This document shows positions 1-64,000 of a stretch of DNA of 64,000 nt, in pieces. Positions within the stretch are counted from its first letter, which is position 1. Each line of letters begins with the position of its first letter. Location: IMG/VR virus record IMGVR_UViG_3300029266_001112, positions 6,972 to 70,971 of that record; one strand, written 5' to 3'. Both the position numbers and the translations under genes were made by a program. The notes beneath the pieces were generated by a model. The model was not told the origin of the DNA, did not search any database, and was given only the letters and a program-made list of their open reading frames with translations. The stretch comes from a virus.

Positions 1-530
1 TTAAATTAGAAGATAGACGGGCACTGGCAAGAAATCTTTTACCACATAGTAGGGTTATTGATTTTTTCCAAGGTCTTGATCAATTTAATGGATATTCTTT
101 ACATGTTGCTGAAGGGATTTACCAACCAGGTCCCTCTGAAACGATAGAAAGTGGCAGCATTACTGACTTGAAACAAACTGGTAGAGCAATAGTTTATGAA
201 TTAATTTCTGTCACAAGGGGTGAAGTTGCACTAAGCAAAACTTATGATTTGGCAGTATATCTAAAAGATAACATTCAGTATGATAAGATGTCGTTATATT
301 ATGATAAACTAGATCCCGCTGGTTTGGCGCATCATGCTCAGATTGCAATAAGTGTTCCAGCAATTCCTTCAAATTATAAGGCGTTCTTTAAGATGGATTT
401 AGAAACATTATGGAATAACAATGTTTTGAGTTCAACTGATCTAGTGGAAGTACCCCAAGACGAAAATCAAAAAATGGCAGATTCAATGAATATTGTTGAC
501 GCCTATGGTGAGGATTATACATCAAGTTAA
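1..530 (+). CDS. 5'-truncated gene, probably the C-terminus of baseplate hub gp5
   Basis: The frame is open from position 3 (KLEDRRALARNLL...GRAIVYEL...), so the 168 start in the ORF track is internal. It lies directly upstream of gp25, where gp5 sits in T4-like marine phages. Confidence 0.45.
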   Translation, partial: KLEDRRALARNLLPHSRVIDFFQGLDQFNGYSLHVAEGIYQPGPSETIESGSITDLKQTGRAIVYELISVTRGEVALSKTYDLAVYLKDNIQYDKMSLYYDKLDPAGLAHHAQIAISVPAIPSNYKAFFKMDLETLWNNNVLSSTDLVEVPQDENQKMADSMNIVDAYGEDYTSS

Positions 531-540
531 GTGAAAACCT

Positions 541-548
541 TATAAATA
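541..548 (+). promoter_or_regulatory. T4-type late (gp55 sigma) promoter
   Basis: Exact TATAAATA in the intergenic gap before gp25. Confidence 0.85.
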
Positions 549-573
549 CTATAGAAAAACAAAGAGAAAATAA

Positions 574-1017
574 ATGGCAAAAAATTTATCACTTGAAGAC
601 AAAAATTTAGGAATATTATCTCAAATGACAGTATTGAGTAATTCCTCCTATAGTGATATTGATTTATCATTCACCAAAAGAAAAAACGGTGATATTTTCA
701 AAAAAAATGATGCAGCAGCAGTAAAACAAGCAGTAAAAAACCTTGTGCTGACAAATCACTACGAAAAACCATTTAATATGTTTTATGGTGGCAACGTAAC
801 GAGACTTTTATTTGATCTAGCAGATGACGTACATTCAGGTGAGGTAGAAACCCAAATAAAAGAAACTATTGAAAATTATGAACCAAGGGTGATAGTATTA
901 AACATATCTGCTAAAATAAAAGGTCAATATAATAGTTGCTCAGTAACTATTACTTTTCAAGTTATTAGTACTAAAGAAACGATTATATTAGAAACAGATA
1001 TTGCAAGGTTAAGATAA
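574..1017 (+). CDS. gp25: Baseplate wedge subunit gp25
   Basis: Motifs YSDIDLSF, AVKQAVKNLVLTNHYEKPF and IENYEPRV are typical of gp25; adjacent to gp6. Confidence 0.9.
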   Translation: MAKNLSLEDKNLGILSQMTVLSNSSYSDIDLSFTKRKNGDIFKKNDAAAVKQAVKNLVLTNHYEKPFNMFYGGNVTRLLFDLADDVHSGEVETQIKETIENYEPRVIVLNISAKIKGQYNSCSVTITFQVISTKETIILETDIARLR

Positions 1018-2835
1018 ATGGCAACAAATATTACATCGACTCAACTAGACTTCGATCAAATCAAATCGTCTTTAAAAACCTACTTTGCAAATAGTACTGA
1101 GTTTAGCGATTATGATTTTGAAACATCAGGGTTATCCAATATACTAGATGTTCTCGCATACAACACTCACTTCAATGGTTTGATAGCAAATCTTGCCACT
1201 AACGAATCTTTTTTAAACACCGCGCAACTGAGATCATCTGTGGTATCACATGCTGAAGGACTTGGTTATAGACCAAAATCGAGAAGTGCGTCCAAATCAA
1301 CAATAACTGGTTCTATAGATTTATCTGGAGTTGCTGGTAGACCATCAACAACAACATTACCTATAGGTACATCATTTTCAGCATCGAATGATACATCAAA
1401 TCACACATTCATTAGTAGAGAAGCAGTAACCGCAAATGACGTAAGTGGTCTCTATACATTTGCAGATATATTGGTTCATGAAGGTACACAAAAAACAAAG
1501 ACCTTTTTAGTGGATAGTTTATCATCAAATCAAACATATATTATTCCAGATGAGAATATAGACACAAGTACGCTTGATGTTAAAGTATTCAATAATCCAA
1601 CAACAAACGCCTACTCTACTTACACGTTTCTAGATGATGCAATTACAGTATCAGCAATAACCGAATACTATGATGTGAAAGAAGCACCAAACGGTCATTA
1701 TGAAATTAATTTTGGCGATGGAGTGTCCTTCGGCAAATCTCCACCTGTTGGTGGAAAAATATTGGTTACATACAATATAGTTTCTGGTCCAGATGCAAAT
1801 GGTTCTACAACCTTTTCTGCTGTGAGTACTTTGGCGGTAAATGGCGTCACTTATAATATTAGTGTTGGAAAACAAATAGCGTCACATTCTGGAACAAATA
1901 GACAATCAATTGATCAAATTAAAAAACTGGCACCAATTCAATTTTCTTCTCAGCAGAGATTGGTAACACCATTAGATTATAAAGGTATGATACTATCAAA
2001 GTTTCCTAACGCAACGGACGCAGCAGTTTGGGGCGGTGAGCAAAATGTTCCAAAAGATTATGGAAAAGTGTATATGTCACTAAAGTTCCCAGAAGGAACA
2101 ACGGATGCAGTAAAAACATCTACTTATGATCAAATAAAAACTTCATTTACTGATAATTTATCTATCATGTCTATAGACAACGTATTTGTAGAACCACAGA
2201 TAACATATATCGAAACGACCACAGAATTTTATTATAATGATGGGTTAACTTCATCCACATTATCAACCTTAGAAACTTTAGTTGATAGTTATATTTCTAC
2301 ATACTTTTCAACTAATTTGGGCAAATTTGAAAGTAAATTTAGAAGGTCTCCACTGCTAACAGGTATTGACATTGTTGACCGTTCTATATTATCATCTAAG
2401 ATGGATATCAAAATCCAGCAAAGATTTTCACCAACTTTAGGAACTAGTAAATCATATAGCATAAATTTCCCAGTTGCTATTGCTGCTTTCAACGGCACTT
2501 CACATACCATAACATCTTCGGGATTTACATATAGAGGCAGTTCTTGTATTTTTAGAAATAAATTATCATCAAATGCGATAGAAATTTTTGTTCCTTCTAC
2601 TGGAACTGTACTTGAAACTGGAATAGGTTCGTATGATAATATTAACGGAATACTCATACTTAATACCTTTGCGCCAACTACTATTGTTGGTGGTTTGGCA
2701 GAAATAAAGGTCTCAGCAGTTCCACAAAACCAAGCAGTCGTTTCTCCTTTAAGAAATTATATACTTACATTAGATGGTGGCGCATCACGATCTTATGGTA
2801 ATATAGAACATACAGATCAAAAGATAGTATTGTAA
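1018..2835 (+). CDS. gp6: Baseplate wedge subunit gp6
   Basis: Motifs LDFDQIKSSLK, FSDYDFETSGLSNILDVLAYNTH, NESFLNTAQLRSSVVSHA, FGDGVSFGK and QQRLVTPLDY. Confidence 0.93.
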   Translation: MATNITSTQLDFDQIKSSLKTYFANSTEFSDYDFETSGLSNILDVLAYNTHFNGLIANLATNESFLNTAQLRSSVVSHAEGLGYRPKSRSASKSTITGSIDLSGVAGRPSTTTLPIGTSFSASNDTSNHTFISREAVTANDVSGLYTFADILVHEGTQKTKTFLVDSLSSNQTYIIPDENIDTSTLDVKVFNNPTTNAYSTYTFLDDAITVSAITEYYDVKEAPNGHYEINFGDGVSFGKSPPVGGKILVTYNIVSGPDANGSTTFSAVSTLAVNGVTYNISVGKQIASHSGTNRQSIDQIKKLAPIQFSSQQRLVTPLDYKGMILSKFPNATDAAVWGGEQNVPKDYGKVYMSLKFPEGTTDAVKTSTYDQIKTSFTDNLSIMSIDNVFVEPQITYIETTTEFYYNDGLTSSTLSTLETLVDSYISTYFSTNLGKFESKFRRSPLLTGIDIVDRSILSSKMDIKIQQRFSPTLGTSKSYSINFPVAIAAFNGTSHTITSSGFTYRGSSCIFRNKLSSNAIEIFVPSTGTVLETGIGSYDNINGILILNTFAPTTIVGGLAEIKVSAVPQNQAVVSPLRNYILTLDGGASRSYGNIEHTDQKIVL

Positions 2836-2836
2836 A

Positions 2837-4042
2837 ATGAAAGAAAATCGAATAGATCAAACTGTAAATTCTACTCTGGTATCGGATATTCTGCCAGAAC
2901 ATTTTGCTGCGGATTACCCAAATCTTATAACATTTATAGAGACCTATTATAATTACATGGACTCCGATGGTCAATTCAATGATGTTATTAAGGATTTGTA
3001 TGATATTAGGGACATAGGAACTACTAAACTTTCATATATCGATAATATGTTTGAAGAATTTGCCTTGGGTATGGGTCAAGAATTTTTTAATGAACCAAGG
3101 GAAGTACTAAGAAATTTTGCTAAATTCTTCAGAGTCAAAGGTTCTTTGTATTCGGCAAAAGGATTTTTCAGATCATTTTATAATGATACCACCTCTGAGA
3201 TAATCTACCCTAAAAAAGATTTATTCATGGTTGGAGATAGTGCTTCAGAAATTGGACCACAATCTACAAAAGTAATTCAAGATGGTGGTGTTTATCAAGT
3301 CTTGTCGGTTCTTATTAAATCTAAAACTTCTCTTGGTGAGTATGAAGACTTCTATAGAAAATTTGTACACCCAGCAGGATTTCATCTTGCAGCAGAAATG
3401 CAGATAGATACCAATAATTCGGTCACCATAAAGTCTGAAACACCAACACCATTAGTTGATCCTGACCTAGCAATAGAAAATTCTCATCATTTTTCTATGG
3501 AACACATTCCTCTAGATTGCACTACATTAGTTCCATCTGGAAATGTCGTAATCATAGAAGCAAGTCCTTCTGGCGTTTTCAACAATTCTGCTGTTCTGGA
3601 ACTTGATGATTCATCTGGGCAACTGGAATGGGGTTTATCATATGACGCATCTATTGGTAACATGTATGGTCCAACAGGATTGGATGCAAGTCTTATCACT
3701 ATCGAAAGAGTAAATAGTACCCCTTTGTCAGAAATAAAATCTTCTATAGATTCTGATTACTATGGTGCTTCGCGGCATATTAGAAATTATAATCAAGATA
3801 GTTGTGATCTCAATGCATTAACTGTCAGTAATTTCTGTTTTCAATTTAATGCAGCACTTGCCCCATACGATAGTGTTGGAAATTCTATTAATTTTCCAGC
3901 ACACAGATATAGAACAATTAAAGAGTTTTGTGACTGTAAACCTAATTCTAACTATATAAATACCAAGTACAGTATAGGTTCATCTCTTATAAGCGATATT
4001 AAGGGAAAGACGATACAAGAAACTAAGGACGCTTTAATCTAA
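2837..4042 (+). CDS. Baseplate wedge protein (gp7-like, short)
   Basis: Motifs LPEHF..DYPNLITFIETYY, FFRVKGS and KFVHPAGF; lies between gp6 and gp8. Confidence 0.65.
   Translation: MKENRIDQTVNSTLVSDILPEHFAADYPNLITFIETYYNYMDSDGQFNDVIKDLYDIRDIGTTKLSYIDNMFEEFALGMGQEFFNEPREVLRNFAKFFRVKGSLYSAKGFFRSFYNDTTSEIIYPKKDLFMVGDSASEIGPQSTKVIQDGGVYQVLSVLIKSKTSLGEYEDFYRKFVHPAGFHLAAEMQIDTNNSVTIKSETPTPLVDPDLAIENSHHFSMEHIPLDCTTLVPSGNVVIIEASPSGVFNNSAVLELDDSSGQLEWGLSYDASIGNMYGPTGLDASLITIERVNSTPLSEIKSSIDSDYYGASRHIRNYNQDSCDLNALTVSNFCFQFNAALAPYDSVGNSINFPAHRYRTIKEFCDCKPNSNYINTKYSIGSSLISDIKGKTIQETKDALI
3955..3962 (+). promoter_or_regulatory. T4-type late promoter for gp8 (inside the end of the upstream gene)
   Basis: TATAAATA ~95 nt upstream of the 4056 ATG. 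Confidence 0.65.
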
Positions 4043-4055
4043 AGTAGGGAATAAC

Positions 4056-5432
4056 ATGGCATCAATTGTAACTGAAGCACTCAAGCAAGAACTAATTCAA
4101 CCAGTGTTGAAAAATATTACTACTGGTGTTAGTCCATCTTTTTATCTGGGACTATCCAAATCACAATCATGGGAGAATGGTTCTGATTCTGCCCCAGCAC
4201 CAAGAACTGATGTTGATGAGGAAAATGATTTTCGTCGAGGATTACAAAGCGTAATCAAAATAAATTCTGCCTCTCTTGTTGTTAAGAAACAAAATTGGGT
4301 CAGTGGTGTAACGTATGCTCAGTATGATGACCGTAGGACCATGAGTCAATATGATTCCGATGGTATCCCATATTATATTATGACTGATGCTCAAGATGTT
4401 TATATGTGTTTAGTAACTGGTAGAAATGCTGCTGGTGCAACCGTCCCATCTATTGTAAAACCATCTGGACAGAATACCCATATTTTTGGAACATCTGATG
4501 GTTATAGATGGAAATTTTTATACAGTGTGTCTCCTTTAGAAGCAAACTATCATATGACTCAAGATTGGATGCCTGTACGATACATTGAAAGTGTCGATTC
4601 AAATTCAACTGGAGCGGAAAATAAACAAAATTCTGTTCAATTAAGCGCACGGCGTAGTGAAATCACATCATTTATTGTGGATAGCGGTGGTCTAGGATTT
4701 ACAGACTCTTGTAAGATAAAAGTTAATGGTGTGATTGATGCCACCATTTTAGTTACAACTGCTGCTGGGGTAATAAAGAATGTATTGTTTGCATCTGATT
4801 CTAGCACATTCCATACAAGATCGGACCTTGACGGTGCATTGATAACTACTGTACATGCTGGAGGAACGACAGCATCTATCAGACCAGTGCTTTCAAACTC
4901 AATGGGTATCGGTGGAAATGCTGCTGTAGACTTACGTGCCAAATCTATAATGATAAATTCTAAAATTACTGGAGGTCAATCAGACTTTATAACAGGACAA
5001 GACTTTAGGCAAGTTGGAATTATTAAAAATATGAAAGATTCCCATGGATCAACTGGTAAATTTTTCACAGATAATTCTGGAAATGCGTTACATCAAATGA
5101 AAGTAACACCAAGTGTTGCATTTACAAAAGATACCTATATAGTAGGTGCCACAAGTGGCGCAAGAGCGTTTCTTGATAATGCTGTTGATAGTAATTTATT
5201 TTATCATCAGTTTGATTCAACTGGATATGTGGCGTTTGTTGCTGGAGAAACTGTTAGTGAAGATGGCGCATCTGGCACTGGAGTTATCTCTGCTAGTTCT
5301 GCTAAAATTAAACCAGAAGTTCACCCAAGGTCTGGTAATATTCTATACATAGATAATAGGGCAGCAGTGCAAAGAGTTGCCAATCAAACTGAAGATATTA
5401 AAATAGTTATTAAACTAGACAATTGTACTTGA
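4056..5432 (+). CDS. gp8: Baseplate wedge subunit gp8
   Basis: Motifs NWVSGVTYAQYDD, DGYRWKFLYSV, QDFRQVGII and SGNILYIDNRAAVQRVANQTEDIKIVI. Confidence 0.9.
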   Translation: MASIVTEALKQELIQPVLKNITTGVSPSFYLGLSKSQSWENGSDSAPAPRTDVDEENDFRRGLQSVIKINSASLVVKKQNWVSGVTYAQYDDRRTMSQYDSDGIPYYIMTDAQDVYMCLVTGRNAAGATVPSIVKPSGQNTHIFGTSDGYRWKFLYSVSPLEANYHMTQDWMPVRYIESVDSNSTGAENKQNSVQLSARRSEITSFIVDSGGLGFTDSCKIKVNGVIDATILVTTAAGVIKNVLFASDSSTFHTRSDLDGALITTVHAGGTTASIRPVLSNSMGIGGNAAVDLRAKSIMINSKITGGQSDFITGQDFRQVGIIKNMKDSHGSTGKFFTDNSGNALHQMKVTPSVAFTKDTYIVGATSGARAFLDNAVDSNLFYHQFDSTGYVAFVAGETVSEDGASGTGVISASSAKIKPEVHPRSGNILYIDNRAAVQRVANQTEDIKIVIKLDNCT

Positions 5433-5447
5433 TAGAAAGAAACTATA

Positions 5448-6401
5448 ATGGTTAAGACATTCACCACAAATACTTTTGCAAATGTTTATAGGGATGACTA
5501 CGATGAAGATAAAAGTTTTCAACGTATCCTCTTTAACAATAAAAAAGCATTACAAGCAAGAGAACTGACCCAACTCCAAACGATTATCCAAGAAGGGGTC
5601 AATCGCTTCGGTAAAAACATCTTCAAAGAAGGTGCGGCGGTATCTGCTGGTGGTGTTGCTATCAATAATAGATATAGATTTATCAAATTAAATACGTCTG
5701 TAAACACATTACCAGCATCTCCAGATAATTTAGTTGGAAAATCTTTTGTAGGACAAACTTCTGGGGTCACTGTACAAATATTGCAAGTTGTTATAGCAGT
5801 ATCACCAGACCCTGCAACATTATATGTTCAATATACAAATACTCTTAGTGCAACATCTTCGACTGAAACGATAAATGTTACTCCTGGTGAAGAACTTGTG
5901 GAGAATAATGGATCGACTCGTCTTATTGTTCAAACTACTAATACTACTCTTAATCCTTCATTCGGATATGGTACAAAATTCTCAGCGGGCAATCAAGACT
6001 TCTTTACACAAGGATTTTTTGTTCATGCCGCACAGCAAGAAATAATAATTTCAAAATACACCAACAATATTACAAAAGTGGTTGGATTTCAAGTAGTCCA
6101 AGATATCGTCACAGTAGACGATGATAACACTTTATATGATAATCAAGGAAGTTTGCCAAATCAGACTGCACCTGGTGCTGATCGTTTTAGAATTAGACTA
6201 GTCCTTACAACTCAAGACCTCATCACATCTGGTCAGACGTTTGTGTATGTTGCAAATATCGTAGATTCAAAGATAGCGGAAAGAGTTACTGGATTGGATC
6301 AATATAATTTAGTAAATGATTTAATGGCAGTCAGGACAAATGATGAGTCGGGAGATTATACAGTTACACCATTTTTCATCAGATTCGAGGATAGCGCATA
6401 A
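5448..6401 (+). CDS. Large baseplate/virion structural protein, N-terminal part
   Basis: YRDDYDEDKSFQRILF..ALQARELTQLQTIIQ, APGADRFRI and RTNDESGDYTV match the N-terminus of the large virion protein that follows gp8 in cyanophage-like genomes. Confidence 0.75.
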   Translation: MVKTFTTNTFANVYRDDYDEDKSFQRILFNNKKALQARELTQLQTIIQEGVNRFGKNIFKEGAAVSAGGVAINNRYRFIKLNTSVNTLPASPDNLVGKSFVGQTSGVTVQILQVVIAVSPDPATLYVQYTNTLSATSSTETINVTPGEELVENNGSTRLIVQTTNTTLNPSFGYGTKFSAGNQDFFTQGFFVHAAQQEIIISKYTNNITKVVGFQVVQDIVTVDDDNTLYDNQGSLPNQTAPGADRFRIRLVLTTQDLITSGQTFVYVANIVDSKIAERVTGLDQYNLVNDLMAVRTNDESGDYTVTPFFIRFEDSA

Positions 6402-9400
6402 TGGCGAATATTAAATTAAGGGTTTCCCCTGGTAAAGCATATGTTAATGGTTATAAGATACAAAAAAATCTTCCAACATTTTTATCTGTAAGCAAATCAA
6501 CTACATCAGAAACTATTACAAACGATACGATTGGCGCTGCATACGGGCATTATATTTTGGTATCAGTTGGTGGTCTTCAGAGTATTCCAAACATAACCAA
6601 TCTTGGTGTTGTTAATATCAAAAACGGTGTCGGACAGTCTGGCGTTCAAGTTGGTACTTGCAGAATTAGGGCAGTTGAGAAATATAGCGCATTGGTAGAT
6701 GCTGCTGGCGATGCCGTTGTTGCATATAAACTTTATATTTTTGATATTGTAATGAGTTCTGGTAAGTTTTTCTCTACTGATGCAAAAAGTATTGGTTTGA
6801 CAACAACAGATTTTGCTAACATATATCAAGAAAATTCTAGATCAATAATTCATGGCGCACATAACAAAGGTCTCATTTTCTCCACTGCCAATCCAAGGGC
6901 AAAGAATGTAACAAATCTTTCACTATATCAACAAAAAAGATTTTCGGCAACTCTTTCAGCAGGAGCGACATCATTAACATTTTCTTGTTCTGCTGGTGAA
7001 GTTTTTGTTCATCTTGATGATTGGATTGTTGCAAATGGCAACGGTACTATTCAAACCAATGGTGTAACTGCTGGAAGTCTTAATACGACATCAGCAACTG
7101 TCAACAGTCTAGTTGCACAAGATGTAGCATCAGACGAAACTTTTACAATTATTGCATACGTATATAAAGCAAGTGCAAATTTGGCATCAAAAACAAAACA
7201 AGTCGGTACAAGAAATTATACTGTTGCTTGGACACCAGGTGCTACTGACGTAGTTGTCGATTTAAATGAAGTTGATATTATATCTGTATCAGAAATTAGA
7301 TATGCTGACGCCACTGGAGACATCATTACTGATAAGTTTGTAGTCGATAATGGACAAAGAGATGCTTTCTATGAAACAGGAAAGTTGCGCTTAAAGAATG
7401 GCAACTCCTTAAATAATACCACCATTTGGGTAGTATTTACATATTTTGAGCATGGTCAAGGCGATTATTTTGCTCCGAATTCTTATGTTGGTGCTGGAGT
7501 TACTTATTCAAATGTTCCAACATATGTCATGGAAAACGGTTTAGAAATTGATTTGAAAGATGCTGTCGATTTGAGACCATCTAAAGGTCAAACAGGTAAT
7601 AACTTTTCACATTCATCTGCTAGAGTTCCACCAATCGTTAAACCAACATCTATTATGACAGGAGATATTGAATATTACCTTCCAAGATATGATAAATTGA
7701 TTATTCAACAATCTGGACAATTTAAGTATGTTGAAGGAACACCATCATTCGACCCTAAGTTTCCAGACGTACCTACAAATTCTATGGAAATATATCGCGT
7801 AAGACTAAACCCATATACTTTGAGTAATAAAGATTTATCGTTTAGTATGATCGAAAATAAAAGATATACTATGAGAGATATTGGAAAAATTGATAAGAGG
7901 GTGGATGATTTAGAAGAACAAGTAACACTTTCACTACTTGAGGTCGATACCAAGAATATTCAAGTATTTGATGAAAATGGTAATCCAAGAACTAAAACTG
8001 GTTTTATCGCAGATAATTTTTCAGATCAAAGTCACATAGATGTAAACAATCAAGAATATAGGGCATCAATTGACCCGCAAGAACAATTTGCAAGACCCAA
8101 ATACAGTGCTAATAATATTGGTTTGTTTTATGATGATGCACTTTCAACTGGAACCACAATTGTAGGCGATAGTGTTTATTTAGATTATGTTGATTCAGAT
8201 TATATGGAGCAAAGTCTAGCATCTGGCACAGAAAATGTCAACCCATTTATGATCATGGGATTTAGGGGTCATATTAAAATGTCTCCCGCAAGTGATGATT
8301 GGAAAGAAATTGAATACCTTGCTGATAATATAATTGATAATGGGTCAAGACTTAATACTGATGCAGCAGTCCTTTGGAACGAATGGGAATGGAATTGGGG
8401 CGGTTCAGACTTAAATGGTCTTGAAATTGGCGCTGAAATATCCCAAGCAAGAGTTACAAGTGAAGACCCATTTACTGATGTAAGTCAATTCACTACTCGT
8501 AGTGGTGCATTTGGTACTAGTCGTAGACGTTGGAATAGAACCACCACAGGCGTTAATAGAACTACAAGCACTGTTGTAAATAGGATTGTTGGCAGTAGCA
8601 CTATCAATGAAGTTGTTGGTGATAGACTTGTCCAATGGGCGTTCATCTCATTTATGAGATCAAAAATGGTTTTCTTCAAAGCATCTGGTGTTCAAGCGAA
8701 TACTGAAATGTTTGCATTTTTCGATGGTGTTTCAATTGCGGATTGGGTTAAACAAGAAAGTTTCTTTTCTTATAACTCGCATAAACAAACTGAGTATGGA
8801 AACACTCAACTCAATGCCACGGCACATCCAAATACTAAATCTAAATTATATAGTGATGGAAATGGTCAACTTGAAGGATCGTTCTTTATCCCAAATACTG
8901 ATGCCATCAGATTTAAAACTGGTACATTAGAATTTAAATTAACAGATATCACAAGTATAGACGATAGTAAAGCGATAACCACTGCTTCTAGCGTATTTAC
9001 TTCTACTGGCGTATTGGACACCCGACAAGAAGATGTTGAAAGTACTAGAATATTAGAAGTTGTCGGCACAAGTCTTGAAACAGTTAATAGGGAAGTCACT
9101 TCGGTAAATACTACAAGAGTTGATCCTCTTGCCCAATCCTTTACAATTCACGAAGAAACTGGGGTATTTGTTACCAAATTAACATTGTATTTCAAACAGA
9201 AAAGCACCACTGATCCAGTTTGGGTTCAAATAAGACCAATGGTAAATGGGTATCCATCTTCGGATGTCATTGTACCTAGTTCGCAAAAATTATTAGCATC
9301 TTCACAAGTCTCAGTAAGTGCAGATGCTACTGTTGGTACAGTATTTACATTTGAAGAACCAATTTACCTAAAGGGTAATCAAACAGATTATTGTGTAGTT

Positions 9401-10738
9401 TGTCTAACAAATAATACTGATTATTTACTCTACACGGCAAAAGTTGGTGAGTTTGTTTTAGGAACCACAGAAGCAAAAATCAATAGACAACCATTCTTAG
9501 GTTCGTTGTTTAAATCTCAAAATAGTACAACTTGGGAAGCAGCACAATGGGAAGATATGAAATTCAAGTTAGAAAGAGCATCCTTCTCCACAACTGGTGG
9601 TATTGCTACTCTTAAAAATGCTAATGTACCTTTGAAACTTTTAAAGTCTAATCCTATTACGCTCTTTGCAAAAGGCGCACCCATAACTGCTGTTGATAAG
9701 ACAACGGTTAAGGTAAATGCTCCTAATCATGGATTGGTTGTTTCTGATAGTGTTATTATACAAGGTGTCGTAAACGGGTTATATGGTACTGCTATCAATA
9801 ATTCTGGAACAGCACATACGGTTACAGAGGTTGATGCTAATAGTTTCGCTTTTGTATCTTCTGCTAGTGCAATAACAACAAAAGCAGCAACTGCATCAAA
9901 TGCGGTTCCTTTAAGTCCAGTTATAACTGGTGGAGTTGGTGTAACAATAACACAGCAATATGCTTATAATCTAGCATGGCCAAATATTGAAACATTATCT
10001 CCAATTGGATCAGCAATCAACTTCACACATTCTGGTATCAGTGGTAAATCTCTTGCTGGTGCAGAATCTCCATATGTACAATATTCAACACCAACGGCAT
10101 TTATACCAAAAACTAATAACTATTATGCCTCACCAAGATCGATTGCAAACACAACCAGAGAGGGTTCTATGGGTCATTCATCACTTCTTGTGTATGGCAA
10201 TATGAACACGACATCTAATTTTGTTTCCCCACAGATCGATATACAAAGGGCATCTGTTAATCTGATAGAAAACCTTATTGATAAACCCACACCCACAAGT
10301 GCTGGTGCTGCAAATCAAATCGTTCTTGATATTGCAACATCTGGATATGAAACGTACAAACCAGAAACTGATCCACTTAATGGTTCAGCAGGATCGAAGC
10401 ATATTACAAAATCTGTTCGGTTGTTATCAGCAGCAAATGGATTAAAAGTTTTTGCTGGTATCAATAGACCGTCTGTTTGTGGTGTTGATTTATACTACAA
10501 AGCAGAAATGGGTGATATTGAGTTTGATAGCGTTCCTTGGGTCTTGGCACCAGTAGATACTAAAATGCCAAGTGATGATGATGTTAGCACTTTCAGAGAA
10601 TATATCTATACTATAGGTGGTGATACTGGAACAATGCCAGACTTCACTAAATTTAAACTAAAAATAGTTATGACCTCAACAAATAGTTCTAAAGTACCCG
10701 CGATAAGAGATTTACGTGCAATAAGTTTAGGTGATTAA
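6401..10738 (+). CDS. Large baseplate/virion structural protein (DUF4815-like), C-terminal part
   Basis: Motifs VSPGKAYVNGY, DNGQRDAFY, YYLPRYDKL, NKRYTMRDIGKIDKRV, DPLAQSF, GSLFKSQNSTTW and PAIRDLRAISL; TAATG stop/start overlap with a GAGGA SD. Confidence 0.8.
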   Translation: MANIKLRVSPGKAYVNGYKIQKNLPTFLSVSKSTTSETITNDTIGAAYGHYILVSVGGLQSIPNITNLGVVNIKNGVGQSGVQVGTCRIRAVEKYSALVDAAGDAVVAYKLYIFDIVMSSGKFFSTDAKSIGLTTTDFANIYQENSRSIIHGAHNKGLIFSTANPRAKNVTNLSLYQQKRFSATLSAGATSLTFSCSAGEVFVHLDDWIVANGNGTIQTNGVTAGSLNTTSATVNSLVAQDVASDETFTIIAYVYKASANLASKTKQVGTRNYTVAWTPGATDVVVDLNEVDIISVSEIRYADATGDIITDKFVVDNGQRDAFYETGKLRLKNGNSLNNTTIWVVFTYFEHGQGDYFAPNSYVGAGVTYSNVPTYVMENGLEIDLKDAVDLRPSKGQTGNNFSHSSARVPPIVKPTSIMTGDIEYYLPRYDKLIIQQSGQFKYVEGTPSFDPKFPDVPTNSMEIYRVRLNPYTLSNKDLSFSMIENKRYTMRDIGKIDKRVDDLEEQVTLSLLEVDTKNIQVFDENGNPRTKTGFIADNFSDQSHIDVNNQEYRASIDPQEQFARPKYSANNIGLFYDDALSTGTTIVGDSVYLDYVDSDYMEQSLASGTENVNPFMIMGFRGHIKMSPASDDWKEIEYLADNIIDNGSRLNTDAAVLWNEWEWNWGGSDLNGLEIGAEISQARVTSEDPFTDVSQFTTRSGAFGTSRRRWNRTTTGVNRTTSTVVNRIVGSSTINEVVGDRLVQWAFISFMRSKMVFFKASGVQANTEMFAFFDGVSIADWVKQESFFSYNSHKQTEYGNTQLNATAHPNTKSKLYSDGNGQLEGSFFIPNTDAIRFKTGTLEFKLTDITSIDDSKAITTASSVFTSTGVLDTRQEDVESTRILEVVGTSLETVNREVTSVNTTRVDPLAQSFTIHEETGVFVTKLTLYFKQKSTTDPVWVQIRPMVNGYPSSDVIVPSSQKLLASSQVSVSADATVGTVFTFEEPIYLKGNQTDYCVVCLTNNTDYLLYTAKVGEFVLGTTEAKINRQPFLGSLFKSQNSTTWEAAQWEDMKFKLERASFSTTGGIATLKNANVPLKLLKSNPITLFAKGAPITAVDKTTVKVNAPNHGLVVSDSVIIQGVVNGLYGTAINNSGTAHTVTEVDANSFAFVSSASAITTKAATASNAVPLSPVITGGVGVTITQQYAYNLAWPNIETLSPIGSAINFTHSGISGKSLAGAESPYVQYSTPTAFIPKTNNYYASPRSIANTTREGSMGHSSLLVYGNMNTTSNFVSPQIDIQRASVNLIENLIDKPTPTSAGAANQIVLDIATSGYETYKPETDPLNGSAGSKHITKSVRLLSAANGLKVFAGINRPSVCGVDLYYKAEMGDIEFDSVPWVLAPVDTKMPSDDDVSTFREYIYTIGGDTGTMPDFTKFKLKIVMTSTNSSKVPAIRDLRAISLGD

Positions 10739-10949
10739 TATGCTATTTTCTAAAATCCAAGGTGAACAAAATTATGTCAAAGACCTAGAATCTGGTGCCA
10801 TAGTTAATAATGATATTACGGAAATTCAAAAGTCCAAGATGAGAAAACAAAAAATGCGAGAAGAAAAAGAAGAATTTCAAGTATTAAAATCAGAAGTAGC
10901 AGATATGAAAAGTTTGCTCGTAGAAATTTCCAGAAAGTTAGGTGACTAA
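10731..10949 (+). CDS. Small conserved phage protein with coiled-coil C-terminus
   Basis: VKDLESGAIVN motif and EFQVLKSEVADMKSLL; coupled to both neighbours; true start may be ATG 10740. Confidence 0.65.
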   Translation: MINMLFSKIQGEQNYVKDLESGAIVNNDITEIQKSKMRKQKMREEKEEFQVLKSEVADMKSLLVEISRKLGD

Positions 10950-12160
10950 TGGCAAGATTAGAAAATGTAGATTTAAGTAATTCAATAAATGCTTGGAGAC
11001 AGAAAACAAATCTCACTGCAACATATATCGGTGATTTGGACAATTTAAATACTTCTGATAGTGGGACTATTGTAGGAGCAATCAATTCAATCCAAAGTAA
11101 ATTTGCTGTTAATGGTGAAGTACAAGGATTGGCAAAAACTGCTTTGGCGTTATCCACTGGTGGTTCTGGAGCGCATTCGTCTTTATCATACGCAGATTCA
11201 GCAGGGGTTGGTGGTGGTCTCTTTACTTTCACATGCAATACCCTTACTCATACAGATATTCCTAATTTGGACGGTGGCAAGATCACAACTGGAACTATTG
11301 ATCCTGGTAGAATACCAGCAATAGATGCACTGAATATAACAACTGGTACGTTAGCGACTGCTAGGTTACCTTATTTTTCTGCGAATCAAACGACAGCAGG
11401 GCAATTTGACAGTGACCGCATACCATCTTTATCAACAAGTAAAATAACTAAAGGCGTTTTTCTTATTGGAAGAATACCAGATATTCCCTCTAGTAAAGTA
11501 ATAGCAGATGGAAGTACTGTCCCATTAACTGCAATGGACCCATCACTCGTAAGAAACAATGTTTCTACAACATACTCAGGTACGAGAGTCTATAACGGCA
11601 CCAGCACTTTTTATGATACTGTTACGGTTGGAACTAGTGCCAGTCCCGTAGTCACTACTTTTAATGGAAATATAACTCACACTGGTAATATTATTCCTGC
11701 TGGTGTAAGTAATTCATATACAATTGGTACAGCAACAGAAAAGTATCTGTCGGTTCATGCTACAACATTTTCTGGAAATGCCACATCTGCTAATTTTGCT
11801 GACCTCGCGGAAAAATATACTACAGATGAGGATTATCCAGTAGGCACTGTTATGATGGTAAACTACGGACCTGCTAGAGATGGTGAAACCACCAAATGCT
11901 CACCCTCTGGTATTCCAGTTGGAGTTATTTCAGCGGAACCAGCATTTCTTATGAATGCAGAAGCAGAAGGTCAAGCACTTGCCCTTAAAGGTAGGGTTCC
12001 TGTTAGAGTGTGTGGACAAGTTAGAAAAGGTGAAGCAGTTTATACTTGGAAAGATGGTTGTGCCAGTACTGAGTTCAATGGTGCCGAAATAGTTGGAATT
12101 GCTCTTGAAAATAGTGATATTGAAGATGAAAAAATGATTGAGTGTGTTCTTAAAGTTTAA
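10949..12160 (+). CDS. Tail fibre-like protein with C-terminal intramolecular-chaperone (peptidase G2-like) domain
   Basis: About 20-aa ITTGT...RIP repeats; C-terminal ADLAEKY..GVIS..PAFLMN..LALKGRVPVRV..VRKGE. Confidence 0.7.
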   Translation: MARLENVDLSNSINAWRQKTNLTATYIGDLDNLNTSDSGTIVGAINSIQSKFAVNGEVQGLAKTALALSTGGSGAHSSLSYADSAGVGGGLFTFTCNTLTHTDIPNLDGGKITTGTIDPGRIPAIDALNITTGTLATARLPYFSANQTTAGQFDSDRIPSLSTSKITKGVFLIGRIPDIPSSKVIADGSTVPLTAMDPSLVRNNVSTTYSGTRVYNGTSTFYDTVTVGTSASPVVTTFNGNITHTGNIIPAGVSNSYTIGTATEKYLSVHATTFSGNATSANFADLAEKYTTDEDYPVGTVMMVNYGPARDGETTKCSPSGIPVGVISAEPAFLMNAEAEGQALALKGRVPVRVCGQVRKGEAVYTWKDGCASTEFNGAEIVGIALENSDIEDEKMIECVLKV

Positions 12161-12168
12161 GTTATCTA

Positions 12169-12197
12169 TTGACAATTTGAAGTGTGTATTATATAAT
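12169..12197 (+). promoter_or_regulatory. Consensus sigma70 (host RNAP, early/middle type) promoter for the enzyme cassette
   Basis: TTGACA (12169-12174), 17-nt spacer, TATAAT (12192-12197); SD AGAGGA at 12211-12216 before ATG 12224. Confidence 0.88.
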
Positions 12198-12223
12198 GAT
12201 GTTAGTCATCAGAGGATTTAACT

Positions 12224-12724
12224 ATGTTTACCAAAAATCAGTTCTTGAAACTAATTTCAAGTGATCTTGCGTATGAACAAAATATGATCTATGCCATCGA
12301 TAAGCATGGTAATGAACATCGTATGGAAAATTTTGCAGATACCTTCGCAAACAAATCTGAAAACTCTATCAAAATTGAAAGAATGGAACATTTCAATAGC
12401 GAGATATTTTCATACTGCTTGGGTTTAGAAACTCAATATGACCATATTGGTCCTATAACATGTCATTCGTTTTATGCAGAAGCGGGCGCACATTCTTTCA
12501 AAATGCATTCTGATCCTGATAAGGTTATTATATATTGTTGTGAAGGTGTTAAAACAATGGCAATGGAAGGTCATACTATGGGTGGCAATCCATTATTCAC
12601 TTTGAAAAAAGGCGCAACTCTACATATTCCAGCAAATACCAGACATCAAGCATTTAATGAAAGTGAAGCACTCACGTTGAGTTTTGGGTTGGAAAAGTTT
12701 ATAGAGGATAAAATACAAACCTAA
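12224..12724 (+). CDS. JmjC/cupin-type Fe(II)/2OG-dependent oxygenase
   Basis: HxD motif (MHSDPDKV..EGVKT) and distal His in LHIPANTRHQA..ALTLSFG. Confidence 0.75.
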   Translation: MFTKNQFLKLISSDLAYEQNMIYAIDKHGNEHRMENFADTFANKSENSIKIERMEHFNSEIFSYCLGLETQYDHIGPITCHSFYAEAGAHSFKMHSDPDKVIIYCCEGVKTMAMEGHTMGGNPLFTLKKGATLHIPANTRHQAFNESEALTLSFGLEKFIEDKIQT

Positions 12725-13743
12725 TGTTTTGGTCAGTCTATCTTAAAACCACAGAAACTTGTCAATTAAACTGCAAGCACTGCTTCACATCTGGCAGTGC
12801 TGGTGCTAAAATTTATTGGAATACTACTAAAATAGTTGATTGGATACATAGATTTCGTGAAGAAAAACCAGCAAAAGGTGATGGAATACATTTAGAGTTT
12901 CATGGCGGCGAACCATTTTTAGTCCCAGTTGGTCAAATGCGAAAAGTTTACGATGCTTGTGATGGTCTTTGGGATAATATGAGTTGGGGCGCAACAACTA
13001 ATTTAGTATACAAACTAAAAGATCAACATAAAGAATTTATTAAGGGACCACTTCGAAATAGATTGGGTACTTCTTGGGATCGTAAAATAAGATTTGAAAA
13101 TCAAAAACAATATAACCTCTGGCACAAAAATGTTAAATCCCTCTTAGCGGATGGGGTAACCATACGTTTGTTTATTAGTCTTACGAAAGACACCCTAGCA
13201 AAAGACCCTATTGTATTACTGAGATGGTGTCGAAGATTGGGAGTTCAAGAGGTATCTTTAGAAAGATTGACTAACAACGGAAATGCAAGGCAAGCATCAG
13301 AAATATTTCCATCTAACAAAGAACTTGATGCCTACTTTTTGAAAATGCACCAGCAAATCGTGGAGTATGGAGCAAGAGATTGGTTTGACAACGATTTTAT
13401 GGAAAACGTCTACGCAAAGTTTGAAAAGACCCACACCACTTGTGGAACTTTTTGTAGAGATTGTGAAACAAAATTATTCACAATAAATGGTGATGGTACT
13501 ATCAGCGGATGCCCAAACTCAGCACCAGAATTTCAATTCGGAACTTTAGATGATTCTATAAAAACTCTTATAAATAGTCCTAGAAGAATACGAACTATTA
13601 TCGAAGAAAAAATGAGGAACCCTAATTGCCTTCAATGTCCTGTTGCAAAATTCTGTGGTGGTGATTGTCACCAATTGGGGTGGGAAGGCGATGTGTGTGG
13701 CGCACCTAAAAGTTTGATGATGGAATTAGCAAAGAATGTCTAG
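12724..13743 (+). CDS. Radical SAM/SPASM-domain enzyme (#1)
   Basis: CxxxCxxC motif CQLNCKHC and FHGGEP; C-terminal CRDC..INGDGTISGCP..CLQC..FCGGDC..C. Confidence 0.92.
   Translation: MFWSVYLKTTETCQLNCKHCFTSGSAGAKIYWNTTKIVDWIHRFREEKPAKGDGIHLEFHGGEPFLVPVGQMRKVYDACDGLWDNMSWGATTNLVYKLKDQHKEFIKGPLRNRLGTSWDRKIRFENQKQYNLWHKNVKSLLADGVTIRLFISLTKDTLAKDPIVLLRWCRRLGVQEVSLERLTNNGNARQASEIFPSNKELDAYFLKMHQQIVEYGARDWFDNDFMENVYAKFEKTHTTCGTFCRDCETKLFTINGDGTISGCPNSAPEFQFGTLDDSIKTLINSPRRIRTIIEEKMRNPNCLQCPVAKFCGGDCHQLGWEGDVCGAPKSLMMELAKNV
13569..13576 (+). promoter_or_regulatory. T4-type late promoter inside rSAM #1, upstream of the CHSN-tail gene
   Basis: Exact TATAAATA 177 nt before ATG 13753; the only copy I found inside the cassette before the one at its 3' edge. 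Confidence 0.6.
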
Positions 13744-13752
13744 GAGATAAAA

Positions 13753-14607
13753 ATGGCAATATCAGACCCTATTACAGAAAATCCTGTAATTACAAAATAT
13801 AAACAGTTTGTAACTGATAAGATTAATAGTGCTATCGTATTTGGTGATGATAACTTACCTGACCAATCAACTGCAAGTTTTTTTTCTGGGACCACAACTG
13901 GAATAACAACCACCCCAGATTTGACTGATGCTCCAATAACTGCTGCAAATATTTTTGCTGTGCTTTTGAAGGATGTTAATCAATACACCAGAGTTAGAAA
14001 GTTTACGGCAGCACGAACTGTACTAGATGCTTTTGGTAATCCACTGACAGCAGCAGTACCACTCAATAATGAACCCATATTAGCAACCAATGTTGCAGCA
14101 TCCACCAATGCACAACAAGAAAATCTATTTGCGTGTGAATGGGCGACTGCTTTGAAAACCATTGTCGCAGCAGGTAACACCACTTTAGACCTTTCCACAA
14201 CTACTGCATTTTTTACTAAATGGGGTACTTATGGTGTCGGTGGACAACCAGACACTCTTTCAGAAGCAACATTATCTGGAGTTTCTGCTGATGCCGCATG
14301 TGTTGCAGCAACTCAAAAGTATGGTATAGCATTGCGAGGTTCTGCTCAAATCGGAGTTCCTTTTACTGCGAATGGTGTTGGAATCCTAACTGCCAAACAT
14401 AGTTTTACTATTGATTCTGCTGATGTTGATCATTCGATGATTATCTCAGGAGATTTGATTAACGATGTAGATTTAGAATCGTTATTTAATAATCTTTATA
14501 ACGCATGGAAAACTGTTGCCTTAGATGCTACTGCAACTGGATATACTGAATCTGTATGTCACTCAAATTGCCATTCTAATTGTCATAATTCAAGGAATAG
14601 GAGATAG
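13753..14607 (+). CDS. Putative modification substrate: Ala/Thr-rich virion-like protein with C-terminal CHSNCHSNCHNSRNRR tail
   Basis: Strong SD (AGGAGA). Composition resembles the structural proteins, not the Lys-rich enzymes around it. Cys/His tetrapeptide repeat at 14557-14607. The substrate role is inferred. Confidence 0.7.
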   Translation: MAISDPITENPVITKYKQFVTDKINSAIVFGDDNLPDQSTASFFSGTTTGITTTPDLTDAPITAANIFAVLLKDVNQYTRVRKFTAARTVLDAFGNPLTAAVPLNNEPILATNVAASTNAQQENLFACEWATALKTIVAAGNTTLDLSTTTAFFTKWGTYGVGGQPDTLSEATLSGVSADAACVAATQKYGIALRGSAQIGVPFTANGVGILTAKHSFTIDSADVDHSMIISGDLINDVDLESLFNNLYNAWKTVALDATATGYTESVCHSNCHSNCHNSRNRR

Positions 14608-14614
14608 TTTTATT

Positions 14615-15268
14615 ATGAGTAACTATGTTACAGTGACAGCACCATTGGGAATTGACGATCTACAAAAATACTTTTCCGATAATGATATAAATTTTATCAT
14701 TGATTATGAGAACAGCGAACTGCAAGGCGAAAAACTTCTAGTTTATTTGAGTAATTTGGAATTACCGTGCGATATTAAAATTAAAGGGAAAGACTTAGAA
14801 AGTCTAGCAGAAATCTATCTTCAGTTCCCTCAAATTGTAAGTATTAAAGTTTTAGAAGAGTTTATTATTGAGGTTCTACTGGCAAGAAAAAAATTATCTT
14901 TAGAATATTTAAATTCTTATCAGGATTTTATTGACAATAATGAGGAAATGCTTGATACATGGATAAAAAAGTTAGACTCACTAACCCTTTACAATATGTA
15001 TATTATTCAAGATGATTCCATAACAGATTGGGTGAAAGGTCATAAAGAAGACGATACAGATGACATTAAAGGAATTAATTTTGTATCAGTATTGAAGCAT
15101 GAAGACTTTTATTATTACTACAACGGTTTAGATACAGAGAATTTGACTTATTATTCAAAATATTTCAACGAATATATGTTTAATGGAAAAGGTCTATTCG
15201 ATTACTGGTCATATCAAAAAAATCCACTTTTCTTATTGACTTGGGGAGTTGGTGCAGGAGAAGTTTAA
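14615..15268 (+). CDS. Hypothetical acidic protein in the rSAM cassette
   Basis: ATG 14615 follows SD AGGAGA (the 14525 start in the track overlaps the upstream gene); no recognisable motif. Confidence 0.7.
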   Translation: MSNYVTVTAPLGIDDLQKYFSDNDINFIIDYENSELQGEKLLVYLSNLELPCDIKIKGKDLESLAEIYLQFPQIVSIKVLEEFIIEVLLARKKLSLEYLNSYQDFIDNNEEMLDTWIKKLDSLTLYNMYIIQDDSITDWVKGHKEDDTDDIKGINFVSVLKHEDFYYYYNGLDTENLTYYSKYFNEYMFNGKGLFDYWSYQKNPLFLLTWGVGAGEV

Positions 15269-16309
15269 TTGGATTTAGTAGATTTCATTTTAAGAGATAA
15301 AAGAGATAAGCAGCAAGAATACACAATTCATTTGTTTGAGTTTTGTAATCTATCTTGCCCGTTTTGCTGGCAAGACCACGACAACATTGTGGGTATTGAT
15401 ACTGTATTGGACAAGTTGGAATCAATAGAAAAGTTCTTTCAAAAAGAGATGAGAAAACATGTAGTTTTAAACATCATGGGTGGTGAAATTTTTGCTGATG
15501 AAATTTTTGATGAAAAACTAAAAAATGATTATATTTCTCTTGCACAAGGCATAACAGACTTAGGGAAAAAATATAAGTTTGAAAGCATAGGGATTAATTG
15601 GGTCACTAACCTTGTGATTAGTAAAAGAGACTACGTGCGCGACCTGTTGAAGGCGTGTAGGGATATGGGATGCAACTCAAAACTGGTAACTTCATATGAT
15701 CCTAGAGGTAGATTCAATAAACCAAACTTGGAAATTTTCAAGGAAAATGTGTATAATTTCTGGGATGATCTCGAAGGAATTGGTGTTCTTTTAACCAAGT
15801 CTAATATTAAATATTGGTTGACTGATCCTAAAGATTTTATGCACGAATTATATCATAAGGGCGTAAAGGTTTATGCTGATTACTACATGCCTGATTGTCA
15901 AGCAGAAAGAAGTATGCCAACAGACAAAGAGCATTATGATATTTTCACACATTTTATAGATAACTATCCTAAGATTGATCCAATTCGTTCTTGGATAGAA
16001 AATGAGCGAAATGTTGTTTCGTGTAGATCATCTAAACTAGTTCTTGAGGATGGTACGATGTGTTTATGCGGAAATCTTGTTCAAGAACCAAGAGATAAAG
16101 CAATGTATAAAACTGATATTCAGAAGGCGAACAATAAACCTATTGAAAAAGCATTTATTGAAAAGTATAATTGTTCCACTTGTGAATATTTTCATAGATG
16201 TACTCTTGGATGTTTCATGGCACATGATTACAAATATGCGGAGGAAGTTTTTGATGAATGTGTTTATAAAATGACACATAGATATATTGAAAATAAAGGA
16301 CTTCGATGA
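15269..16309 (+). CDS. Radical SAM/SPASM-type enzyme (#2)
   Basis: CNLSCPFC and MGGE; C-terminal SCRSS..DGTMCLCG..CSTCEYFHRCTLGC..C; TTG start. Confidence 0.9.
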   Translation: MDLVDFILRDKRDKQQEYTIHLFEFCNLSCPFCWQDHDNIVGIDTVLDKLESIEKFFQKEMRKHVVLNIMGGEIFADEIFDEKLKNDYISLAQGITDLGKKYKFESIGINWVTNLVISKRDYVRDLLKACRDMGCNSKLVTSYDPRGRFNKPNLEIFKENVYNFWDDLEGIGVLLTKSNIKYWLTDPKDFMHELYHKGVKVYADYYMPDCQAERSMPTDKEHYDIFTHFIDNYPKIDPIRSWIENERNVVSCRSSKLVLEDGTMCLCGNLVQEPRDKAMYKTDIQKANNKPIEKAFIEKYNCSTCEYFHRCTLGCFMAHDYKYAEEVFDECVYKMTHRYIENKGLR

Positions 16310-16310
16310 A

Positions 16311-16961
16311 ATGTTTTATTATGCCAACTGTGATAATTCTCCAATAAGTCAAACACTTTTAAATAGATTTACATCAAGAACTAAACTTCTAACCAATCCG
16401 ATTAAAGATATTGACATTGAATATAATGTATGTTATACTGTATTCGATTATTTGGTTGATAAGGAATTACCACCTTGCATTCATTTTTTAGATAATTTTT
16501 TGAGTAGTGAGGTGTACGTGTTTAGTACTTCTTTGTCAAGTAATTTATTATCTAAAGTAGATAGTAAATCTATGGTAGAAGATTATATTACTCAATTCAC
16601 AGGATCACCTAAAACTGCAATTAATAATGATTATGAACTAGGGTGGGTTGGGATAGAAAAATCTAAAGATTGTACGATAATGTCTAATATCCAAATCAAT
16701 GGGATATATAGAAAAAGTCTGACCAGAAGACAAGAGGTTGACTTTTATAGAACTATGGTAAATTTTTGTAGAAATGAAATAAAGATTAGACCTCTTTATG
16801 CTCCTACTGCCAAGACATTAAAATCACAAATGAACAAAATGTCCAATCATCCAGATAGTGCCATAATGGAATCTCCTTATACTTCCAAAATTTTGAAAGG
16901 GTTTAAAAAGACTAAATTACAAATAGATGGCAGTGAATTGGAGTTTTATAAAAGTGATTAA
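16311..16961 (+). CDS. Hypothetical protein in the rSAM cassette
   Basis: Open frame with ATG 16311 after SD AAGGA; no recognisable motif. Confidence 0.6.
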   Translation: MFYYANCDNSPISQTLLNRFTSRTKLLTNPIKDIDIEYNVCYTVFDYLVDKELPPCIHFLDNFLSSEVYVFSTSLSSNLLSKVDSKSMVEDYITQFTGSPKTAINNDYELGWVGIEKSKDCTIMSNIQINGIYRKSLTRRQEVDFYRTMVNFCRNEIKIRPLYAPTAKTLKSQMNKMSNHPDSAIMESPYTSKILKGFKKTKLQIDGSELEFYKSD

Positions 16962-18585
16962 AATTGGATATATTAATCCTGCTGGAATTCCATCAAGGAC
17001 AGAATTTAATTATCATTGGATGCTTTTTAAATGTTTCTATGAAGATTTTGGAAAATATCCAAACGACTTTGAGTGGGTTGAACCTATATTCAAATGGAAT
17101 GAAGTGAGCATTCAAGACTGTCTTGATAATTTAAAAGATTGTTCTATTGTTTTTTTCACTAACTATGTGTGGAATTATAAGATCAATGAAAAAATACGAG
17201 AAGGACTTGATCCAAAGACTATAGTTGTTCTAGGTGGACCACAACAAGACCCAGATATAATAAAAGACTATGATTACGTGGCAGACCCCCTTGCTCCTGG
17301 TGAGGTTTTTGTTCAGTATTTCCTTGATATGTTCATGGAAAATAATATAGAAACTTCTAGAATTCCTTTTTATCTGGGAAGTTCTGTAAAAGCACCTTTA
17401 CCTTTTGGTCATACGAATGTGTATAGGAGATGTGAAAATTATTTCACTAAGCAGTATGAACACTTTATTAAAAATATAGACTTATATGAACGAATAACCT
17501 TAATATATGAAAGCACTAGAGGTTGTCCATTTAAATGCTCTTACTGCGAATGGGGTGGTGGTACAGGCACAAAAGTTTTGAAAAAACCGATGGATGTGAT
17601 CGAAGATGAGATGCTTTTTATTGGACAGTTCAAAGGTGTTCATATAGACTTGTGTGATGCCAATACTGGGATGTTCAAAGATCGTGATAGAGAAATGATG
17701 ATGCATATGGTAAAAAATGGTGTGCAAATAGGTGAAAATTTATCTGTACTAAAGACCTTAAAACTAGAACAGAAAAAGGAAATGCTTGACTTTATGATTG
17801 AGCATGATATTACTAGACAAGTTATAAGTATCAGTCTGCAATCCATTTCAGAAGAAGCAAGAAGAATAGCAAATAGAAGAGACCTCACTGAAGAAGAAAC
17901 TTACGAATTAGTAGACCATCTAACCAATAAGTGGAATAACTTTAAAGATAAAGAACTATGGTTAGATTTAGAATTAATCTTAGGTATGCCTGGTTCAACA
18001 CTTGAAGACTTCTATGAAGAGTTTAGAGTATACTATAGAATTGGATTGAACGTATGGGATGATAGTAGATATCCTTATATGGTTCTACCTGCAACTGAAG
18101 CAGCAAGCGTGGAATATAAAGAGAAGTATAAAATAAAAACTTCTAAAGTATTAACTCAATTTGATGGTAATTATAGTGGAAAATGGGATGATGTTGAAGT
18201 AAATCAAATATATGGAAACGTGACATATGAGTATGATACCATAGTTGAATGTTTTTCATACACATTTGAAGAATACTTAGAGATGTTTATGATGAATCTG
18301 TTCACTCCACACATAGGTCTAAGTTTTATAAATGAATACACTACCTATGAAAATGTGTCTGAGGTCTCAAAAGAATTATGGAATATACTCAACGATATAC
18401 CTATATTTTTTGTCTATAAAGAATTGATAAGAAATATATTCTCTGATAATGTTCCACATAGTATGGATAAATTTGATGTAGGTAGTTTTTCTGGAAAGGG
18501 CATTATTGACGAAATGAAAGATTTATTAGATACAAATGAAAAATTAATAAGGAGAAGACTAGATGAATTCTGTGGAAATTTATGA
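16927..18585 (+). CDS. B12-binding-domain radical SAM enzyme (class B methyltransferase-like)
   Basis: N-terminal FTNYVWN..IVVLGGPQ; ESTRGCPFKCSYCEWG, DANTG, SLQS and ELILGMPG. Start may be GTG 16954. Confidence 0.85.
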   Translation: MAVNWSFIKVIKIGYINPAGIPSRTEFNYHWMLFKCFYEDFGKYPNDFEWVEPIFKWNEVSIQDCLDNLKDCSIVFFTNYVWNYKINEKIREGLDPKTIVVLGGPQQDPDIIKDYDYVADPLAPGEVFVQYFLDMFMENNIETSRIPFYLGSSVKAPLPFGHTNVYRRCENYFTKQYEHFIKNIDLYERITLIYESTRGCPFKCSYCEWGGGTGTKVLKKPMDVIEDEMLFIGQFKGVHIDLCDANTGMFKDRDREMMMHMVKNGVQIGENLSVLKTLKLEQKKEMLDFMIEHDITRQVISISLQSISEEARRIANRRDLTEEETYELVDHLTNKWNNFKDKELWLDLELILGMPGSTLEDFYEEFRVYYRIGLNVWDDSRYPYMVLPATEAASVEYKEKYKIKTSKVLTQFDGNYSGKWDDVEVNQIYGNVTYEYDTIVECFSYTFEEYLEMFMMNLFTPHIGLSFINEYTTYENVSEVSKELWNILNDIPIFFVYKELIRNIFSDNVPHSMDKFDVGSFSGKGIIDEMKDLLDTNEKLIRRRLDEFCGNL

Positions 18586-19093
18586 CGATTTTTTAAATAA
18601 AGATGAATTAAACTATATAAAGAAAACTTTCTCTATGGATAATCCAGAGATTGATGCTCTACCAAGGTTTGATATGCAGAAAAACACGGCAACAAATATT
18701 AAAAATCTCATGAAGGGGTTTCCAAATTTAAACAAGGCAAAGACTATTGCACTATGTAAAGATTCGAGTATAAGCAAGGTTGCGATAGCACACTTAATTA
18801 ATATTGTCAAGTATGAAGAAGATAATAGTGAGAATATGATTTGGGAACCGCATCACGATGGCACGGAGTCTAAAATCATCACTTTGTTCTTTATAGATAT
18901 AGATAAGGATGGTTGGCAAGGTGGCGAGTTGGATATTTATAGTTCACTTGATATTTTTGAATATCCAAAAAACAAAACTAGAATAGAACCAAAACCAGGT
19001 AGATTGGTTGTTTTTAATAGTTCTATGATCCATGGCATTAAACCATATTTCGGTAAAACGCCAAGGATGACTGTAAGTGTGGGGTGGGAATAA
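18563..19093 (+). CDS. 2OG-Fe(II) oxygenase (prolyl-hydroxylase-like)
   Basis: Motifs HHD, GGEL, PKPGRLVVFNS..HGI and RMTVSVGW. Confidence 0.88.
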   Translation: MNSVEIYDDFLNKDELNYIKKTFSMDNPEIDALPRFDMQKNTATNIKNLMKGFPNLNKAKTIALCKDSSISKVAIAHLINIVKYEEDNSENMIWEPHHDGTESKIITLFFIDIDKDGWQGGELDIYSSLDIFEYPKNKTRIEPKPGRLVVFNSSMIHGIKPYFGKTPRMTVSVGWE

Positions 19094-19094
19094 A

Positions 19095-19649
19095 ATGAAT
19101 ATAGACAAAAATTCTGGAAGTTTCATCGAAAATAATCCTGATATGTTTATTCATATAAAGGACACTCTTCCAAAATTAAAATGGTTGCGCCTCAAGCGGA
19201 GTGATTCCAAAAAATCAGATAGATGGCAGAGTGTTGCTTGGAATTATTATTTTCACTCTATGAAAAAGAAAATGTTAGAGACCGCAGACTTACTTTGGGA
19301 AACTTATTTACCTTGGGAAACCGAAAAGAATTTAGATTATTACACTATGTGGAATGGTACAGATACTGGTTCGTGCGAATGGCATCATGATACTGAGGGT
19401 GGTAATCTACAGTTTAATTTGTATTTTACAGATTTAGACCCAAATGGTGGTGGTGAGATTATGTTTAGGAACATGGAACAAAATAAGAAAATTACTACCT
19501 TTCATTTACCTAAAAAGTATGATATAATTATGAGTAGTGTTGGTAATGACCTAAAATTTCAACATAGAGTTGAGCATACCAAAAATCCAAAACAAGAAAG
19601 AATAACCATGCTGTTCAGATTTAAGGTGAAGGAATCTCCATGGAAATGA
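19095..19649 (+). CDS. 2OG-Fe(II) oxygenase (paralog A)
   Basis: WHHD..LYFTD..GGEIMF..QHRV..RIT; ATG 19095. Confidence 0.85.
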   Translation: MNIDKNSGSFIENNPDMFIHIKDTLPKLKWLRLKRSDSKKSDRWQSVAWNYYFHSMKKKMLETADLLWETYLPWETEKNLDYYTMWNGTDTGSCEWHHDTEGGNLQFNLYFTDLDPNGGGEIMFRNMEQNKKITTFHLPKKYDIIMSSVGNDLKFQHRVEHTKNPKQERITMLFRFKVKESPWK

Positions 19650-20248
19650 GAGATAAAGGGTATCTCACTGAAAATAGACAAGATATGTTTATTCACATTG
19701 AAAATACCATTCCAAAACTAAAATGGTTAAATATGAATACGGATAGTAAAGATACTATTCCAAAAATGCCATGGGCAAAATCTAAAGACTGTAGGAATTA
19801 TAGCATTCCTTGGAATTATCATTTGAAGGGTATGCGAAAAAAAATAAAAAAAACTGCTGACCTGCTCTACGATACATATTTGTCTAAGTATGAAGACCCC
19901 ATGGATTACTTCGGAAATCAAAATGATAGACGGTTAATATATTCATATATTTGGAATGGCACTTCTTCTGGTTCGGATGTCTGGCACAACGATTTAATTG
20001 AAGGTGCGAATGTTTTCTTTTTACTATATTTTACAGATATGGAATTGGGGTCTGGTGGCGAAATTATGTTTAGGAACATGGAAGAAAATAAACGTGTAAC
20101 TTGTTTCCATTTACCTAAAAAATACGATCTTATATTAGGTAGTCAAGACTTAAAATTTCAGCACAGAGTTGAAGATTTTCGAAAACCTTCTATGCAAAGA
20201 ATTACTCTGAACTTCGGATTTAATATAAAGAACTCGCCGTGGACCTAA
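19640..20248 (+). CDS. 2OG-Fe(II) oxygenase (paralog B)
   Basis: WHND..LYFTD..GGEIMF..QHRV..RIT; clear tandem paralog of 19095-19649. Confidence 0.85.
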   Translation: MEMRDKGYLTENRQDMFIHIENTIPKLKWLNMNTDSKDTIPKMPWAKSKDCRNYSIPWNYHLKGMRKKIKKTADLLYDTYLSKYEDPMDYFGNQNDRRLIYSYIWNGTSSGSDVWHNDLIEGANVFFLLYFTDMELGSGGEIMFRNMEENKRVTCFHLPKKYDLILGSQDLKFQHRVEDFRKPSMQRITLNFGFNIKNSPWT

Positions 20249-21273
20249 TTATCAAACCAACAGAATTGTGCAACTTTAAGTGTTCTTTTTGCTCTTCATC
20301 TAAGATCACTCAAGATGACGATACTGCTGTGCTTGATTTGAATAAAATATTTAAATTTCTAAAAAGATTCCCAGACACAAATACTATCATAGTCAATGGT
20401 GGTGATCCTTTGATGATGAAACCTAATTATTATTGGAGGTTGATAGAGTTTTTAGATAAACATAATATGCCAGCATCAATATCTCTGACAACCAATTTAT
20501 ATCCCTTTCTAATGAAACCAAAAAAATGGGTAGAACTCTTTAACCATCATAGAATTGGTGTTGGCACATCATTTCAATATGGTGGTGGTAGATTAAAGGG
20601 AGATTATAGCGAGTTCACTGAAGAAGATTTTTGGAAATGCTCAAATGCGATGTTAGAATATGTTGGATATAGACCCTCTTTCATTGCAGTTATTGTTGAA
20701 GAAAATGAAGACACTGTTATTAAGACGGTGGAACTAGCAAAGAAAATGGATGTGGTATGTAAAGTAAACTACGCAATGGCATCAGGATCACAATCTGCAC
20801 CCTATAGACTTTCAAAGATATATGAAAGATATATACAAATATGGAAAGCAGGTCTAAGTGATTGGGAACATAACACACAACAAATGCTGAATAGGTTAAG
20901 AAAAAAACCAACCATATGCCCTCAGTCGAGAAATTGCGATAGTGGTATTAGAAACATCCAACCAGAAGGTGATTACTATTCATGCGGTTCCTTTGGTGAT
21001 GACTTTGATAAACCGATAGATTTTGAGTATGAAATGAAAGGTGGGTTTTCGACACCACTCTCAGATGATTTCTATCTAAAGAGTCTTAAAAACTCATGTT
21101 ACACATGCCCAATGTTTGAAATTTGTAATGGATGTAAGAAAACTATAAAAGATTTAAAACAGCACAATATGGTAGAAGATCATTGCAAACATATGAAATC
21201 TATGGCAAGTGATATAATTTCATTAAATAGGATGGATACTAAAGTAACAGAATATGTGAGAGAGTATTCATGA
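20239..21273 (+). CDS. Radical SAM/SPASM-type enzyme (#3)
   Basis: IKPTELCNFKCSFC and NGGDP; C-terminal CPQSRNC..PEGDYYSCG..CYTCPMFEICNGC..C; GTG start. Confidence 0.92.
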   Translation: MDLIIKPTELCNFKCSFCSSSKITQDDDTAVLDLNKIFKFLKRFPDTNTIIVNGGDPLMMKPNYYWRLIEFLDKHNMPASISLTTNLYPFLMKPKKWVELFNHHRIGVGTSFQYGGGRLKGDYSEFTEEDFWKCSNAMLEYVGYRPSFIAVIVEENEDTVIKTVELAKKMDVVCKVNYAMASGSQSAPYRLSKIYERYIQIWKAGLSDWEHNTQQMLNRLRKKPTICPQSRNCDSGIRNIQPEGDYYSCGSFGDDFDKPIDFEYEMKGGFSTPLSDDFYLKSLKNSCYTCPMFEICNGCKKTIKDLKQHNMVEDHCKHMKSMASDIISLNRMDTKVTEYVREYS

Positions 21274-22202
21274 TAGTCTCAATCAACCCAACATATTTTT
21301 GTAATTTTAGGTGTAATTTTTGTTATCTTACACCAGAACAGTTGGGCGATCAAAAAAAGATTTCATTTGATAAACTAGATGAATTACTATCTCAAGTACC
21401 TAATGTTGAACATGTTGATTTGTATGGTGGAGAAATGGGGGCAGTGAAAAAGTCATATTTTTATGGTATCAAGGAAGTTATTCGAAAATACTATTCTGGT
21501 ACAATTAATATCAATACCAACTATTCTATGATGCACGATGGTTTCTTTGATGACGATGTTTATCTGTCTGTATCATATGACTTTAGTGCTAGAGAAAAAT
21601 CTAACTTAGTATTTCAAAATATGATGATGAGTCCAGCACCGATTGCGGTTCTTATTCTAGCATCACCTGAAGTTTTGAAAATGAATGTTAAAGAAATGAT
21701 TCAAATGTTGAATATGTGTGGTGCCGTGAAATCGGTAGAAATAAAACCATATTCTATCAACCAAGCAAACTCGTTTACTGTGACGCATTTGGATTTTGAA
21801 AAGTTTGTTATTCGTTGGATGGAACTGGAAGATCAAATGAACTTTCAGTTTGTAAATGGAGATAAGATAGAGGAGTCTTTTAATGGACTATACAATGCAT
21901 TTTCGGATGATCATGTTTACATTACTCCTAACGGCAAGTTTGGAGTATTGGAGTTTGATATACACGATAGAGAATACTTTCACGAATTGGATTCTTTCCA
22001 ATCTTATATAGAATGGACAGAAAAAGAAAAAAAAGATATGATAAGTCCTATTTGTACTTCATGCAAATATTTTGGTAATTGTTTAACAGAACATTATCGA
22101 TATGTCAAGGACTTAGATAATGGGTGTAACGGATATAAAGGACTATTGGATTGGTATGAAAAAATGGAGAACAGCATCACAAGTTTATCACCTACTTACT
22201 AG
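21270..22202 (+). CDS. Radical SAM enzyme with partial SPASM-like tail (#4)
   Basis: NPTYFCNFRCNFC and YGGE; C-terminal CTSCKYFGNC..GC; ATGA overlap with #3. Confidence 0.88.
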   Translation: MIVSINPTYFCNFRCNFCYLTPEQLGDQKKISFDKLDELLSQVPNVEHVDLYGGEMGAVKKSYFYGIKEVIRKYYSGTININTNYSMMHDGFFDDDVYLSVSYDFSAREKSNLVFQNMMMSPAPIAVLILASPEVLKMNVKEMIQMLNMCGAVKSVEIKPYSINQANSFTVTHLDFEKFVIRWMELEDQMNFQFVNGDKIEESFNGLYNAFSDDHVYITPNGKFGVLEFDIHDREYFHELDSFQSYIEWTEKEKKDMISPICTSCKYFGNCLTEHYRYVKDLDNGCNGYKGLLDWYEKMENSITSLSPTY

Positions 22203-22569
22203 GGAATATTCAGATGATTTGAATAAAATGGAAGTGACTTGGACTGAAGAAAATATCGTAAATGATGCAGTGCTACATTTCACTGAATATGTTGATGAGA
22301 CTATTAGACCAGCAAAATCATATTTTGTTGCAATTTGCTATGCCTATTGGTTATCACAAGACTTTGATGAAAACTTTTTTGAATTACTAAATGACCAATA
22401 TTTACTAGCAGAGAATGATCCACATTTTATTCAGTACCTATTAGATATTAAGACCTATGATGAAATATTAAAAAAGGTGAAATTCCCATTAGAAATGACA
22501 GGAATGGTGCCAGATGTTAGAAAATATTATGAAGATGAGTTTAAACTGGCATTGCAACCTTATAAATAA
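22156..22569 (+). CDS. Hypothetical protein, last gene of the rSAM cassette
   Basis: Open frame (PAKSYFVAICYAYWL); probable ATG at 22156. Confidence 0.6.
   Translation: MKKWRTASQVYHLLTREYSDDLNKMEVTWTEENIVNDAVLHFTEYVDETIRPAKSYFVAICYAYWLSQDFDENFFELLNDQYLLAENDPHFIQYLLDIKTYDEILKKVKFPLEMTGMVPDVRKYYEDEFKLALQPYK
22561..22568 (+). promoter_or_regulatory. T4-type late promoter resuming structural transcription
   Basis: TATAAATA at the 3' edge of the cassette, ~30 nt before ATG 22600. Confidence 0.85.
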
Positions 22570-22599
22570 ACATAAGCAACCTATAGCAAAGATGAGCAT

Positions 22600-23817
22600 A
22601 TGAGTAGAAAAATTACAGTAAACCTAACTGATAAAATAGAAACTTGGCGTAATGCAACAAACACTATGTCTGGGTATGTAGGTGAACCTGATAACCTCAC
22701 CACAACCAATAAGACAGACTTGGTTCAAGCAATCAATGAGATTAAAGCAGTTTCTGGATCAACCTATGTCACAACGGCATTAAGTCTTGTGGCAGGTGGT
22801 AATGGCAGTCATACAACATTATCTTATGATTCTAACAGTGGACTTTTTTCTTTCTCAAGTAATGCTATAGGACCATCTCATTTAACGGCATTACCCGCTA
22901 GTGTGATTACTAGTGGAACTTTTGCTGTAGGTAGAATCCCAAATTTATCAACAATAAAAATTACCAGTGGTACATTCAACAAATTGAGAATACCACAACT
23001 GCATGATTTGGACGGTCTCATAAAAGATTCTCAAGTTGGATTCACCACTTCAGATGTTCCAGAAGGTAGTCCAAATCTTTATTTTACAGATAGTAGGTCA
23101 AGGGGATCATTTACTACAGACAGTAACATTACTCTAGATTCACATGGTAAACTTGGTCTTATATTATCTGCTGCGACGATTGCAGGACTTAACGCATTTA
23201 CCCCATTGAGTGGCACTGGTATTACCGTTGGTAGTAATGATTCAATTAGTATCGGACAAGCAGTTGCGACAACTTCTAGTGTAACTTTCGCCGCTGTTGC
23301 AACTGGTTCTCTCACTTCAACTGGCGGTGTTATTGGCACAGGCGGAACATTTTCAGCGGCGGTGTCTGGTGCAACAATTGCTGGTGCTATGGTTGCTACT
23401 AATGCTCAAGCAGATGCTGGGACCGCAAGCAATTTAATTATGACTCCACTTCAAGTGAAAAGGCAAGTTACTGGAAAAAGAACAACAAAATACGAAAGTA
23501 CATTTGTTGCAATGGCAAATTCAAGTTTAATTCCTTTTGTGCATGGACTTGGTGTAGAACCAGATTTAATCTCTTATAGACTTAAATGTATTGCCGCAGA
23601 GGGGGGTTATTCTATAGGAGATGTCATTGATATCCATCCTAGTGCTGATGGACATGGCATAAATGAAGGTTTTGGTGCCACTATCAGTACTACAAACGTG
23701 GATATCAGAATATCAGTAAATGGTCCTGGACAGTATAATCAAAAAGGCAGTGGGAGTCATGTATTATTCACATCAGCAAGCTGGCAAATCCAAGTCAAAG
23801 CATTCGTAGTAGCATAG
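22600..23817 (+). CDS. Tail fibre-like protein, paralog of 10949-12160
   Basis: Homologous N-terminus (V.L...I..WR..TN....Y.G..DNL.T.....V.AIN.I), ITSGTF..RIP repeats and a TTSDVPEGSPNLYFT motif. Confidence 0.7.
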   Translation: MSRKITVNLTDKIETWRNATNTMSGYVGEPDNLTTTNKTDLVQAINEIKAVSGSTYVTTALSLVAGGNGSHTTLSYDSNSGLFSFSSNAIGPSHLTALPASVITSGTFAVGRIPNLSTIKITSGTFNKLRIPQLHDLDGLIKDSQVGFTTSDVPEGSPNLYFTDSRSRGSFTTDSNITLDSHGKLGLILSAATIAGLNAFTPLSGTGITVGSNDSISIGQAVATTSSVTFAAVATGSLTSTGGVIGTGGTFSAAVSGATIAGAMVATNAQADAGTASNLIMTPLQVKRQVTGKRTTKYESTFVAMANSSLIPFVHGLGVEPDLISYRLKCIAAEGGYSIGDVIDIHPSADGHGINEGFGATISTTNVDIRISVNGPGQYNQKGSGSHVLFTSASWQIQVKAFVVA

Positions 23818-23828
23818 AAAGATAAACA

Positions 23829-25085
23829 ATGGTTAAAATAGTAGACTTACCGATTGCCTCTATATCAGATTTAGATTCATCTCAAAATTATATGGTGGTA
23901 ACTGGAACCAATTTATCTGGCGGTTTTGCTACCGCAAGAGTATCATTGGCAACTGTTGGAAATTTTTATAATAATGTTGGTGCGTTGACATCTAGTGGTG
24001 TTCAAACACTTGTAGATTCAAACTATGTCTACAGTTTAATAAATAATTCTAGCGTAAATAATCTGACAAAACCAGTAACTTTGCCGTTTTCTTCAGTTAG
24101 TGCCAGACCAACTACATTAAGTGGATACGGTATTGTCAACGGTATCACTCAAAATACAATTAAGGATGAGGATAATTTAGGGTCAAATAGTGACTTGCAC
24201 GTTCCCACCCAACAGTCGGTTAAAGCATATGTTGACGCAAGTATTCTTACAAAAGATAATACTGATGAAATTACTGAAGGTTCGACAAATCTATATTATA
24301 CGCAAGCAAGATTTAACACCGCAATTGGTGCGAAGTCTACCACAGATTTAAGTGAAGGTACAAATCTTTATTATACGGATGGTAGAGGCGATAGCAATAT
24401 CACTGGTAAAGATTTAAGTATGGGCGCGAATAATATTACTACCACTGGAAATATTATTAGTGGAAAATCTCTCTATTCAAATATGTATGCGACAGAGGCA
24501 GCATTACCAGCAGCAGGAACATACCACGGTATGTTTGCTCATGTTCACGCCACAGGTAAAGGGTACTTTTCCCATGGTGGTCTTTGGCATAAACTTGTTG
24601 ACGAAACAAATTTAACAAGTCAAATTGACTCCGATTATGTAACTGCGCGATCAGCACCTGGAGTAGATTCTTCTACGATTATTAATAGTATTACTGATCC
24701 TAGATACCTTAGAAATAATAAAGGTGTTGGTACTATTGATAGTATGAACAGTAGTTTGCAAGTCGATGGTAGCATTACCACTAATGGTGATATTACAGCA
24801 TTTGCTTCTGCTTCAGAAAGATCACTGAAAGAAAATATTGAACGCATTGATAATGCACTTGATAAAGTTACATCACTTACAGGATACACTTTTACATATA
24901 AGGGGAACGAGGAAAAAGTTTCTGGTCTTATGGCAGATGAAGTTCAAGCAGTTCTTCCAGAAGTCGTGTATAATTTTGATGGAGATTTAAGAGCAATTCG
25001 TTATGGTAATATGATGGGTCTCGTTATAGAAGCAATAAAAGAACTAAGAGCAGATGTTGAAAATCTTAAAGAAAAGATTAAATAA
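23829..25085 (+). CDS. Tail fibre with C-terminal peptidase S74-type intramolecular chaperone
   Basis: GDITAFASASERSLKENI..NALDKV..LTGYTF..GLMADEVQAVLPEVV..YGNMMGLVIEAIKEL; EG(S)TNLYYT repeats. Confidence 0.85.
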   Translation: MVKIVDLPIASISDLDSSQNYMVVTGTNLSGGFATARVSLATVGNFYNNVGALTSSGVQTLVDSNYVYSLINNSSVNNLTKPVTLPFSSVSARPTTLSGYGIVNGITQNTIKDEDNLGSNSDLHVPTQQSVKAYVDASILTKDNTDEITEGSTNLYYTQARFNTAIGAKSTTDLSEGTNLYYTDGRGDSNITGKDLSMGANNITTTGNIISGKSLYSNMYATEAALPAAGTYHGMFAHVHATGKGYFSHGGLWHKLVDETNLTSQIDSDYVTARSAPGVDSSTIINSITDPRYLRNNKGVGTIDSMNSSLQVDGSITTNGDITAFASASERSLKENIERIDNALDKVTSLTGYTFTYKGNEEKVSGLMADEVQAVLPEVVYNFDGDLRAIRYGNMMGLVIEAIKELRADVENLKEKIK

Positions 25086-26390
25086 ATGCCCAGACGTTTT
25101 GTACCAAATACAAATTACCCGCATATAACTGCTGATTCTGCAATAAGTTTTTCAAACCTTCAAAGTCAGTTTGGTGGCACTCACCCTATATCTCTAGGTG
25201 AATTTTACAAAGGTGGCACCCTAATAAACGATTCTGATGGTTTATATCTTAAAGGAAGTTCTTATACTCCAGTTCCAGCATCTGGAAAAATATCTATGAC
25301 AGATATAGCAATAAGACCTTTTCATGATGAAGTTTATGTTAATGATGGTTCTGTGGAACAGCAAGTACATACCTTCGTCGTACCAGAAGGTGCTGGTTAT
25401 ACCAACATGAGAGTTATGATTCAAGGTGCTGGTGCAAGTGGTATGTCAGGATTTAAAAGAACAAATGGTTGGGGTTATAACAATAATAGAACCTATTATA
25501 GTCCTGCTGCTGGAGGTAACGGTGGTAACTTCGCCATAGCAAATGCAGTTGCAGTTACTGGTGGGGATGTGATCCAGATTGGTGTAGGTACTGCTGGTGT
25601 TGCACCAATTGGTTACATTACTAATGCTGGGAATGCTGGTGAAACTGGCGCACAAGGTGGCGGCGTTGGTAATGGTGATGATGCTGTAGGTTCGTATGTC
25701 CGAATTAATAATGTTTTTACACAATCAATGGCAGGTGCCAAAAGTGGGCAAGAAGGACAAAGTGCCCAAAAATGGTATGATACCCGTGACAACACACTGA
25801 GTGCGATATCGCAACCGCCAGTACCAGATACAGTTTCAAATACAGGATTTGATGTCATATATTTAGGTGGCAGAGGTGGGTTATCACATCAACAACAAGC
25901 ATATGCATTTTCACCATCACCCATTAGTCAATGGAGAACGCAGAATTTAGGTTTGACATCTAGCACTTTTGCGGCAGGAGGTGGCGCTGCTGCTGGGTAC
26001 GGCACTCCCTCAGACCCCTATGAGTTAAATGGTGAAGGATTTATAAACTCAACAAGTGCTGGAAATGCAGTTTATGCCACATGGATGACTAAACTTTATT
26101 CTGGTGTTGGTTATCATCCTGCAAATTGGGTTGGTGGATCAATGTCACAAGGTATTGGTGGTAGAGGTAATAATATTAGTCCAGATGGATCAAGAACTGG
26201 GTCCACAGCAATATATGGCGGTGGTGGTGGCGGTCTTGCAACTGGCGCTTCTGGTGGTGAGCAATCTGGCGGCGGTGCTTTTGTAAGATTAATGTTTTAT
26301 GACGCTAGAGCAGGTAATGGGCATTTGGACTCCGATGGGGTATCTCAAAGTGCAAAATACTTACTCACATCAACAACGCCTTGGGCATAA
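25086..26390 (+). CDS. Glycine-rich fibre-tip adhesin (gp38-like organisation)
   Basis: N-terminal AISFSNLQSQFGGTHPISLGEFYKGG, then polyglycine loops (GGGGGG, AGGGAAAG); directly after the S74 fibre. Confidence 0.65.
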   Translation: MPRRFVPNTNYPHITADSAISFSNLQSQFGGTHPISLGEFYKGGTLINDSDGLYLKGSSYTPVPASGKISMTDIAIRPFHDEVYVNDGSVEQQVHTFVVPEGAGYTNMRVMIQGAGASGMSGFKRTNGWGYNNNRTYYSPAAGGNGGNFAIANAVAVTGGDVIQIGVGTAGVAPIGYITNAGNAGETGAQGGGVGNGDDAVGSYVRINNVFTQSMAGAKSGQEGQSAQKWYDTRDNTLSAISQPPVPDTVSNTGFDVIYLGGRGGLSHQQQAYAFSPSPISQWRTQNLGLTSSTFAAGGGAAAGYGTPSDPYELNGEGFINSTSAGNAVYATWMTKLYSGVGYHPANWVGGSMSQGIGGRGNNISPDGSRTGSTAIYGGGGGGLATGASGGEQSGGGAFVRLMFYDARAGNGHLDSDGVSQSAKYLLTSTTPWA

Positions 26391-26408
26391 TAGAAATAAG
26401 GAAATAAC

Positions 26409-26795
26409 ATGGCACAATCTGAAGATATTATGGTTGATCAAGGTAGTGATGTAACTATTAGACTTGAATGTTTTAATACTGATGGCACTCAAAAAATATT
26501 TAAAAGAATTAATCCAGAAACTGGTGGAACAATTTCACCATTCACTGCTTCTGGGAAAATCAAGAAAAGTTTTTCTACAAGAGATTCAGACGCTATTCCT
26601 TTTGGAACTTCATTCTTAGACCTTCTGAATCCGCATGTGCTGCAACTCACACTTGGGAACACAGTAACCGATACGATGAAAGCAGGAAGATATGTTTATG
26701 ACGTTGAATTAAGCAGTATCGATTCCGCAACATCGACCACCATTATAGAGAGAATATTGCAAGGGACTCTTACAGTAAACCCTGGTGTTAGTTAG
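26409..26795 (+). CDS. Small virion structural protein (family common in T4-like marine phages)
   Basis: DQGSD..AGRYVYDVEL..RILQGTLTVNPGV. Confidence 0.7.
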   Translation: MAQSEDIMVDQGSDVTIRLECFNTDGTQKIFKRINPETGGTISPFTASGKIKKSFSTRDSDAIPFGTSFLDLLNPHVLQLTLGNTVTDTMKAGRYVYDVELSSIDSATSTTIIERILQGTLTVNPGVS

Positions 26796-26803
26796 GAAAT
26801 ATA

Positions 26804-27040
26804 ATGTCTAATACAGTAAAAATTATAGCATCAAATACTATAATAAAGAAAATAACCGTAGGTTCACCAGTTCCAACTGTAGCACAAATTGAAGTTGTTT
26901 CTGACATTGGAGAACTAAGAAACGTAACTGGAAATGCTACTATTCCTGGCGGTCTATTAATATTTAATTCAGGTTTGCAAAAATTTGAACCTAGTATTTT
27001 GTTAGATAAACAGACGATTGATGGTGGCGAGGGGTTTTGA
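26804..27040 (+). CDS. Small hypothetical virion-associated protein
   Basis: SD AGGA; IGELRNV..GGLLIFNS..KFEP..TIDGG. Confidence 0.6.
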   Translation: MSNTVKIIASNTIIKKITVGSPVPTVAQIEVVSDIGELRNVTGNATIPGGLLIFNSGLQKFEPSILLDKQTIDGGEGF

Positions 27041-27043
27041 TTG

Positions 27044-27051
27044 TATAAATA
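27044..27051 (+). promoter_or_regulatory. T4-type late promoter
   Basis: TATAAATA in the gap before the giant gene. Confidence 0.85.
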
Positions 27052-27087
27052 GTATAGAATTATAAAGTTAAGTAAGGTCCAGTTTTT

Positions 27088-30000
27088 ATGCCAGCAACAA
27101 TAAGAATAAAACGATCCTCCACCATCAATGTACCAGAGAACCTAAAAGTCGGAGAACTAGCATATTCTTATGCTGGAACCTCTGATGCTCTTTTTATCGG
27201 CATTGGTCCTGAAGTAGATGCTCAAGGAACAGCAACAAGAATTGCTAAAATTGGTGGTGAAGCAATAACTTCACTATTCCCAGACTCTGATGGGATTGCC
27301 CAAGGGGGTAGACTATTACAATTAGATAATGATATTGGATTAAATTATTTAAAACTCAAAAGTCTTGCTGGAGACTCTGGTAGTTTTAACAATCTAAGTA
27401 TTGATAGTGCTTATGTTCGCTTCTTCAATGCTGATAGTGCTGTCATAAAAGGACTTATTACAGATTCAGCACATATTATATTTTTGGAAGCAGATAGTGC
27501 CTATATTAACAATCTTCGTGTCGATTCCGCTTATGTTGCTTATGCAAATATCGACAGCGCAGACATTAGATTTGCAACACTTACGGAGGTAGACAGTGCC
27601 TATATTCATGATGCTTCTATCGACAGTGCTTATATACAATTTGCCGACATTGACAGCGCCCATATTGATAACGTCAGTATTGATAGTGCTTATGTACGTT
27701 ATCTTGATGTGGATAGCGCACACATTGACGATGTTTCTATCGATTCTGCTTACATCCAATTTATGGATGTTGATAGTGGGCATATTGATAATGTAACAAT
27801 AGATTCTGCCTATATTAAGTTTGCTGATATCGACTCAGCACACATTGATGATGTAACAATAGATTCTGCTTACATCCAATTTATGGATGTTGACAGCGGT
27901 CACATTGACAATGTTTCTATCGATTCCGCTTACATTAAGTTTGCTGATATCGACTCAGCACACATTGATGATGTTTCTATCGATTCTGCTTATATACAAT
28001 TTGCCGACATTGACAGCGGTCACATCGACAACGTAACAATAGATTCTGCTTACATTAAGTTTGCGGATATCGACTCAGCACACATTGATAATTTAGATGT
28101 GGATAGTGCATACATTGATTATGCAAAAATAGATAGTGCATATATTAGTCAACTGACTGTTGATAGTGCAACCATAACTAATGCAACAATTCCGACATCA
28201 TATCAAAACCTGATTACTGGTCCAGCAGAAATAGTTATTGATCCTTCTGGCATTGGTGATAATACTGGTCGAGTACTTATCAAAGGCGATTTACAGGTTG
28301 ATGGTGTTCAAACTATTATCAACTCAACTGTAGTTACGACAAACGATAAAAATATTCTTCTTGCCGATAGTGCTGTTGATAGTGCTGCTGCTGATGGCGC
28401 AGGCATTACAGTTTTCGGGAAAGAATTTAATTCTTCTGTTCACGGTAGAGGAAGTATTTACTATCAAGCAAGCGCAGCAGGATTCCAAGGGCAAGTCAGT
28501 CCAGCGCCAGGATTATGGAAAACAACTCTACCATTAGATATTTCTGGTGGATTAAACATTGCTGGAAAATTAACTGGTGTTACTAGTATTGACGCAGATA
28601 GTGCAAACTTAGTAAATCTTAGTGGCAAATATGTTGCTTATGATTCTGGTAGAATTGGTCAATTTACTGCTGACAGTGGATCAGTTATAGAACTTACTGG
28701 TGTAAGATCAGTTTATAATCTTGGTTATTTTGATAAAACTTTTGTCGATAGTTACTACATGAATGGTGCTTTTGATGGTGGTATTATTAGTACCATAACA
28801 GCACAAGGCAGACTTAAAAATGATGCAGATTTCGTAAGAAGTTCTGTAGCAAGTTGGACAAATGTAAACGGAACCCTAGATGGTATCCATCTTAATAAAG
28901 AAGTAATCAATGGTACACCTGCTGGTGCAGATTCTTCATACTATCATTTAAGTTTAACAAATGATGGTAAAATATTTGCGCGAGGTCTTAGAATTGGTGA
29001 GGATGTTGGTAGACCAACTGCACCTGTCGATCCCGCACAACTCGTATATAATACTCAATTGGGTAGAGGTCTTACTCACCCACATGCATTCTATGGCATA
29101 GAACTAAATGATTCACAATTTATTTCCACACTACAAACAAATAAAATCAAATCAGATTTCAGTGCAGATAGTGCAAAAATTGGTGGTGCCAATAGTATTT
29201 TCGATAGTGTAGGTTATCCTGGAACTTCCATTTTTTCGGTAGTAGGTGCTTTAGATAGTAACTTAGTTGAAATCATAAAAGATGGTTCTATTAATTTTCA
29301 AGGTGATCTTTATAACCAAGGGGTTAAGTATGTTGGTGCTGGTATTTTCAGCAAGATTTTTGAACCAACAGATTTTGAAGATGTTCATTTTACTCCAGTA
29401 AGAAAAACAGCAGCACAAGGTGACGCATTCCAAGTCGGTGGAAGAATGGGTATTAACACATCTAGACCTGCTCACGCATTTGACTTTAGAACTAATGATG
29501 GTATATTTCAAGTATCTGGTTTATTCAATTCTGGTGCGCCACATTACGCTTTACAATCCCCAGCAACAATTAATGCAATACCGTCAAGTTATCAAGTGTT
29601 TGGTGATACTGATAGTGACAAATCCAGAATGCTCTGGGATCCTGCCAAAGCAAGATTTAGAGCAGGATATTTCAATAGAGGTGCTATACTATCTACTGAA
29701 ATGGGTTTATATTCTACAGCATTTGGTAAAAATACCAAAGCAAAAGATTATGCTTTCGCTCAAGGTGATTCATCTGAGGCACTTTCGAGTTACAGTTTCG
29801 CATCTGGTTACAAATCTACGATTGACAATAATTCTCAATATGGTATTGCAATGGGTGCTGAAAACACCCTTGCAAATGCACAAAGTGGTATTGCTATTGG
29901 TCAACTGAACCAAGTTCTTGCTACTAAAGGTATCGGTATTGGTAAAAGTAACACAGGTATCGCACAAAATGCAATCGCAATCGGTGATAATCAAATTGCT

Positions 30001-33000
30001 AGTGGTAATTTCAGTATTGCTATTGGGCAAGGAAATCAGGTAACTGGGACTAATTCTATAGCAATTGGTCCAAGCGGAAATGTTATTGGCGGTACTAACT
30101 CAGTTGGTATCGGTGTTAATCATAACATCAGCGGTTCTTACAACTTCGGTTTTGGTGATGGTACAATATTTAATAGTACCACAAATTTATCATTCGCTTT
30201 TGGTAAAAATGTAGAGGTCGGTGGTGACTATTCGTTTGGTATCAATTTAGGTACTGGTGCGGGCGCAAGTGCGTTTATACCAATTCCAAACAATCACGAC
30301 AACTTCATGTCAATCCAAAATGGTAACGTAACAATTGGTAGTGATTCTGATCTTACCAGAATGGCAACACCCGTATCAAGTGGAACTGGTAATCTTTATG
30401 TAACTGGTGACTTAATTTATAGCGGAACAAGTCTCAAACTGACTCCAGATGGAACATTAATACAATCTTCTCCTTGGGAAGATGATGGAACTCGAATTAC
30501 ATACACAAACGGTGGCAAACCTATTGGTATGCACGTTTCACTTCCAAACACTCCAATTGAGGCAGCAGGCGACAGAGGTTTCATATTCAGAGGTCAATAT
30601 AGTGGAGCATATAATACTGATATAAGTGAAGGCGCATCATTCTTTGACTCTGCTGGTGGGACTACCACAAGTTTCTCTAATTTTGCTGCTAATGTAAGTT
30701 TAATGGGTTACTATCCCAAGGGTGGTATATTCAGAGTTGGTTTAATAAATGTTGCAGATCACCGCAACGACTCTATGGGTGCACATTCTATTGGGATGGG
30801 TTACCATAATAAAGTTAATGCTGATTATGGTGTAGCATTAGGAGGAAATACTACAAAAGTTATTGGTAGATATTCTATTGGTTTGGGTGGTAATCTGAAC
30901 GAAGTAACTGGCGAATTTAGCACTGCTTTGAACGGTACTGGCACTAAAGTAAAAGGTAATTATAGTCTTGCTCTTGGTGGACAAGGTACTACAATTGTTG
31001 GCAATAATAGTGTATCTTTGTCTGGTGGTGGTACTGCAAACTATATCAAAGGTGCCAACACTTTCTTAATAGGTTTTGGAAACAAAGATTCTGCTGCCGA
31101 CAATGGGACTGCCTCTGGAAGTCCATCATCTGGGACACCATATAAAAACTTCTTTGTTGGATTTGACAATATTGTCGATTCAAATTCACATAACATCAGA
31201 GAGAATTTTGTTTTTGGTGAAGGCAATAAAATTGCTACTACAAACGGTAAAGGTAACTTTATCATTGGTAGGGATGTTGTTCTTACTGGAAGTCAATCTA
31301 ATCAAATAATTCTCAGCAACCCTACAAATGATTCTACTGGAGTTGATAATACTAAAGTTGCAATTGGTAAACATCACGCTGAATATGCACTGGATATTAG
31401 AGGAACTATTAGAGTTGGTGGTGACGGAGTTTATCGTGGCGACTCGTTTGATAGTCACGAATCATCAATTATTATCAACGATCAAGACATTAGAGATTAT
31501 ATTAAAGGTGTCGATCCAACAAACGCTGCTATCGTAATTGAGCAACCAAATATTGCATTGCCAACAGCAACTGTTGTAAACATTGAACAATCTAATCCAG
31601 CAGTTTTGGTAATACGCAATACGAATGGTATTTTGACTGATGGTAAAACTGTCAAGTTTGATCTGCCAAGTTTAACTCAAATCGGTCAATTCTTAAATGA
31701 CTCTATATTTGCTGTATCACCTGTTGTTGGTGGTCTTGGTGATAGTTTCTTATTATATGATGGTGCAACATATGCAGATGCAGCAACTCGTGTAGCAGTT
31801 AATACAATAAAAGGTACAACTCGTCAAAAGGGTGGTGGACTTGGTATTACTCTGGGTACTGCAAATCCATACGTATATGGTACAACTGGAACGCAATACG
31901 ATTCAGCACAGTTTGATGCTGCTGGTGCAACTCCAACGGCAGAAATAGAGTTCGGTCAATACCTAGCACTCAAAAATCTTCCTATAGTTAGTGGTGGTGG
32001 ATCAGCGCCAGCACCTTCTCGTTTTAAAACAACTGTTATCATGGATTCAGATTTAATTGTTGCAGGTACAGTAACACTTAATGATTCCGCATTTATTGGT
32101 AAAGATTTAGTTGTAGGTGGTAATCTTGATCTTACCACTGGTTACATGAAAACTGGTGGATACTTAGACGTAAATACTTATGGTATATTTGGAGATTCTG
32201 TCACAATTGGCGGTAATCTATCTGGTGTCAAGGTATTCACTAGCACCGACAGTATGACTGTTGGTGGCAATTTAACTGTTGCAGGTTCAATTACTGGAGC
32301 AACAAATTACGTTGGTTCGGATAGCATGACTATTGGTGGCGATCTTACGGTTGCTGGTGCAGTCTCTGGTGTGACAACCTATGTTGGTGCTGACAGTATG
32401 ACTGTTGGTGGTGGTTTAGTTGTAACTAAAACTGTAGTTACTGGCACTCATATCACTGGTGGTGGCGATCTTACGGTTGCTGGTGCAGTTAGTGGTGTGA
32501 CAACGCTTGTATCAAGTGACAGCGCCATTGTAGGTGGCAACTTAACGGTTGCTGGTGCAGTTAGTGGTGTGACAACGCTTGTATCAAGTGACAGCGCCAT
32601 CATTGGTGGCAACTTAACTATCGGTGGTGGTTTGAGTGGAATAACTTCCTTGACTGCCTCTGGACCAATAACCTTTGCGGATAGTATTCGTATAGGTGGT
32701 TCGGTTAGATGGTTAGATAATTCGGATGACGATAGTTTCTATATCGGTAATCTTAGTTTTGATAGTTACGTTCTACGTCCTGGAAGTCAAATTCTTGGGG
32801 CAGTTTTAGATTACTTCGATACTGACTATGTTCAGCAGAGAGTTGACTCATTTAACAGTTGGCAGATTTATCCAGACGCTATTGTTTACAATCCAAGTGA
32901 TAAACATAAAGTTGTTGCCATTGGGATAACCAACAACCAAGCATGGACAGGTTGGAACCCATCTTTGAATGGTGGCGGCAATGCTGCATATTCACATCAT

Positions 33001-36000
33001 TTATTGAAAACTGGTACTACCTTTTCTGATGTAACTGACGATAGTGCAATTACACTTGCTTCTTATAACAGTAGACACACAAACTTTAGTAGTGGACTTG
33101 GCGATTCAGTAGGACTTGATATCCAAGGTAAAATCAATATCAGAACTGCGGATGTAAACGGTGATGATTATATTACTAATCCACCAATCACATTTAGTGG
33201 TAATGGAACTACGTCAACGGCATGGCCAAACCCACCATGGTTGCGGCAAACTGGTTATATCGACCAACCATACGTCAGAGCGCAATTAGATGGTCAGTTC
33301 CTTCTTGACTTATTTCAACAAGACGCATCAACAGCAGCAAATTCTAAAGAGTTCTTTAGAGGTATGCTTGATTCCGCATATATCATTAGTATTTGGGATT
33401 CCGATTACTATTGGAAGCATGACAGTTTTAACGCAGTTTATATCGGTGCGCCAGGACAACTCTATGATGGAACTGCTGCTAATGGATTCTATTATGACGG
33501 TAATATAAAACTTGCTATCAACAAAAGAGGTGACTCATCAGAATATAATCTTGATCTTCGTGGAGATGCTAGATTTGAAAAGAACCTTGTAGTTGAAGAT
33601 AGTATAACTATGATCGGTAACTTATCTGGTGTTGTCAACTTGGCAATGTCAGGCGCTATTGGAACTGCCACTACATTCAAATCTACAGATAGTATGACAA
33701 TCGGCGGCGATCTTACTATAGTAGGATCAATTACTGGAGCAACAAATTACGTTGGTTCAGATAGCATGATTATTGGTGGCGATCTTACGGTTGCTGGTGC
33801 AGTAACTGGAGTCACTAGATTTGTCACATCAGATAGTGCAATTATTGGTGGTAGTCTCAAAGTAGAAAGTGACCTAACTATTGGTGGTGGTTTGACCAGT
33901 TCATCATTCTTCAATATTGACTCTTTTGTTAATATTGGTGGTGCTGTTAAACTTGGTTCATTCAATGGGCGCGATTCTCACCTTGGATTGGGTGTTTATG
34001 ATGCTAGTCAAATAAAAGGAAAAAATGGTCTATATGTTGGCGATAGCACTCATTTAAGAGGCGGTCTAAAAGTTCTTGGACATGATAATGTTCTTCAAGA
34101 AGCATATACCTTTACTATTGATAGTGCTTATTTGCAGACTAAGCAAACAGTTACTATGAATAATACTCAAATCCAAAACGCATTTGGACCTAATGATGCA
34201 GACTCTCATGTCACACTAGCATTTACAGATTCTCCTGACTTCGATTTCCTAAAAATTAAAAGAACCACTGTTGGTGGTGTAACAACACTATTGCTAAAAG
34301 GTGTTGACTATGATTCAATCGGAAACAGAACTCTCTTTGATTCCTCACAATATGGATATGGTTCACCGTCACATAACTTGGTGACGAATGCAAACAAACT
34401 TAAAAATGTTTATATCAAAGAACCATCACTATTAGCAACAGACACTTCTATCGTTGGTGAAGAAATTGTTGCCATAGCAGATTCCAACGGCAAAAAATCA
34501 ATTATCATTGGTAGTCAGATTATTAGTCTTGCTGGACATGCTGTCCCGAAAGATTCTAATAAGTTCTCAGATGCTGGTGATTCAATTCAAGTTAATGCTG
34601 GTCTGGCACTTTATGGTGTTACTGATCCAATCGTTAAACTAAGAGCAGCAGATGGAACATTAAAAGGTCAACTGCTAAAAGATCGTGATTTTACGATTGT
34701 AGATTCTTATCAAATAAGAGTATTCACGGATATCGCAATTACTCCTGGTTTATTCCCAACTAATTATGGCACTAACGATTCATCATTTTTGATCCTTGGT
34801 GATAAAATTGATATTCAAGATAGAACTCCAAAACTCACAAGTAAATCTGACTTTGTTGGTCCAACAAATTTATATGGTCATGTTACACTTGGCAATTACG
34901 ATATGGCAAATGCTGCCTATCCAGGATATCCACATACTGGTTCTAAATTAACGACCCATGATAGTTTCATTATTAAAGGTGGTATGCACTTTGAAAGCAG
35001 TGGCGATCCAGTAATAAGAAACAAAATACAATTTGATGGTGATGTTCATGTAGACTCTGGAAAGACTTGGTTCTTCGGACCTAAGAAAACTCTTACTCAC
35101 TCAATTCCTGCTGATCTTAATTACAGATTTGAGTCTGATGGTGTAGGTACTGCAACCGTTCCAGCAAGGATTGAATCTGATGGTGGTCCGAATATAGCGA
35201 ATAGTTTTGCTCAAGGAACACCAATTGGAACTGAGGCAGCAAAACATCATATCAATACCACAGATGGGTATGGACATTTTAGTAGCATTGTTGCAAAAAC
35301 CACATTTGATTCTCATCTTGCAATTACAATGGACTCGCACATTGTTGCCAATGTAAGAATAAATACTGATCCTCTCACATTAAATGCTGTAAGTATGACT
35401 GCTAATGATCTTATCATTAGACCTGGAAAAACTATGTTTTATGGCACTCAGCGCCAAAGAGCATTTAAATTCTTAAAGCACGATAGTGATGGTGTCGGAG
35501 GATTGTTAAATAAATTCGAATCTGATGGTACTTTCAATGGTACTTTGAGGATGAATGGTGCAACACCATATGCTGATAGCGCATTAAACCCGCGTAGACA
35601 TTATCATCAAGGTGATTCTGACTTTAGACTTACTTTAGATTCCCACATAGTTGAGATTCTACAAAGTCCACCTTTGCCAGAAATGAATTTTACTGTTCCA
35701 GTTAATTTTAGTAAAAACGCAATATATGGTGGTACTGCCACATTTAACGATTCTGCTGTATTTAACGGAAACTTTACTTTAAATACTGGTAACTTTACTC
35801 TTGATTCAACTTCGGTAATGACCGTTGGACCACCAGTATATTATTATAAGTATGAGTCTGATGGCACTGGCGCTGGCACGAAAACCACTCATGGTTTGGA
35901 TGTTAAAAATGTTTACCCCGATGGTCAACTTTATACTCGTTTTCAACATTTCTTTGATCGAAGTGCAACACATTTCCAAACATTCAACAGTACAAAATCT

Positions 36001-39000
36001 GATGCTCAAAATGTAGTTTACAAATATGAATCAGACGGTTCACCAATATTTGGCGGCAAAGGACGAACAACACCAAATGGTGTTCTACATCATGCTCAAA
36101 CGGATAGTTTTGGCACAGTTTCTAATACAGGACACCTAAGACATACAAGTCGAATCGCATTAGATTCCCATATTGTAAGAATTATTGATTCCGACTTTAT
36201 TGGTGTTAGACTCCAAACTCCTTGGAAAATTATTAATGCCACAGCAGGCGTTACTAAGAAAATCTTTTATGATGAGCAAGGTGCGGTCATTATTGGTCCA
36301 CAAAACCTTCTTGCTGCGGATGACACTGATACTAGACTTGTTCTTGATTCTGGTAACGTATTATTCTTGTCGAATAATTTCCAGACAGGCGTAACAATTG
36401 GTGATGCTGATATTGATCCTATTGAACGTGGTAATATTGTTAATAAGGGTGCTGAAGGCAGACTTATGTGGATACCACAAAGAGGTGCATTTAGAGTAGG
36501 TGCACTTGATCTTTCTGGTAGATCGAACGATTGGAAAGATAGTAATGTAGGTTACCAATCTATTGCTATCGGTAATAACACTAAAGCAGCACATTATTCA
36601 ACAGCAATTGGTTATAATGTAATAACTGGTAAAGTTAAAGAGCAGTCAGTCGGTGCTTCTAAGAATAATAATTATTCTGTTGGTATAGGTCAAGGTATAA
36701 CTCAAGAGCAACGAAATAGTGTTGCTATAGGTCTTGGAATTCATTCAACACCAGTTTCTCTCAACCAAGTTTATAACAAAACAAACATCGTAAACATTGG
36801 TCATACTATTTACTCTGCTGGTAATAACAACACTTCAATTGGTTATAGAATTGTAGCGGGTAAAACCACAATTACACCTCTACCCAATGATGGTAGTGCA
36901 AATGATCTTACCCAAATTGGTAGAGACCTTATTGCTGGAACAACATCTGATAGATCAGTAAGTATTGGTTACAAAAACAAAGTAGAGAGTCGAGATACTC
37001 TTGCAATCGGTGATGATGTAAATGTACAGACCAGTTCAACAAATGGTGTTGGCATAGGTAAAACCGTCAAAGTAAAAGGTAGTGGCGTAGCATTAGGTAG
37101 AAATGTACAAGTAAAATCTGGTACTGGTGTTATTGTAGGTAAAGACGCCTCTGTAAGTGGCACTAATAGTGTATTTGTCGGTTCAAGTGGTGGTACTACT
37201 AACGGTGGTGTTGCTGTCGGTAAATCGGTATATGCGTCAAACAATGCTGTTGCTATTGGTAAAAATTCAAAAGCAGTAAATTCAAATGCACTCGCATTTG
37301 GGCAGAATGTTCAATCAGGGTCTGGCGGCATTGCGATTGGTTCTACTCTTGTTGGTAGAACTGGATCGGTACTCATAGGTAAAAGTGGTACTCAAACTGG
37401 TAACTATGCAGTATCTGTAGGTTCTGGTCTTACAAGTAGCACTGGTAGTGTCGCTTTGGGTGCTAATGTAAATAGTGGATCGTATAGTGTAGCGATGGGT
37501 AAGGGTAACACCTCTGGTAGTTATGCAGTTTCTATAGGTATGGGTGTTACTGCTGGTTCTTATGGCGTAGCAATTGGTCTCAACAACACAGCGTCAAACT
37601 ATGGTGTTTCAATCGGTAAAGGTAACACCGCAGGAACTATGTCGATAGTTATTGGTAGGGACAACGTAGCAAATTCTGGAACATCAGCAGAACCTGGCGT
37701 TACTGTGGGTGTATCTAACACTAACAACACTCGCGCAAATATATTTGGTGCATCTAATACTGGAAATAATGACGTATCAATATACGGTAGCACAAACAGC
37801 GGTAGTAACAGTTCAACCAATAATACACGATATGCGCTCATATACGGACATGGGAACACAATATCATCATATAATGGTTTGGTGTATGGTAAAAATAATA
37901 CCGTTTTACGAAATGGTATGGCATATGGTTCTGGTAATGATGCCAAAAATGAAGGTATTACATTTGGTTACGATAATGAAGCAAACATGTTGTCAGCAAA
38001 TACTGCTTACCATTCATTTGCATTTGGTCGAGGAAATACTGTTGATAGAAATGCGCTGGCATTTGGTAGAGATAATGTTGCGGATAATCAAGGTATTGCG
38101 TTTGGTAGAAATGCAACTGCAACTGGAGTTGCCAGCGGTGATGGTGGAATTTCAATAGGTAGAAATGTTTCTTCCTTTGGTCCTAATGCAATGGCAATCG
38201 GAACTAATATTGTTGTTGGATCAGCAGCAGCAACCGCAACAAATAGTATTGGTATTGGACTTGGAACAACATCTAATACTGTAAGTACTAATAATACACT
38301 GTCTATTCAAGGTGGTCAAGTTGTAATTGAACAAGATCAAGTAAATATTGTTCCAGCAACTGCAAGTATAGTTAAAACTGAAGGTGCATATGGCGCTGGA
38401 TTGAATGTAACTTGCACAAAATTAAATGAAAATGGTAGAGCAGGAACTAAGTACGGTCTTGAAGTAAACGGTCCAATTAATGTTAATGGTACTGATGCTT
38501 CTGGAAACCTGCACGATATCTATATTCAAGGTATGAGACTTTACAACTATATCAGATATTATGGTGCAGATAGTGCTTGGATTTTAAGCGCAGCAGATCA
38601 TGATTATGTTAAAAGTATTGTAACAAAAGAATATATTAGAGCAACATCAACTAGTGACACATTTTTCCAAAAAAGCACTAGTGCTGGTTCTGCACATCTT
38701 GTGTATAATGGTGGTGCTGGGTCGTTTGTAGGTATCAATCTAAGTAATAGTGGAACAAGTAATACTCCTGGTTATCTAAGATATGGTCTCGACTCTGCTG
38801 GAATATATAAAACAAACGTCGATTATACTTTAGATGTTAATGGTAATCTCAATGTTGAGGGATTGACATATCAAGGTGATATTATACTTCCAACTGGAGG
38901 ACTCGATAGTAGTGTCTATCTAAATCATTATACAAATAATATTGTATATAATATTGCTGCCGACTCCGCACAAGTGTTCTTCGATTCCAATTATGTTCAA

Positions 39001-42000
39001 GCAAGAGGTGCATTTGGCGGTCAAACTGGAAACACTAATGATTCCGATTATGTTTTCAAGATGATCGATCAAGAATACATCGACAACACTATCACAAAAG
39101 TCTGGCCAGATTCTAATTATGTTCATGGCAGCATTGACAGTTCTGTTGGTAATAGTATTATTGCCTTTAGAGTTAAGCATATTCTTGCTAAACATGGTGA
39201 CTTTGCACAATCAGAAAATGCAGCAGACGCAGCATCAGGTAGAGGTGAAGCACAATTTACCAACCCAACTTTCTGGGAACCATCGTTTGGAACTAAGGTC
39301 GGTATCGGCAAAATAACCCACAATCATTGGGATTCTAATCCTTCAAGAAGTGGTGTTCTAACAAATCTTAGATCAGTTGGTCAAACTACTGTGGTTGCTG
39401 GCGCTCCAGTTATTGATACATTAGGTACAACTACTGCAAGTTTAACTCATGGCATAGGTCTTGCTGTTGGTGGTAAAGTTGTCATCCATGGCACACAAGA
39501 ACCAGTTACTGGTGCACAAGAAAGACCTGCACTTGAAATCTTTAATGGTCACATAGAAGTAAATGGTGAAAAACTAGAACTCAAGAGTCCATGGATAGAA
39601 GGTCCATCATATGTAAATTACAAACCCATAAGCAAGTTTATCGGTGTGGGTCAAGTTGCACCAAACTTCAACTTTGATGTTGCTGGTAAAATAAATGCAG
39701 ATAGTGGTTTATTCGTCAATGGAATTGATATCAAAAATATTTACGATTCTGCATGGATATTGAGCGCAACTGATGAAACTTACATTAAAGGGATAGCAGA
39801 TTCTGATTATATCCTAACAACATTGAATGCAACTAAGCATATTCTCCCAGAACTAGATATTAGTTATGATCTTGGTAGTCCTACTCAAAGATTTAGAGAT
39901 TTGTATTTGAGCAGCAATTCGATCAAACTTGGTGATGTAACTATAAATTCGGGTCCAACTGGTCTCGCACTCTCTGATAGTGCTGGAAATCTTCTAAAGT
40001 TTGGCGGCATTGATTCTGATGCGATTGCTGGATTTGTTGATAGTGATTATGTCAAATCTAGGGCAGACTCTGCATATGTACAATCTATAATTACACCTGT
40101 CTTTATCAAAACTATTGCAGACTCTGCATATGTTAAGTTGCTGGCAGACTCTGATTATATCAAAACATCAGCAGATTCCGATTACATCAAGTTAGTAGCA
40201 GATTCTGATTATGTTAAAAGTGCTGCTGACAGCGCACATATTTTGGGAATAGCAGATTCTGCTTGGATTACTTCTATTGCCGATAGCGCATATGTTTTAG
40301 GTATAGCAGATTCAGCGTATGTAACAACAGTCATTGATGCAAAACTTGCAGCAACTGGTCACATTATTCCTGCGTTAGATAGCGCATTTGATCTTGGTAG
40401 CGTAACTCATAAATTTAAAGACTTGTTCCTAAGTGGTAGTACGATCAATCTTGGTGGTACAAAATTAAAATCAACTAGTAACGGTGTAGAGATTTCTGAT
40501 AGTGCTGGAAATAAATCAAAAGTATTGGGTGTTGACTCATCTGCAACTGGGTCATTTATTGACAGTGCTTATATTAGGAATAAAGCAGACAGTTCATATA
40601 TCTTAGGAATAGCAGATTCTGCTTGGATTACTTCTATTGCTGATAGTGCTTATATTAAAGGTATCGCAGATTCTGATTACATCAAGTTATTAGCAGATTC
40701 TGATTACATCAAGTTAGTAGCAGATTCTGATTATATCAAAACTGCTGCTGATAGCGCATATATCCAAGGATTTATTTCCACACCATACATAAAAGGTATA
40801 ATAGACTCAGCGCATATTAATCCAATCACTGGTATTGGTACTAGAACTATAGACTTTGGTGCCAATAAGATTTATTATAATAACACTTTTGCACAAACTG
40901 CTCAATTACCAAGTGCTACAACATACAAAGGGATGTTTGTATGGGATAACCAAGCACAACTTCCAAAGATTGCCGTTGGTGGAAATTGGATGGAATTGGC
41001 AAGGGCAACTGATGTTAGAGCAATTGCAGACAGTGCAGCAGCAGCATTAGTCAATTTGGCACCATCAACATTGAATACCCTGAATGAATTAGCAGCAGCA
41101 GTGGGTGATGACGCTAATTTCTCAACTACTATAACAACTAGTATTGCTGAGAAATTACCCCTTGCTGGTGGTACGATGACAGGCGCTATTGACATGGGTG
41201 CCAATAATATTACCACAACTGGTAAAATGCTTTATTCAAATGTATATGCTACAGAAGGCGATCTTCCAAGTGCAGGATCTTATCATGGTATGTTTGCTCA
41301 TGTGCATGGCACAACTCGCGCATATTATGCTCATGCTGGAAATTGGATAACATTGGCAAATCTGTCAGACGCTTCGACAGATAGCGCAACAATTACTAAT
41401 CTTATTGACAGTGCTTATGTAGCAGCAAGAACTACTGCTGGTACTGATAGCGCATCCATTGTTAATATGATTGATAGTGCTTATGTAGCAGCAAGAAGTT
41501 CTGGTGGTGGTAGTTACACTTCAACTATTACTCCTTATCATTATGTTTCAACTGCAAATCAAACAGTGTTTACTGGTGCTGACGCTACGGGCGATACACT
41601 ATCATATAGTGCAAATTCTGTAAATGTTTATGTGAATGGTATCAATCTTTTAAAAGCAATTGATTATACCACCAATGGTGCTGGAACCACAATTACTCTA
41701 TTATCTGGCACAAATGTTGCAGATGATGTTGTCATAAATGCTCTAAGTCAAGTTGGTGCATCTGATGCAACAATAGCATCTGCTGTTAGTTTAACTATCG
41801 ACAGTGCTTACATAGCAGCAAGAACTACTGCTGGTACTGATAGTGCATCAATTATTAACATGATTGACAGTGCTTACGTAGCAGCAAGAACTACTGCTGG
41901 CACCGACAGTGCATCCATTGTTAATATGATTGATAGTGCTTATGTTGCGGCAAGAACTTCTGGTGGACTAACAATTTCTGATAATCCTCCAGCGGCACCA

Positions 42001-42591
42001 AGTTCTGGCGCATTGTGGTTTGATCCAGAAACACTTGAAACCTACGTTTATTACACTGATAGTGACAACACAGCACAATGGGTTAAATCTAATCCAACTG
42101 GATTATCCAACTCTAGTGTTGTGCATCTTATTGATAGTGCTTATGTTGCGGCAAGAACTACTGCTGGAACTGACAGTGCATCAATTGTTAATATGATTGA
42201 TAGTGCTTATGTTGCGGCAAGAACTACTGCTGGTACTGATAGTGCATCAATTATTAACATGATTGATAGTGCTTATGTTGCGGCAAGAGTAGATATTGCT
42301 TCTAATTGGACTGAGGTTACAACATCACCTATTACTGCGATTGCCAACCAAAGACTTCTCGTAAATACATCAACTGCTAAAACTATTCTTCTCCCAGGGG
42401 GTGCAGTTTTGGGTGATGAGATTAGATTTATTGATGCAACAGGCGAGGCAAGCACCAATAATATTACTATAAATAGGAATGGACACAAGATAGAAGCAAG
42501 TGATTCAGACTTGACTATTGATGTTTCTAGAGCGGCATTTGGATTAGTATATTATAATGTTGCAAATGGTTGGTTATTTACGGAGAAATAA
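27088..42591 (+). CDS. Giant (5167 aa) repetitive tail fibre/adhesin
   Basis: N-terminal IRIKRS..LKVGELAYS fibre anchor, DS repeats, YadA-head-like (AIG/SIG) repeats, APSTLNTLNELAAA..PLAGGTMTG fibre motif and a C-terminal GDEIRFID..NNITINRNG domain. Confidence 0.85.
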   Translation: MPATIRIKRSSTINVPENLKVGELAYSYAGTSDALFIGIGPEVDAQGTATRIAKIGGEAITSLFPDSDGIAQGGRLLQLDNDIGLNYLKLKSLAGDSGSFNNLSIDSAYVRFFNADSAVIKGLITDSAHIIFLEADSAYINNLRVDSAYVAYANIDSADIRFATLTEVDSAYIHDASIDSAYIQFADIDSAHIDNVSIDSAYVRYLDVDSAHIDDVSIDSAYIQFMDVDSGHIDNVTIDSAYIKFADIDSAHIDDVTIDSAYIQFMDVDSGHIDNVSIDSAYIKFADIDSAHIDDVSIDSAYIQFADIDSGHIDNVTIDSAYIKFADIDSAHIDNLDVDSAYIDYAKIDSAYISQLTVDSATITNATIPTSYQNLITGPAEIVIDPSGIGDNTGRVLIKGDLQVDGVQTIINSTVVTTNDKNILLADSAVDSAAADGAGITVFGKEFNSSVHGRGSIYYQASAAGFQGQVSPAPGLWKTTLPLDISGGLNIAGKLTGVTSIDADSANLVNLSGKYVAYDSGRIGQFTADSGSVIELTGVRSVYNLGYFDKTFVDSYYMNGAFDGGIISTITAQGRLKNDADFVRSSVASWTNVNGTLDGIHLNKEVINGTPAGADSSYYHLSLTNDGKIFARGLRIGEDVGRPTAPVDPAQLVYNTQLGRGLTHPHAFYGIELNDSQFISTLQTNKIKSDFSADSAKIGGANSIFDSVGYPGTSIFSVVGALDSNLVEIIKDGSINFQGDLYNQGVKYVGAGIFSKIFEPTDFEDVHFTPVRKTAAQGDAFQVGGRMGINTSRPAHAFDFRTNDGIFQVSGLFNSGAPHYALQSPATINAIPSSYQVFGDTDSDKSRMLWDPAKARFRAGYFNRGAILSTEMGLYSTAFGKNTKAKDYAFAQGDSSEALSSYSFASGYKSTIDNNSQYGIAMGAENTLANAQSGIAIGQLNQVLATKGIGIGKSNTGIAQNAIAIGDNQIASGNFSIAIGQGNQVTGTNSIAIGPSGNVIGGTNSVGIGVNHNISGSYNFGFGDGTIFNSTTNLSFAFGKNVEVGGDYSFGINLGTGAGASAFIPIPNNHDNFMSIQNGNVTIGSDSDLTRMATPVSSGTGNLYVTGDLIYSGTSLKLTPDGTLIQSSPWEDDGTRITYTNGGKPIGMHVSLPNTPIEAAGDRGFIFRGQYSGAYNTDISEGASFFDSAGGTTTSFSNFAANVSLMGYYPKGGIFRVGLINVADHRNDSMGAHSIGMGYHNKVNADYGVALGGNTTKVIGRYSIGLGGNLNEVTGEFSTALNGTGTKVKGNYSLALGGQGTTIVGNNSVSLSGGGTANYIKGANTFLIGFGNKDSAADNGTASGSPSSGTPYKNFFVGFDNIVDSNSHNIRENFVFGEGNKIATTNGKGNFIIGRDVVLTGSQSNQIILSNPTNDSTGVDNTKVAIGKHHAEYALDIRGTIRVGGDGVYRGDSFDSHESSIIINDQDIRDYIKGVDPTNAAIVIEQPNIALPTATVVNIEQSNPAVLVIRNTNGILTDGKTVKFDLPSLTQIGQFLNDSIFAVSPVVGGLGDSFLLYDGATYADAATRVAVNTIKGTTRQKGGGLGITLGTANPYVYGTTGTQYDSAQFDAAGATPTAEIEFGQYLALKNLPIVSGGGSAPAPSRFKTTVIMDSDLIVAGTVTLNDSAFIGKDLVVGGNLDLTTGYMKTGGYLDVNTYGIFGDSVTIGGNLSGVKVFTSTDSMTVGGNLTVAGSITGATNYVGSDSMTIGGDLTVAGAVSGVTTYVGADSMTVGGGLVVTKTVVTGTHITGGGDLTVAGAVSGVTTLVSSDSAIVGGNLTVAGAVSGVTTLVSSDSAIIGGNLTIGGGLSGITSLTASGPITFADSIRIGGSVRWLDNSDDDSFYIGNLSFDSYVLRPGSQILGAVLDYFDTDYVQQRVDSFNSWQIYPDAIVYNPSDKHKVVAIGITNNQAWTGWNPSLNGGGNAAYSHHLLKTGTTFSDVTDDSAITLASYNSRHTNFSSGLGDSVGLDIQGKINIRTADVNGDDYITNPPITFSGNGTTSTAWPNPPWLRQTGYIDQPYVRAQLDGQFLLDLFQQDASTAANSKEFFRGMLDSAYIISIWDSDYYWKHDSFNAVYIGAPGQLYDGTAANGFYYDGNIKLAINKRGDSSEYNLDLRGDARFEKNLVVEDSITMIGNLSGVVNLAMSGAIGTATTFKSTDSMTIGGDLTIVGSITGATNYVGSDSMIIGGDLTVAGAVTGVTRFVTSDSAIIGGSLKVESDLTIGGGLTSSSFFNIDSFVNIGGAVKLGSFNGRDSHLGLGVYDASQIKGKNGLYVGDSTHLRGGLKVLGHDNVLQEAYTFTIDSAYLQTKQTVTMNNTQIQNAFGPNDADSHVTLAFTDSPDFDFLKIKRTTVGGVTTLLLKGVDYDSIGNRTLFDSSQYGYGSPSHNLVTNANKLKNVYIKEPSLLATDTSIVGEEIVAIADSNGKKSIIIGSQIISLAGHAVPKDSNKFSDAGDSIQVNAGLALYGVTDPIVKLRAADGTLKGQLLKDRDFTIVDSYQIRVFTDIAITPGLFPTNYGTNDSSFLILGDKIDIQDRTPKLTSKSDFVGPTNLYGHVTLGNYDMANAAYPGYPHTGSKLTTHDSFIIKGGMHFESSGDPVIRNKIQFDGDVHVDSGKTWFFGPKKTLTHSIPADLNYRFESDGVGTATVPARIESDGGPNIANSFAQGTPIGTEAAKHHINTTDGYGHFSSIVAKTTFDSHLAITMDSHIVANVRINTDPLTLNAVSMTANDLIIRPGKTMFYGTQRQRAFKFLKHDSDGVGGLLNKFESDGTFNGTLRMNGATPYADSALNPRRHYHQGDSDFRLTLDSHIVEILQSPPLPEMNFTVPVNFSKNAIYGGTATFNDSAVFNGNFTLNTGNFTLDSTSVMTVGPPVYYYKYESDGTGAGTKTTHGLDVKNVYPDGQLYTRFQHFFDRSATHFQTFNSTKSDAQNVVYKYESDGSPIFGGKGRTTPNGVLHHAQTDSFGTVSNTGHLRHTSRIALDSHIVRIIDSDFIGVRLQTPWKIINATAGVTKKIFYDEQGAVIIGPQNLLAADDTDTRLVLDSGNVLFLSNNFQTGVTIGDADIDPIERGNIVNKGAEGRLMWIPQRGAFRVGALDLSGRSNDWKDSNVGYQSIAIGNNTKAAHYSTAIGYNVITGKVKEQSVGASKNNNYSVGIGQGITQEQRNSVAIGLGIHSTPVSLNQVYNKTNIVNIGHTIYSAGNNNTSIGYRIVAGKTTITPLPNDGSANDLTQIGRDLIAGTTSDRSVSIGYKNKVESRDTLAIGDDVNVQTSSTNGVGIGKTVKVKGSGVALGRNVQVKSGTGVIVGKDASVSGTNSVFVGSSGGTTNGGVAVGKSVYASNNAVAIGKNSKAVNSNALAFGQNVQSGSGGIAIGSTLVGRTGSVLIGKSGTQTGNYAVSVGSGLTSSTGSVALGANVNSGSYSVAMGKGNTSGSYAVSIGMGVTAGSYGVAIGLNNTASNYGVSIGKGNTAGTMSIVIGRDNVANSGTSAEPGVTVGVSNTNNTRANIFGASNTGNNDVSIYGSTNSGSNSSTNNTRYALIYGHGNTISSYNGLVYGKNNTVLRNGMAYGSGNDAKNEGITFGYDNEANMLSANTAYHSFAFGRGNTVDRNALAFGRDNVADNQGIAFGRNATATGVASGDGGISIGRNVSSFGPNAMAIGTNIVVGSAAATATNSIGIGLGTTSNTVSTNNTLSIQGGQVVIEQDQVNIVPATASIVKTEGAYGAGLNVTCTKLNENGRAGTKYGLEVNGPINVNGTDASGNLHDIYIQGMRLYNYIRYYGADSAWILSAADHDYVKSIVTKEYIRATSTSDTFFQKSTSAGSAHLVYNGGAGSFVGINLSNSGTSNTPGYLRYGLDSAGIYKTNVDYTLDVNGNLNVEGLTYQGDIILPTGGLDSSVYLNHYTNNIVYNIAADSAQVFFDSNYVQARGAFGGQTGNTNDSDYVFKMIDQEYIDNTITKVWPDSNYVHGSIDSSVGNSIIAFRVKHILAKHGDFAQSENAADAASGRGEAQFTNPTFWEPSFGTKVGIGKITHNHWDSNPSRSGVLTNLRSVGQTTVVAGAPVIDTLGTTTASLTHGIGLAVGGKVVIHGTQEPVTGAQERPALEIFNGHIEVNGEKLELKSPWIEGPSYVNYKPISKFIGVGQVAPNFNFDVAGKINADSGLFVNGIDIKNIYDSAWILSATDETYIKGIADSDYILTTLNATKHILPELDISYDLGSPTQRFRDLYLSSNSIKLGDVTINSGPTGLALSDSAGNLLKFGGIDSDAIAGFVDSDYVKSRADSAYVQSIITPVFIKTIADSAYVKLLADSDYIKTSADSDYIKLVADSDYVKSAADSAHILGIADSAWITSIADSAYVLGIADSAYVTTVIDAKLAATGHIIPALDSAFDLGSVTHKFKDLFLSGSTINLGGTKLKSTSNGVEISDSAGNKSKVLGVDSSATGSFIDSAYIRNKADSSYILGIADSAWITSIADSAYIKGIADSDYIKLLADSDYIKLVADSDYIKTAADSAYIQGFISTPYIKGIIDSAHINPITGIGTRTIDFGANKIYYNNTFAQTAQLPSATTYKGMFVWDNQAQLPKIAVGGNWMELARATDVRAIADSAAAALVNLAPSTLNTLNELAAAVGDDANFSTTITTSIAEKLPLAGGTMTGAIDMGANNITTTGKMLYSNVYATEGDLPSAGSYHGMFAHVHGTTRAYYAHAGNWITLANLSDASTDSATITNLIDSAYVAARTTAGTDSASIVNMIDSAYVAARSSGGGSYTSTITPYHYVSTANQTVFTGADATGDTLSYSANSVNVYVNGINLLKAIDYTTNGAGTTITLLSGTNVADDVVINALSQVGASDATIASAVSLTIDSAYIAARTTAGTDSASIINMIDSAYVAARTTAGTDSASIVNMIDSAYVAARTSGGLTISDNPPAAPSSGALWFDPETLETYVYYTDSDNTAQWVKSNPTGLSNSSVVHLIDSAYVAARTTAGTDSASIVNMIDSAYVAARTTAGTDSASIINMIDSAYVAARVDIASNWTEVTTSPITAIANQRLLVNTSTAKTILLPGGAVLGDEIRFIDATGEASTNNITINRNGHKIEASDSDLTIDVSRAAFGLVYYNVANGWLFTEK
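27400..28175 (+). repeat. Coding tandem repeat, 30-nt/10-aa period (DSAYIQFADI / DSAHIDNVSI)
   Basis: About 25 consecutive in-frame units, with near-identical longer DNA blocks. Confidence 0.9.
32200..33900 (+). repeat. Coding repeats, 72-nt/24-aa period (DS.TIGGDLTVAG..TG.T..V.S), in two clusters
   Basis: Near-exact duplication at ~32461-32610; second cluster at ~33600-33900. Confidence 0.8.
36560..38270 (+). repeat. YadA-head/Hep_Hag-like beta-roll repeats (also at ~29700-30250 and ~30780-31300)
   Basis: 12-14-aa units such as AVAIGKNSKAVNS and GVAIGLNNTASNY. Confidence 0.75.
40030..40820 (+). repeat. Coding repeats, 27-nt/9-aa period (ADSDYIKLV / ADSAYIKGI), in two clusters
   Basis: Repeated gcagattctgattacatcaagtta and related units. 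Confidence 0.85.
41400..42290 (+). repeat. Coding repeats, 66-nt/22-aa period (IDSAYVAARTTAGTDSASIVNM), in three clusters
   Basis: Near-identical DNA units at ~41400-41500, ~41800-41960 and ~42130-42290. Confidence 0.88.
42468..42475 (+). promoter_or_regulatory. Possible internal T4-type late promoter for the 42592 gene
   Basis: TATAAATA ~117 nt upstream of ATG 42592. Confidence 0.5.
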
Positions 42592-45500
42592 ATGAGTCTT
42601 GTAGTTATTGATAAAATTGACAGTCTTCCTACACTTGGTGTGCAGGAAGACGATGAAGCAGTGGTTGTAGAAGATAAAGCGATATATAGGCGTTTTGATT
42701 TAAGCACGATAACATCTTACTCTTGGGATTTTACTCCTAATGATACCTTGGATACAGGGTCAGCATTTAGTTCATTATCTGCTGGTTCTAATGATTCATT
42801 TTCTATAGAGTTTTTTAGTAACAGAAAAACCACTAATGAAGTGACAATATTTTCTGCTGGTAATCCTAGAATAGATTCTGTAGTAGACCTTTCTTCGGAA
42901 TCTAATTCGATACGACCATATGGTTTAACAAGCGCAGTGAAATTCGGCGCATATACTTCATCACCAACATCAGTTTATCTTGAAAGTAGTCTCGATTTTA
43001 TGTCAATAGATAGTTCTATTGATAGTTTGTCATTATTTGCGCCATTTACTATAGAATTTTGGTATAACAAATATAACACTTCACCAAGTACTGGCGGCAC
43101 TAAAGATGTTATCTTTGGTGCGAATAATAAAAGTTTAGTGGATGTTTTAACCATAGATGAAGCAGGAATTATTGTTAATAACATCAGATATTCTGGAAAT
43201 AATGCGTATACCCAGAATACTTGGGAACACACCGCTCTGACATATGATGGTTTTAATTATGGACTTTTTAAAAATGGAGATTCTATTCCATTAGTTATGA
43301 CACCAAACAATGACGTTGCATATGAAGGTCAAACTGGTGACGGTGGTATATCGTATTCTCACGATTCTGGTTTTATGACTATTTTCGAAATGGATAGGCG
43401 AAGATCATCATCGTGGCAAGTAAGAACAACAATGTCACCTACAGATAAAACTCTTTTTTATATGGGAAGTGTTGCAAATAGAGTACAATTACAGACTATA
43501 AATTCTGGGGCGAATCTAAAATTATCAGCGGGTGATGTGAATGGACCAGAACTCATAGTCGCGGCACCAAGTGATGGTAAGGTCCATACAATTTCTTGGG
43601 ATGTTCAAACTTTACCTGGCAGAGTGCGATTGTGGATTGATAGTAATTATCAAGGATCGAATTCAATTGCAGCAGCATTACCAGCGAACCAATGGGCAAT
43701 TACAGAAATCGCAAATGTGCCTGAGTTGAAATTCACAAGATCAAGTACTATGTTAGATTCTTCTACTAAATTAAGAACTGATGGTGCACAATATTATGAT
43801 TCGGCAATGTTTCCATACTCAACATTTAATGATGAAAGTGATGGAACTTATAATTATTATGTTGCCTATCCCTTGGTGCAGAAGGAGGAACAGAAAGCAT
43901 ACGGTTATGGTGCTGCTTGGAGGGCAGATCGAGTCAAATCCTATACTAGATACCAAGAGTTTGCTGCAGGATACTGTGGCAAGGTAGATGGTGCAAATCA
44001 GTACCATAATGTAGATAAACGATTTGGCAATTCGATACTGAATAATTACAACCACTTCAGTAGAGGGGGTGACGAGTGGATTGCTGCTGGAAAGAATATT
44101 CGCGCCATTAACGGAGGTCAATTAGGTGATTGGCTTCATGTCCCTAGAATGTATCTCAGTTCTTTGGGAGAGCATAATTGGTATTATAGAACTGGTTGGA
44201 CGAGGACAACCAGTGGAAGCAACTATGTAACTGTAAATAATATATCCATAATCCCCGGTGGCGACCAAACCTATTATTTTGAAATGGATAAGTCAAAGAA
44301 TCCATTGCGTCAAAGTCTTAATGGTTATGGTGTTCCCACCGAGAAAAGGTATGTTGATCCAGGTCGATGGTATGGAGATCAACAAAGAGCGTATCTCACT
44401 ATGGTTGCAACATCCAAGTTGGCGCGGTCATCTGCTATGGGCGATACACCTGAACTCTTTAAAGAAAACATAAATATTGCGATGGATAATTACTATCCTA
44501 GAAACGGTGCTGAGAGTACGCAAGTAAATTTTGGTTACGGATATATCTCTGGCGATTTTATTCGCACAAGTCATACTATACCTGCCCGCGGGACAAGAGG
44601 GGCAGAACCACTTAATGCAACCACAGGTCATACCGATGATGAGTTTTTTCTAGGTGGTTTTTTTCTTGTAAACAATAAGGACAATGCGGATGTCTCATAT
44701 ATCATATCTGAACCTGATAATAGAGTTTACTATTTTGCAAACTCTGTATATTTAGGATACCTAAATTTTCCTTCAAGTGTTGAACCTTATACGGTAATAA
44801 TACATAAAGGGCATAATATGTACTACTATGGCAACGCCCATAACGAGGAATCGCCATCACTTCCCGTAAGAAATCTAGCAGGTTATTACCCTCCCTACGG
44901 TTCTTACCATCATAACAGATGGGGTAGGTACTATGAACGGTCGTATTATTATAGTGGACCAGATTTTATTTGGAACAGGCACAATATCTTCAAAAAACTA
45001 AGAGTTGATCAAAATTCATGGGTATATGATCCTGTTACACAAATGGGTTTAATTCCATCAACAGATAGGAACTCAACTGCCTCTGGTGATGGTGCGTTTG
45101 GAATGGATTCTTTGGGGGATTCTTGGGAAGGTTCTCTAAAGAGCAATCTCATGTACAATACGCAATTATATACTGAGTATAAAGATGCTAATGTGACCGT
45201 GGGTGAATCGATAAGGAATAACCTTGGTGAAACGACAGGACTAGAATATGCAACAGCGTATGTTGCCAAAACTGGTGGTACTGTAGTTACTTATTCTGGC
45301 GCAAATGGTTCTAATATCAGAGCAGCGATAGATTTATTATCTGAGGGAGATGCTCTGGTCTTGCCAAGTGGAGCATATGACGTTAGTGGCGAATATGATG
45401 GTCGTTACTATGGTCTTCCAAGTCACGGAGAAGATAATCGGCAAGCAATATGGCGTCGAGATTATGTAGGATTTTTAGTTTGTGGGGAAACCAACAACCC

Positions 45501-47283
45501 CAATGATGTTCATCTTACTGCTAGGGGCGTTGATAGAATTTTTAATGGTAATGCTAGTGCAAATGCTCAGATAGCATTTTGCCATTTTATTCTTACTGGA
45601 AGTACATCCTATTGGTATGGTGATGTTATAGCAGATAATGCTATAGGACGCGCATTTAGATGTATTTTCAATTTCAACAATGGATACCAAGGGTGGAGAT
45701 TAGGTGGTCAAGAAAGTACATCTAAAATAATATTTGAAAATTGTTTGTTTATCAACTACAGGTACTGGTATGCTGCTGGACGGAATAATCCAAATCCCGA
45801 AATCACTGGGCGAGTAGACCTTATCACAGTCAAAAATTGCATATTTCAAAGAGGTGTTGGTCCAGCATTTCGTCCTGATCTGCCTACAGTGTCGCCTAGT
45901 TTTGTGGATAATGTATTACAAAATCAAAAAACTTTAGATGCAAACTTAACTACTAGGACAAACCCAATGTCCGAATGGATTTTGTCAGATTATACGGCAG
46001 GTTCTAAAAAACGATTTTTGCAAGACTTTATGATTCACGACATCAATAAATATCCTTTGGCATTCTCTATAGACTCAAGACCGTCTACAAACGATAGTAA
46101 TACAAATTTCATATTAGGTGCTAGAGTTACAGACGTAGCACTTTCTTATGGTACAGATGGTATAATTAAACATGGATTGCAACAAGATAGTATTCATAGT
46201 GTAGTAAGTACTCCAGGAGAGTGGATACACACATCATTAAACTATAGTGGAGATTCTAATGTATTGAGAACTTATATTGAGGGTATAAAAGTTGATAGTA
46301 GTTTGATAAATATTAATATAGACGCTTTAAGTACAAGTACAATATCATTTAACAAAATTGACTCGTATAATCCTTCCACTAATAATTATGATGTGACAAG
46401 TGGGAGTTTCTATCTAAAAGAATTTCGTTTAGTTAAAGGTCAAAGAAGAAGCGGTGATGATTTTTCGGAAACTATTATTGCTCAAGTTGCTTCAGCAGCA
46501 GACCAAGTTCAAGCAGCAGATGATATATTCATGACAAAGCATGATGGTAGTAATCCATTAGATTTGATAATTAGTCCTTACACTGCTGATGTGAAATCTT
46601 GGAGAAAAGTGGCAATAATGCCCCGTGGTATCGATTCTGCTTACATTGAAATTATTGATGGCAACAGCATGTTGGAATTACAAGAGGCAGATGATTATAG
46701 ACCAGTTAGGCAAATTGGAATAAAATATGAATCTGATGGTAGTGGTAATTCTACAGCAATACAAGAGTCTGATGGTTCGTATAATGGAACTATTACTGGA
46801 TATTACCATACTCAGACCATTCATCCTGATTCATCTCTTGCTTTTGCGAGATCAAGTTTTGTGATAACGCTTAAAGATTCCGATGATAATGGTGACAGTA
46901 TCCATTGGTCGTATTCCATAGAAAACTACAATAATAATATTTTACAAATTGGTCGTGATAGTCATAATACAACATTTTATCTTAAAGCATATGACATAAC
47001 AGAATCTAATATGAATCTTAGTTCATCGTTAAGATTTTTTGGAAAATCTACAGATTCGGTAAATAAGAGACCTATAATGGGAAGTTTAGATAGACCAATA
47101 GATTCATCTGCAACAGATATTCATATAAATTTTGGATATGATGGAAATCTTGGACTAGATATAGCATATCTTGGAGATAAGCAATATATGAGGTTAATAA
47201 CTATAGATAGCATATCTTCAACTTTTGATTCAAGCGGTTTTGTTTTTGATGCATTACCTTCTATAACTGGGGGTATAATATAA
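42592..47283 (+). CDS. Large receptor-binding/structural protein with LamG-like and beta-helix-like segments
   Basis: LamG-like FTIEFWY..NTWEHTALTYDG and GEWIHTSLNY..LKEFRLVKG; pectin-lyase-like start AAIDLLSEGDALVLPSGAY with IIFENCLF/TVKNCIF. Confidence 0.6.
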   Translation: MSLVVIDKIDSLPTLGVQEDDEAVVVEDKAIYRRFDLSTITSYSWDFTPNDTLDTGSAFSSLSAGSNDSFSIEFFSNRKTTNEVTIFSAGNPRIDSVVDLSSESNSIRPYGLTSAVKFGAYTSSPTSVYLESSLDFMSIDSSIDSLSLFAPFTIEFWYNKYNTSPSTGGTKDVIFGANNKSLVDVLTIDEAGIIVNNIRYSGNNAYTQNTWEHTALTYDGFNYGLFKNGDSIPLVMTPNNDVAYEGQTGDGGISYSHDSGFMTIFEMDRRRSSSWQVRTTMSPTDKTLFYMGSVANRVQLQTINSGANLKLSAGDVNGPELIVAAPSDGKVHTISWDVQTLPGRVRLWIDSNYQGSNSIAAALPANQWAITEIANVPELKFTRSSTMLDSSTKLRTDGAQYYDSAMFPYSTFNDESDGTYNYYVAYPLVQKEEQKAYGYGAAWRADRVKSYTRYQEFAAGYCGKVDGANQYHNVDKRFGNSILNNYNHFSRGGDEWIAAGKNIRAINGGQLGDWLHVPRMYLSSLGEHNWYYRTGWTRTTSGSNYVTVNNISIIPGGDQTYYFEMDKSKNPLRQSLNGYGVPTEKRYVDPGRWYGDQQRAYLTMVATSKLARSSAMGDTPELFKENINIAMDNYYPRNGAESTQVNFGYGYISGDFIRTSHTIPARGTRGAEPLNATTGHTDDEFFLGGFFLVNNKDNADVSYIISEPDNRVYYFANSVYLGYLNFPSSVEPYTVIIHKGHNMYYYGNAHNEESPSLPVRNLAGYYPPYGSYHHNRWGRYYERSYYYSGPDFIWNRHNIFKKLRVDQNSWVYDPVTQMGLIPSTDRNSTASGDGAFGMDSLGDSWEGSLKSNLMYNTQLYTEYKDANVTVGESIRNNLGETTGLEYATAYVAKTGGTVVTYSGANGSNIRAAIDLLSEGDALVLPSGAYDVSGEYDGRYYGLPSHGEDNRQAIWRRDYVGFLVCGETNNPNDVHLTARGVDRIFNGNASANAQIAFCHFILTGSTSYWYGDVIADNAIGRAFRCIFNFNNGYQGWRLGGQESTSKIIFENCLFINYRYWYAAGRNNPNPEITGRVDLITVKNCIFQRGVGPAFRPDLPTVSPSFVDNVLQNQKTLDANLTTRTNPMSEWILSDYTAGSKKRFLQDFMIHDINKYPLAFSIDSRPSTNDSNTNFILGARVTDVALSYGTDGIIKHGLQQDSIHSVVSTPGEWIHTSLNYSGDSNVLRTYIEGIKVDSSLININIDALSTSTISFNKIDSYNPSTNNYDVTSGSFYLKEFRLVKGQRRSGDDFSETIIAQVASAADQVQAADDIFMTKHDGSNPLDLIISPYTADVKSWRKVAIMPRGIDSAYIEIIDGNSMLELQEADDYRPVRQIGIKYESDGSGNSTAIQESDGSYNGTITGYYHTQTIHPDSSLAFARSSFVITLKDSDDNGDSIHWSYSIENYNNNILQIGRDSHNTTFYLKAYDITESNMNLSSSLRFFGKSTDSVNKRPIMGSLDRPIDSSATDIHINFGYDGNLGLDIAYLGDKQYMRLITIDSISSTFDSSGFVFDALPSITGGII

Positions 47284-49982
47284 TGCCGATTGAAGATACT
47301 GTATATTACGATTCTGATGGCAAAAAGTTTCAGTTATATATTAACGGAAGTTACCAAACAATTGGTGCTGTTCATTTGGATGCTATCAATACAGAAAATA
47401 ATAATGGAATATACACAATAAACTTCGACTCAGCATACGACATCACACTTGATCCTTATCAACCAATGTTGAGTTTAACTCCACAAGATTCGGATGCTAA
47501 TCCTATTACTTGGTCTGTCACAAAAGTGTTTGACTTGACCCCAACATCTATCAACCCAAATAGTTTAGGTTCTGTAGAAAGATCAATATCAAAAGTTAGT
47601 GGAGTGGGAACTTCTTGGACGATATCTCCGACTGCAACTTTTTCAGATTCTCACACAATTGCTTTAGAAAGAGAAGCAACCGATGTTTTTAAAGTTACAG
47701 GAAAAATATCTACAGCACATAATAAGAGTGGTTTGCCAAAATCTGGAAATTTGGATTCTATCGAATTTTGGGATAATGAGTTTAGATTCTTTATAGATTA
47801 TAATTTAGAAATGGCGCATATTAGTGATATTAATGCTCCAGAATATTTAAAATACGTTGGTTTGGGTTCTCCTGATGTTAAATATAAAGCAACATCTTTT
47901 CAAACAACCAAAAGAACATTAGGCACCGATTGCCAAGGGATCGTATTCAATGATGTAGATTCTTCACTATCTGGTAAAAAATTATTTGCGGTTAACAACT
48001 CTTCAAGCGGAAGAACCATAGATCAATACAATATTGCAGATTCTTATGATATTAGTTTGATTTTGTCGGCAACTACAGCAGATAGATCATTAAATATATA
48101 CAATAATTTAGGGGTTTCCAATTCTATTACAGAAGCAGTAAATTCTAGTAATTTGACTGGTTTAGATTTTAACGATTCTGGCAATAGGTTATTTTTAGCA
48201 GATGCTGGTCATAATAACATATATCAATATAATCTTGTCAATCCATATGATTTGGATTCTTTTGCTCTCTATGAGACCGATTACTTTGAACATGTGAATG
48301 TTAATACGCCAGTAAACCCATCACAAAGTGCTGGGCATAATATACGTAATTACCAGTGGTATTGGTACTATTGGCAGTCCATTCCAATATGGTCTCCACC
48401 AGCGAATATATATGACATAACCTCTACCACACATCTATCAGGCGATGGAAAACATTACTATATGATGGATGCTGATGGGATTCGACAATTCGATTTGCTT
48501 GCGGCAGATAATTTAAATACTGCAAGTTATAAAGGTCAATTTAATATTCGAGAATTTTCCCACACGGTTTCTTACTCAAACCCTAACGGCAGATTTGAGT
48601 ATGTTAGATATGGTCAACCAATCATTACATTTACTAACACAACTTCCAGAATAACGCAATATTTTTCTGAACGGACCACTAAAACTGGTACGCGCTGGCG
48701 GTTTAATTTTGGTCAATTCCCCTCATACAGAAATGCTGGACATTTTAGTACGACACCGCTAGGATTTTCAGTTAGTGGGGTTTTCTACATAACTGGTTAC
48801 AGATTTTTGTCAGAATTTGTGCATTCTGCTTATCCACAGTGTTTTACATTGTCGGATGATGGAACGAAAATGTATATTGTTTGGGGATGTTGCTACAATA
48901 GAGGAATATTGAATCAATACACGTTAAGTACTCCCTATGATATAACGACTGCGACAAGCATTTATAGGGCATCACATGGTATTGGATCGAAGAGTCCAGA
49001 TGTTGATAATGTGACAGAATCAAAATTATATGGTGCTTGGGGAATAGAAATCAAACCAGATGGCACATCTATGTTCGTATGGGATAATGATACAAATTAT
49101 GTGTATGAATTTACAATGACAACACCATATGATATCTCAACTATACCAACAGATGCTAACGTAATTCAACCTTGGAGTGAAGTTTATACGAGAAAATCAC
49201 CGCAAGCAGTCATGTCTCCAAGAGCAAAACATTTTAAAATGAATAGAAGTGGGACAAAATATTATCTTTCAAATGCTGTAGCAACAAGACAGTATTCTAT
49301 GTCCACTGCATACGATATATCGACTGCTGTGTTTGAGGTTGAAAGATCAGCATTAGGAAGTACTAATGTCTCAAACAACAGTGGGTTTGAACTTAATAGT
49401 GTTGAGACAGCAATATATCTCGCTGATCCTACAAATGATAGAATTTCATCATTTCAACTTACTGCTAGTTCTTCAGCAAATAATGACAGTGCAGATTTAG
49501 GTTCAGCAGTAGAAATACATCATCAAAAATTCTTGAATTTGGACTCTCATTTTACAGCAAATACTGTAAGTGATGTATTACTAACTTCTGATGGAAAGAA
49601 GATGTATGTATCTGAAAAATCTACTAATAAAGTCCATAGATATAATCTTGCAGATTCAAATGAAGTGTATAGTGCCGTATACGATTCTGCCTTTTCAACT
49701 GGGTATAGTGGACTTACTGGAATGGTACTAAATGATTCTGAAAACAAAATGATAGTCTCTCTTGGAACAAGTTCTAGGGGTTATCTCAGAGAATACACAA
49801 TTGCAAACCCACTATCAAGTAGCACATTCAATACTAATGAATATTTGTTGACAGGTAACTACAACGGAAATATAACAGATGTTCATTTTAAAAATGATGG
49901 TAGTGAATTTATTACAATAGGTGATGGTGGTGGATTAGACATATATTCTACAAGAAATAATTTTGTGATTAAACCTATATAA
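47283..49982 (+). CDS. Beta-propeller-repeat virion protein
   Basis: Repeated DGTKMY...QY.LST.YDI.TA blades (QYTLSTPYDITTA, EFTMTTPYDIST, QYSMSTAYDISTA, QYNLVNPYDL). Confidence 0.65.
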   Translation: MPIEDTVYYDSDGKKFQLYINGSYQTIGAVHLDAINTENNNGIYTINFDSAYDITLDPYQPMLSLTPQDSDANPITWSVTKVFDLTPTSINPNSLGSVERSISKVSGVGTSWTISPTATFSDSHTIALEREATDVFKVTGKISTAHNKSGLPKSGNLDSIEFWDNEFRFFIDYNLEMAHISDINAPEYLKYVGLGSPDVKYKATSFQTTKRTLGTDCQGIVFNDVDSSLSGKKLFAVNNSSSGRTIDQYNIADSYDISLILSATTADRSLNIYNNLGVSNSITEAVNSSNLTGLDFNDSGNRLFLADAGHNNIYQYNLVNPYDLDSFALYETDYFEHVNVNTPVNPSQSAGHNIRNYQWYWYYWQSIPIWSPPANIYDITSTTHLSGDGKHYYMMDADGIRQFDLLAADNLNTASYKGQFNIREFSHTVSYSNPNGRFEYVRYGQPIITFTNTTSRITQYFSERTTKTGTRWRFNFGQFPSYRNAGHFSTTPLGFSVSGVFYITGYRFLSEFVHSAYPQCFTLSDDGTKMYIVWGCCYNRGILNQYTLSTPYDITTATSIYRASHGIGSKSPDVDNVTESKLYGAWGIEIKPDGTSMFVWDNDTNYVYEFTMTTPYDISTIPTDANVIQPWSEVYTRKSPQAVMSPRAKHFKMNRSGTKYYLSNAVATRQYSMSTAYDISTAVFEVERSALGSTNVSNNSGFELNSVETAIYLADPTNDRISSFQLTASSSANNDSADLGSAVEIHHQKFLNLDSHFTANTVSDVLLTSDGKKMYVSEKSTNKVHRYNLADSNEVYSAVYDSAFSTGYSGLTGMVLNDSENKMIVSLGTSSRGYLREYTIANPLSSSTFNTNEYLLTGNYNGNITDVHFKNDGSEFITIGDGGGLDIYSTRNNFVIKPI

Positions 49983-49993
49983 AACATAATTAT

Positions 49994-50001
49994 TATAAAT
50001 A
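49994..50001 (+). promoter_or_regulatory. T4-type late promoter
   Basis: TATAAATA in the gap before 50030. Confidence 0.85.
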
Positions 50002-50029
50002 GTAGTGAATAAATTAAGGATAAACGGTT

Positions 50030-51814
50030 ATGCCAACAAAAGGAAGATCATTAGCAAATGGTGAGTTCGTCGGGAATTTTATTCCTGATGCTGATAGTTC
50101 CAGAGATTTGGGATCAACTGTTAGAAAATGGAAATCTTTACATCTAAGCGGTAACACTCTATTCTTAGGTGATAGTGGGTCTATTTCAGCAGGTGCTGGT
50201 GGCGCTATTGCAATGGCATCTATGAAAATTGGTACTGGCGCAAATGCTGTTACGTTAGAAGCAAGTGCGAGTGGTAAACTAGAAACGAAATCAACAGTTG
50301 ATGGTGTTGAGCAAGCATCAGTTCCCGCTGTTGAAAATATTGAACAACTTAGTAATGTAGATTTGACTATTCAAGAAGAAGTTTTAGCAATTCAAGTTGC
50401 AGACCCAACTGCTGGTCATGGAACTGCTTGGTTGTGGACATGGTTAACTAGTTCTTTGCCATACGCAAGATCACCAATTACAAATGTTATTCAAACAACT
50501 GTACCGCTCTATATGAAAGGTACATATCAAATCAACAACTTTGCGAATACTCAATATGGAAGTATGACGCAAACACATACGTTCAAATTGAAGTGGATTG
50601 ATGGTGCTGGAGATCAAAATCTAGTGAGTTGGCCAACAACTACAACAGTAGATCATACTCACGCAAGTATCAATGGTGGCGCATCAACCTCAGTACAAAG
50701 ATTAGCATTCAGTGTACCAGAATCAATTACACCACCTACTTTAGTTGCCCCAACTATTGCTTATACAGTCGGGTATGTTTCTGGTGCATATACTTTTACT
50801 GGTACTCAATCTGGCAGCAACCCAGAATTAGGACCATTACGTAGAGGTGGAACATACACCTTCAACTTAACTGCAAGTGGACACCCATTTTATCTAACAA
50901 CAGACAATGGCACAAACTATGTTGCTGGCAGTTATGTGGGAGAATATACATCAGGAGTAACAGGTTCAAGAAGTGAAACTGGGGCGGTAACATTTGTAGT
51001 TCCAGCAGACGCACCAAACACACTATATTATCAATGTGGAGTCCACAGTGCTATGGGTGGAACTATGGTTATTAAAGATTTGGCAGTAGAAACAAACGAT
51101 AATGGAAATTATATAATTTATGGGCAACACTCGCAAGAAGGACACAAAAATGCAATAGAACTGCGTCCAATCCCATCACTAGTAAATCAAATGTGTTTAG
51201 TGTATGATGAAACAAACTCTAAGTTTGTTCCTCAAGATATGGCAACGTATGTTGAGAATACACCATCATTTAAAAATAAAATCAAAGAGGTTGCTGGAAC
51301 TGCGACATTGGTTGCACCAGATGGCACATCCTTAGTTGCCTCTGTAAAAATTTATAGTGATGCGTCATATCTTCCAGGAGTTGGAAACGTGAATGGAGAC
51401 TTGGCATTTGCAGAAGATACTAATACAATGCATATTTTTAAATCTGGCACTGGGTGGGTTACTGCTGTCGCTTCTGCTGCTGGAATTTCGGTAGAAAATT
51501 ATGTCAATCTAAAACAAGCAGGTGCATTAACACTTACTACAGGAACTAAAAGATGGTATGCTCCCAAAGGTATCACTATCAATAAAATTATTGCAAGAGT
51601 TATCACAGCGCCTGATGGTGCCGCAATAAATATGACAGTAAAGAAAAATGGCGCATCTGGAGCAACTTTAGTAATTGCAGATGCTGGAACAAAGATTATA
51701 AATAGTTCGCCCGCTATTACAATGGTAGAAGACGATTATTTAACATTCGATATAACACAAATTGGTAGCACTACAGCAGGATCTGATCTTACTGTTACGT
51801 TTACATATTCATAA
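50030..51814 (+). CDS. Virion/fibre protein with a cupredoxin-like domain
   Basis: FIPDADSSRDLGS..KWKSLHLSG fibre motif; GTYTFN..GHPFYL..VPADAPNTLYYQCGVHSAMGG. Confidence 0.65.
   Translation: MPTKGRSLANGEFVGNFIPDADSSRDLGSTVRKWKSLHLSGNTLFLGDSGSISAGAGGAIAMASMKIGTGANAVTLEASASGKLETKSTVDGVEQASVPAVENIEQLSNVDLTIQEEVLAIQVADPTAGHGTAWLWTWLTSSLPYARSPITNVIQTTVPLYMKGTYQINNFANTQYGSMTQTHTFKLKWIDGAGDQNLVSWPTTTTVDHTHASINGGASTSVQRLAFSVPESITPPTLVAPTIAYTVGYVSGAYTFTGTQSGSNPELGPLRRGGTYTFNLTASGHPFYLTTDNGTNYVAGSYVGEYTSGVTGSRSETGAVTFVVPADAPNTLYYQCGVHSAMGGTMVIKDLAVETNDNGNYIIYGQHSQEGHKNAIELRPIPSLVNQMCLVYDETNSKFVPQDMATYVENTPSFKNKIKEVAGTATLVAPDGTSLVASVKIYSDASYLPGVGNVNGDLAFAEDTNTMHIFKSGTGWVTAVASAAGISVENYVNLKQAGALTLTTGTKRWYAPKGITINKIIARVITAPDGAAINMTVKKNGASGATLVIADAGTKIINSSPAITMVEDDYLTFDITQIGSTTAGSDLTVTFTYS
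51697..51704 (+). promoter_or_regulatory. Possible internal T4-type late promoter
   Basis: TATAAATA ~123 nt upstream of ATG 51827. Confidence 0.5.
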
Positions 51815-51826
51815 GAGGACAACAAA

Positions 51827-52105
51827 ATGGCATTAACTGATGCAGAAAAATTAGCAGTTAGACAAAGGCATGGTCTCGTTGAATCTGAAGATTCAATGAA
51901 TTATATTGCTGACTTCAAAGTGTACAAGTATAAAGCAGACACGACTTTGGACGAAGCGCATATGCATTGCGATTATATTGTTGAGAATATGGATGATAAC
52001 CTACAAATGATAATGTCTTTACGTTCTCCATTAGAAATTATTACTATTGGTGTAAGTTCGTTAAAAGACGATGATAATGTATGGACAGAATGGACGGGAG
52101 GATAA
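51827..52105 (+). CDS. Hypothetical protein
   Basis: SD AGAGGA; 92-aa frame coupled to the next gene. Confidence 0.65.
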   Translation: MALTDAEKLAVRQRHGLVESEDSMNYIADFKVYKYKADTTLDEAHMHCDYIVENMDDNLQMIMSLRSPLEIITIGVSSLKDDDNVWTEWTGG

Positions 52106-52109
52106 TATA

Positions 52110-53279
52110 ATGGCATATGCAAAATTTACACCAAGGAACCCAACATCCGCAACATCATACGATGTACGCGATATGATGTTTAGTATACAAGACTTTGTAT
52201 TAGGCCAGAATTGGAAAACTGACGCCAAAGCTAATGGTAATACTGGATTTAGTGGTCCAGCAGGAACTTCTGCTGGGACATTCCCACCATCAGGAAACTA
52301 TTACAGCACATCAACTACAGGTGCAGGCGCAGATGGGTCATTTACTTTTTATAAAAAACATTATGCACATGCACAATTTCCTTCGGCACCTGCTTTAAAG
52401 TTTGTTTTAAGAGCAGACGGGAGTGACGGATGGAGAATACACGCATATGATAAAAACGGTGCCAACATATCGCCAAATACCAATCCTGGCACTGGCATTG
52501 GTGGACATACAACTGTCAGTTATAACGGAGTTCCAGCACAATACGGGGGATACGGATCGTCCTTAGATTCAGTTCATATAATTTGTAACGACACTACTTT
52601 TGCAATTAAAATAGTAAGTGGCGGTGCTAATGGCGAGAACACCCCAACTACTATTGATCATGGTTGGACTGTTATTACTGATCTTGAGTATTCACCAACA
52701 ATAGACCTTTGGGCATACGGTGTAGACTCTACATATTGTCCTACTACGTTTGTTCACACTGCTTGGATGAATGTTATGAGTAATCCAACTCCTACTACCA
52801 CTGGTGGTAATTATGCTCACTTTGGAGTTTGTCAACCTAGATATATAGATGCACTTGGTACTGTAAGAACTGGAACTACTTCTCCGCTTAATGGGATGAG
52901 TCATATGGGATCGTATTCATTAGTAAATGAACGGTGGTCTACATTTGATCCATCCCCTGCTTTCAGACAAGACAGTTTTGCCACTGCTGGAACCGACAGT
53001 CCAGCACACATGTTAGTACCATGTACTTTCATTGGTCAGCAAAGAATGTCTTATGCTAATGGAGCATCTACCGCAGATTTGCATAAGAATCCAAGGCGTG
53101 GTAGAATGATGAATTTCTATAGAACAACCGATGATTGTGCAAGTGATGGAGATGTAATAGTAGAAGGTTCTACTAGATATAGAATAATGAAACCACATAT
53201 GACAGGAAATTATCAAGGATATATTGCTAATGTTAAAGCATGTTATGCATTTCCTGAAGATAATGTTCCATACGCATAA
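52110..53279 (+). CDS. Hypothetical Gly/Thr-rich virion-like protein
   Basis: ATG 52110 follows SD GGAGGA; structural-type composition. Confidence 0.65.
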   Translation: MAYAKFTPRNPTSATSYDVRDMMFSIQDFVLGQNWKTDAKANGNTGFSGPAGTSAGTFPPSGNYYSTSTTGAGADGSFTFYKKHYAHAQFPSAPALKFVLRADGSDGWRIHAYDKNGANISPNTNPGTGIGGHTTVSYNGVPAQYGGYGSSLDSVHIICNDTTFAIKIVSGGANGENTPTTIDHGWTVITDLEYSPTIDLWAYGVDSTYCPTTFVHTAWMNVMSNPTPTTTGGNYAHFGVCQPRYIDALGTVRTGTTSPLNGMSHMGSYSLVNERWSTFDPSPAFRQDSFATAGTDSPAHMLVPCTFIGQQRMSYANGASTADLHKNPRRGRMMNFYRTTDDCASDGDVIVEGSTRYRIMKPHMTGNYQGYIANVKACYAFPEDNVPYA

Positions 53280-53296
53280 AAGTAGGGTAAAATAAA

Positions 53297-53515
53297 ATGG
53301 CAGCAGTAATGGCGTATGTTAATAGTCTTGATAGTTCTTCGGAAGGCGTAGCATTTATACTCAATAGTAATGGTGTAATGCTTAATAGTCTTGATAGTGC
53401 TTCGGAAGGTGTGGCACTCAATAGTCTGATTAATGCTGTCAAGGTTATAAATTTTGCTGGTGAATCAAGCGCAGCACCAACTGGTGCGGGCGCGCAGGCG
53501 TGGTCAGATGGATAA
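53297..53515 (+). CDS. 72-aa protein with an internal NSLDS.SEGVA duplication
   Basis: Fills the gap on the coding strand; the direct repeat is in frame. Confidence 0.55.
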   Translation: MAAVMAYVNSLDSSSEGVAFILNSNGVMLNSLDSASEGVALNSLINAVKVINFAGESSAAPTGAGAQAWSDG

Positions 53516-53552
53516 TTCTTAAAATAGGACAAATAGTTAAGATGAAAATCGC

Positions 53553-53560
53553 TATAAATA
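53553..53560 (+). promoter_or_regulatory. T4-type late promoter
   Basis: TATAAATA before gp13. Confidence 0.85.
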
Positions 53561-53592
53561 GAAGTAAATGAACTATTTAAGTAGGAAAACCA

Positions 53593-54351
53593 ATGGCATC
53601 AAATAGACCTAATACCAGAGATGAATTGATAGATTACTGTTTGCGGAGATTAGGTGCGCCAGTAATTGAAATCAATGTTGCGTTAGATCAAGTAGAAGAT
53701 CGTGTTGATGATGCTTTTGATTTTTATCAAGAATTTCATTCTGATGCTACGCATAGAACATATCTAAAACATTTAGTAACGTCTACAGATGTTACTAATA
53801 AATATATCCCAATACCTTCAAGTGTAATTTATGTCACAAAACTATTTCCAGTGATCACTGCTGGTAACAGTTCAAACTTCTTTGATATCAAATACCAAAT
53901 GATGCTGAATGATGTCGCTGATATGGGTAGTTTTATTGGCGATTTAATGTACTATGAGCAAATGCAACAACATCTAGCACTTATTGATACAAAACTAAAT
54001 GGTGTGCCTCAAGTTGGATATTCGCGGCGAGAAAATAAACTTAATATTCATGGTGAGTGGCAAAATGGAGATATAAAAGCAGGTGATTATTTGGTCGTAG
54101 AAGCACTACAAATTGTCAATCCAGATACGAACACTTCCATTTATGATGATAGATTTCTAAAAGACTATACTACTGCTTTGATAAAAATCCAGTGGGGATC
54201 AAATTTAATCAAGTTTGAAGGTATGGTATTACCTGGAGGTGCCACATTAAATGGTAGACAAATTTATGATGATGCTTTATTGGAGAGAGATAGACTTGAA
54301 GAGCGAATGCGTCTTGAACAAGAAATGCCGCCAGATTTTATGGTGGGTTAA
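53593..54351 (+). CDS. gp13: Neck protein gp13
   Basis: LIDYCLRRLGAPVIEINV..QVEDRVDDA, QWGSNLIKFEGMVLPGGATLNGRQIYDDA and PPDFMVG. Confidence 0.93.
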   Translation: MASNRPNTRDELIDYCLRRLGAPVIEINVALDQVEDRVDDAFDFYQEFHSDATHRTYLKHLVTSTDVTNKYIPIPSSVIYVTKLFPVITAGNSSNFFDIKYQMMLNDVADMGSFIGDLMYYEQMQQHLALIDTKLNGVPQVGYSRRENKLNIHGEWQNGDIKAGDYLVVEALQIVNPDTNTSIYDDRFLKDYTTALIKIQWGSNLIKFEGMVLPGGATLNGRQIYDDALLERDRLEERMRLEQEMPPDFMVG

Positions 54352-54354
54352 AAT

Positions 54355-54957
54355 ATGACAACTAATCATTATATTTCCCAATCAGTAAAAAGTGAACAAA
54401 ACCTCTATGAAGATATTATCATAGAGTCACTAAAAACTTATGGACAAGATGTTTATTATTTGCCCAGAAGCATTGTAAATGAGAACAAGGTTTTTGGAGA
54501 TGATATTCCATCAGCATTCAACTCTTCATATAAAATAGAAATGTATATTGAAAACAGTGAAGGATTCGATGGGGAAGGTGATTTGTTCACAAAGTTTGGC
54601 GTTGAAATACGTGATGCTGCAACATTTATAGTTTCTCGCAGAAGATGGGGCGGTCTTGTTAATCAATCAAGTAATGATATAGATCAAATTGAACGTCCTG
54701 CTGAAGGCGATTTAATATATCTCCCACTATCAAAGTCCATGTTTGAAATTATGCATGTCGAACATGAATCACCATTTTATCAATTGAGTAATCTACCAAC
54801 ATATAAAATGAGATGTGAATTATTTGTATATAATGATGAGACTTTCGACACATCACTTTCAAGTCTGAATGAAATTGAAATTTCTGGTGCATATGCATAT
54901 GATCTTACTCTTAAAGTTCCAAAAGCAGCAACTGCAACTGCTAGTCTTACAGCATAG
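54355..54957 (+). CDS. gp14: Neck protein gp14 (core part)
   Basis: EQNLYEDIIIESLKTYGQDVYYLPR, TKFGVEIRD and RPAEGDLIYLP..FEI.HVEHESPFYQL. Confidence 0.92.
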   Translation: MTTNHYISQSVKSEQNLYEDIIIESLKTYGQDVYYLPRSIVNENKVFGDDIPSAFNSSYKIEMYIENSEGFDGEGDLFTKFGVEIRDAATFIVSRRRWGGLVNQSSNDIDQIERPAEGDLIYLPLSKSMFEIMHVEHESPFYQLSNLPTYKMRCELFVYNDETFDTSLSSLNEIEISGAYAYDLTLKVPKAATATASLTA

Positions 54958-54969
54958 GAGAGTATCATA

Positions 54970-56592
54970 ATGGCATCAATTGGATCAATATTAATGGACA
55001 GTGTAGGTTATGGGTACGACTCTTTTGCTGTTGTGAAAATCTCAAAACCTAATATGCCCATAATAAAACCAGTTTTAACCGCAAATGTATCTAATACATC
55101 TATTTCTAGTGTTGGGGTATCTAGAGCGGGTTCCTATTACATAGTTACACCTGTGCTTACTATTCCAGCACCATCAGACTCCAGCAACAAATTGGCGATA
55201 GTTGCACCTTCTATAACCAACCCAATCCAAGCATCTAATAAAGTAACTGGATTATCGGTAACAAATGCTGGAAAGTTTTATGATAGCAGTGGTGCTACGA
55301 CAATTACTATTTCAGCACCCACAGGAGATAGTGACAAATTAGCAATAATTGCACCTTCTATAACTGCTGGCAAGGTAAGCGCATTATCGATAACAAATGA
55401 TGGTAAACTTTACGATAGTTCTACACCACCAACAATTGTTATTTCAACACCTACAGGAGATAGTGATAAGCAAGCAACAATATCGTTGCAATATGATAGT
55501 GCTAATGGTAATGTATCTGGAATATCAGTACTAAGTAATGGTAAACTTTACGATAGTAGTGGAATTGTGACAATTACTATTTCAGCACACGATTCTGCTG
55601 GGGGTACAACCGCGACAGCAGTTCCAGTAATAGTTGATAATAGAATTTCTAGTATTACAATTACAGAATCTGGGAGTGGATATACAAGCACACCAACAGC
55701 AACTATTGCGGCACCAACACTGTCGTTATCAAATTTTATAGCAACGGGAACATTAACAACAGCAAATAATAGAGTGAACTCTGTTGTAATTACAAACTCT
55801 GGAGACTTTTACACACATGCTCCAACTGTTACAGTTTCTGCACCAACCCTTTCTTTGAGTGATTTTAATGCTACTGCTAACGCAATTGTGGTAAACAATG
55901 TATTAGATTCCGCAAGAATTACAGACTCTGGAGACTTTTACACACATGCTCCAACTGTTACAGTTTCTGCCGCAACAAAAACTGCTACTGATTTTACAGC
56001 AACTGGTATAGTTTTAATGAATCAGGATGATAGTGGAAATAGTCTAGCATCAGTGAATATGACAAATACTGGTAGATTTTACACAACTGTACCAATCGTC
56101 ACAGTAGACAGCGCAACAGGCGACAGTGATTACTTTAGAGCAGTAGGATTTGCAAATTACAATTTGTCTGCACGTACAATTTCTAGTATATCAATAACTA
56201 AGAAGGGGAAATATTATAATTCAGATGTGACCCCTGTAGTAACTATTGCAGCACCTCCTTTAGCATCTTTTGCTGTTGGTGAAAAGGTAACACATAAGTT
56301 ACCAAATACAACTTTGCACGGTGAAGTGAGCGCATATGATCCAGTTTTAGGTAAACTATCTCTTATTCATGTCGGTGCTGCTGATGGAGAATACCATACG
56401 TTTACACCATCGACAGACTCTGATATTGTGGGTGCTGGTGGGTCTAAAGGTGGAATTATTAGTGTTTTCGAAAATAATAAAATATCCTCGAATGAGCAGA
56501 ACGAAGAATTTGCCGCGAATGTTTCTGGCACTACACTAGGTTTCTTGGACTTCTCAGAAACAAATCCATTTGGTGATCCAGGAGACACATAA
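54970..56592 (+). CDS. gp14-associated repeat protein carrying the gp14-type C-terminal motif
   Basis: About 43-aa repeats (V.SI.ITN.G.FY...PTVT.SA), with an exact DNA duplication at 129-nt spacing (55801/55930); ends FLDFSETNPFGDP. Confidence 0.7.
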   Translation: MASIGSILMDSVGYGYDSFAVVKISKPNMPIIKPVLTANVSNTSISSVGVSRAGSYYIVTPVLTIPAPSDSSNKLAIVAPSITNPIQASNKVTGLSVTNAGKFYDSSGATTITISAPTGDSDKLAIIAPSITAGKVSALSITNDGKLYDSSTPPTIVISTPTGDSDKQATISLQYDSANGNVSGISVLSNGKLYDSSGIVTITISAHDSAGGTTATAVPVIVDNRISSITITESGSGYTSTPTATIAAPTLSLSNFIATGTLTTANNRVNSVVITNSGDFYTHAPTVTVSAPTLSLSDFNATANAIVVNNVLDSARITDSGDFYTHAPTVTVSAATKTATDFTATGIVLMNQDDSGNSLASVNMTNTGRFYTTVPIVTVDSATGDSDYFRAVGFANYNLSARTISSISITKKGKYYNSDVTPVVTIAAPPLASFAVGEKVTHKLPNTTLHGEVSAYDPVLGKLSLIHVGAADGEYHTFTPSTDSDIVGAGGSKGGIISVFENNKISSNEQNEEFAANVSGTTLGFLDFSETNPFGDPGDT

Positions 56593-57383
56593 TGTTAGAA
56601 TATTTTTATCACGAAAGAATTAGAAAGTCGGTTGCAATTTTTGGAACCATGTTCAACAACATTTATGTACTGAGGAAAGATTCTGGAGGAAAAGTTATAA
56701 GTCAAGTCAAAGTTCCTTTATCATACGCACCGAAAGCAAAATTCCTAGACAGAATTAGAGCAAATCCTGATCTTGAAAAGGATACACAAGTTGCGTTGAA
56801 ACTTCCCAGAATGTCCTTTGAAATAACATCCTTTACATATAATGCAGAACGAAAACTTCCTAAAATGAATGCATATGATAAGAATTTATCAACAGTATCT
56901 AATACAAAAAGAAATAAATTTTTTAGTCCAGCACCATATGATATTTCATTTCAACTGAATATCTATGCAAAAACTCAAGATGATGCCTTGCAAATGGTAG
57001 AACAAATTATTCCATACTTTAATCCACACTACACTATAACGATGAAACCCTTTACAACATTAGCAAGCGACATAAAAGAAGATGTTCCTATTACTTTAAC
57101 TGGTGTCAATTTCTCTGATGATTTTGAAGGATCATTGGAACAAAGACGAACTATAATTTATACATTAGAATTTACTATGCTGGCGAATTTTTATGGTCCT
57201 ATCAATGATCAATCTATTATTAGAAAAACGACTACTGATGTATACAGCACAATCCTAGGTGATTCAAGTGACCCACAATTAGCACAATACACTATCGACC
57301 CAAATCCACTGAATCTCGCCCCGCCATCAGGAGATAGTGATTTCGGATTCACTGTTACTCATGATGAAAAATTCGATGACTAA
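56592..57383 (+). CDS. gp15: Tail sheath stabiliser/terminator gp15
   Basis: YFYHERIRK..FGTMFNNI, KVPLSYAPK.KFL, LPRMSFE and QMVEQIIPYFNP. Confidence 0.93.
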   Translation: MLEYFYHERIRKSVAIFGTMFNNIYVLRKDSGGKVISQVKVPLSYAPKAKFLDRIRANPDLEKDTQVALKLPRMSFEITSFTYNAERKLPKMNAYDKNLSTVSNTKRNKFFSPAPYDISFQLNIYAKTQDDALQMVEQIIPYFNPHYTITMKPFTTLASDIKEDVPITLTGVNFSDDFEGSLEQRRTIIYTLEFTMLANFYGPINDQSIIRKTTTDVYSTILGDSSDPQLAQYTIDPNPLNLAPPSGDSDFGFTVTHDEKFDD

Positions 57384-57412
57384 GAATAAGGACTAAAAAG
57401 GGATAAAATAAA

Positions 57413-57790
57413 ATGAGTGATTCAGATAATGTAAAGAATGATTTAGAATTTACGAGGCAAACATATTACGACCTAATTGGAAAAGGTCAGCAATCTCTTG
57501 ATGAAATGATGCAGATTGCATCTCAACTAGAACACCCTAGGGCATTTGAGGTAGTTGCTGGTTTAATTAAAAGTGTATCAGAAGTAAATGATAAACTTAT
57601 AGATTTACATAAAAAGAAAAACGAATTAAGCAGTGTACAATTACTGGAGGGTGGAACTACAAATAATCTATTTGTCGGGTCTACTGTAGAACTACAAAGA
57701 ATGCTTCAAGACATACGAGAATCAGAAGATGATGATACTAGGGATAATGAAAATATTATAGAATTTGTCCCAAAGGGCGACGATGACTGA
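57413..57790 (+). CDS. gp16: Terminase small subunit gp16
   Basis: HPRAFEVVAGLIK and TNNLFVGSTVELQRML. Confidence 0.9.
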   Translation: MSDSDNVKNDLEFTRQTYYDLIGKGQQSLDEMMQIASQLEHPRAFEVVAGLIKSVSEVNDKLIDLHKKKNELSSVQLLEGGTTNNLFVGSTVELQRMLQDIRESEDDDTRDNENIIEFVPKGDDD

Positions 57791-59384
57791 ACGTCAAACA
57801 ACAGAGTCATATCTTGGTAATATGAGTGTAAAACGTGACGGTGTGATTCAAGAATGGACACAAGCAAGCGTTTTAGAATATCAAAAGTGCATGAAAAACC
57901 CAGCATATTTTGCGAAAACTTATTGCAAAATAATATCACTTGATCGAGGTCTTGTGAATTTTGAACTATATCCATATCAAGAAAAAATGTTTAAACAGTT
58001 CAATGACAATAGATTTTCGATAGTTCTCGCGTGTAGGCAGTCAGGAAAGTCTATATCATCTGTAGCATATTTACTTTGGTTTGCACTATTTAATCCAGAA
58101 CAAGTTATTGCTGTTATGGCAAACAAGGGTGCGACTGCAAGAGAAATGTTAGGAAGAGTCACTCTTATGCTAGAGAATCTTCCGTTTTTTTTACAACCTG
58201 GATGTAAAGCACTTAATAAAGGATCAATAGAATTTAGTAATAATTCTAGGATCGTGGCAGCAGCAACTTCTGGTTCTTCTATTCGTGGTATGTCTGTGAA
58301 CCTTCTATATCTTGATGAGTTTGCATTTGTAGAGAGAGCGAATGAGTTCTATACTTCAACATATCCTGTTGTATCTGCTGGTGAAAATACTAAAGTTATC
58401 ATTACATCCACTGCTAATGGCATAGGAAACGTATTCCATAAAATTTGGGAAGGGGCAGTTCAAGAAGTAAATGAATATAAACCTTTTAGAGTTGATTGGT
58501 GGGATGTTCCAGGAAGAGATGATGCATGGAAAAATTCAACTATAAACAACACATCTAAAATCCAATTTGATCAAGAATTTGGGAATACATTTATAGGAAC
58601 TGGTAATACGCTTATTGAGGTAGAAACTCTACTTTCGTTATCAGCAAAACAACCGCAGAAAAGAATTGACAGAGACAGCGTTTTAATATATAAAGAACCA
58701 GTTGAAGGTAATACTTATGCTTGCATGGTAGATGTTGCTCAAGGTAGAGGTAGGGATTACTCAACATTTAACATAATAGATATTTCTGATGATGTATTTG
58801 AACAAGTTGCTGTTTACAGAAATAATTTGATATCACCACTACTTTTTCCAAATGTGATTTACAAATACGCCAGAGCATATAATATGGCAACCATCGTAGT
58901 TGAATCAAATGATGCTGGAATGGTTGTGGCAAATGGATTATATCACGATTTAGAATATGAAAATATGTATGTGGAATCTGTGGTAAAGGCAGATTCTATT
59001 GGCATCAAGATGAATAAAAAAGTAAAAAGAATGGGTTGCTCATCATTTAAAGATTTACTTGAAAATAATAAAATTCTTATACATGATGAGGATACTATCC
59101 TAGAAATTTCGACATTTTCTGCAAAAGGAAATTCTTGGGAAGCAAGTGATGGGAATCATGACGATTTAGTGATGAATTTTGTTCTGTTCGGATATTTTGC
59201 AGGAACACTACACTTCAATGAAATCACAGATATAGAAATTAAAGATTTGCTCTTCGCTCAAAGAATGGAAGAAATTGAAAATGATATTCTACCATTTGGA
59301 TTTATAAATGATGGTAGAGAAGAATTAGTAGTCCATGATGAAGCAAATAGATGGCACATACAAACAGAATACGAAAAGTTCTAA
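57783..59384 (+). CDS. gp17: Terminase large subunit gp17
   Basis: LYPYQ, Walker A RQSGKS, Walker B LYLDEFAFV, TSTANG, nuclease motifs DVAQGRGRDYS and HDDLVM; ATG 57783. Confidence 0.95.
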   Translation: MTERQTTESYLGNMSVKRDGVIQEWTQASVLEYQKCMKNPAYFAKTYCKIISLDRGLVNFELYPYQEKMFKQFNDNRFSIVLACRQSGKSISSVAYLLWFALFNPEQVIAVMANKGATAREMLGRVTLMLENLPFFLQPGCKALNKGSIEFSNNSRIVAAATSGSSIRGMSVNLLYLDEFAFVERANEFYTSTYPVVSAGENTKVIITSTANGIGNVFHKIWEGAVQEVNEYKPFRVDWWDVPGRDDAWKNSTINNTSKIQFDQEFGNTFIGTGNTLIEVETLLSLSAKQPQKRIDRDSVLIYKEPVEGNTYACMVDVAQGRGRDYSTFNIIDISDDVFEQVAVYRNNLISPLLFPNVIYKYARAYNMATIVVESNDAGMVVANGLYHDLEYENMYVESVVKADSIGIKMNKKVKRMGCSSFKDLLENNKILIHDEDTILEISTFSAKGNSWEASDGNHDDLVMNFVLFGYFAGTLHFNEITDIEIKDLLFAQRMEEIENDILPFGFINDGREELVVHDEANRWHIQTEYEKF

Positions 59385-59395
59385 AATAAATTTTA

Positions 59396-59403
59396 TATAA
59401 ATA
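59396..59403 (+). promoter_or_regulatory. T4-type late promoter
   Basis: TATAAATA before gp18. Confidence 0.85.
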
Positions 59404-59467
59404 CAACTGATTGAACATAACCGTATTATGAAGAACTTATTAATTTACTTGGAAAAGGAAAAGAGAA

Positions 59468-61207
59468 ATGGCATTAACAGCACCCTCTGAATCTCCTGCA
59501 ATCGTTGTAAAAGAAGTTGATTTAACCAATGGAGTCCCCAACATACCCACCTCAACAGGTGCGTTTGTAGGTAACTTTTCTTGGGGTCCATGCGACACAC
59601 CAACTCTTATAAACAACGAAGCAGCTTTAGTAGGAACCTTTGGAAGTCCAGATACAACCAATACTGGCGACTTCCACAGCGCGAACCAATTTCTACGTTA
59701 TTCTAACGATTTGTATATTGTTAGAGAATACACAGCAGTAGCAAAAAATGCTTCTGATACAAACGCAAGTAGTATACCACTTGTTACTAATAGAGATAAT
59801 TTTGACGCTCAAGTTGCAGCATTAGCAACAGCAACACATAACTTTATAGCAAAATATCCAGGAACATTAGGAAACAGTTTGAAAGTTTCTTTTTCTGGAC
59901 AAGGCGATGCAGGATATTCTAGTTGGCCATATAAGTCATACTATGATGCGGCACCAGGAACATCAGATTTTGCAGCAGCAGTAGGCGCAACAAATGATGA
60001 AGCACATGTTGCAGTTATAGATGAAGATGGAGCAATTACTGGAACTGCGGGTACAGTTTTAGAAACATTCCCATTTGTATCTATTGCATTAGGTGCAAAA
60101 ACCTCAGACGGAACTTCAAACTATATTTTGAATGTTATAAACACCAAATCACAATATATCTGGATGGCAGGAATTGCAACAGCAACCTTTGGAACAAATG
60201 CTGGTAGTGTGCCAGTAGATGCTTTAGATTTTGCTGCTGGTTTAGCGGTTGATGTTAACGTACCATTAATTGGTGGCGTAAATTCAGCAGCACTTGGCGC
60301 AGCAGATTTTGCAACTGGATTTGATAAATTTGAAGACCCAAATGCTTTGTCTATTGACTTTATGATTGCACCAGGTCTATCAACAGCAGCAGACCACGCA
60401 ACTGTTGTGAATGATATGGTCTCCATAGCAGCACAAACTCGTAAAGATTGTATGGTATTGGCATCTCCAAACCGTGCAGCAATTGTCGGACAAACAACTT
60501 CGGCAGCAGCAGTCACGGCAATTACAAGCGCAATGACTTCTAATGCACTTACAAGAAGTTCTTATCTTGCGGTTGACAACAACTATCTAAAAGTTTACGA
60601 TAAATATAATGATCAATACATTTTTATCCCAGCGGCATCCTCTACAGCAGGTATCATGGCAGCAACAGATAATAACTTCGCACCATGGTTTTCACCAGCG
60701 GGTACGCGCAGAGGTCAATATTTTGGTGTAACTAGTTTGGCATACTCGCCAAATAAATCAGAAAGAGATACACTATATAAATTAGGTATCAATCCAATTG
60801 CTAATATTCCAGGTCAAGGTGTATTACTTTATGGTGATAAAACTCACTTAGCAAGACCTTCTGCATTTGATAGAATTAATGTTCGGCGGTTGTTCCTTGT
60901 TCTTGAAAGAGCAATTACAGCAGCAGCACAAAATATTCTGTTCGAATTTAACGATGAATTTACAAGAGCGGAATTTGTAAATATCGTTGAACCTCTACTC
61001 AGAGATGTAAAAGGTAGAAGGGGTATAACCGATTTTAAATTGGTCTGTGATGGTACTAACAATACACCATTAATCATCGACTCAAATCAATTTGTCGCAT
61101 CCCTATTCATCAAACCTGCAAGGTCTATTAACTTCATCACTCTTAACTTTGTTGCTGTTCGCACTGGAGTTTCGTTTGAAGAAGTTGTTGGCACTTCTGG
61201 CGTATAA
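59468..61207 (+). CDS. gp18: Tail sheath protein gp18
   Basis: SP.IVVKEVDLT, PWFSPAG..RG, FDRINVRRLF, FEFNDEFTR and IKPARSINFITLNFVAVRTG. Confidence 0.95.
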   Translation: MALTAPSESPAIVVKEVDLTNGVPNIPTSTGAFVGNFSWGPCDTPTLINNEAALVGTFGSPDTTNTGDFHSANQFLRYSNDLYIVREYTAVAKNASDTNASSIPLVTNRDNFDAQVAALATATHNFIAKYPGTLGNSLKVSFSGQGDAGYSSWPYKSYYDAAPGTSDFAAAVGATNDEAHVAVIDEDGAITGTAGTVLETFPFVSIALGAKTSDGTSNYILNVINTKSQYIWMAGIATATFGTNAGSVPVDALDFAAGLAVDVNVPLIGGVNSAALGAADFATGFDKFEDPNALSIDFMIAPGLSTAADHATVVNDMVSIAAQTRKDCMVLASPNRAAIVGQTTSAAAVTAITSAMTSNALTRSSYLAVDNNYLKVYDKYNDQYIFIPAASSTAGIMAATDNNFAPWFSPAGTRRGQYFGVTSLAYSPNKSERDTLYKLGINPIANIPGQGVLLYGDKTHLARPSAFDRINVRRLFLVLERAITAAAQNILFEFNDEFTRAEFVNIVEPLLRDVKGRRGITDFKLVCDGTNNTPLIIDSNQFVASLFIKPARSINFITLNFVAVRTGVSFEEVVGTSGV

Positions 61208-61228
61208 GATAGCATAGGAGATTAAAAC

Positions 61229-61756
61229 ATGGCAATTTTAGGCGTAGACGATTTCAAAGCAAAATTAAAGGGTGGTGGCGCAAGAGCAAACCTCTTTAAA
61301 GCAACAATTAACTTTCCAGGATATGCGGAGGGTAATGTTGAACTCACATCCTTTATGTGTAGAGCAGCACAACTCCCAGCATCAACACTGAATGCAATTG
61401 AAGTTCCCTTCAGAGGCAGACAGTTGAAAATCGCTGGTGATAGGACATTTGAGACTTGGACCACAACAATCATTAATGATACTGATTTTGGTACAAGAGA
61501 TGCCCTAGAGCGTTGGATGAATGGTATTAATTCACATACATCCAATGTTGGATTTACTAATCCTCAAAGTTATCAAGCAGACCTTTTGGTCGATCAACTT
61601 GATAAAGACGAAAGTGTACTAAAAAGATATGCTTTCAGAGGTTGTTTTCCAACTAACATATCTTCGATTGAACTATCTTATGATACACAAGATGCGATTG
61701 AAGAGTTCACTTGTGAATTCCAAGTTCAGTATTGGGAAAGTAATACCACAAGTTAA
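61229..61756 (+). CDS. gp19: Tail tube protein gp19
   Basis: GGGARANLF, FRGRQLKIAGDRTFETWT.TIIND and IEEFTCEFQVQYWE. Confidence 0.95.
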   Translation: MAILGVDDFKAKLKGGGARANLFKATINFPGYAEGNVELTSFMCRAAQLPASTLNAIEVPFRGRQLKIAGDRTFETWTTTIINDTDFGTRDALERWMNGINSHTSNVGFTNPQSYQADLLVDQLDKDESVLKRYAFRGCFPTNISSIELSYDTQDAIEEFTCEFQVQYWESNTTS

Positions 61757-61758
61757 GG

Positions 61759-61766
61759 TATAAATA
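61759..61766 (+). promoter_or_regulatory. T4-type late promoter
   Basis: TATAAATA directly after the gp19 stop, before gp20. Confidence 0.8.
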
Positions 61767-61775
61767 CTTGTGAAA

Positions 61776-61799
61776 AGTGGGGGGATTCGTTCCCCCACT
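61776..61799. terminator. GC-rich hairpin with UUCG loop between gp19 and gp20 (terminator or 5' stabiliser)
   Basis: AGTGGGGGGA-TTCG-TTCCCCCACT, 10-bp stem with one G-U pair; no U-tract on the + strand. Confidence 0.55.
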
Positions 61800-61823
61800 C
61801 AATATAAATTATAGGAATGTTTC

Positions 61824-63356
61824 ATGGCAGAAAATACAGTTTCGCTCTTTGGTTTTGAGATAAAACGAAAGAAAGAAGGTAATAAGGAAGCAGAGAGAAT
61901 AAAAAGTGTAGTAGCACCACAGAGTGATGATGGTGCTGGATACGTAACTGCGTCTGGAAGTCATTTCGGTCAATACATAGATATTGACGGTGATAATACC
62001 AAAGACAATATTGCTATGATTAATAAGTATAGAGGTATTTCTATCCATCCAGAAGTTGACATGGCAATCGAAGATATTGTGAATGAAGCAATTGTAAATA
62101 ATGCAGAAGAAGATACTTTATCTTTAAATACTGATGGCATAGACGCTCCAGATAATATCAAAAAAGTTATTCAAGAAGAATTTAAAAATGTTCTCGCAAT
62201 GTTTGACGCATCTGAACATGCTCACGATTTGTTCAAAAGATGGTACATTGATGGTAGAATGTACCACCACATTTTGGTTGATGAAAAAAATGAAAAAGCA
62301 GGCATTCAAGAAGTTAGATTTATTGATGCTACAAAAATAAGAAAAATTAAAGAAGTTAAAACTAAGAAAGATCCCGCAACAAATGCGGATATCATCGAAT
62401 CGATCAACGAATATTTCATATACACTGATAAACCAGGAAAATCATCTGCTGGTCAAATTCAAAACAAGGGTGTAAAATTTACACCAGATTCAATTAATTA
62501 TGTAACAAGTGGTCTTTTAGATGAAAGTCGAAAAAAAGTAGTTTCCCATTTGCATAAGTGCATTAAACCTGTCAATCAATTGAGAATGATGGAGGACTCT
62601 CTGGTTATTTACAGATTGAGTCGTGCACCAGAACGTAGAATTTTCTATGTTGATGTGGGTAACTTGCCTAAAGGTAAGGCAGAAGAATATATGAAGAATA
62701 TCATGACTAAGTATCGAAACAAACTCGTTTATGATGCTAGTACTGGTGAATTGCGAGATGACCGAAAGCACATGTCTATGTTGGAAGATTTTTGGTTACC
62801 TAGACGCGAAGGTGGTAGAGGTACTGAAGTTACTACTCTTCCTGGCGGTGATAATTTGGGTCAAATTGAAGATATTATTTATTTCCAAAAACGCTTATAT
62901 CGTTCACTAAATGTTCCACTAAATAGACTTGAGCAAGAATCTCAGTTTTCACTTGGTAAAAGTAATGAGATTACTAGGGAAGAAATTAAATTTTCAAAAT
63001 TCATTGATAGACTTCGCAAAAAATTTGGGATGATTTTTCTACAAGTTTTGAAAAAACAACTTGTGCTTAAAAAGATTATCACTGAGGCAGATTGGGACGT
63101 TTGGAAAAATACCATTTCTGTTGATTTTGCAAGAGATAACTATTTTTCAGAAATGAAAGATGCGGAAGTTCTTAGAGAAAGATTGGCAACTCTTGATATC
63201 ATGACTCAATATGTTGGCGACTACTTTTCCAAAGAATGGGTGTTTAAAAATGTTTTAAAATATTCAGAAGAAGATATCAAAGAACTAAAAACCCAAGTGG
63301 AAGGTGAAATAAAAAGCGGAGAAATCGCAAATCCCGCTGATCAAGAAGAAGAATAA
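61824..63356 (+). CDS. gp20: Portal protein gp20
   Basis: HPEVDMAIEDIVNEAI, RWYIDGR, NQLRMMEDSLVIYRLSRAPERRIFYVDVGNLPK and EDFWLPRREGGRGTEVTTLPGG. Confidence 0.96.
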   Translation: MAENTVSLFGFEIKRKKEGNKEAERIKSVVAPQSDDGAGYVTASGSHFGQYIDIDGDNTKDNIAMINKYRGISIHPEVDMAIEDIVNEAIVNNAEEDTLSLNTDGIDAPDNIKKVIQEEFKNVLAMFDASEHAHDLFKRWYIDGRMYHHILVDEKNEKAGIQEVRFIDATKIRKIKEVKTKKDPATNADIIESINEYFIYTDKPGKSSAGQIQNKGVKFTPDSINYVTSGLLDESRKKVVSHLHKCIKPVNQLRMMEDSLVIYRLSRAPERRIFYVDVGNLPKGKAEEYMKNIMTKYRNKLVYDASTGELRDDRKHMSMLEDFWLPRREGGRGTEVTTLPGGDNLGQIEDIIYFQKRLYRSLNVPLNRLEQESQFSLGKSNEITREEIKFSKFIDRLRKKFGMIFLQVLKKQLVLKKIITEADWDVWKNTISVDFARDNYFSEMKDAEVLRERLATLDIMTQYVGDYFSKEWVFKNVLKYSEEDIKELKTQVEGEIKSGEIANPADQEEE

Positions 63357-63359
63357 AAT

Positions 63360-64000
63360 ATGAAAAATGATATCCTCAAGTATATAGTACATCCTTTTGG
63401 TATTACTGGAATATTAGATTTAAGAGATAATGCCGAAATAGTATTTCCTTATGGTACAACGCATGTTAGCATAGGTATTGACTTAGATCAAACTTTTCTG
63501 AAACACAGGGCATGGAAACCAGTTACAGTTGGTGGTGTTGATGTTTCTGGGGAATATCCATATTTTAGACCCAATAACTATGTTTGGCATAACATTGGAG
63601 TAATTCCAACAACACCTTTAAATTTAGATGTTGTAATACAAACATATTCATCCTTAGATGAAACTACTGCTGCACTAAATTTGTGGTCAGATACTGATCA
63701 AGAGCGATATGAAAACATAGGGTTAAAATTAGCAGTTGCTCCAGATGATATAGTATTAGGATCAAATACTGGTCTTACGTCTATTACAGGCAGCACTGAT
63801 GAAGACATACCAACTACAAGTGCAGATGGCGGTAAAAACCCATTCGGAAATTTTGTCGGAATAGATGCCGACAGTGGTAGATTTAATGATCTCTATGCCG
63901 ACAGCGCATATTTTAAATATCTGAGGGCAGATAGTGCCGATATAAAGTGGTTGAGGGCAGATAGTGTTGATATCATTTCTCTTAGGGCAGATAGTGGATA
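63360..64000 (+). CDS. 3'-truncated gene with 10-aa ADS repeats (not in the ORF track)
   Basis: ATG 63360, frame open to the window end: MKNDILKYIVHPFG...ADSGRFNDLY ADSAYFKYLR ADSADIKWLR ADSVDIISLR ADSG. Confidence 0.75.
   Translation, partial: MKNDILKYIVHPFGITGILDLRDNAEIVFPYGTTHVSIGIDLDQTFLKHRAWKPVTVGGVDVSGEYPYFRPNNYVWHNIGVIPTTPLNLDVVIQTYSSLDETTAALNLWSDTDQERYENIGLKLAVAPDDIVLGSNTGLTSITGSTDEDIPTTSADGGKNPFGNFVGIDADSGRFNDLYADSAYFKYLRADSADIKWLRADSVDIISLRADSG

Follow-up and report, generated by a model that had tools for sequence, protein, structure and literature searches.

A cassette of radical SAM enzymes and oxygenases among phage tail-fibre genes, proposed to mature a protein with a Cys-His tail

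Why does a marine T4-like phage carry five radical SAM (rSAM) enzymes among its tail-fibre genes, and what do they act on? In the window, the whole analysed stretch of 64,000 nucleotides, positions 12169-22569 hold 13 co-directional genes (g1 to g13; 12224 to 22569 in the ORF list), which like all features described below lie on the + strand. The tight coupling claimed in the original prediction is borne out by the coordinates: genes overlap by 1 nucleotide (12724), 4 nucleotides (21270-21273) or 10 to 35 nucleotides, and the other junctions are gaps of 0 to 9 nucleotides. The cassette comprises five rSAM proteins with a CX3CX2C motif, a cupin/JmjC protein, three 2OG-Fe(II) oxygenases of which one is clear and two are probable, three unknowns as counted before (g4, g6 and g13), and g3, the presumed substrate. 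The fibre neighbours were likewise confirmed. Upstream lies f0 (10949..12160), a fibre-like protein with tail-fibre PHROG matches and conservation in tblastn searches; behind the cassette follow f1 (22600..23817), a fibre-like protein with weak tail-fibre PHROG matches and an N-terminus like that of f0, and f2 (23829..25085), a tail-fibre protein with an intramolecular chaperone domain (Peptidase_S74 at 1.5e-13, many tail-fibre PHROGs).

The protein predicted to end in a Cys/His-rich tail is g3 (13753..14607, 284 aa), and its residues 269-284 (14557..14604) indeed read CHSNCHSNCHNSRNRR, followed by TAG. Family conservation and low pLDDT mark this tail as the probable modification site. The g3 family comprises 823 representatives at 50% identity; among the best 149 of these, 132 end with CHxxCHxxCHxxRxRR, and in 126-131 of those 132 repeat position 4 is S or N, giving the pattern (C-H-x-S/N)x3-R-x-R-R. 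Tail-bearing family members are 130-360 aa long. As a rough estimate, about 0.02 chance matches to the tail pattern would be expected, compared to at least 120 viral stretches found, which argues that its occurrence in viral DNA is not fortuitous. The AF2 model of g3 (pLDDT 86.0, pTM 0.80) predicts a globular alpha/beta core into which a helical hairpin is inserted (about residues 106-198), and a loose tail at the C-terminus with a pLDDT of 42-52, that is, an exposed low-confidence end of a confident model. The conserved, confidently modelled 180-aa domain bears an invariant N-terminal motif. Its core has no PDB fold match, and matches in BFVD are homologues only, including gp170 of phage Atu_ph07. 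Neither a signal peptide nor a peptidoglycan-binding domain was detected in g3 by sequence inspection or Pfam. Moreover, g3 is the fastest-evolving gene of the cassette, with 51-64% identity where g2 shows 94% and g5 93-98%, and its middle region evolves fast. One member of the family carries a fused glycine-rich Gly_rich_2/tail-category domain.

The best profile matches of the cassette rSAMs are peptide or protein maturases rather than nucleotide enzymes, as anticipated. CX3CX2C begins at residue 13 in g2 (12724..13743, 339 aa; residues 13-20), 26 in g5 (15269..16309, 346 aa), 200 in g7 (16927..18585, 552 aa) and 11 in both g11 (20239..21273, 344 aa), the best-conserved cassette gene, and g12 (21270..22202, 310 aa). 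The Pfam Radical_SAM cut-off of 29.5 bits is reached by g7 (40.4) and g11 (40.8) only, with g2, g5 and g12 at 17-26 bits (g12, 26.4). In addition, g2 exceeds the cut-off of the SPASM model TIGR04085 (34.8 bits, cut-off 27) and yields full-length yet sub-threshold matches to TIGR04083, DynA, anSME and PapB, and g5 matches phrog_1802 at 3.5e-40. The motifs CX2CX5CX2-3C and CX9-15GX4C are carried by g2, g5 (CX2CX5CX3C at residue 302) and g11. Hence, of the four enzymes thought to have Cys-rich SPASM-like tails, three do; the short, Cys-poor C-terminal domain of g12 contains just 4 Cys. Profile searches of the cassette did not reveal a RiPP recognition element, and since CX3CX2C starts at residues 11-26, there is no space for an N-terminal recognition domain. 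The large g7 has an N-terminal extension of 190 aa and matches the KedN5 family (2.4e-26, 92 bits versus a cut-off of 700), consistent with a class-B-like rSAM and possible methyltransferase. Its earlier B12-type label is only partly confirmed, since Pfam searches at E<=0.01 revealed no B12-binding domain. The gene occurs in some of the viral loci only and has no match among the phage records.

The cupin/JmjC assignment of g1 (12224..12724, 166 aa) stands, with both Cupin_2 (30 bits, cut-off 27.2) and JmjC_2 (24.3 bits, cut-off 22) above threshold; it also matches phrog_8014 at 7e-25, and counterparts lie upstream of g2 in Atu_ph07 and RSL2. Of the three proposed 2OG-Fe(II) oxygenases, g8 (18563..19093, 176 aa) passes 2OG-FeII_Oxy_3 (PF13640; 33.9 bits, cut-off 27), whereas g9 (19077..19649, 190 aa) stays below it (20.2 bits) and its paralogue g10 (19640..20248, 202 aa) has no Pfam match. 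g9 is 28% identical to g8 and 49% to g10 (E 1e-61). All four oxygenase-type proteins show the HxD...H pattern, in g9 as HHD...H. With the B12 domain of g7 unconfirmed and two oxygenases under their cut-offs, the original enzyme count was slightly overstated. Among the unknowns, g4 (14615..15268, 217 aa, starting at ATG 14615; searches used the protein from 14618) matches phrog_20767 at 5e-51, and no structural match was obtained with its AF2 model (pLDDT 84.9, pTM 0.83; Z<=4.1). The lineage-specific g6 (16287..16961, 224 aa) has no family match among Pfam, TIGR/NF and PHROG profiles, and its homologues (72-73% identity) are confined to the nearest relatives, L004, L005, L006, L008, L045 and L182. 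The conserved g13 (22120..22569), always beside g12, probably starts at ATG 22156 (137 aa), because homologues have a stop before the equivalent Met; it has 38 invariant columns in 14 sequences, and searches of family models, PDB and Atlas gave no lead. Pfam, TIGR/NF and PHROG profile searches detected no protease, transporter or immunity family in any of the 13 proteins, in line with the original prediction.

Co-occurrence of the tailed protein with the rSAM clades, which had been proposed as a test, was found in both directions. Starting from the enzyme, an ORF with the CHxxCHxxCH tail lies immediately behind the g2 relative in 52/52 viral loci that have at least 45% identity to g2 and enough downstream DNA. 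Starting from the tail, its DNA pattern identified at least 120 viral loci, 14 with too little upstream DNA. In 81 of the 106 that could be judged, a g2-like rSAM is encoded no more than 3.6 kb upstream; 23 have an f0-type fibre end directly upstream ('type B' layout) and the other 2 have weak enzyme matches nearby. In the 'type A' layout g4 directly follows g3. A g11 relative is encoded elsewhere on 3/5 'type B' contigs, the other two being fragments with an estimated completeness of 15-22%. The same 15 of 50,697 phage records are matched by g2, g4 and g11. In these jumbo-phage records (identity 39-52% to g2 and 54-60% to g11) the order cupin, rSAM, tail protein recurs, with tails CHSSCHASCHNSRSRR and CHSSCHTSCHGSRGRR. 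The cassette extends to the jumbo phages Atu_ph07, RSL2 and relatives, and also to Bdellovibrio-like MAG contigs; both g5 and g12 are conserved in Atu_ph07 and RSL2, g5 also in most viral loci. However, the genome of locus L058 (93% complete) encodes enzyme homologues of 26-30% identity and no such Cys-His tail anywhere, so the wider enzyme family is not exclusively tied to the tail. The enzyme set around the Cys-His-tailed protein is widespread and unstudied: our literature searches retrieved no functional study of such a cassette, as the original prediction had also stated, and no paper found describes such finishing of a virus protein.

Two types of promoter motif were found. A putative sigma-70-type promoter (TTGACA-N17-TATAAT, 12169..12197) matches the consensus at 12 of 12 positions 26 nucleotides before the g1 ATG, and it is found at the same place with a 12/12 or 11/12 match in 16/16 loci with a g2 identity of at least 84%; the same site scores 10 or less in 35 more distant loci. 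Within g2, the T4-type late promoter motif TATAAATA (13569..13576) lies 177 nucleotides before the g3 ATG, and another copy precedes f1 at 22561. In 50/109 distinct g2 homologues the motif falls on codons for x-[L/V/I]-I-N-[S/N/R], always spelled NTT-ATA-AAT-A.., even with a changed first residue, and a further 21 of the 109 carry it nearby. This codon usage points to a late promoter ahead of g3 that is kept by synonymous codon choice inside g2.

Taken together, we hold with modest confidence that the cassette serves the enzymatic maturation of g3, a late and probably fibre-associated protein. It would be a mobile phage maturation cassette whose job is the covalent modification of the almost invariant C-terminal tail of g3, (Cys-His-x-Ser/Asn)x3-Arg-x-Arg-Arg. 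The core machinery would consist of the four mutually unrelated rSAMs g2, g5, g11 and g12, three with full SPASM auxiliary-cluster motifs, the oxygenase g1 and the helpers g4 and g13; the accessory, lineage-specific g7, g8-g10 and g6 may add further decoration, perhaps methylation and hydroxylation. As the enzymes lack a leader-recognition domain, the exposed tail is probably read on the folded protein, as in anaerobic sulfatase maturases. With its own late promoter, g3 would be made alongside the structural proteins, remain a protein that is not cut to a peptide, and join or serve the neighbouring fibre apparatus, its fast-evolving middle facing the host. The matured tail may act as a rigid anchor or contact element that possibly binds metal or is cross-linked. 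As for the chemistry, our guess is hydroxylation together with either thioether cross-links at Cys or HxsA-type changes to His/Ser. The combination of oxygen-sensitive rSAM enzymes with oxygenases that require O2 counts against this maturation, and the globular model of g3 argues against a fibre part.

The closest analogue appears to be the bacterial antiphage system HXS, which consists of the effector HxsA, the rSAM enzymes HxsB and HxsC, and HxsD; function of HxsA depends on its modified repeat, with +8 Da on SHRSS, according to Li et al. (Nat Commun 2026, PMC13128918). As proposed here for g3, more than one rSAM and small helpers mature a whole protein rather than a peptide, and the region they target is made up of His-x-Ser repeats with many basic residues (PMC13128918). 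It is nevertheless unlikely that matured g3 is a non-virion effector acting in the infected cell or its envelope, either as a phage counterpart of HxsA that keeps the DNA of competing phages from entering or as a decoy against such defences. Three C-H-x-S units before R-x-R-R do resemble HxS repeats with a basic end, the rSAMs with small helpers of unknown fold parallel HxsB/C/D, and g3 is globular in the model. However, in profile searches no cassette protein reached the cut-off of an HxsA, HxsB, HxsC or HxsD model, g3 lacks the signal peptide and peptidoglycan-binding domain, and its constant place among fibre genes and its late promoter speak for the particle. In contrast to HXS, the cassette combines four rSAMs with oxygenases, and the three g3 repeats have period 4, lie at the extreme C-terminus and each contain an invariant Cys, which is absent from the HxsA repeats as described in PMC13128918.

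The cassette does not appear to be a classical RiPP pathway, since g3 contains a conserved, confidently folded 180-aa domain instead of a leader peptide and there is no recognition element; what stands of the RiPP-like pathway originally proposed are the peptide-type rSAM/SPASM enzymes and the lack of protease and exporter. We regard it as distinctly unlikely that g3 is a long precursor from which the modified 16-residue tail is cleaved and released as a metallophore, toxin or signal. A C-terminal core with conserved Cys spacing beside rSAM/SPASM enzymes is the usual RiPP layout, and 18 'type B' loci contain small precursor genes in tandem. Cys at every fourth residue near the C-terminus is likewise shared with ranthipeptide/sactipeptide maturase and CXXX-repeat systems (PapB NF047865, TIGR04115, SCIFF-type), whose models are matched weakly, by g2 over the full length for PapB (E 2e-10) and at the N-terminus for TIGR04115 (E 6e-10), at about 40 bits versus cut-offs of 340-350. 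Unlike these systems, the cassette has no leader-type precursor, exporter or immunity gene, its presumed substrate is modelled as a folded 130-360 aa protein, a 'leader' with an invariant N-terminal motif would be wasteful if disposable, and the neighbours are structural genes. anSME/AtsB (TIGR03942) is an rSAM/SPASM enzyme without an N-terminal recognition domain whose target is a Cys/Ser within a short motif of a full-size protein; anSME models are matched by g2 and g11 over the full length or N-terminus (E 4e-11 and 4e-12; 42-46 bits versus 349). Yet the sulfatase motif C/S-x-P-x-R is absent here, and one enzyme acting on one residue contrasts with the four or five proposed for a 16-residue tail. 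QhpD, another rSAM/SPASM enzyme, introduces several Cys thioether cross-links into the gamma subunit of quinohemoprotein amine dehydrogenase, which is kept in a larger assembly; unlike the cassette, it is a single enzyme acting on a bacterial redox enzyme subunit. Finally, the enzymes might make a small molecule, a cofactor or a DNA/nucleotide modification, in which case the tail would only let an accessory or scaffold protein bind a metal or cluster. Its three Cys-His pairs should make a good metal site, a dihydrofolate reductase gene lies within the cassette in RSL2-type jumbo phages of Ralstonia and Burkholderia, and the distant homologues in L058 lie beside ThyX and a methylase. We consider this very unlikely: the rSAM N-termini match MoaA, viperin and NrdG models in the generic rSAM core only and far under the cut-offs, SPASM domains typically go with peptide or protein substrates, Pfam searches found no nucleotide-metabolism gene in the T4-like cassettes, and a mere scaffold hardly explains the strict enzyme-tail linkage.

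For maturation of g3 as a virion component, as originally suggested, the fibre neighbours, the late promoter, the fast-evolving middle of g3 and the Gly_rich_2 fusion argue indirectly. In most T4-like relatives, the C-terminal 130 aa of f0 (ADLAE...GTV...GVIS..PA..MN...L.GRV) recur shortly before the cassette, and in 'type B' loci they immediately precede the tail genes. This domain has weak profile matches (E 0.005-0.05) to autochaperones, including the phi29 gp12 fragment 3gqh (E 0.012) and the Dpo31 tailspike chaperone domain (E 0.005); if true, it may merely mark a fibre gene and not a partner of g3. The g3 homologue gp170 of Atu_ph07, itself a Cys-His-tail protein, opens the virion-protein-rich block 'CDS 170-215' named in the Atu_ph07 paper, a boundary that may be arbitrary since all three blocks named there span exactly 46 CDS. 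On a Bdellovibrio-labelled contig, three Peptidase_S74 fibre genes lie directly upstream of the cassette.

The record from which the window derives comprises 70,971 bases, with an estimated completeness of 34%, and represents a fragment of a marine T4-like myovirus, whose baseplate wedge protein shows 41% identity to Phage C48C1 and 32-35% to Methylophilales and Pelagibacter myophages. The original prediction of 13 coupled co-directional genes in the tail-fibre region was confirmed by the ORF listing and by the flanking fibre genes, with minor changes to the enzyme labels. The cassette genes g1 to g13 (plus strand, 12224-22569) run in one direction with overlapping or abutting ends, and are enclosed by the fibre-like gene f0 upstream (10949-12160) and by two more fibre genes downstream (f1 and f2, 22600-25085), the second of which contains Peptidase_S74. 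The gene g3 (13753-14607) encodes a protein of 284 amino acids with the C-terminal end CHSNCHSNCHNSRNRR, and for g4, g6 and g13 no family match beyond PHROGs of unknown function was obtained. For g13, the first 12 codons of the annotated ORF (start region 22120-22202) overlap the end of g12 and are interrupted by stops in many relatives; judging from the sequence, the true start is probably the ATG at 22156. A megablast search with the whole cassette yielded zero matches.

A search of IMG/VR with the radical SAM (rSAM) gene g2 yielded 63 loci, in 52 of which an ORF ending in CHxxCHxxCH is located directly behind g2. Seven of the other 11 loci end within g2 or less than 300 nt past it, three are just 39% matches over 77 residues, and one (L058) is a 30% relative. 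The reverse search in IMG/VR relied on a degenerate DNA pattern covering just the tail and gave at least 120 stretches. Among the matches listed, a g2-like rSAM gene lies no more than 3.6 kb upstream of the tail in 81 stretches and the end of an f0-type fibre gene directly upstream in 23; the upstream DNA is too short in 14, and weak enzyme matches are found nearby in two. The proposed co-occurrence of the CHxxCHxxCH protein with these rSAM clades thus holds in both directions, and the counts rule out chance or artefact as the source of the pairing. We consider the substrate-enzyme link of the cassette strong.

Among the matches listed, 18 of the 23 fibre-end loci carry two tandem small tail genes (type B layout), and the enzymes lie at a distance of 4-11 kb or in another part of the contig. 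A g11 relative with 60-64% identity was present elsewhere on the contig in three of five type B contigs, and the two contigs without it are fragments with an estimated completeness of 15-22%. An example of this layout is L070:6053-6879; tandem tail genes of 125-140 amino acids directly after a fibre gene are likewise found in L075, L108, L118 and 15 other loci.

A profile of 30 g3 relatives, searched against 1.84 billion proteins, gave 823 representatives at 50% identity, including 519 at E<=1e-10. Endings were tallied in the best 149 of the 823 representatives, leaving out the g3 of the window itself. The exact end CHxxCHxxCHxxRxRR is present in 132 of these 149, the fourth position of each repeat being Ser or Asn in 126-131 of the 132; 12 have three CH units with a different end (e.g., CHGSI), and the remaining five end differently, in some cases with two CH units. 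The tail-protein ORFs among the matches listed comprise 124-364 amino acids (median 186), and a homologue search with the g3 tail region returned just seven close relatives. Moreover, g3 is the fastest-changing gene, with 51-64% identity in the closest loci versus 94% for g2, 93-98% for g5 and 92% for g11. One representative of the family (P0044, 453 amino acids) is a fusion in which the g3 core and tail are joined to a Gly_rich_2 domain; this domain additionally matches a 'tail'-category PHROG.

According to a confident AlphaFold2 model (pLDDT 86.0, pTM 0.80), g3 is predicted to consist of an alpha/beta globular core, a helical hairpin (about residues 106-198) that would represent an insertion when compared with the short forms, and a terminal tail of low confidence. 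On the basis of this globular model, the reading of g3 as a fibre protein proper was rejected. Since Foldseek against the PDB returned nothing at E<=0.001, and a wide structure comparison matched the helical-hairpin insert alone (Z<=8.4, within noise for helices), no solved fold can be assigned to the g3 core. For g4, Foldseek gave no match, the wide structure comparison did not exceed Z 4.1, and the ESM Atlas gave no usable match; g13 had a single ESM Atlas match (0.76, DUF6707), which is below lead level. No PDB sequence profile match better than E 0.2 was obtained for g4 or g13. A complex prediction for g3 and g4 gave no answer (score 0.00), which counts neither for nor against binding.

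The cluster motif CX3CX2C is present in all five rSAM genes (g2, g5, g7, g11 and g12). The PF04055 cut-off of 29.5 bits was exceeded by g7 and g11, whereas g2, g5 and g12 stayed under it with 17-26 bits; in addition, g2 and g5 matched the rSAM family phrog_1802 (5e-59 and 3.5e-40, respectively). Based on the motif and the PF04055 match, all five are predicted members of the radical SAM superfamily. SPASM/twitch domains were defined by the Cys-rich C-terminal pattern CX9-15GX4C ... CX2CX5CX3C ... C and by model TIGR04085, against which g2 scored 34.8 bits (cut-off 27). Complete SPASM Cys motifs occur in g2, g5 and g11 and are absent from g7. Hence, of the four rSAM enzymes for which SPASM-like tails had been predicted, g2, g5 and g11 carry the full motifs, whereas the C-terminus of g12 contains just four Cys in a partial twitch-like pattern. 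When these four core rSAMs were compared, similarity was detectable only between g11 and g12, in their N-terminal parts; by this comparison, they are not recent copies of one another. The remaining rSAM protein, g7 (552 amino acids), has a 190-residue N-terminal extension and matches KedN5 (92 bits, cut-off 700) and TIGR04013 (34 bits, residues 99-223). Class B rSAM methyltransferases were defined by an N-terminal PF02310 (B12-binding) domain ahead of the rSAM core. The proposed B12-type label for g7 is thus confirmed only in part: the protein has the rSAM motif and a class-B-like extension, but PF02310 was not found in it at E<=0.01.

The predicted JmjC/cupin gene, g1, passed the cut-offs of both Cupin_2 (30 bits vs. 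27.2) and JmjC_2 (24.3 bits vs. 22) and contains a candidate metal triad formed by H95-S-D97 plus later His residues; given these Pfam matches and the HxD/E...H triad, it is a putative JmjC/cupin Fe(II) oxygenase. Three 2OG-Fe(II) oxygenases had likewise been proposed. With 33.9 bits against PF13640, g8 scored above the cut-off of 27 and is assigned to this class by family match, whereas g9 (20.2 bits) fell below it, and g10, which shares 49% identity with g9, did not match PF13640. The HxD...H triad pattern is present in g8, g9 and g10, and the latter two are probable 2OG-Fe(II) oxygenases.

Tail and enzymes are strictly linked in both directions, and the tail is invariant and exposed; together with the types of enzyme encoded, this makes the tail the likely substrate of the cassette enzymes, with each core rSAM probably performing its own step. 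Classical RiPP pathways were defined by a short precursor with a disposable leader, a PqqD-like recognition element, and a leader protease and/or exporter. The cassette departs from this definition, as the model of g3 shows a conserved folded domain, unlike a disposable leader. In addition, family searches of all 13 cassette proteins gave no match to PqqD, peptidase or ABC families, in agreement with the earlier observation that no transporter or protease gene is visible. Moreover, CX3CX2C is positioned at residues 11-26 of the rSAM proteins (g7 apart), leaving no space for an N-terminal recognition domain. Because of this position and the missing PqqD-like element, the tail is probably read on the folded protein and not through a leader; the enzymes would then recognise it on folded g3, as sulfatase maturases do with their target motif. 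A recognition fold may be hidden in g4 or g13; the g4 model is without a fold match.

In HXS, two rSAM enzymes together with a small partner mature an effector protein that contains HxS repeats (PMC13128918). This is the nearest described system to the phage cassette, and it was defined by family matches above cut-off for HxsA, HxsB (TIGR03978), HxsC (TIGR03977) and HxsD. We take TIGR03979 and TIGR03976 to be the models for HxsA and HxsD, respectively. All four Hxs family models were failed by the cassette proteins: g2 reached 32.6 bits against HxsB (cut-off 370), g11 and g12 reached 33.2 and 17.8 bits against HxsC (cut-off 267.9), and g3, g4, g6 and g13 had no match in NCBIfam at E<=0.01. The matured protein of HXS is further defined by tandem His-x-Ser repeats rich in basic residues. 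The tail of the g3 family, with three H-x-S/N units and an R-x-R-R end, may or may not correspond to these, as its period is 4 with an invariant Cys and it has three units versus the five given for HxsA (PMC13128918). Other rSAM maturases were likewise matched with just 39-46 bits against cut-offs of 340-350, namely the anSME model TIGR03942 (cut-off 349) by g2 (42.5 bits) and g11 (46 bits), and the PapB and CXXX-repeat maturase models (340 and 350 bits) by g2 (40.6 and 39 bits, respectively). Scores so far below threshold, together with the failed Hxs models, place the cassette under none of these systems; it works like an rSAM protein-maturation system, yet is distinct.

Outside the window, g2, g4 and g11 each match the same 15 of 50,697 GenBank phage records, comprising Atu_ph07, Phosso, RSL2, RSF1, FLC phages, SURPRISE13, RsoM3USA and pPa_SNUABM_DT01, duplicates counted. 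When Atu_ph07 and RSL2 were read directly, the gene order was cupin, rSAM, tail protein. A tblastn search of the phage records with g3 and g7 gave no matches; since g3 relatives are visible in both genomes on direct reading, the blank result reflects divergence or the low-complexity filter. The cassette is also found on MAG contigs labelled Bdellovibrio, Bacteriovoracaceae and Pseudobdellovibrionaceae, which may be prophages, mis-binned phages or bacterial genes; one Bdellovibrio-type contig carries three Peptidase_S74 fibre-like genes directly upstream of the set. Members of the family thus occur in marine phages of the T4-like type, in jumbo phages of soil bacteria (phiKZ-like and others) and on contigs that were binned with predatory bacteria, and they are always associated with fibre genes for host contact. 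In Ralstonia/Burkholderia jumbo phages, a DHFR gene and a second DHFR-like gene lie between rSAM genes (L002:15042-16191, RSL2 ORF073/074).

Maturation of the tail by the enzymes also has to be weighed against two findings. RSL2-type cassettes include dihydrofolate reductase, which we count as evidence against this reading. The same applies to L058 (209,566 bases, 93% complete), where relatives of g2, g5 and g13 with 26-30% identity adjoin ThyX, an RNase H-like gene and a DNA methylase, and where the (CHxx)3 motif was not found across the whole genome.

A putative sigma-70 promoter sequence with 12/12 consensus positions (TTGACA-N17-TATAAT) is located at 12169-12197, 26 nt before g1. All 16 loci with a g2 identity of >=84% retain a 12/12 or 11/12 match, which is absent from more distant loci. 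In addition, the T4-type late-promoter motif TATAAATA is found at 13569-13576, inside g2 and 177 nt before g3; the window overall is not enriched in this motif (12 found vs. 9.4 expected). Among 109 distinct g2 homologues (sites in L004-L194), 50 have TATAAATA on the codons x-[L/V/I]-I-N-[S/N/R], which invariably read NTT-ATA-AAT-A.. even when the first amino acid is changed. Another 21 homologues carry it elsewhere within the last 300 nt of g2, and 38, jumbo-phage and Bdellovibrio-type loci among them, are without it. This constancy at the codon level argues for selection of the motif as DNA, and it looks like a promoter selected inside a gene. The arrangement suggests that g3 would be a late gene and that the enzymes can be made earlier. 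The structural block that contains the cassette also includes ORFs of 5167, 1563 and 1445 amino acids (27088-42591, 42592-47283 and 6401-10738, respectively), presumably giant fibre or structural proteins, each of which lies near a TATAAATA (27044, 42468).

Several findings together point to a putative role of g3 at or near the host-contact apparatus: phages of unrelated lineages carry the cassette among fibre genes, g3 has a variable middle and is preceded by the late-promoter motif, and one of its relatives is the fusion protein described above. The C-terminal 160 amino acids of f0 (11678-12157) form a conserved ADLAE.Y...GTV...GVIS..PA..MN...L.GRV domain with weak profile matches (E 0.005-0.05) to the cleavable autochaperone of the phi29 pre-neck appendage (gp12) and to the Dpo31 tailspike chaperone domain; the solved phi29 fragment 3gqh begins at the motif aligned with f0. 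If these matches are real, f0 would be a self-chaperoned fibre, the new tip of which could receive g3. In T2-type phages, gp37 carries the gp38 adhesins, which for g3 on f0 serves as an analogy only. In the Atu_ph07 paper, 'CDS 170-215' is one of three virion-protein-rich blocks (PMC6102473). The tail protein of this phage is gp170, and the numbering agrees at gp181. As the three blocks comprise exactly 46 CDS each, this limit may be arbitrary, and the block was dropped as proof of gp170 in virions.

Like the virion role of g3, we infer the tail chemistry. Candidates are Cys-to-carbon thioether bridges, as known from sacti- and ranthipeptides and QhpC. JmjC_2 includes ribosomal His/Arg hydroxylases, and the JmjC-type g1 could hydroxylate His or Arg, whereas methylation could be contributed by g7. 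A His/Ser-centred change is likewise conceivable by analogy to HxsA, for which +8 Da on SHRSS is reported (PMC13128918). In a further reading, which appears very unlikely, the matured tail would be a phage-borne counterpart of HxsA. Here, g3 would be attached to the fibre, lie next to it or be set free during infection, and its basic tail, rebuilt by radical SAM enzymes, would act at the cell envelope, either gating the passage of DNA so that rival phages are excluded or neutralising HxS-type host defences; if so, phage and host would both employ radical-SAM protein chemistry in their conflict.

Peptide natural products and the maturation of sulfatases and amine dehydrogenase are known settings of radical-SAM/SPASM chemistry. 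Its use in maturing the defence effector HxsA has been known since 2026 (PMC13128918). In the literature searched on radical SAM/SPASM in phages, Hxs and RSL2/RSF1/Atu_ph07, we found no functional study of the cassette and no paper on radical-SAM/SPASM enzymes finishing a phage protein. The accessible parts of the jumbo-phage papers give cupin, rSAM and 2OG annotations only (PMC8066314, PMC11898562, PMC5468394), and the word 'radical' is absent from the jumbo-phage review PMC7824862. The cassette is a real and widespread phage system that has apparently remained unstudied. If the product of g3 is a virion protein, it would represent a new class of covalent modification for phage structural biology and host recognition, and four or five uncharacterised radical enzymes would be paired with a defined 16-residue substrate, which renders the chemistry directly testable.

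Two further loci contain tail-like sequences. On an actinobacterial MAG contig (L072:1410-1613), a 67-residue ORF contains about ten CHSN units in a row; cassette genes were not detected in its vicinity, and it may represent simple repetitive DNA or an unrelated peptide. On a 208 kb contig labelled Gemella (L073:9533-10123), a variant tail with the end CHSSCHSNCHHR is located amid several rSAM genes and large LRR_5/DUF285 surface-type proteins.

Follow-up and report, generated by a model that had tools for sequence, protein, structure and literature searches.

That radical-SAM enzymes can mature whole proteins in cells was shown only recently, in reports on HXS (PMC13128918) and CrpA (PMC13692751). 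[quoted passage not shown] In the archaeon Methanococcus voltae, CrpC is reported to install ranthionine cross-links on the Cys-rich protein CrpA (PMC13692751). Radical-SAM cassettes have also been noted in the host-recognition clusters of pelagimyophages (PMC7029224) and in jumbo-phage genomes (PMC8066314, PMC11898562, PMC5468394), in each case without explanation. Our search of the literature found no description of the protein considered here, of its modification or of a function for the cassette that surrounds it.

The window, that is, the whole 64-kb stretch of viral DNA that was analysed, derives from a marine T4-like phage. Among its baseplate and tail-fibre genes lies one encoding a protein with a Cys-His-rich C-terminal tail of 16 residues, which we call the tail protein. 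The features of the locus are as follows.

10949..12160, + strand: fibre-like protein, 403 aa, matching tail-fibre PHROGs, three genes upstream of the tail protein
12224..12724, + strand: JmjC-like cupin, 166 aa (Cupin_2 30 bits, cut-off 27.2; JmjC_2 24.3 bits, cut-off 22)
12724..13743, + strand: SPASM radical-SAM enzyme, 339 aa, directly upstream of the tail-protein gene
13569..13576, + strand: TATAAATA, an octamer resembling a T4-type late promoter, inside the radical-SAM gene and 184 nt before the start codon of the tail protein
13753..14607, + strand: tail-protein gene, 284 aa by ORF and translation, with the C-terminal end VCHSNCHSNCHNSRNRR
14557..14604, + strand: coding sequence of the 16-residue tail, CHSN-CHSN-CHNS-RNRR (stop codon 14605-14607)
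14598..14603, + strand: AGGAGA, coincident with the last two Arg codons and resembling a Shine-Dalgarno sequence for the gene that follows (ATG at 14615)
14615..15268, + strand: conserved partner c2, 217 aa (phrog_20767 at 2.9e-51)
15269..16309, + strand: second radical-SAM enzyme, 346 aa (phrog_1802 at 3.5e-40; Radical_SAM 23.5 bits, under the cut-off)
16927..18585, + strand: B12-binding-type radical-SAM enzyme, 552 aa (Radical_SAM 40.4 bits)
18563..20248, + strand: three small oxygenase-like genes, 176, 190 and 202 aa
20239..22202, + strand: two further radical-SAM genes, 344 and 310 aa (Radical_SAM 40.8 and 26.4 bits)

The initial annotation described the tail as three Cys-His units, followed by a basic end, in which the repeats use differing synonymous codons. 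Both the translation and a reading of the codons from TGT at 14557 (tgt cac tca aat / tgc cat tct aat / tgt cat aat tca / agg aat agg aga / tag) agree with this. Its description of the 268-residue body as rich in Ala, Thr and Gly was correct for Ala and Thr (13.8% each) and incorrect for Gly (6.3%). No Pfam domain was found in the tail protein, and none is common to the 146 family members scanned. The tail protein has no NCBIfam match, and a typical short member of the family, P0059, matches only MamG, at 23.5 bits. The profile of phrog_35144, a PHROG without annotated function, does match the tail protein (E 6.7e-4, residues 229-284 on positions 131-186 of 186), and 124 of 146 family members match it, the best at E 4.2e-10.

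Conservation within the family is highest in the tail. The strict C-terminal motif CHxxCHxxCHxxRxRR is found in 142 of 157 relatives, and three C[H/Y]xx units fall within the last 30 residues in 153 of the 157. The bodies, meanwhile, are hypervariable, with a mean column identity of only 8%. Across 66 distinct DNA tails, TGT and TGC are mixed at each Cys position, as are CAT and CAC at each His position, and the tail Arg residues are encoded by AGR as well as CGN. It follows that selection on the tail acts at the protein level. The initial annotation had named a failure of the tail to be conserved in homologues as a refutation, and the opposite is seen; it had also read protein-level selection from the codons of this one tail. 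The AGGAGA over the last two Arg codons may additionally serve the next gene as a Shine-Dalgarno sequence; the Arg codons in the family tails are mostly AGA or AGG, and the next start lies no more than 9 nt from the stop in 44 of the 66 distinct tails. Since CGN codons occur too, conservation of a ribosome-binding site in the DNA cannot alone explain the Arg residues, and that reading was rejected.

Two places past His, Ser occurs in 115, 101 and 123 of the 142 tails (units 1, 2 and 3, respectively) and Asn in 10-36 of them. The last unit has Gly, Ser or Asn as its third residue, with Ala in two tails and Pro in none of the 142, and Asp occupies any one x-position in at most four. Ahead of the first Cys stands V, I or T, the last residue of a beta strand in the structure model described below; no conserved cleavage motif was seen before the tail among family members. 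The pattern CH..CH occurs once across the six frames of the window. Elsewhere in a set of 1596 ORFs, drawn from the first 30 kb of the window and 80 related loci, it was found only in two tail-variant paralogues of locus L047 and in one doubtful N-terminal ORF in L077. A reading of the motif as a c-type haem CXXXCH site was dropped, since it relied on motif resemblance alone and no haem-attachment machinery lies nearby.

The linkage of the tail gene to radical-SAM genes is equally consistent. Proteins with a CxxxCxxC motif, one to seven of them, are encoded within eight genes of the tail gene in 78 of 78 tail-bearing sources, so that homologues without radical-SAM neighbours, which the initial annotation had also named as a refutation, are absent from this set. 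The nearest such protein is at position -1 in 60 of the 78 and at -2 in seven. When proteins are grouped by blastp clusters, the same SPASM radical-SAM family is found at -1 in 65 of 76 sources and the JmjC-like cupin at -2 in 57 of 71; a fibre-like gene is at -3 in 43 of 71, c2 at +1 in 67 of 77 and a further conserved protein, c5, at +2 in 51 of 75. The cassette is always preceded by a fibre gene and a gene for a VrlC-like giant protein. Two sources are arranged differently: in L070 the nearest CxxxCxxC protein lies three genes downstream of the tail gene, and in L080 two tail genes directly follow the fibre gene, with the radical-SAM-like c13 genes starting one gene further on.

The arrangement is also present in cultured jumbo phages. 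In Atu_ph07, RSL2, pPa_SNUABM_DT01 and Phosso, which represent all four of the lineages examined, an ORF ending in the tail directly follows a radical-SAM homologue. The tail-protein homologue is gp170 in the Agrobacterium phage Atu_ph07 and PA10_00065 in the Pseudomonas phage pPa_SNUABM_DT01. Particle mass spectrometry of Atu_ph07 and of RP31 has been published. Neither tblastn of the tail protein and P0059 against 50,697 cultured-phage records nor megablast of window positions 12000-20000 against cultured-phage records gave a match. The cultured carriers were found only through their radical-SAM neighbour, and the blank searches with the tail protein therefore reflect a problem of sensitivity and not absence. 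A pattern scan of 185,579 species genomes yielded at least two confirmed contigs among the matches listed, both in metagenome-assembled genomes; within the order to which one of these belongs, the match was confined to that genome among 101.

The directly upstream enzyme is a full SPASM protein. It has CxxxCxxC at residues 13-20 (C13, C17 and C20) and eight further invariant Cys residues, and the SPASM motif C247-x10-G258-x4-C263 ... C302-x2-C305-x5-C311-x3-C315 ... C325 is invariant in 51 sequences, over which mean column identity is 64%. It scores 34.8 bits against the SPASM model TIGR04085 (cut-off 27), placing it in the SPASM superfamily, and matches phrog_1802 at 4.7e-59; against Pfam Radical_SAM it reaches 17.3 bits, under the cut-off of 29.5. 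Its best full-length NCBIfam matches, which are weak, are to TIGR04083, DynA, anSME and PapB, all maturases that modify peptides or proteins. Searched against PDB sequences, the profile of its family is nearest to anSME, CteB (8.8e-08) and ChlB (1.2e-05), again weakly, and phmmer with the single sequence found no match there. RiPP-recognition domains usually sit in an N-terminal extension of such enzymes; this one has no such extension, its cluster motif beginning at residue 13. The curated cut-offs of the named maturase families were all missed by a wide margin.

In total, the window cassette holds five radical-SAM enzymes and about four oxygenases, in a genomic context of baseplate wedge and fibre genes, with the fibre-like gene marking the start of the host-recognition region. 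The JmjC-like cupin is probably an Fe(II) oxygenase; its HxD...H triad (H95, D97 and H141) is invariant in 62 of 62 homologues. The 344-aa radical-SAM protein at 20239-21273 matches phrog_1802 at 1.8e-53, and it and the 310-aa protein beside it have weak matches to DynA, anSME and HxsC. The B12-type enzyme, with homologues in 28 of 78 sources, resembles the KedN5 family of B12 radical-SAM C-methyltransferases (2.4e-26, far under the cut-off). Among the small oxygenase-like proteins, the 176-aa one matches 2OG-FeII_Oxy_3 at 33.9 bits and the 190-aa one at 20.2 bits, under the cut-off, while the 202-aa one has no Pfam match and shares a blastp cluster with the 190-aa protein. The c2 partner matched no Pfam or NCBIfam family, representatives of c2, c5 and c13 had no NCBIfam match, and an ESM Atlas search with the +1 partner gave nothing meaningful (best 0.91, to an unrelated T4 gp59 cluster). 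None of the other conserved cassette proteins has a Cys-rich conserved terminus or a conserved repeat motif. No peptidase or exporter family was found among the scanned neighbour proteins, apart from the fibre's own self-cleavage domain: a representative of the fibre family matches Peptidase_G2/IMC at 5.4e-05 (23.1 bits, under the cut-off of 25).

AlphaFold2 with a deep alignment predicted a confident alpha/beta body for the tail protein (pLDDT 90.2, pTM 0.87). The body is mostly above pLDDT 90 and the last two ten-residue blocks, which contain the tail, are at 53-54, so the folded body with a flexible tip that the initial annotation proposed fits the model. A first structure model, based on 13 sequences, was poor (pLDDT 65.7) and was set aside. 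The layout comprises a conserved N-terminal helix, a helical hairpin inserted at about residues 100-200, a C-terminal alpha/beta part and then the tail. The hairpin is special to the tail protein's own clade, and short relatives of about 190 aa match only over residues ~1-100 and 200-284. Fold searches were run with the full model. Foldseek against the PDB gave no match at E ≤ 0.001 (best 0.41); VIA-align against 48,161 chains gave a best Z of 5.3, covering residues 111-197 only, that is, the helical hairpin; and a search of BFVD returned only uncharacterised family members. Prediction of a complex between the upstream enzyme and residues 200-284 of the tail protein scored 0.01 in both runs, a value that, lacking controls, counts neither for nor against an interaction.

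The late-promoter-like octamer is embedded in the gene of the upstream enzyme. A late-promoter octamer is present no more than 300 nt upstream in 49 of 75 sources, against a background of 0.04 per 300 nt, and in 30 of the 31 sources whose enzyme carries the (L/V/I)INS motif it is written as xxT ATA AAT AGY. Judged from sequence, the promoter motif is selected at the nucleotide level within the enzyme's codons. In the window as a whole, TATAAATA occurs 12 times against a shuffle mean of 9.4, a count reached by 28 of 100 shuffles and thus not above chance; since the total is no higher than in shuffles, only the placement and the codon-level conservation are meaningful. Contigs from RNA libraries, in two runs of one study, contain pieces of the tail-protein gene at 99% identity or more, which is weak support for its expression given that DNA carry-over is possible. 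Contigs from RNA runs X19 and X20, a small share, cover the region of the cupin gene only, and stretches without RNA contig cover are uninformative.

Our best reading, to which we assign a probability of roughly 0.55, is that the gene encodes a host-recognition-module protein, made late in infection, with a tail on which the adjacent radical-SAM and oxygenase enzymes act; we infer the modification itself, its chemistry and the location of the protein in the virion. The tail, (Cys-His-x-Ser/Asn)x3-Arg-x-Arg-Arg, would be the dedicated substrate of the directly upstream SPASM enzyme, which is the most likely of the enzymes to act on it, with the JmjC-like cupin and the cassette's remaining radical-SAM and 2OG enzymes as probable further participants. 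Hydrogen abstraction by the enzymes would lead to cross-linking or oxidation of the tail, with Cys thioethers, His-to-Ser/Asn carbon-carbon links and Cys oxidation as candidate products, perhaps followed by hydroxylation or methylation. The modified tail would remain attached to the body, and the matured protein would do its work in the host-recognition apparatus of baseplate and tail fibres, or on that apparatus.

We favour this reading because the tail is near-invariant, with codons under protein-level selection, while the body diverges; because a conserved SPASM enzyme and an invariant motif adjoin, in cultured phages too; because the best, if weak, matches of that enzyme are peptide and protein maturases; and because the cassette offers no rival Cys-rich terminus and CH..CH is unique to the family. 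The tail is predicted to be flexible and to protrude from a confident fold, and should therefore be reachable by an enzyme. Furthermore, SPASM radical-SAM enzymes do modify whole proteins, as the available reports describe for CrpC on CrpA (PMC13692751) and for HxsB and HxsC on HxsA (PMC13128918). Late expression together with host-recognition genes is suggested by the promoter motif upstream and the context of baseplate wedge and fibre genes. Counting against the substrate reading is the non-adjacent enzyme in a few sources (L070 and L080). The missing N-terminal extension and the missed maturase cut-offs, as they appear from the sequence comparisons, also weigh against it. Radical-SAM enzymes are oxygen-sensitive, and their pairing with O2-dependent oxygenases in phages whose hosts are probably aerobic and marine is a further count against.

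The main rival, which we consider unlikely, is that the unmodified tail is a metal-binding tag for Zn, Fe, Cu, Ni or an Fe-S cluster, either providing a structural site upon fibre or baseplate assembly or supplying the many iron enzymes encoded alongside, as a metallochaperone or electron carrier. With three Cys and three His spaced i/i+4, a flexible C-terminus of this kind would bind metals unaided by any enzyme, which also counts against the main reading. Metallochaperones such as SlyD and HypB typically carry flexible tails rich in His and Cys, and in T4 the fibre tips bind metal ions through His motifs. Iron enzymes are abundant in the cassette (five radical-SAM enzymes, the HxD...H cupin and the 2OG oxygenases), and the gene linkage suits an enzyme helper as well as a substrate. 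However, a metal site seldom needs an invariant Arg-x-Arg-Arg end or a Ser/Asn every four residues, the partner in the tight pairing is a single, very conserved SPASM enzyme and not iron enzymes generally, and an enzyme chaperone would have no need of a separate late promoter lodged in the enzyme's coding sequence.

It is less probable still that the targets of the enzymes are other proteins of the virion (the fibre, the VrlC-like protein, c2 or c5), the tailed protein being an accessory subunit, for example a scaffold or pseudo-substrate that docks into the radical-SAM enzyme and regulates or targets it. The enzymes do outnumber the evident needs of a 16-residue tail, which counts against the main reading as well, and what they truly act on could be fibres or the VrlC-like protein; c2 and c5 travel with the tail gene, at the frequencies given above, the cassette always comes after fibre and VrlC-like genes, and HxsD, described as binding HxsC, offers a parallel in HXS (PMC13128918). 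Against this, no other cassette protein carries a conserved Cys-rich or repeat motif, the small polar residues between the invariant Cys, His and Arg resemble a core peptide and not a docking helix, and so variable a body would be unusual for an enzyme subunit. We regard as very improbable a true RiPP precursor, in which the body would serve as an outsized leader and the modified 16 residues would be cut off as a free peptide such as a toxin, signal or metal chelator, even though the architecture is like that of leader-core precursors with SPASM maturases and the N-terminal helix is conserved, as leaders are. No cleavage motif is conserved, the V, I or T before the first Cys ends a beta strand, the scanned neighbours include no peptidase or exporter apart from the fibre self-cleavage domain, and the body is a confidently folded domain of 170-270 aa encoded in a structural late region. 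The term 'leader' in the initial annotation is thus doubtful.

Returning to the tail as an enzyme substrate, we put forward tentatively, as something possible rather than probable, a wider role for radical-SAM chemistry in virus-particle maturation, by which the tail would be made into a cross-linked, basic and possibly metal-holding tip needed for adsorption or genome delivery, in phages from marine T4-like to soil jumbo types. If true for a phage host-recognition protein, this would add a new step to virion assembly, give a reason for oxygen-sensitive Fe-S enzymes in abundant marine phages, account for the unexplained radical-SAM cassettes of pelagimyophage host-recognition clusters and jumbo-phage genomes, and provide chemists with a compact, invariant 16-residue substrate plus its enzymes.

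By curated cut-offs, the tail protein and its cassette are outside the HXS, anSME, PapB and triceptide families, and each of these shares some features with them. The sulfatase motif of anSME substrates is C/S-x-P/A-x-R, and the last unit of the tail, C-H-x-S-R, has the same Cys-Arg spacing, but its position 3 is not Pro and is rarely Ala. The enzymes themselves are alike in size and layout: anSME (TIGR03942; PDB 4K36-4K39) has 370 aa against 339 for the phage enzyme, both have CxxxCxxC at the extreme N-terminus, a full SPASM domain and no leader-binding domain, their SPASM parts align, and anSME acts on a protein. The score of the phage enzyme against TIGR03942 is 42.5 bits (cut-off 349.45). 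Substrates of anSME are sulfatases with one motif, whereas the tail protein has no sulfatase domain and three invariant units.

PapB substrates use Asp or Glu acceptors, which are absent from the window tail. PapB and CteB (NF047865; PDB 5WGG), maturases of ranthipeptides and sactipeptides, are SPASM radical-SAM enzymes that act on repeated Cys-x-x-x units, and the upstream enzyme matches NF047865 at 1.8e-10 over residues 4-317 on 4-318 of 330 (40.6 bits, cut-off 340). Their product is a released peptide, unlike the proposed phage product. The aromatic-x-polar His-x-Ser/Asn triplets of the tail fit the substrate pattern of the triceptide enzymes, which make three-residue cyclophanes (XyeB, GrrM, FxsB, YhhB, AmcB and ChlB), but its invariant Cys in each unit has no role in triceptides. 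Matches to triceptide maturases span mainly the generic cluster-binding N-terminus: the upstream enzyme scores 15.6 bits for XyeB (cut-off 450), 29.9 for YhhB (445), 19.3 for AmcB (425) and 17.9 for FxsB (370), and the fourth radical-SAM enzyme 26.7 for GrrM (310).

The archaeal CrpA/CrpC pair comprises a SPASM radical-SAM enzyme with three [4Fe-4S] clusters and, next to it, a protein-sized substrate whose Cys residues it modifies, an arrangement like the one proposed here. An RRE is predicted in CrpC, while the phage enzyme begins with its cluster motif, and CrpA is unrelated to the phage tail protein (PMC13692751). Of the HXS models in NCBIfam, none is matched by the tail protein or P0059; the upstream enzyme reaches 32.6 bits for HxsB (cut-off 370) and the radical-SAM enzyme at 20239-21273 reaches 33.2 for HxsC (cut-off 267.9). 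As for an HxsD-like partner, the +1 protein, like the c2, c5 and c13 representatives, matches no NCBIfam model. HXS is a bacterial defence and the tail protein is phage-encoded; HxsA is described as having a peptidoglycan-binding domain and as being processed and exported, whereas the tail protein has no Pfam domain. The HxsA modification maps to an S-H-R-S-S unit (PMC13128918), while the phage units begin with an invariant Cys and have a period of four, and the triplets of the window tail are H-S-N, H-S-N and H-N-S, so that H-x-S occurs in one of three units. HxsA is described as a whole protein, not a short peptide, with tandem His-x-Ser units rich in basic residues and matured by adjoining SPASM-type radical-SAM enzymes, and the tail protein may be comparable. 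A bolder variant of our reading would make the matured tail the phage-side counterpart of the HxsA effector, acting on the passage of DNA through the periplasm.

The ORF at 13753-14607 on the + strand encodes a tail protein of 284 residues whose C-terminal end reads ...TESVCHSNCHSNCHNSRNRR, with the first codon of the 16-residue tail at 14557. The initial annotation had described an Ala/Thr/Gly-rich body followed by three Cys-His units with differing synonymous codons. Reading the ORF from the window bears out the units and their codons, as well as the abundance of Ala and Thr in the body (13.8% each), but not that of Gly (6.3%). In a six-frame reading of the 64-kb window, the C-H-x-x-C-H pattern occurs at a single site, this tail.

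A word-indexed search recovered 12 relatives between 258 and 289 aa and a shorter one (188 aa), each with the tail; they share 34-68% identity, and C269, H270, C273, H274, C277, H278, R281, R283 and R284 are invariant. phmmer, run exhaustively against 1.84 billion cluster representatives, gave 147 proteins at E <= 0.001, and pooling the two results yielded 157 relatives with a median length of 195 aa. The strict motif CHxxCHxxCHxxRxRR forms the C-terminal end of 142 of these, and three C[H/Y]xx units lie within the last 30 residues of 153, so that the tail is conserved in homologues, a point on which the initial annotation had allowed its reading to fail. Within the 142 strict tails, Ser or Asn stands at Cys+3 in 140, 137 and 133 for units 1, 2 and 3, respectively, and Val, Ile or Thr precedes the first Cys in 130. 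The mean column identity over a 146-sequence alignment of the family is just 8%, and all invariant and near-invariant columns belong to the tail, Pro36 excepted. Among 66 distinct DNA tails, both Cys codons and both His codons are present at every such position and Arg is written with both AGR and CGN codons; the constraint therefore acts on the protein, as had been proposed from the window.

No Pfam family is common to the 146 members, 124 of which match phrog_35144, a group without known function. Judged by the phmmer alignments, in which the short relatives match solely residues ∼1-100 and ∼200-284, the window protein is a long form. Some related loci depart from the usual pattern: two tandem paralogues in L047 (8848-10204) have a broken third unit (CHSSCHSNVTCYNSRGRR), L080 (1624-2402) carries a tandem pair of short paralogues (131 and 127 aa) immediately behind the fibre gene, and the proteins at 9302-10075 in L069 and L075 have four Cys-His units.

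The tail protein was modelled by AlphaFold2 with a deep alignment (mean pLDDT 90.2, pTM 0.87). In it, a helical hairpin (helices 114-140, 148-157 and 169-195) is inserted into an alpha/beta core (helices 9-26, 64-78 and 238-256; strands 81-91, 204-212 and 262-269). The first Cys of the tail closes the last strand and the remaining tail residues stick out, with pLDDT dropping to 54 and 53 in the final two 10-residue blocks. With the whole model as query, Foldseek gave no match in the PDB at E <= 0.001, the BFVD matches were uncharacterised phage relatives only (the Atu_ph07 protein among them), and the best VIA-align Z over 48,161 chains was 5.3, confined to the hairpin. As the query was the whole model, the missing matches do not show that the predicted fold is new.

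All genes of the region lie on the + strand. T4-type baseplate wedge genes are followed by those listed here, which lead into the cassette of radical-SAM, cupin, oxygenase and partner genes.

Genes around the tail-protein gene (window coordinates, strand, product, basis)
5448-10738, +, VrlC-like giant baseplate protein in two abutting ORFs (317 + 1445 aa); phrog_358, profile of 2056 positions
10731-10949, +, 72-aa ORF; ORF call
10949-12160, +, fibre-like protein; three genes upstream of the tail-protein gene
12224-12724, +, JmjC-like cupin; profile match
12724-13743, +, radical-SAM enzyme with full SPASM domain (the -1 enzyme); profile match
13753-14607, +, tail protein; ORF translation
14615-15268, +, conserved unknown directly after the tail protein; neighbour gene

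Further downstream come a second radical-SAM gene, an unknown, a B12-type radical-SAM gene, three small oxygenase-like genes, two radical-SAM genes and further fibre genes. The two-ORF split of the VrlC-like gene is repeated in the closest relatives (L001-L006), and the fibre region includes a single ORF of 5167 aa (27088-42591). This layout agrees with the 'host recognition cluster' that PMC7029224 places downstream of VrlC in pelagimyophages; the passages of that paper on the cluster mention radical-SAM cassettes and assign them no function. The source record is a viral contig of 70,971 bases, estimated to be 34% complete. DNA nearly identical to window 12200-16400 was found, at half or more of the sampled words, in 14 runs dated 2014 to 2025, 13 labelled marine metagenome and one plain metagenome; three of them are possibly the source runs themselves.

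For the gene neighbourhood across phages, ORFs were called in 81 sources (80 loci from an IMG/VR scan plus the initial 30 kb of the window), and their neighbours were clustered by blastp. A tail-bearing ORF is present in 78; L047 has two variant tails, and none was called in L008 and L030. Homologues lacking radical-SAM neighbours, which the initial annotation had counted as evidence against its reading, were not seen: all 78 tail-bearing sources have between one and seven CxxxCxxC proteins (>150 aa) within eight genes of the tail gene. The nearest of these occupies position -1 in 60 sources and -2 in seven, and in the other 11 it is downstream (+2 to +4); of the eight sources where it lies at +3 or +4, six have no more than one ORF called ahead of the tail gene. 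The SPASM radical-SAM family occupies -1 in 65 of the 76 sources that have a gene at that position, and the cupin, whose H95, D97 and H141 are kept in 62/62 homologues, lies at -2 in 57 of 71. Two conserved clusters without assigned function follow the tail gene, c2 at +1 (67/77) and c5 at +2 (51/75). At -3, 43 of 71 sources have a fibre with a self-cleavage domain, of the family to which the window's fibre-like gene (10949-12160) belongs; the domain is assigned through a family representative (L009, 4410-5741) that scores 23.1 bits for Peptidase_G2/IMC, just under the cut-off of 25. This fibre gene immediately precedes the tail-protein gene in L070 and L080.

The pairing extends to cultured phages. 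A tblastn search with the -1 enzyme returned 15 records, duplicate deposits among them, from Agrobacterium phage Atu_ph07, Sinorhizobium phage Phosso, Pseudomonas phage pPa_SNUABM_DT01 and the Ralstonia/Burkholderia RSL2/RSF1/FLC group. In all four lineages opened, the ORF directly 3' of the enzyme gene ends with the same Cys-His tail (Atu_ph07 gp170, RSL2 ORF068, PA10_00065 and Phosso XYS97446). The cupin, radical-SAM and 2OG genes appear as annotations only in the gene descriptions of the genome papers (PMC8066314, PMC11898562, PMC5468394), and the words 'radical SAM' are absent from a study comparing 224 jumbo phages (PMC7824862). Among the matches listed in a pattern scan of cellular genomes, at least two contigs matched, both metagenome-assembled. 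One, a Rickettsiales-labelled contig of 32.5 kb (L085/L088) binned with a 0.9-Mb bacterial genome, encodes the N-terminal part of a relative of the tail protein as well as the -1 enzyme (E 1.3e-184; one TAA stop within the match); it is either phage DNA that was binned together with its host or a product of misbinning, and so at best hints at the host. In the order of the other, only one of 101 genomes had a match.

The -1 enzyme itself is highly conserved, with a mean column identity of 64% over 51 sequences, in which the SAM-cluster motif and eight further Cys are invariant. It passes the SPASM domain cut-off (34.8 vs 27 bits), and it has weak full-length matches to peptide- or protein-modifying maturases, namely TIGR04083 (44.9), DynA (44.4), anSME (42.5) and PapB (40.6 bits), each far under cut-offs of 300-450. 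Against solved structures, its profile matched 8VPO, anSME, CteB and ChlB (E 9e-10 to 1e-5). The cluster motif begins at residue 13, which gives a compact layout that we take to be that of anSME. By these scores the -1 enzyme is a SPASM maturase outside any named subfamily; the other radical-SAM genes of the cassette have similarly weak maturase matches.

An exact TATAAATA, which we take to be the T4 late-promoter consensus, lies at 13569-13576 within the -1 enzyme gene, 184 nt ahead of the tail-protein ATG. The octamer is not enriched across the window (12 found vs 9.4 expected), but 49 of 75 sources have one in the 300 nt ahead of the tail gene, mostly 176-203 nt away, against a background of 0.04 per 300 nt. 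It lies in codons that specify a conserved (L/V/I)-I-N-S motif (L-I-N-S in the window), and 30 of the 31 sources with this motif use xxT ATA AAT AGY, a fixed codon choice that argues for selection at the DNA level. We read the octamer as a putative late promoter of the tail protein's own. The last two Arg codons, AGG AGA (14598-14617 region), stand 12 nt ahead of the next gene's ATG and may be Shine-Dalgarno-like for it; purine-rich R-G-R-R codons often lie just ahead of the next start in the family. Metatranscriptome contigs at 13711-14024, 14020-14170, 14177-14327, 14323-14472 and 14444-14594 cover pieces of the tail gene at >=99% identity; they come from two runs of one study whose libraries may contain DNA, and give no RNA starts or levels. 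Short contigs of cassette genes (window 12200-16400) are also present in these runs.

Taken from sequence and gene order, the tail is most likely a substrate of the -1 enzyme, and further cassette enzymes probably act on it too. The sole invariant peptide of a hypervariable protein adjoins an almost invariant enzyme, the SPASM class modifies Cys and aromatic residues, and those next to them, in ribosomal peptides and proteins, and the pairing is kept from marine T4-like to soil jumbo phages. The main alternative, which we consider unlikely, is that the tail is a metal tag or chaperone: a Cys3-His3 tail would bind metal on its own, and iron enzymes abound in the cassette. It is more doubtful that the enzymes modify the fibres or the partners c2 and c5 while the tailed protein has an accessory role; the other conserved cassette proteins have no Cys-rich or repeat terminus. 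Release of the tail as a free peptide is very improbable, as no cleavage motif was found and there is no peptidase or exporter among the neighbours scanned.

If the tail is indeed modified by the cassette, several chemistries are candidates. The three Cys could form thioethers, His could be joined to Ser/Asn in cyclophanes, the last Cys, whose C-x-x-x-R spacing resembles that of the sulfatase motif, could be oxidised, and the cupin could hydroxylate His, Asn or Arg. A tail this invariant speaks for a product whose role is fixed, for instance a rigid and basic tip that may hold metal, and against a toxin that diversifies.

In our literature search, no paper dealt with the tail protein or with what the cassette does. 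That radical-SAM enzymes can mature a ribosomal protein is already known: CrpC, an enzyme of the SPASM class, is described as acting on the whole protein CrpA (PMC13692751), and HxsB/HxsC as acting on HxsA, an effector with His-x-Ser repeats in which a change of +8 Da was mapped to an S-H-R-S-S unit (PMC13128918). A phage structural module that applies such maturation to a (Cys-His-x-Ser/Asn)3-RxRR substrate would be a new variant if the modification is real.
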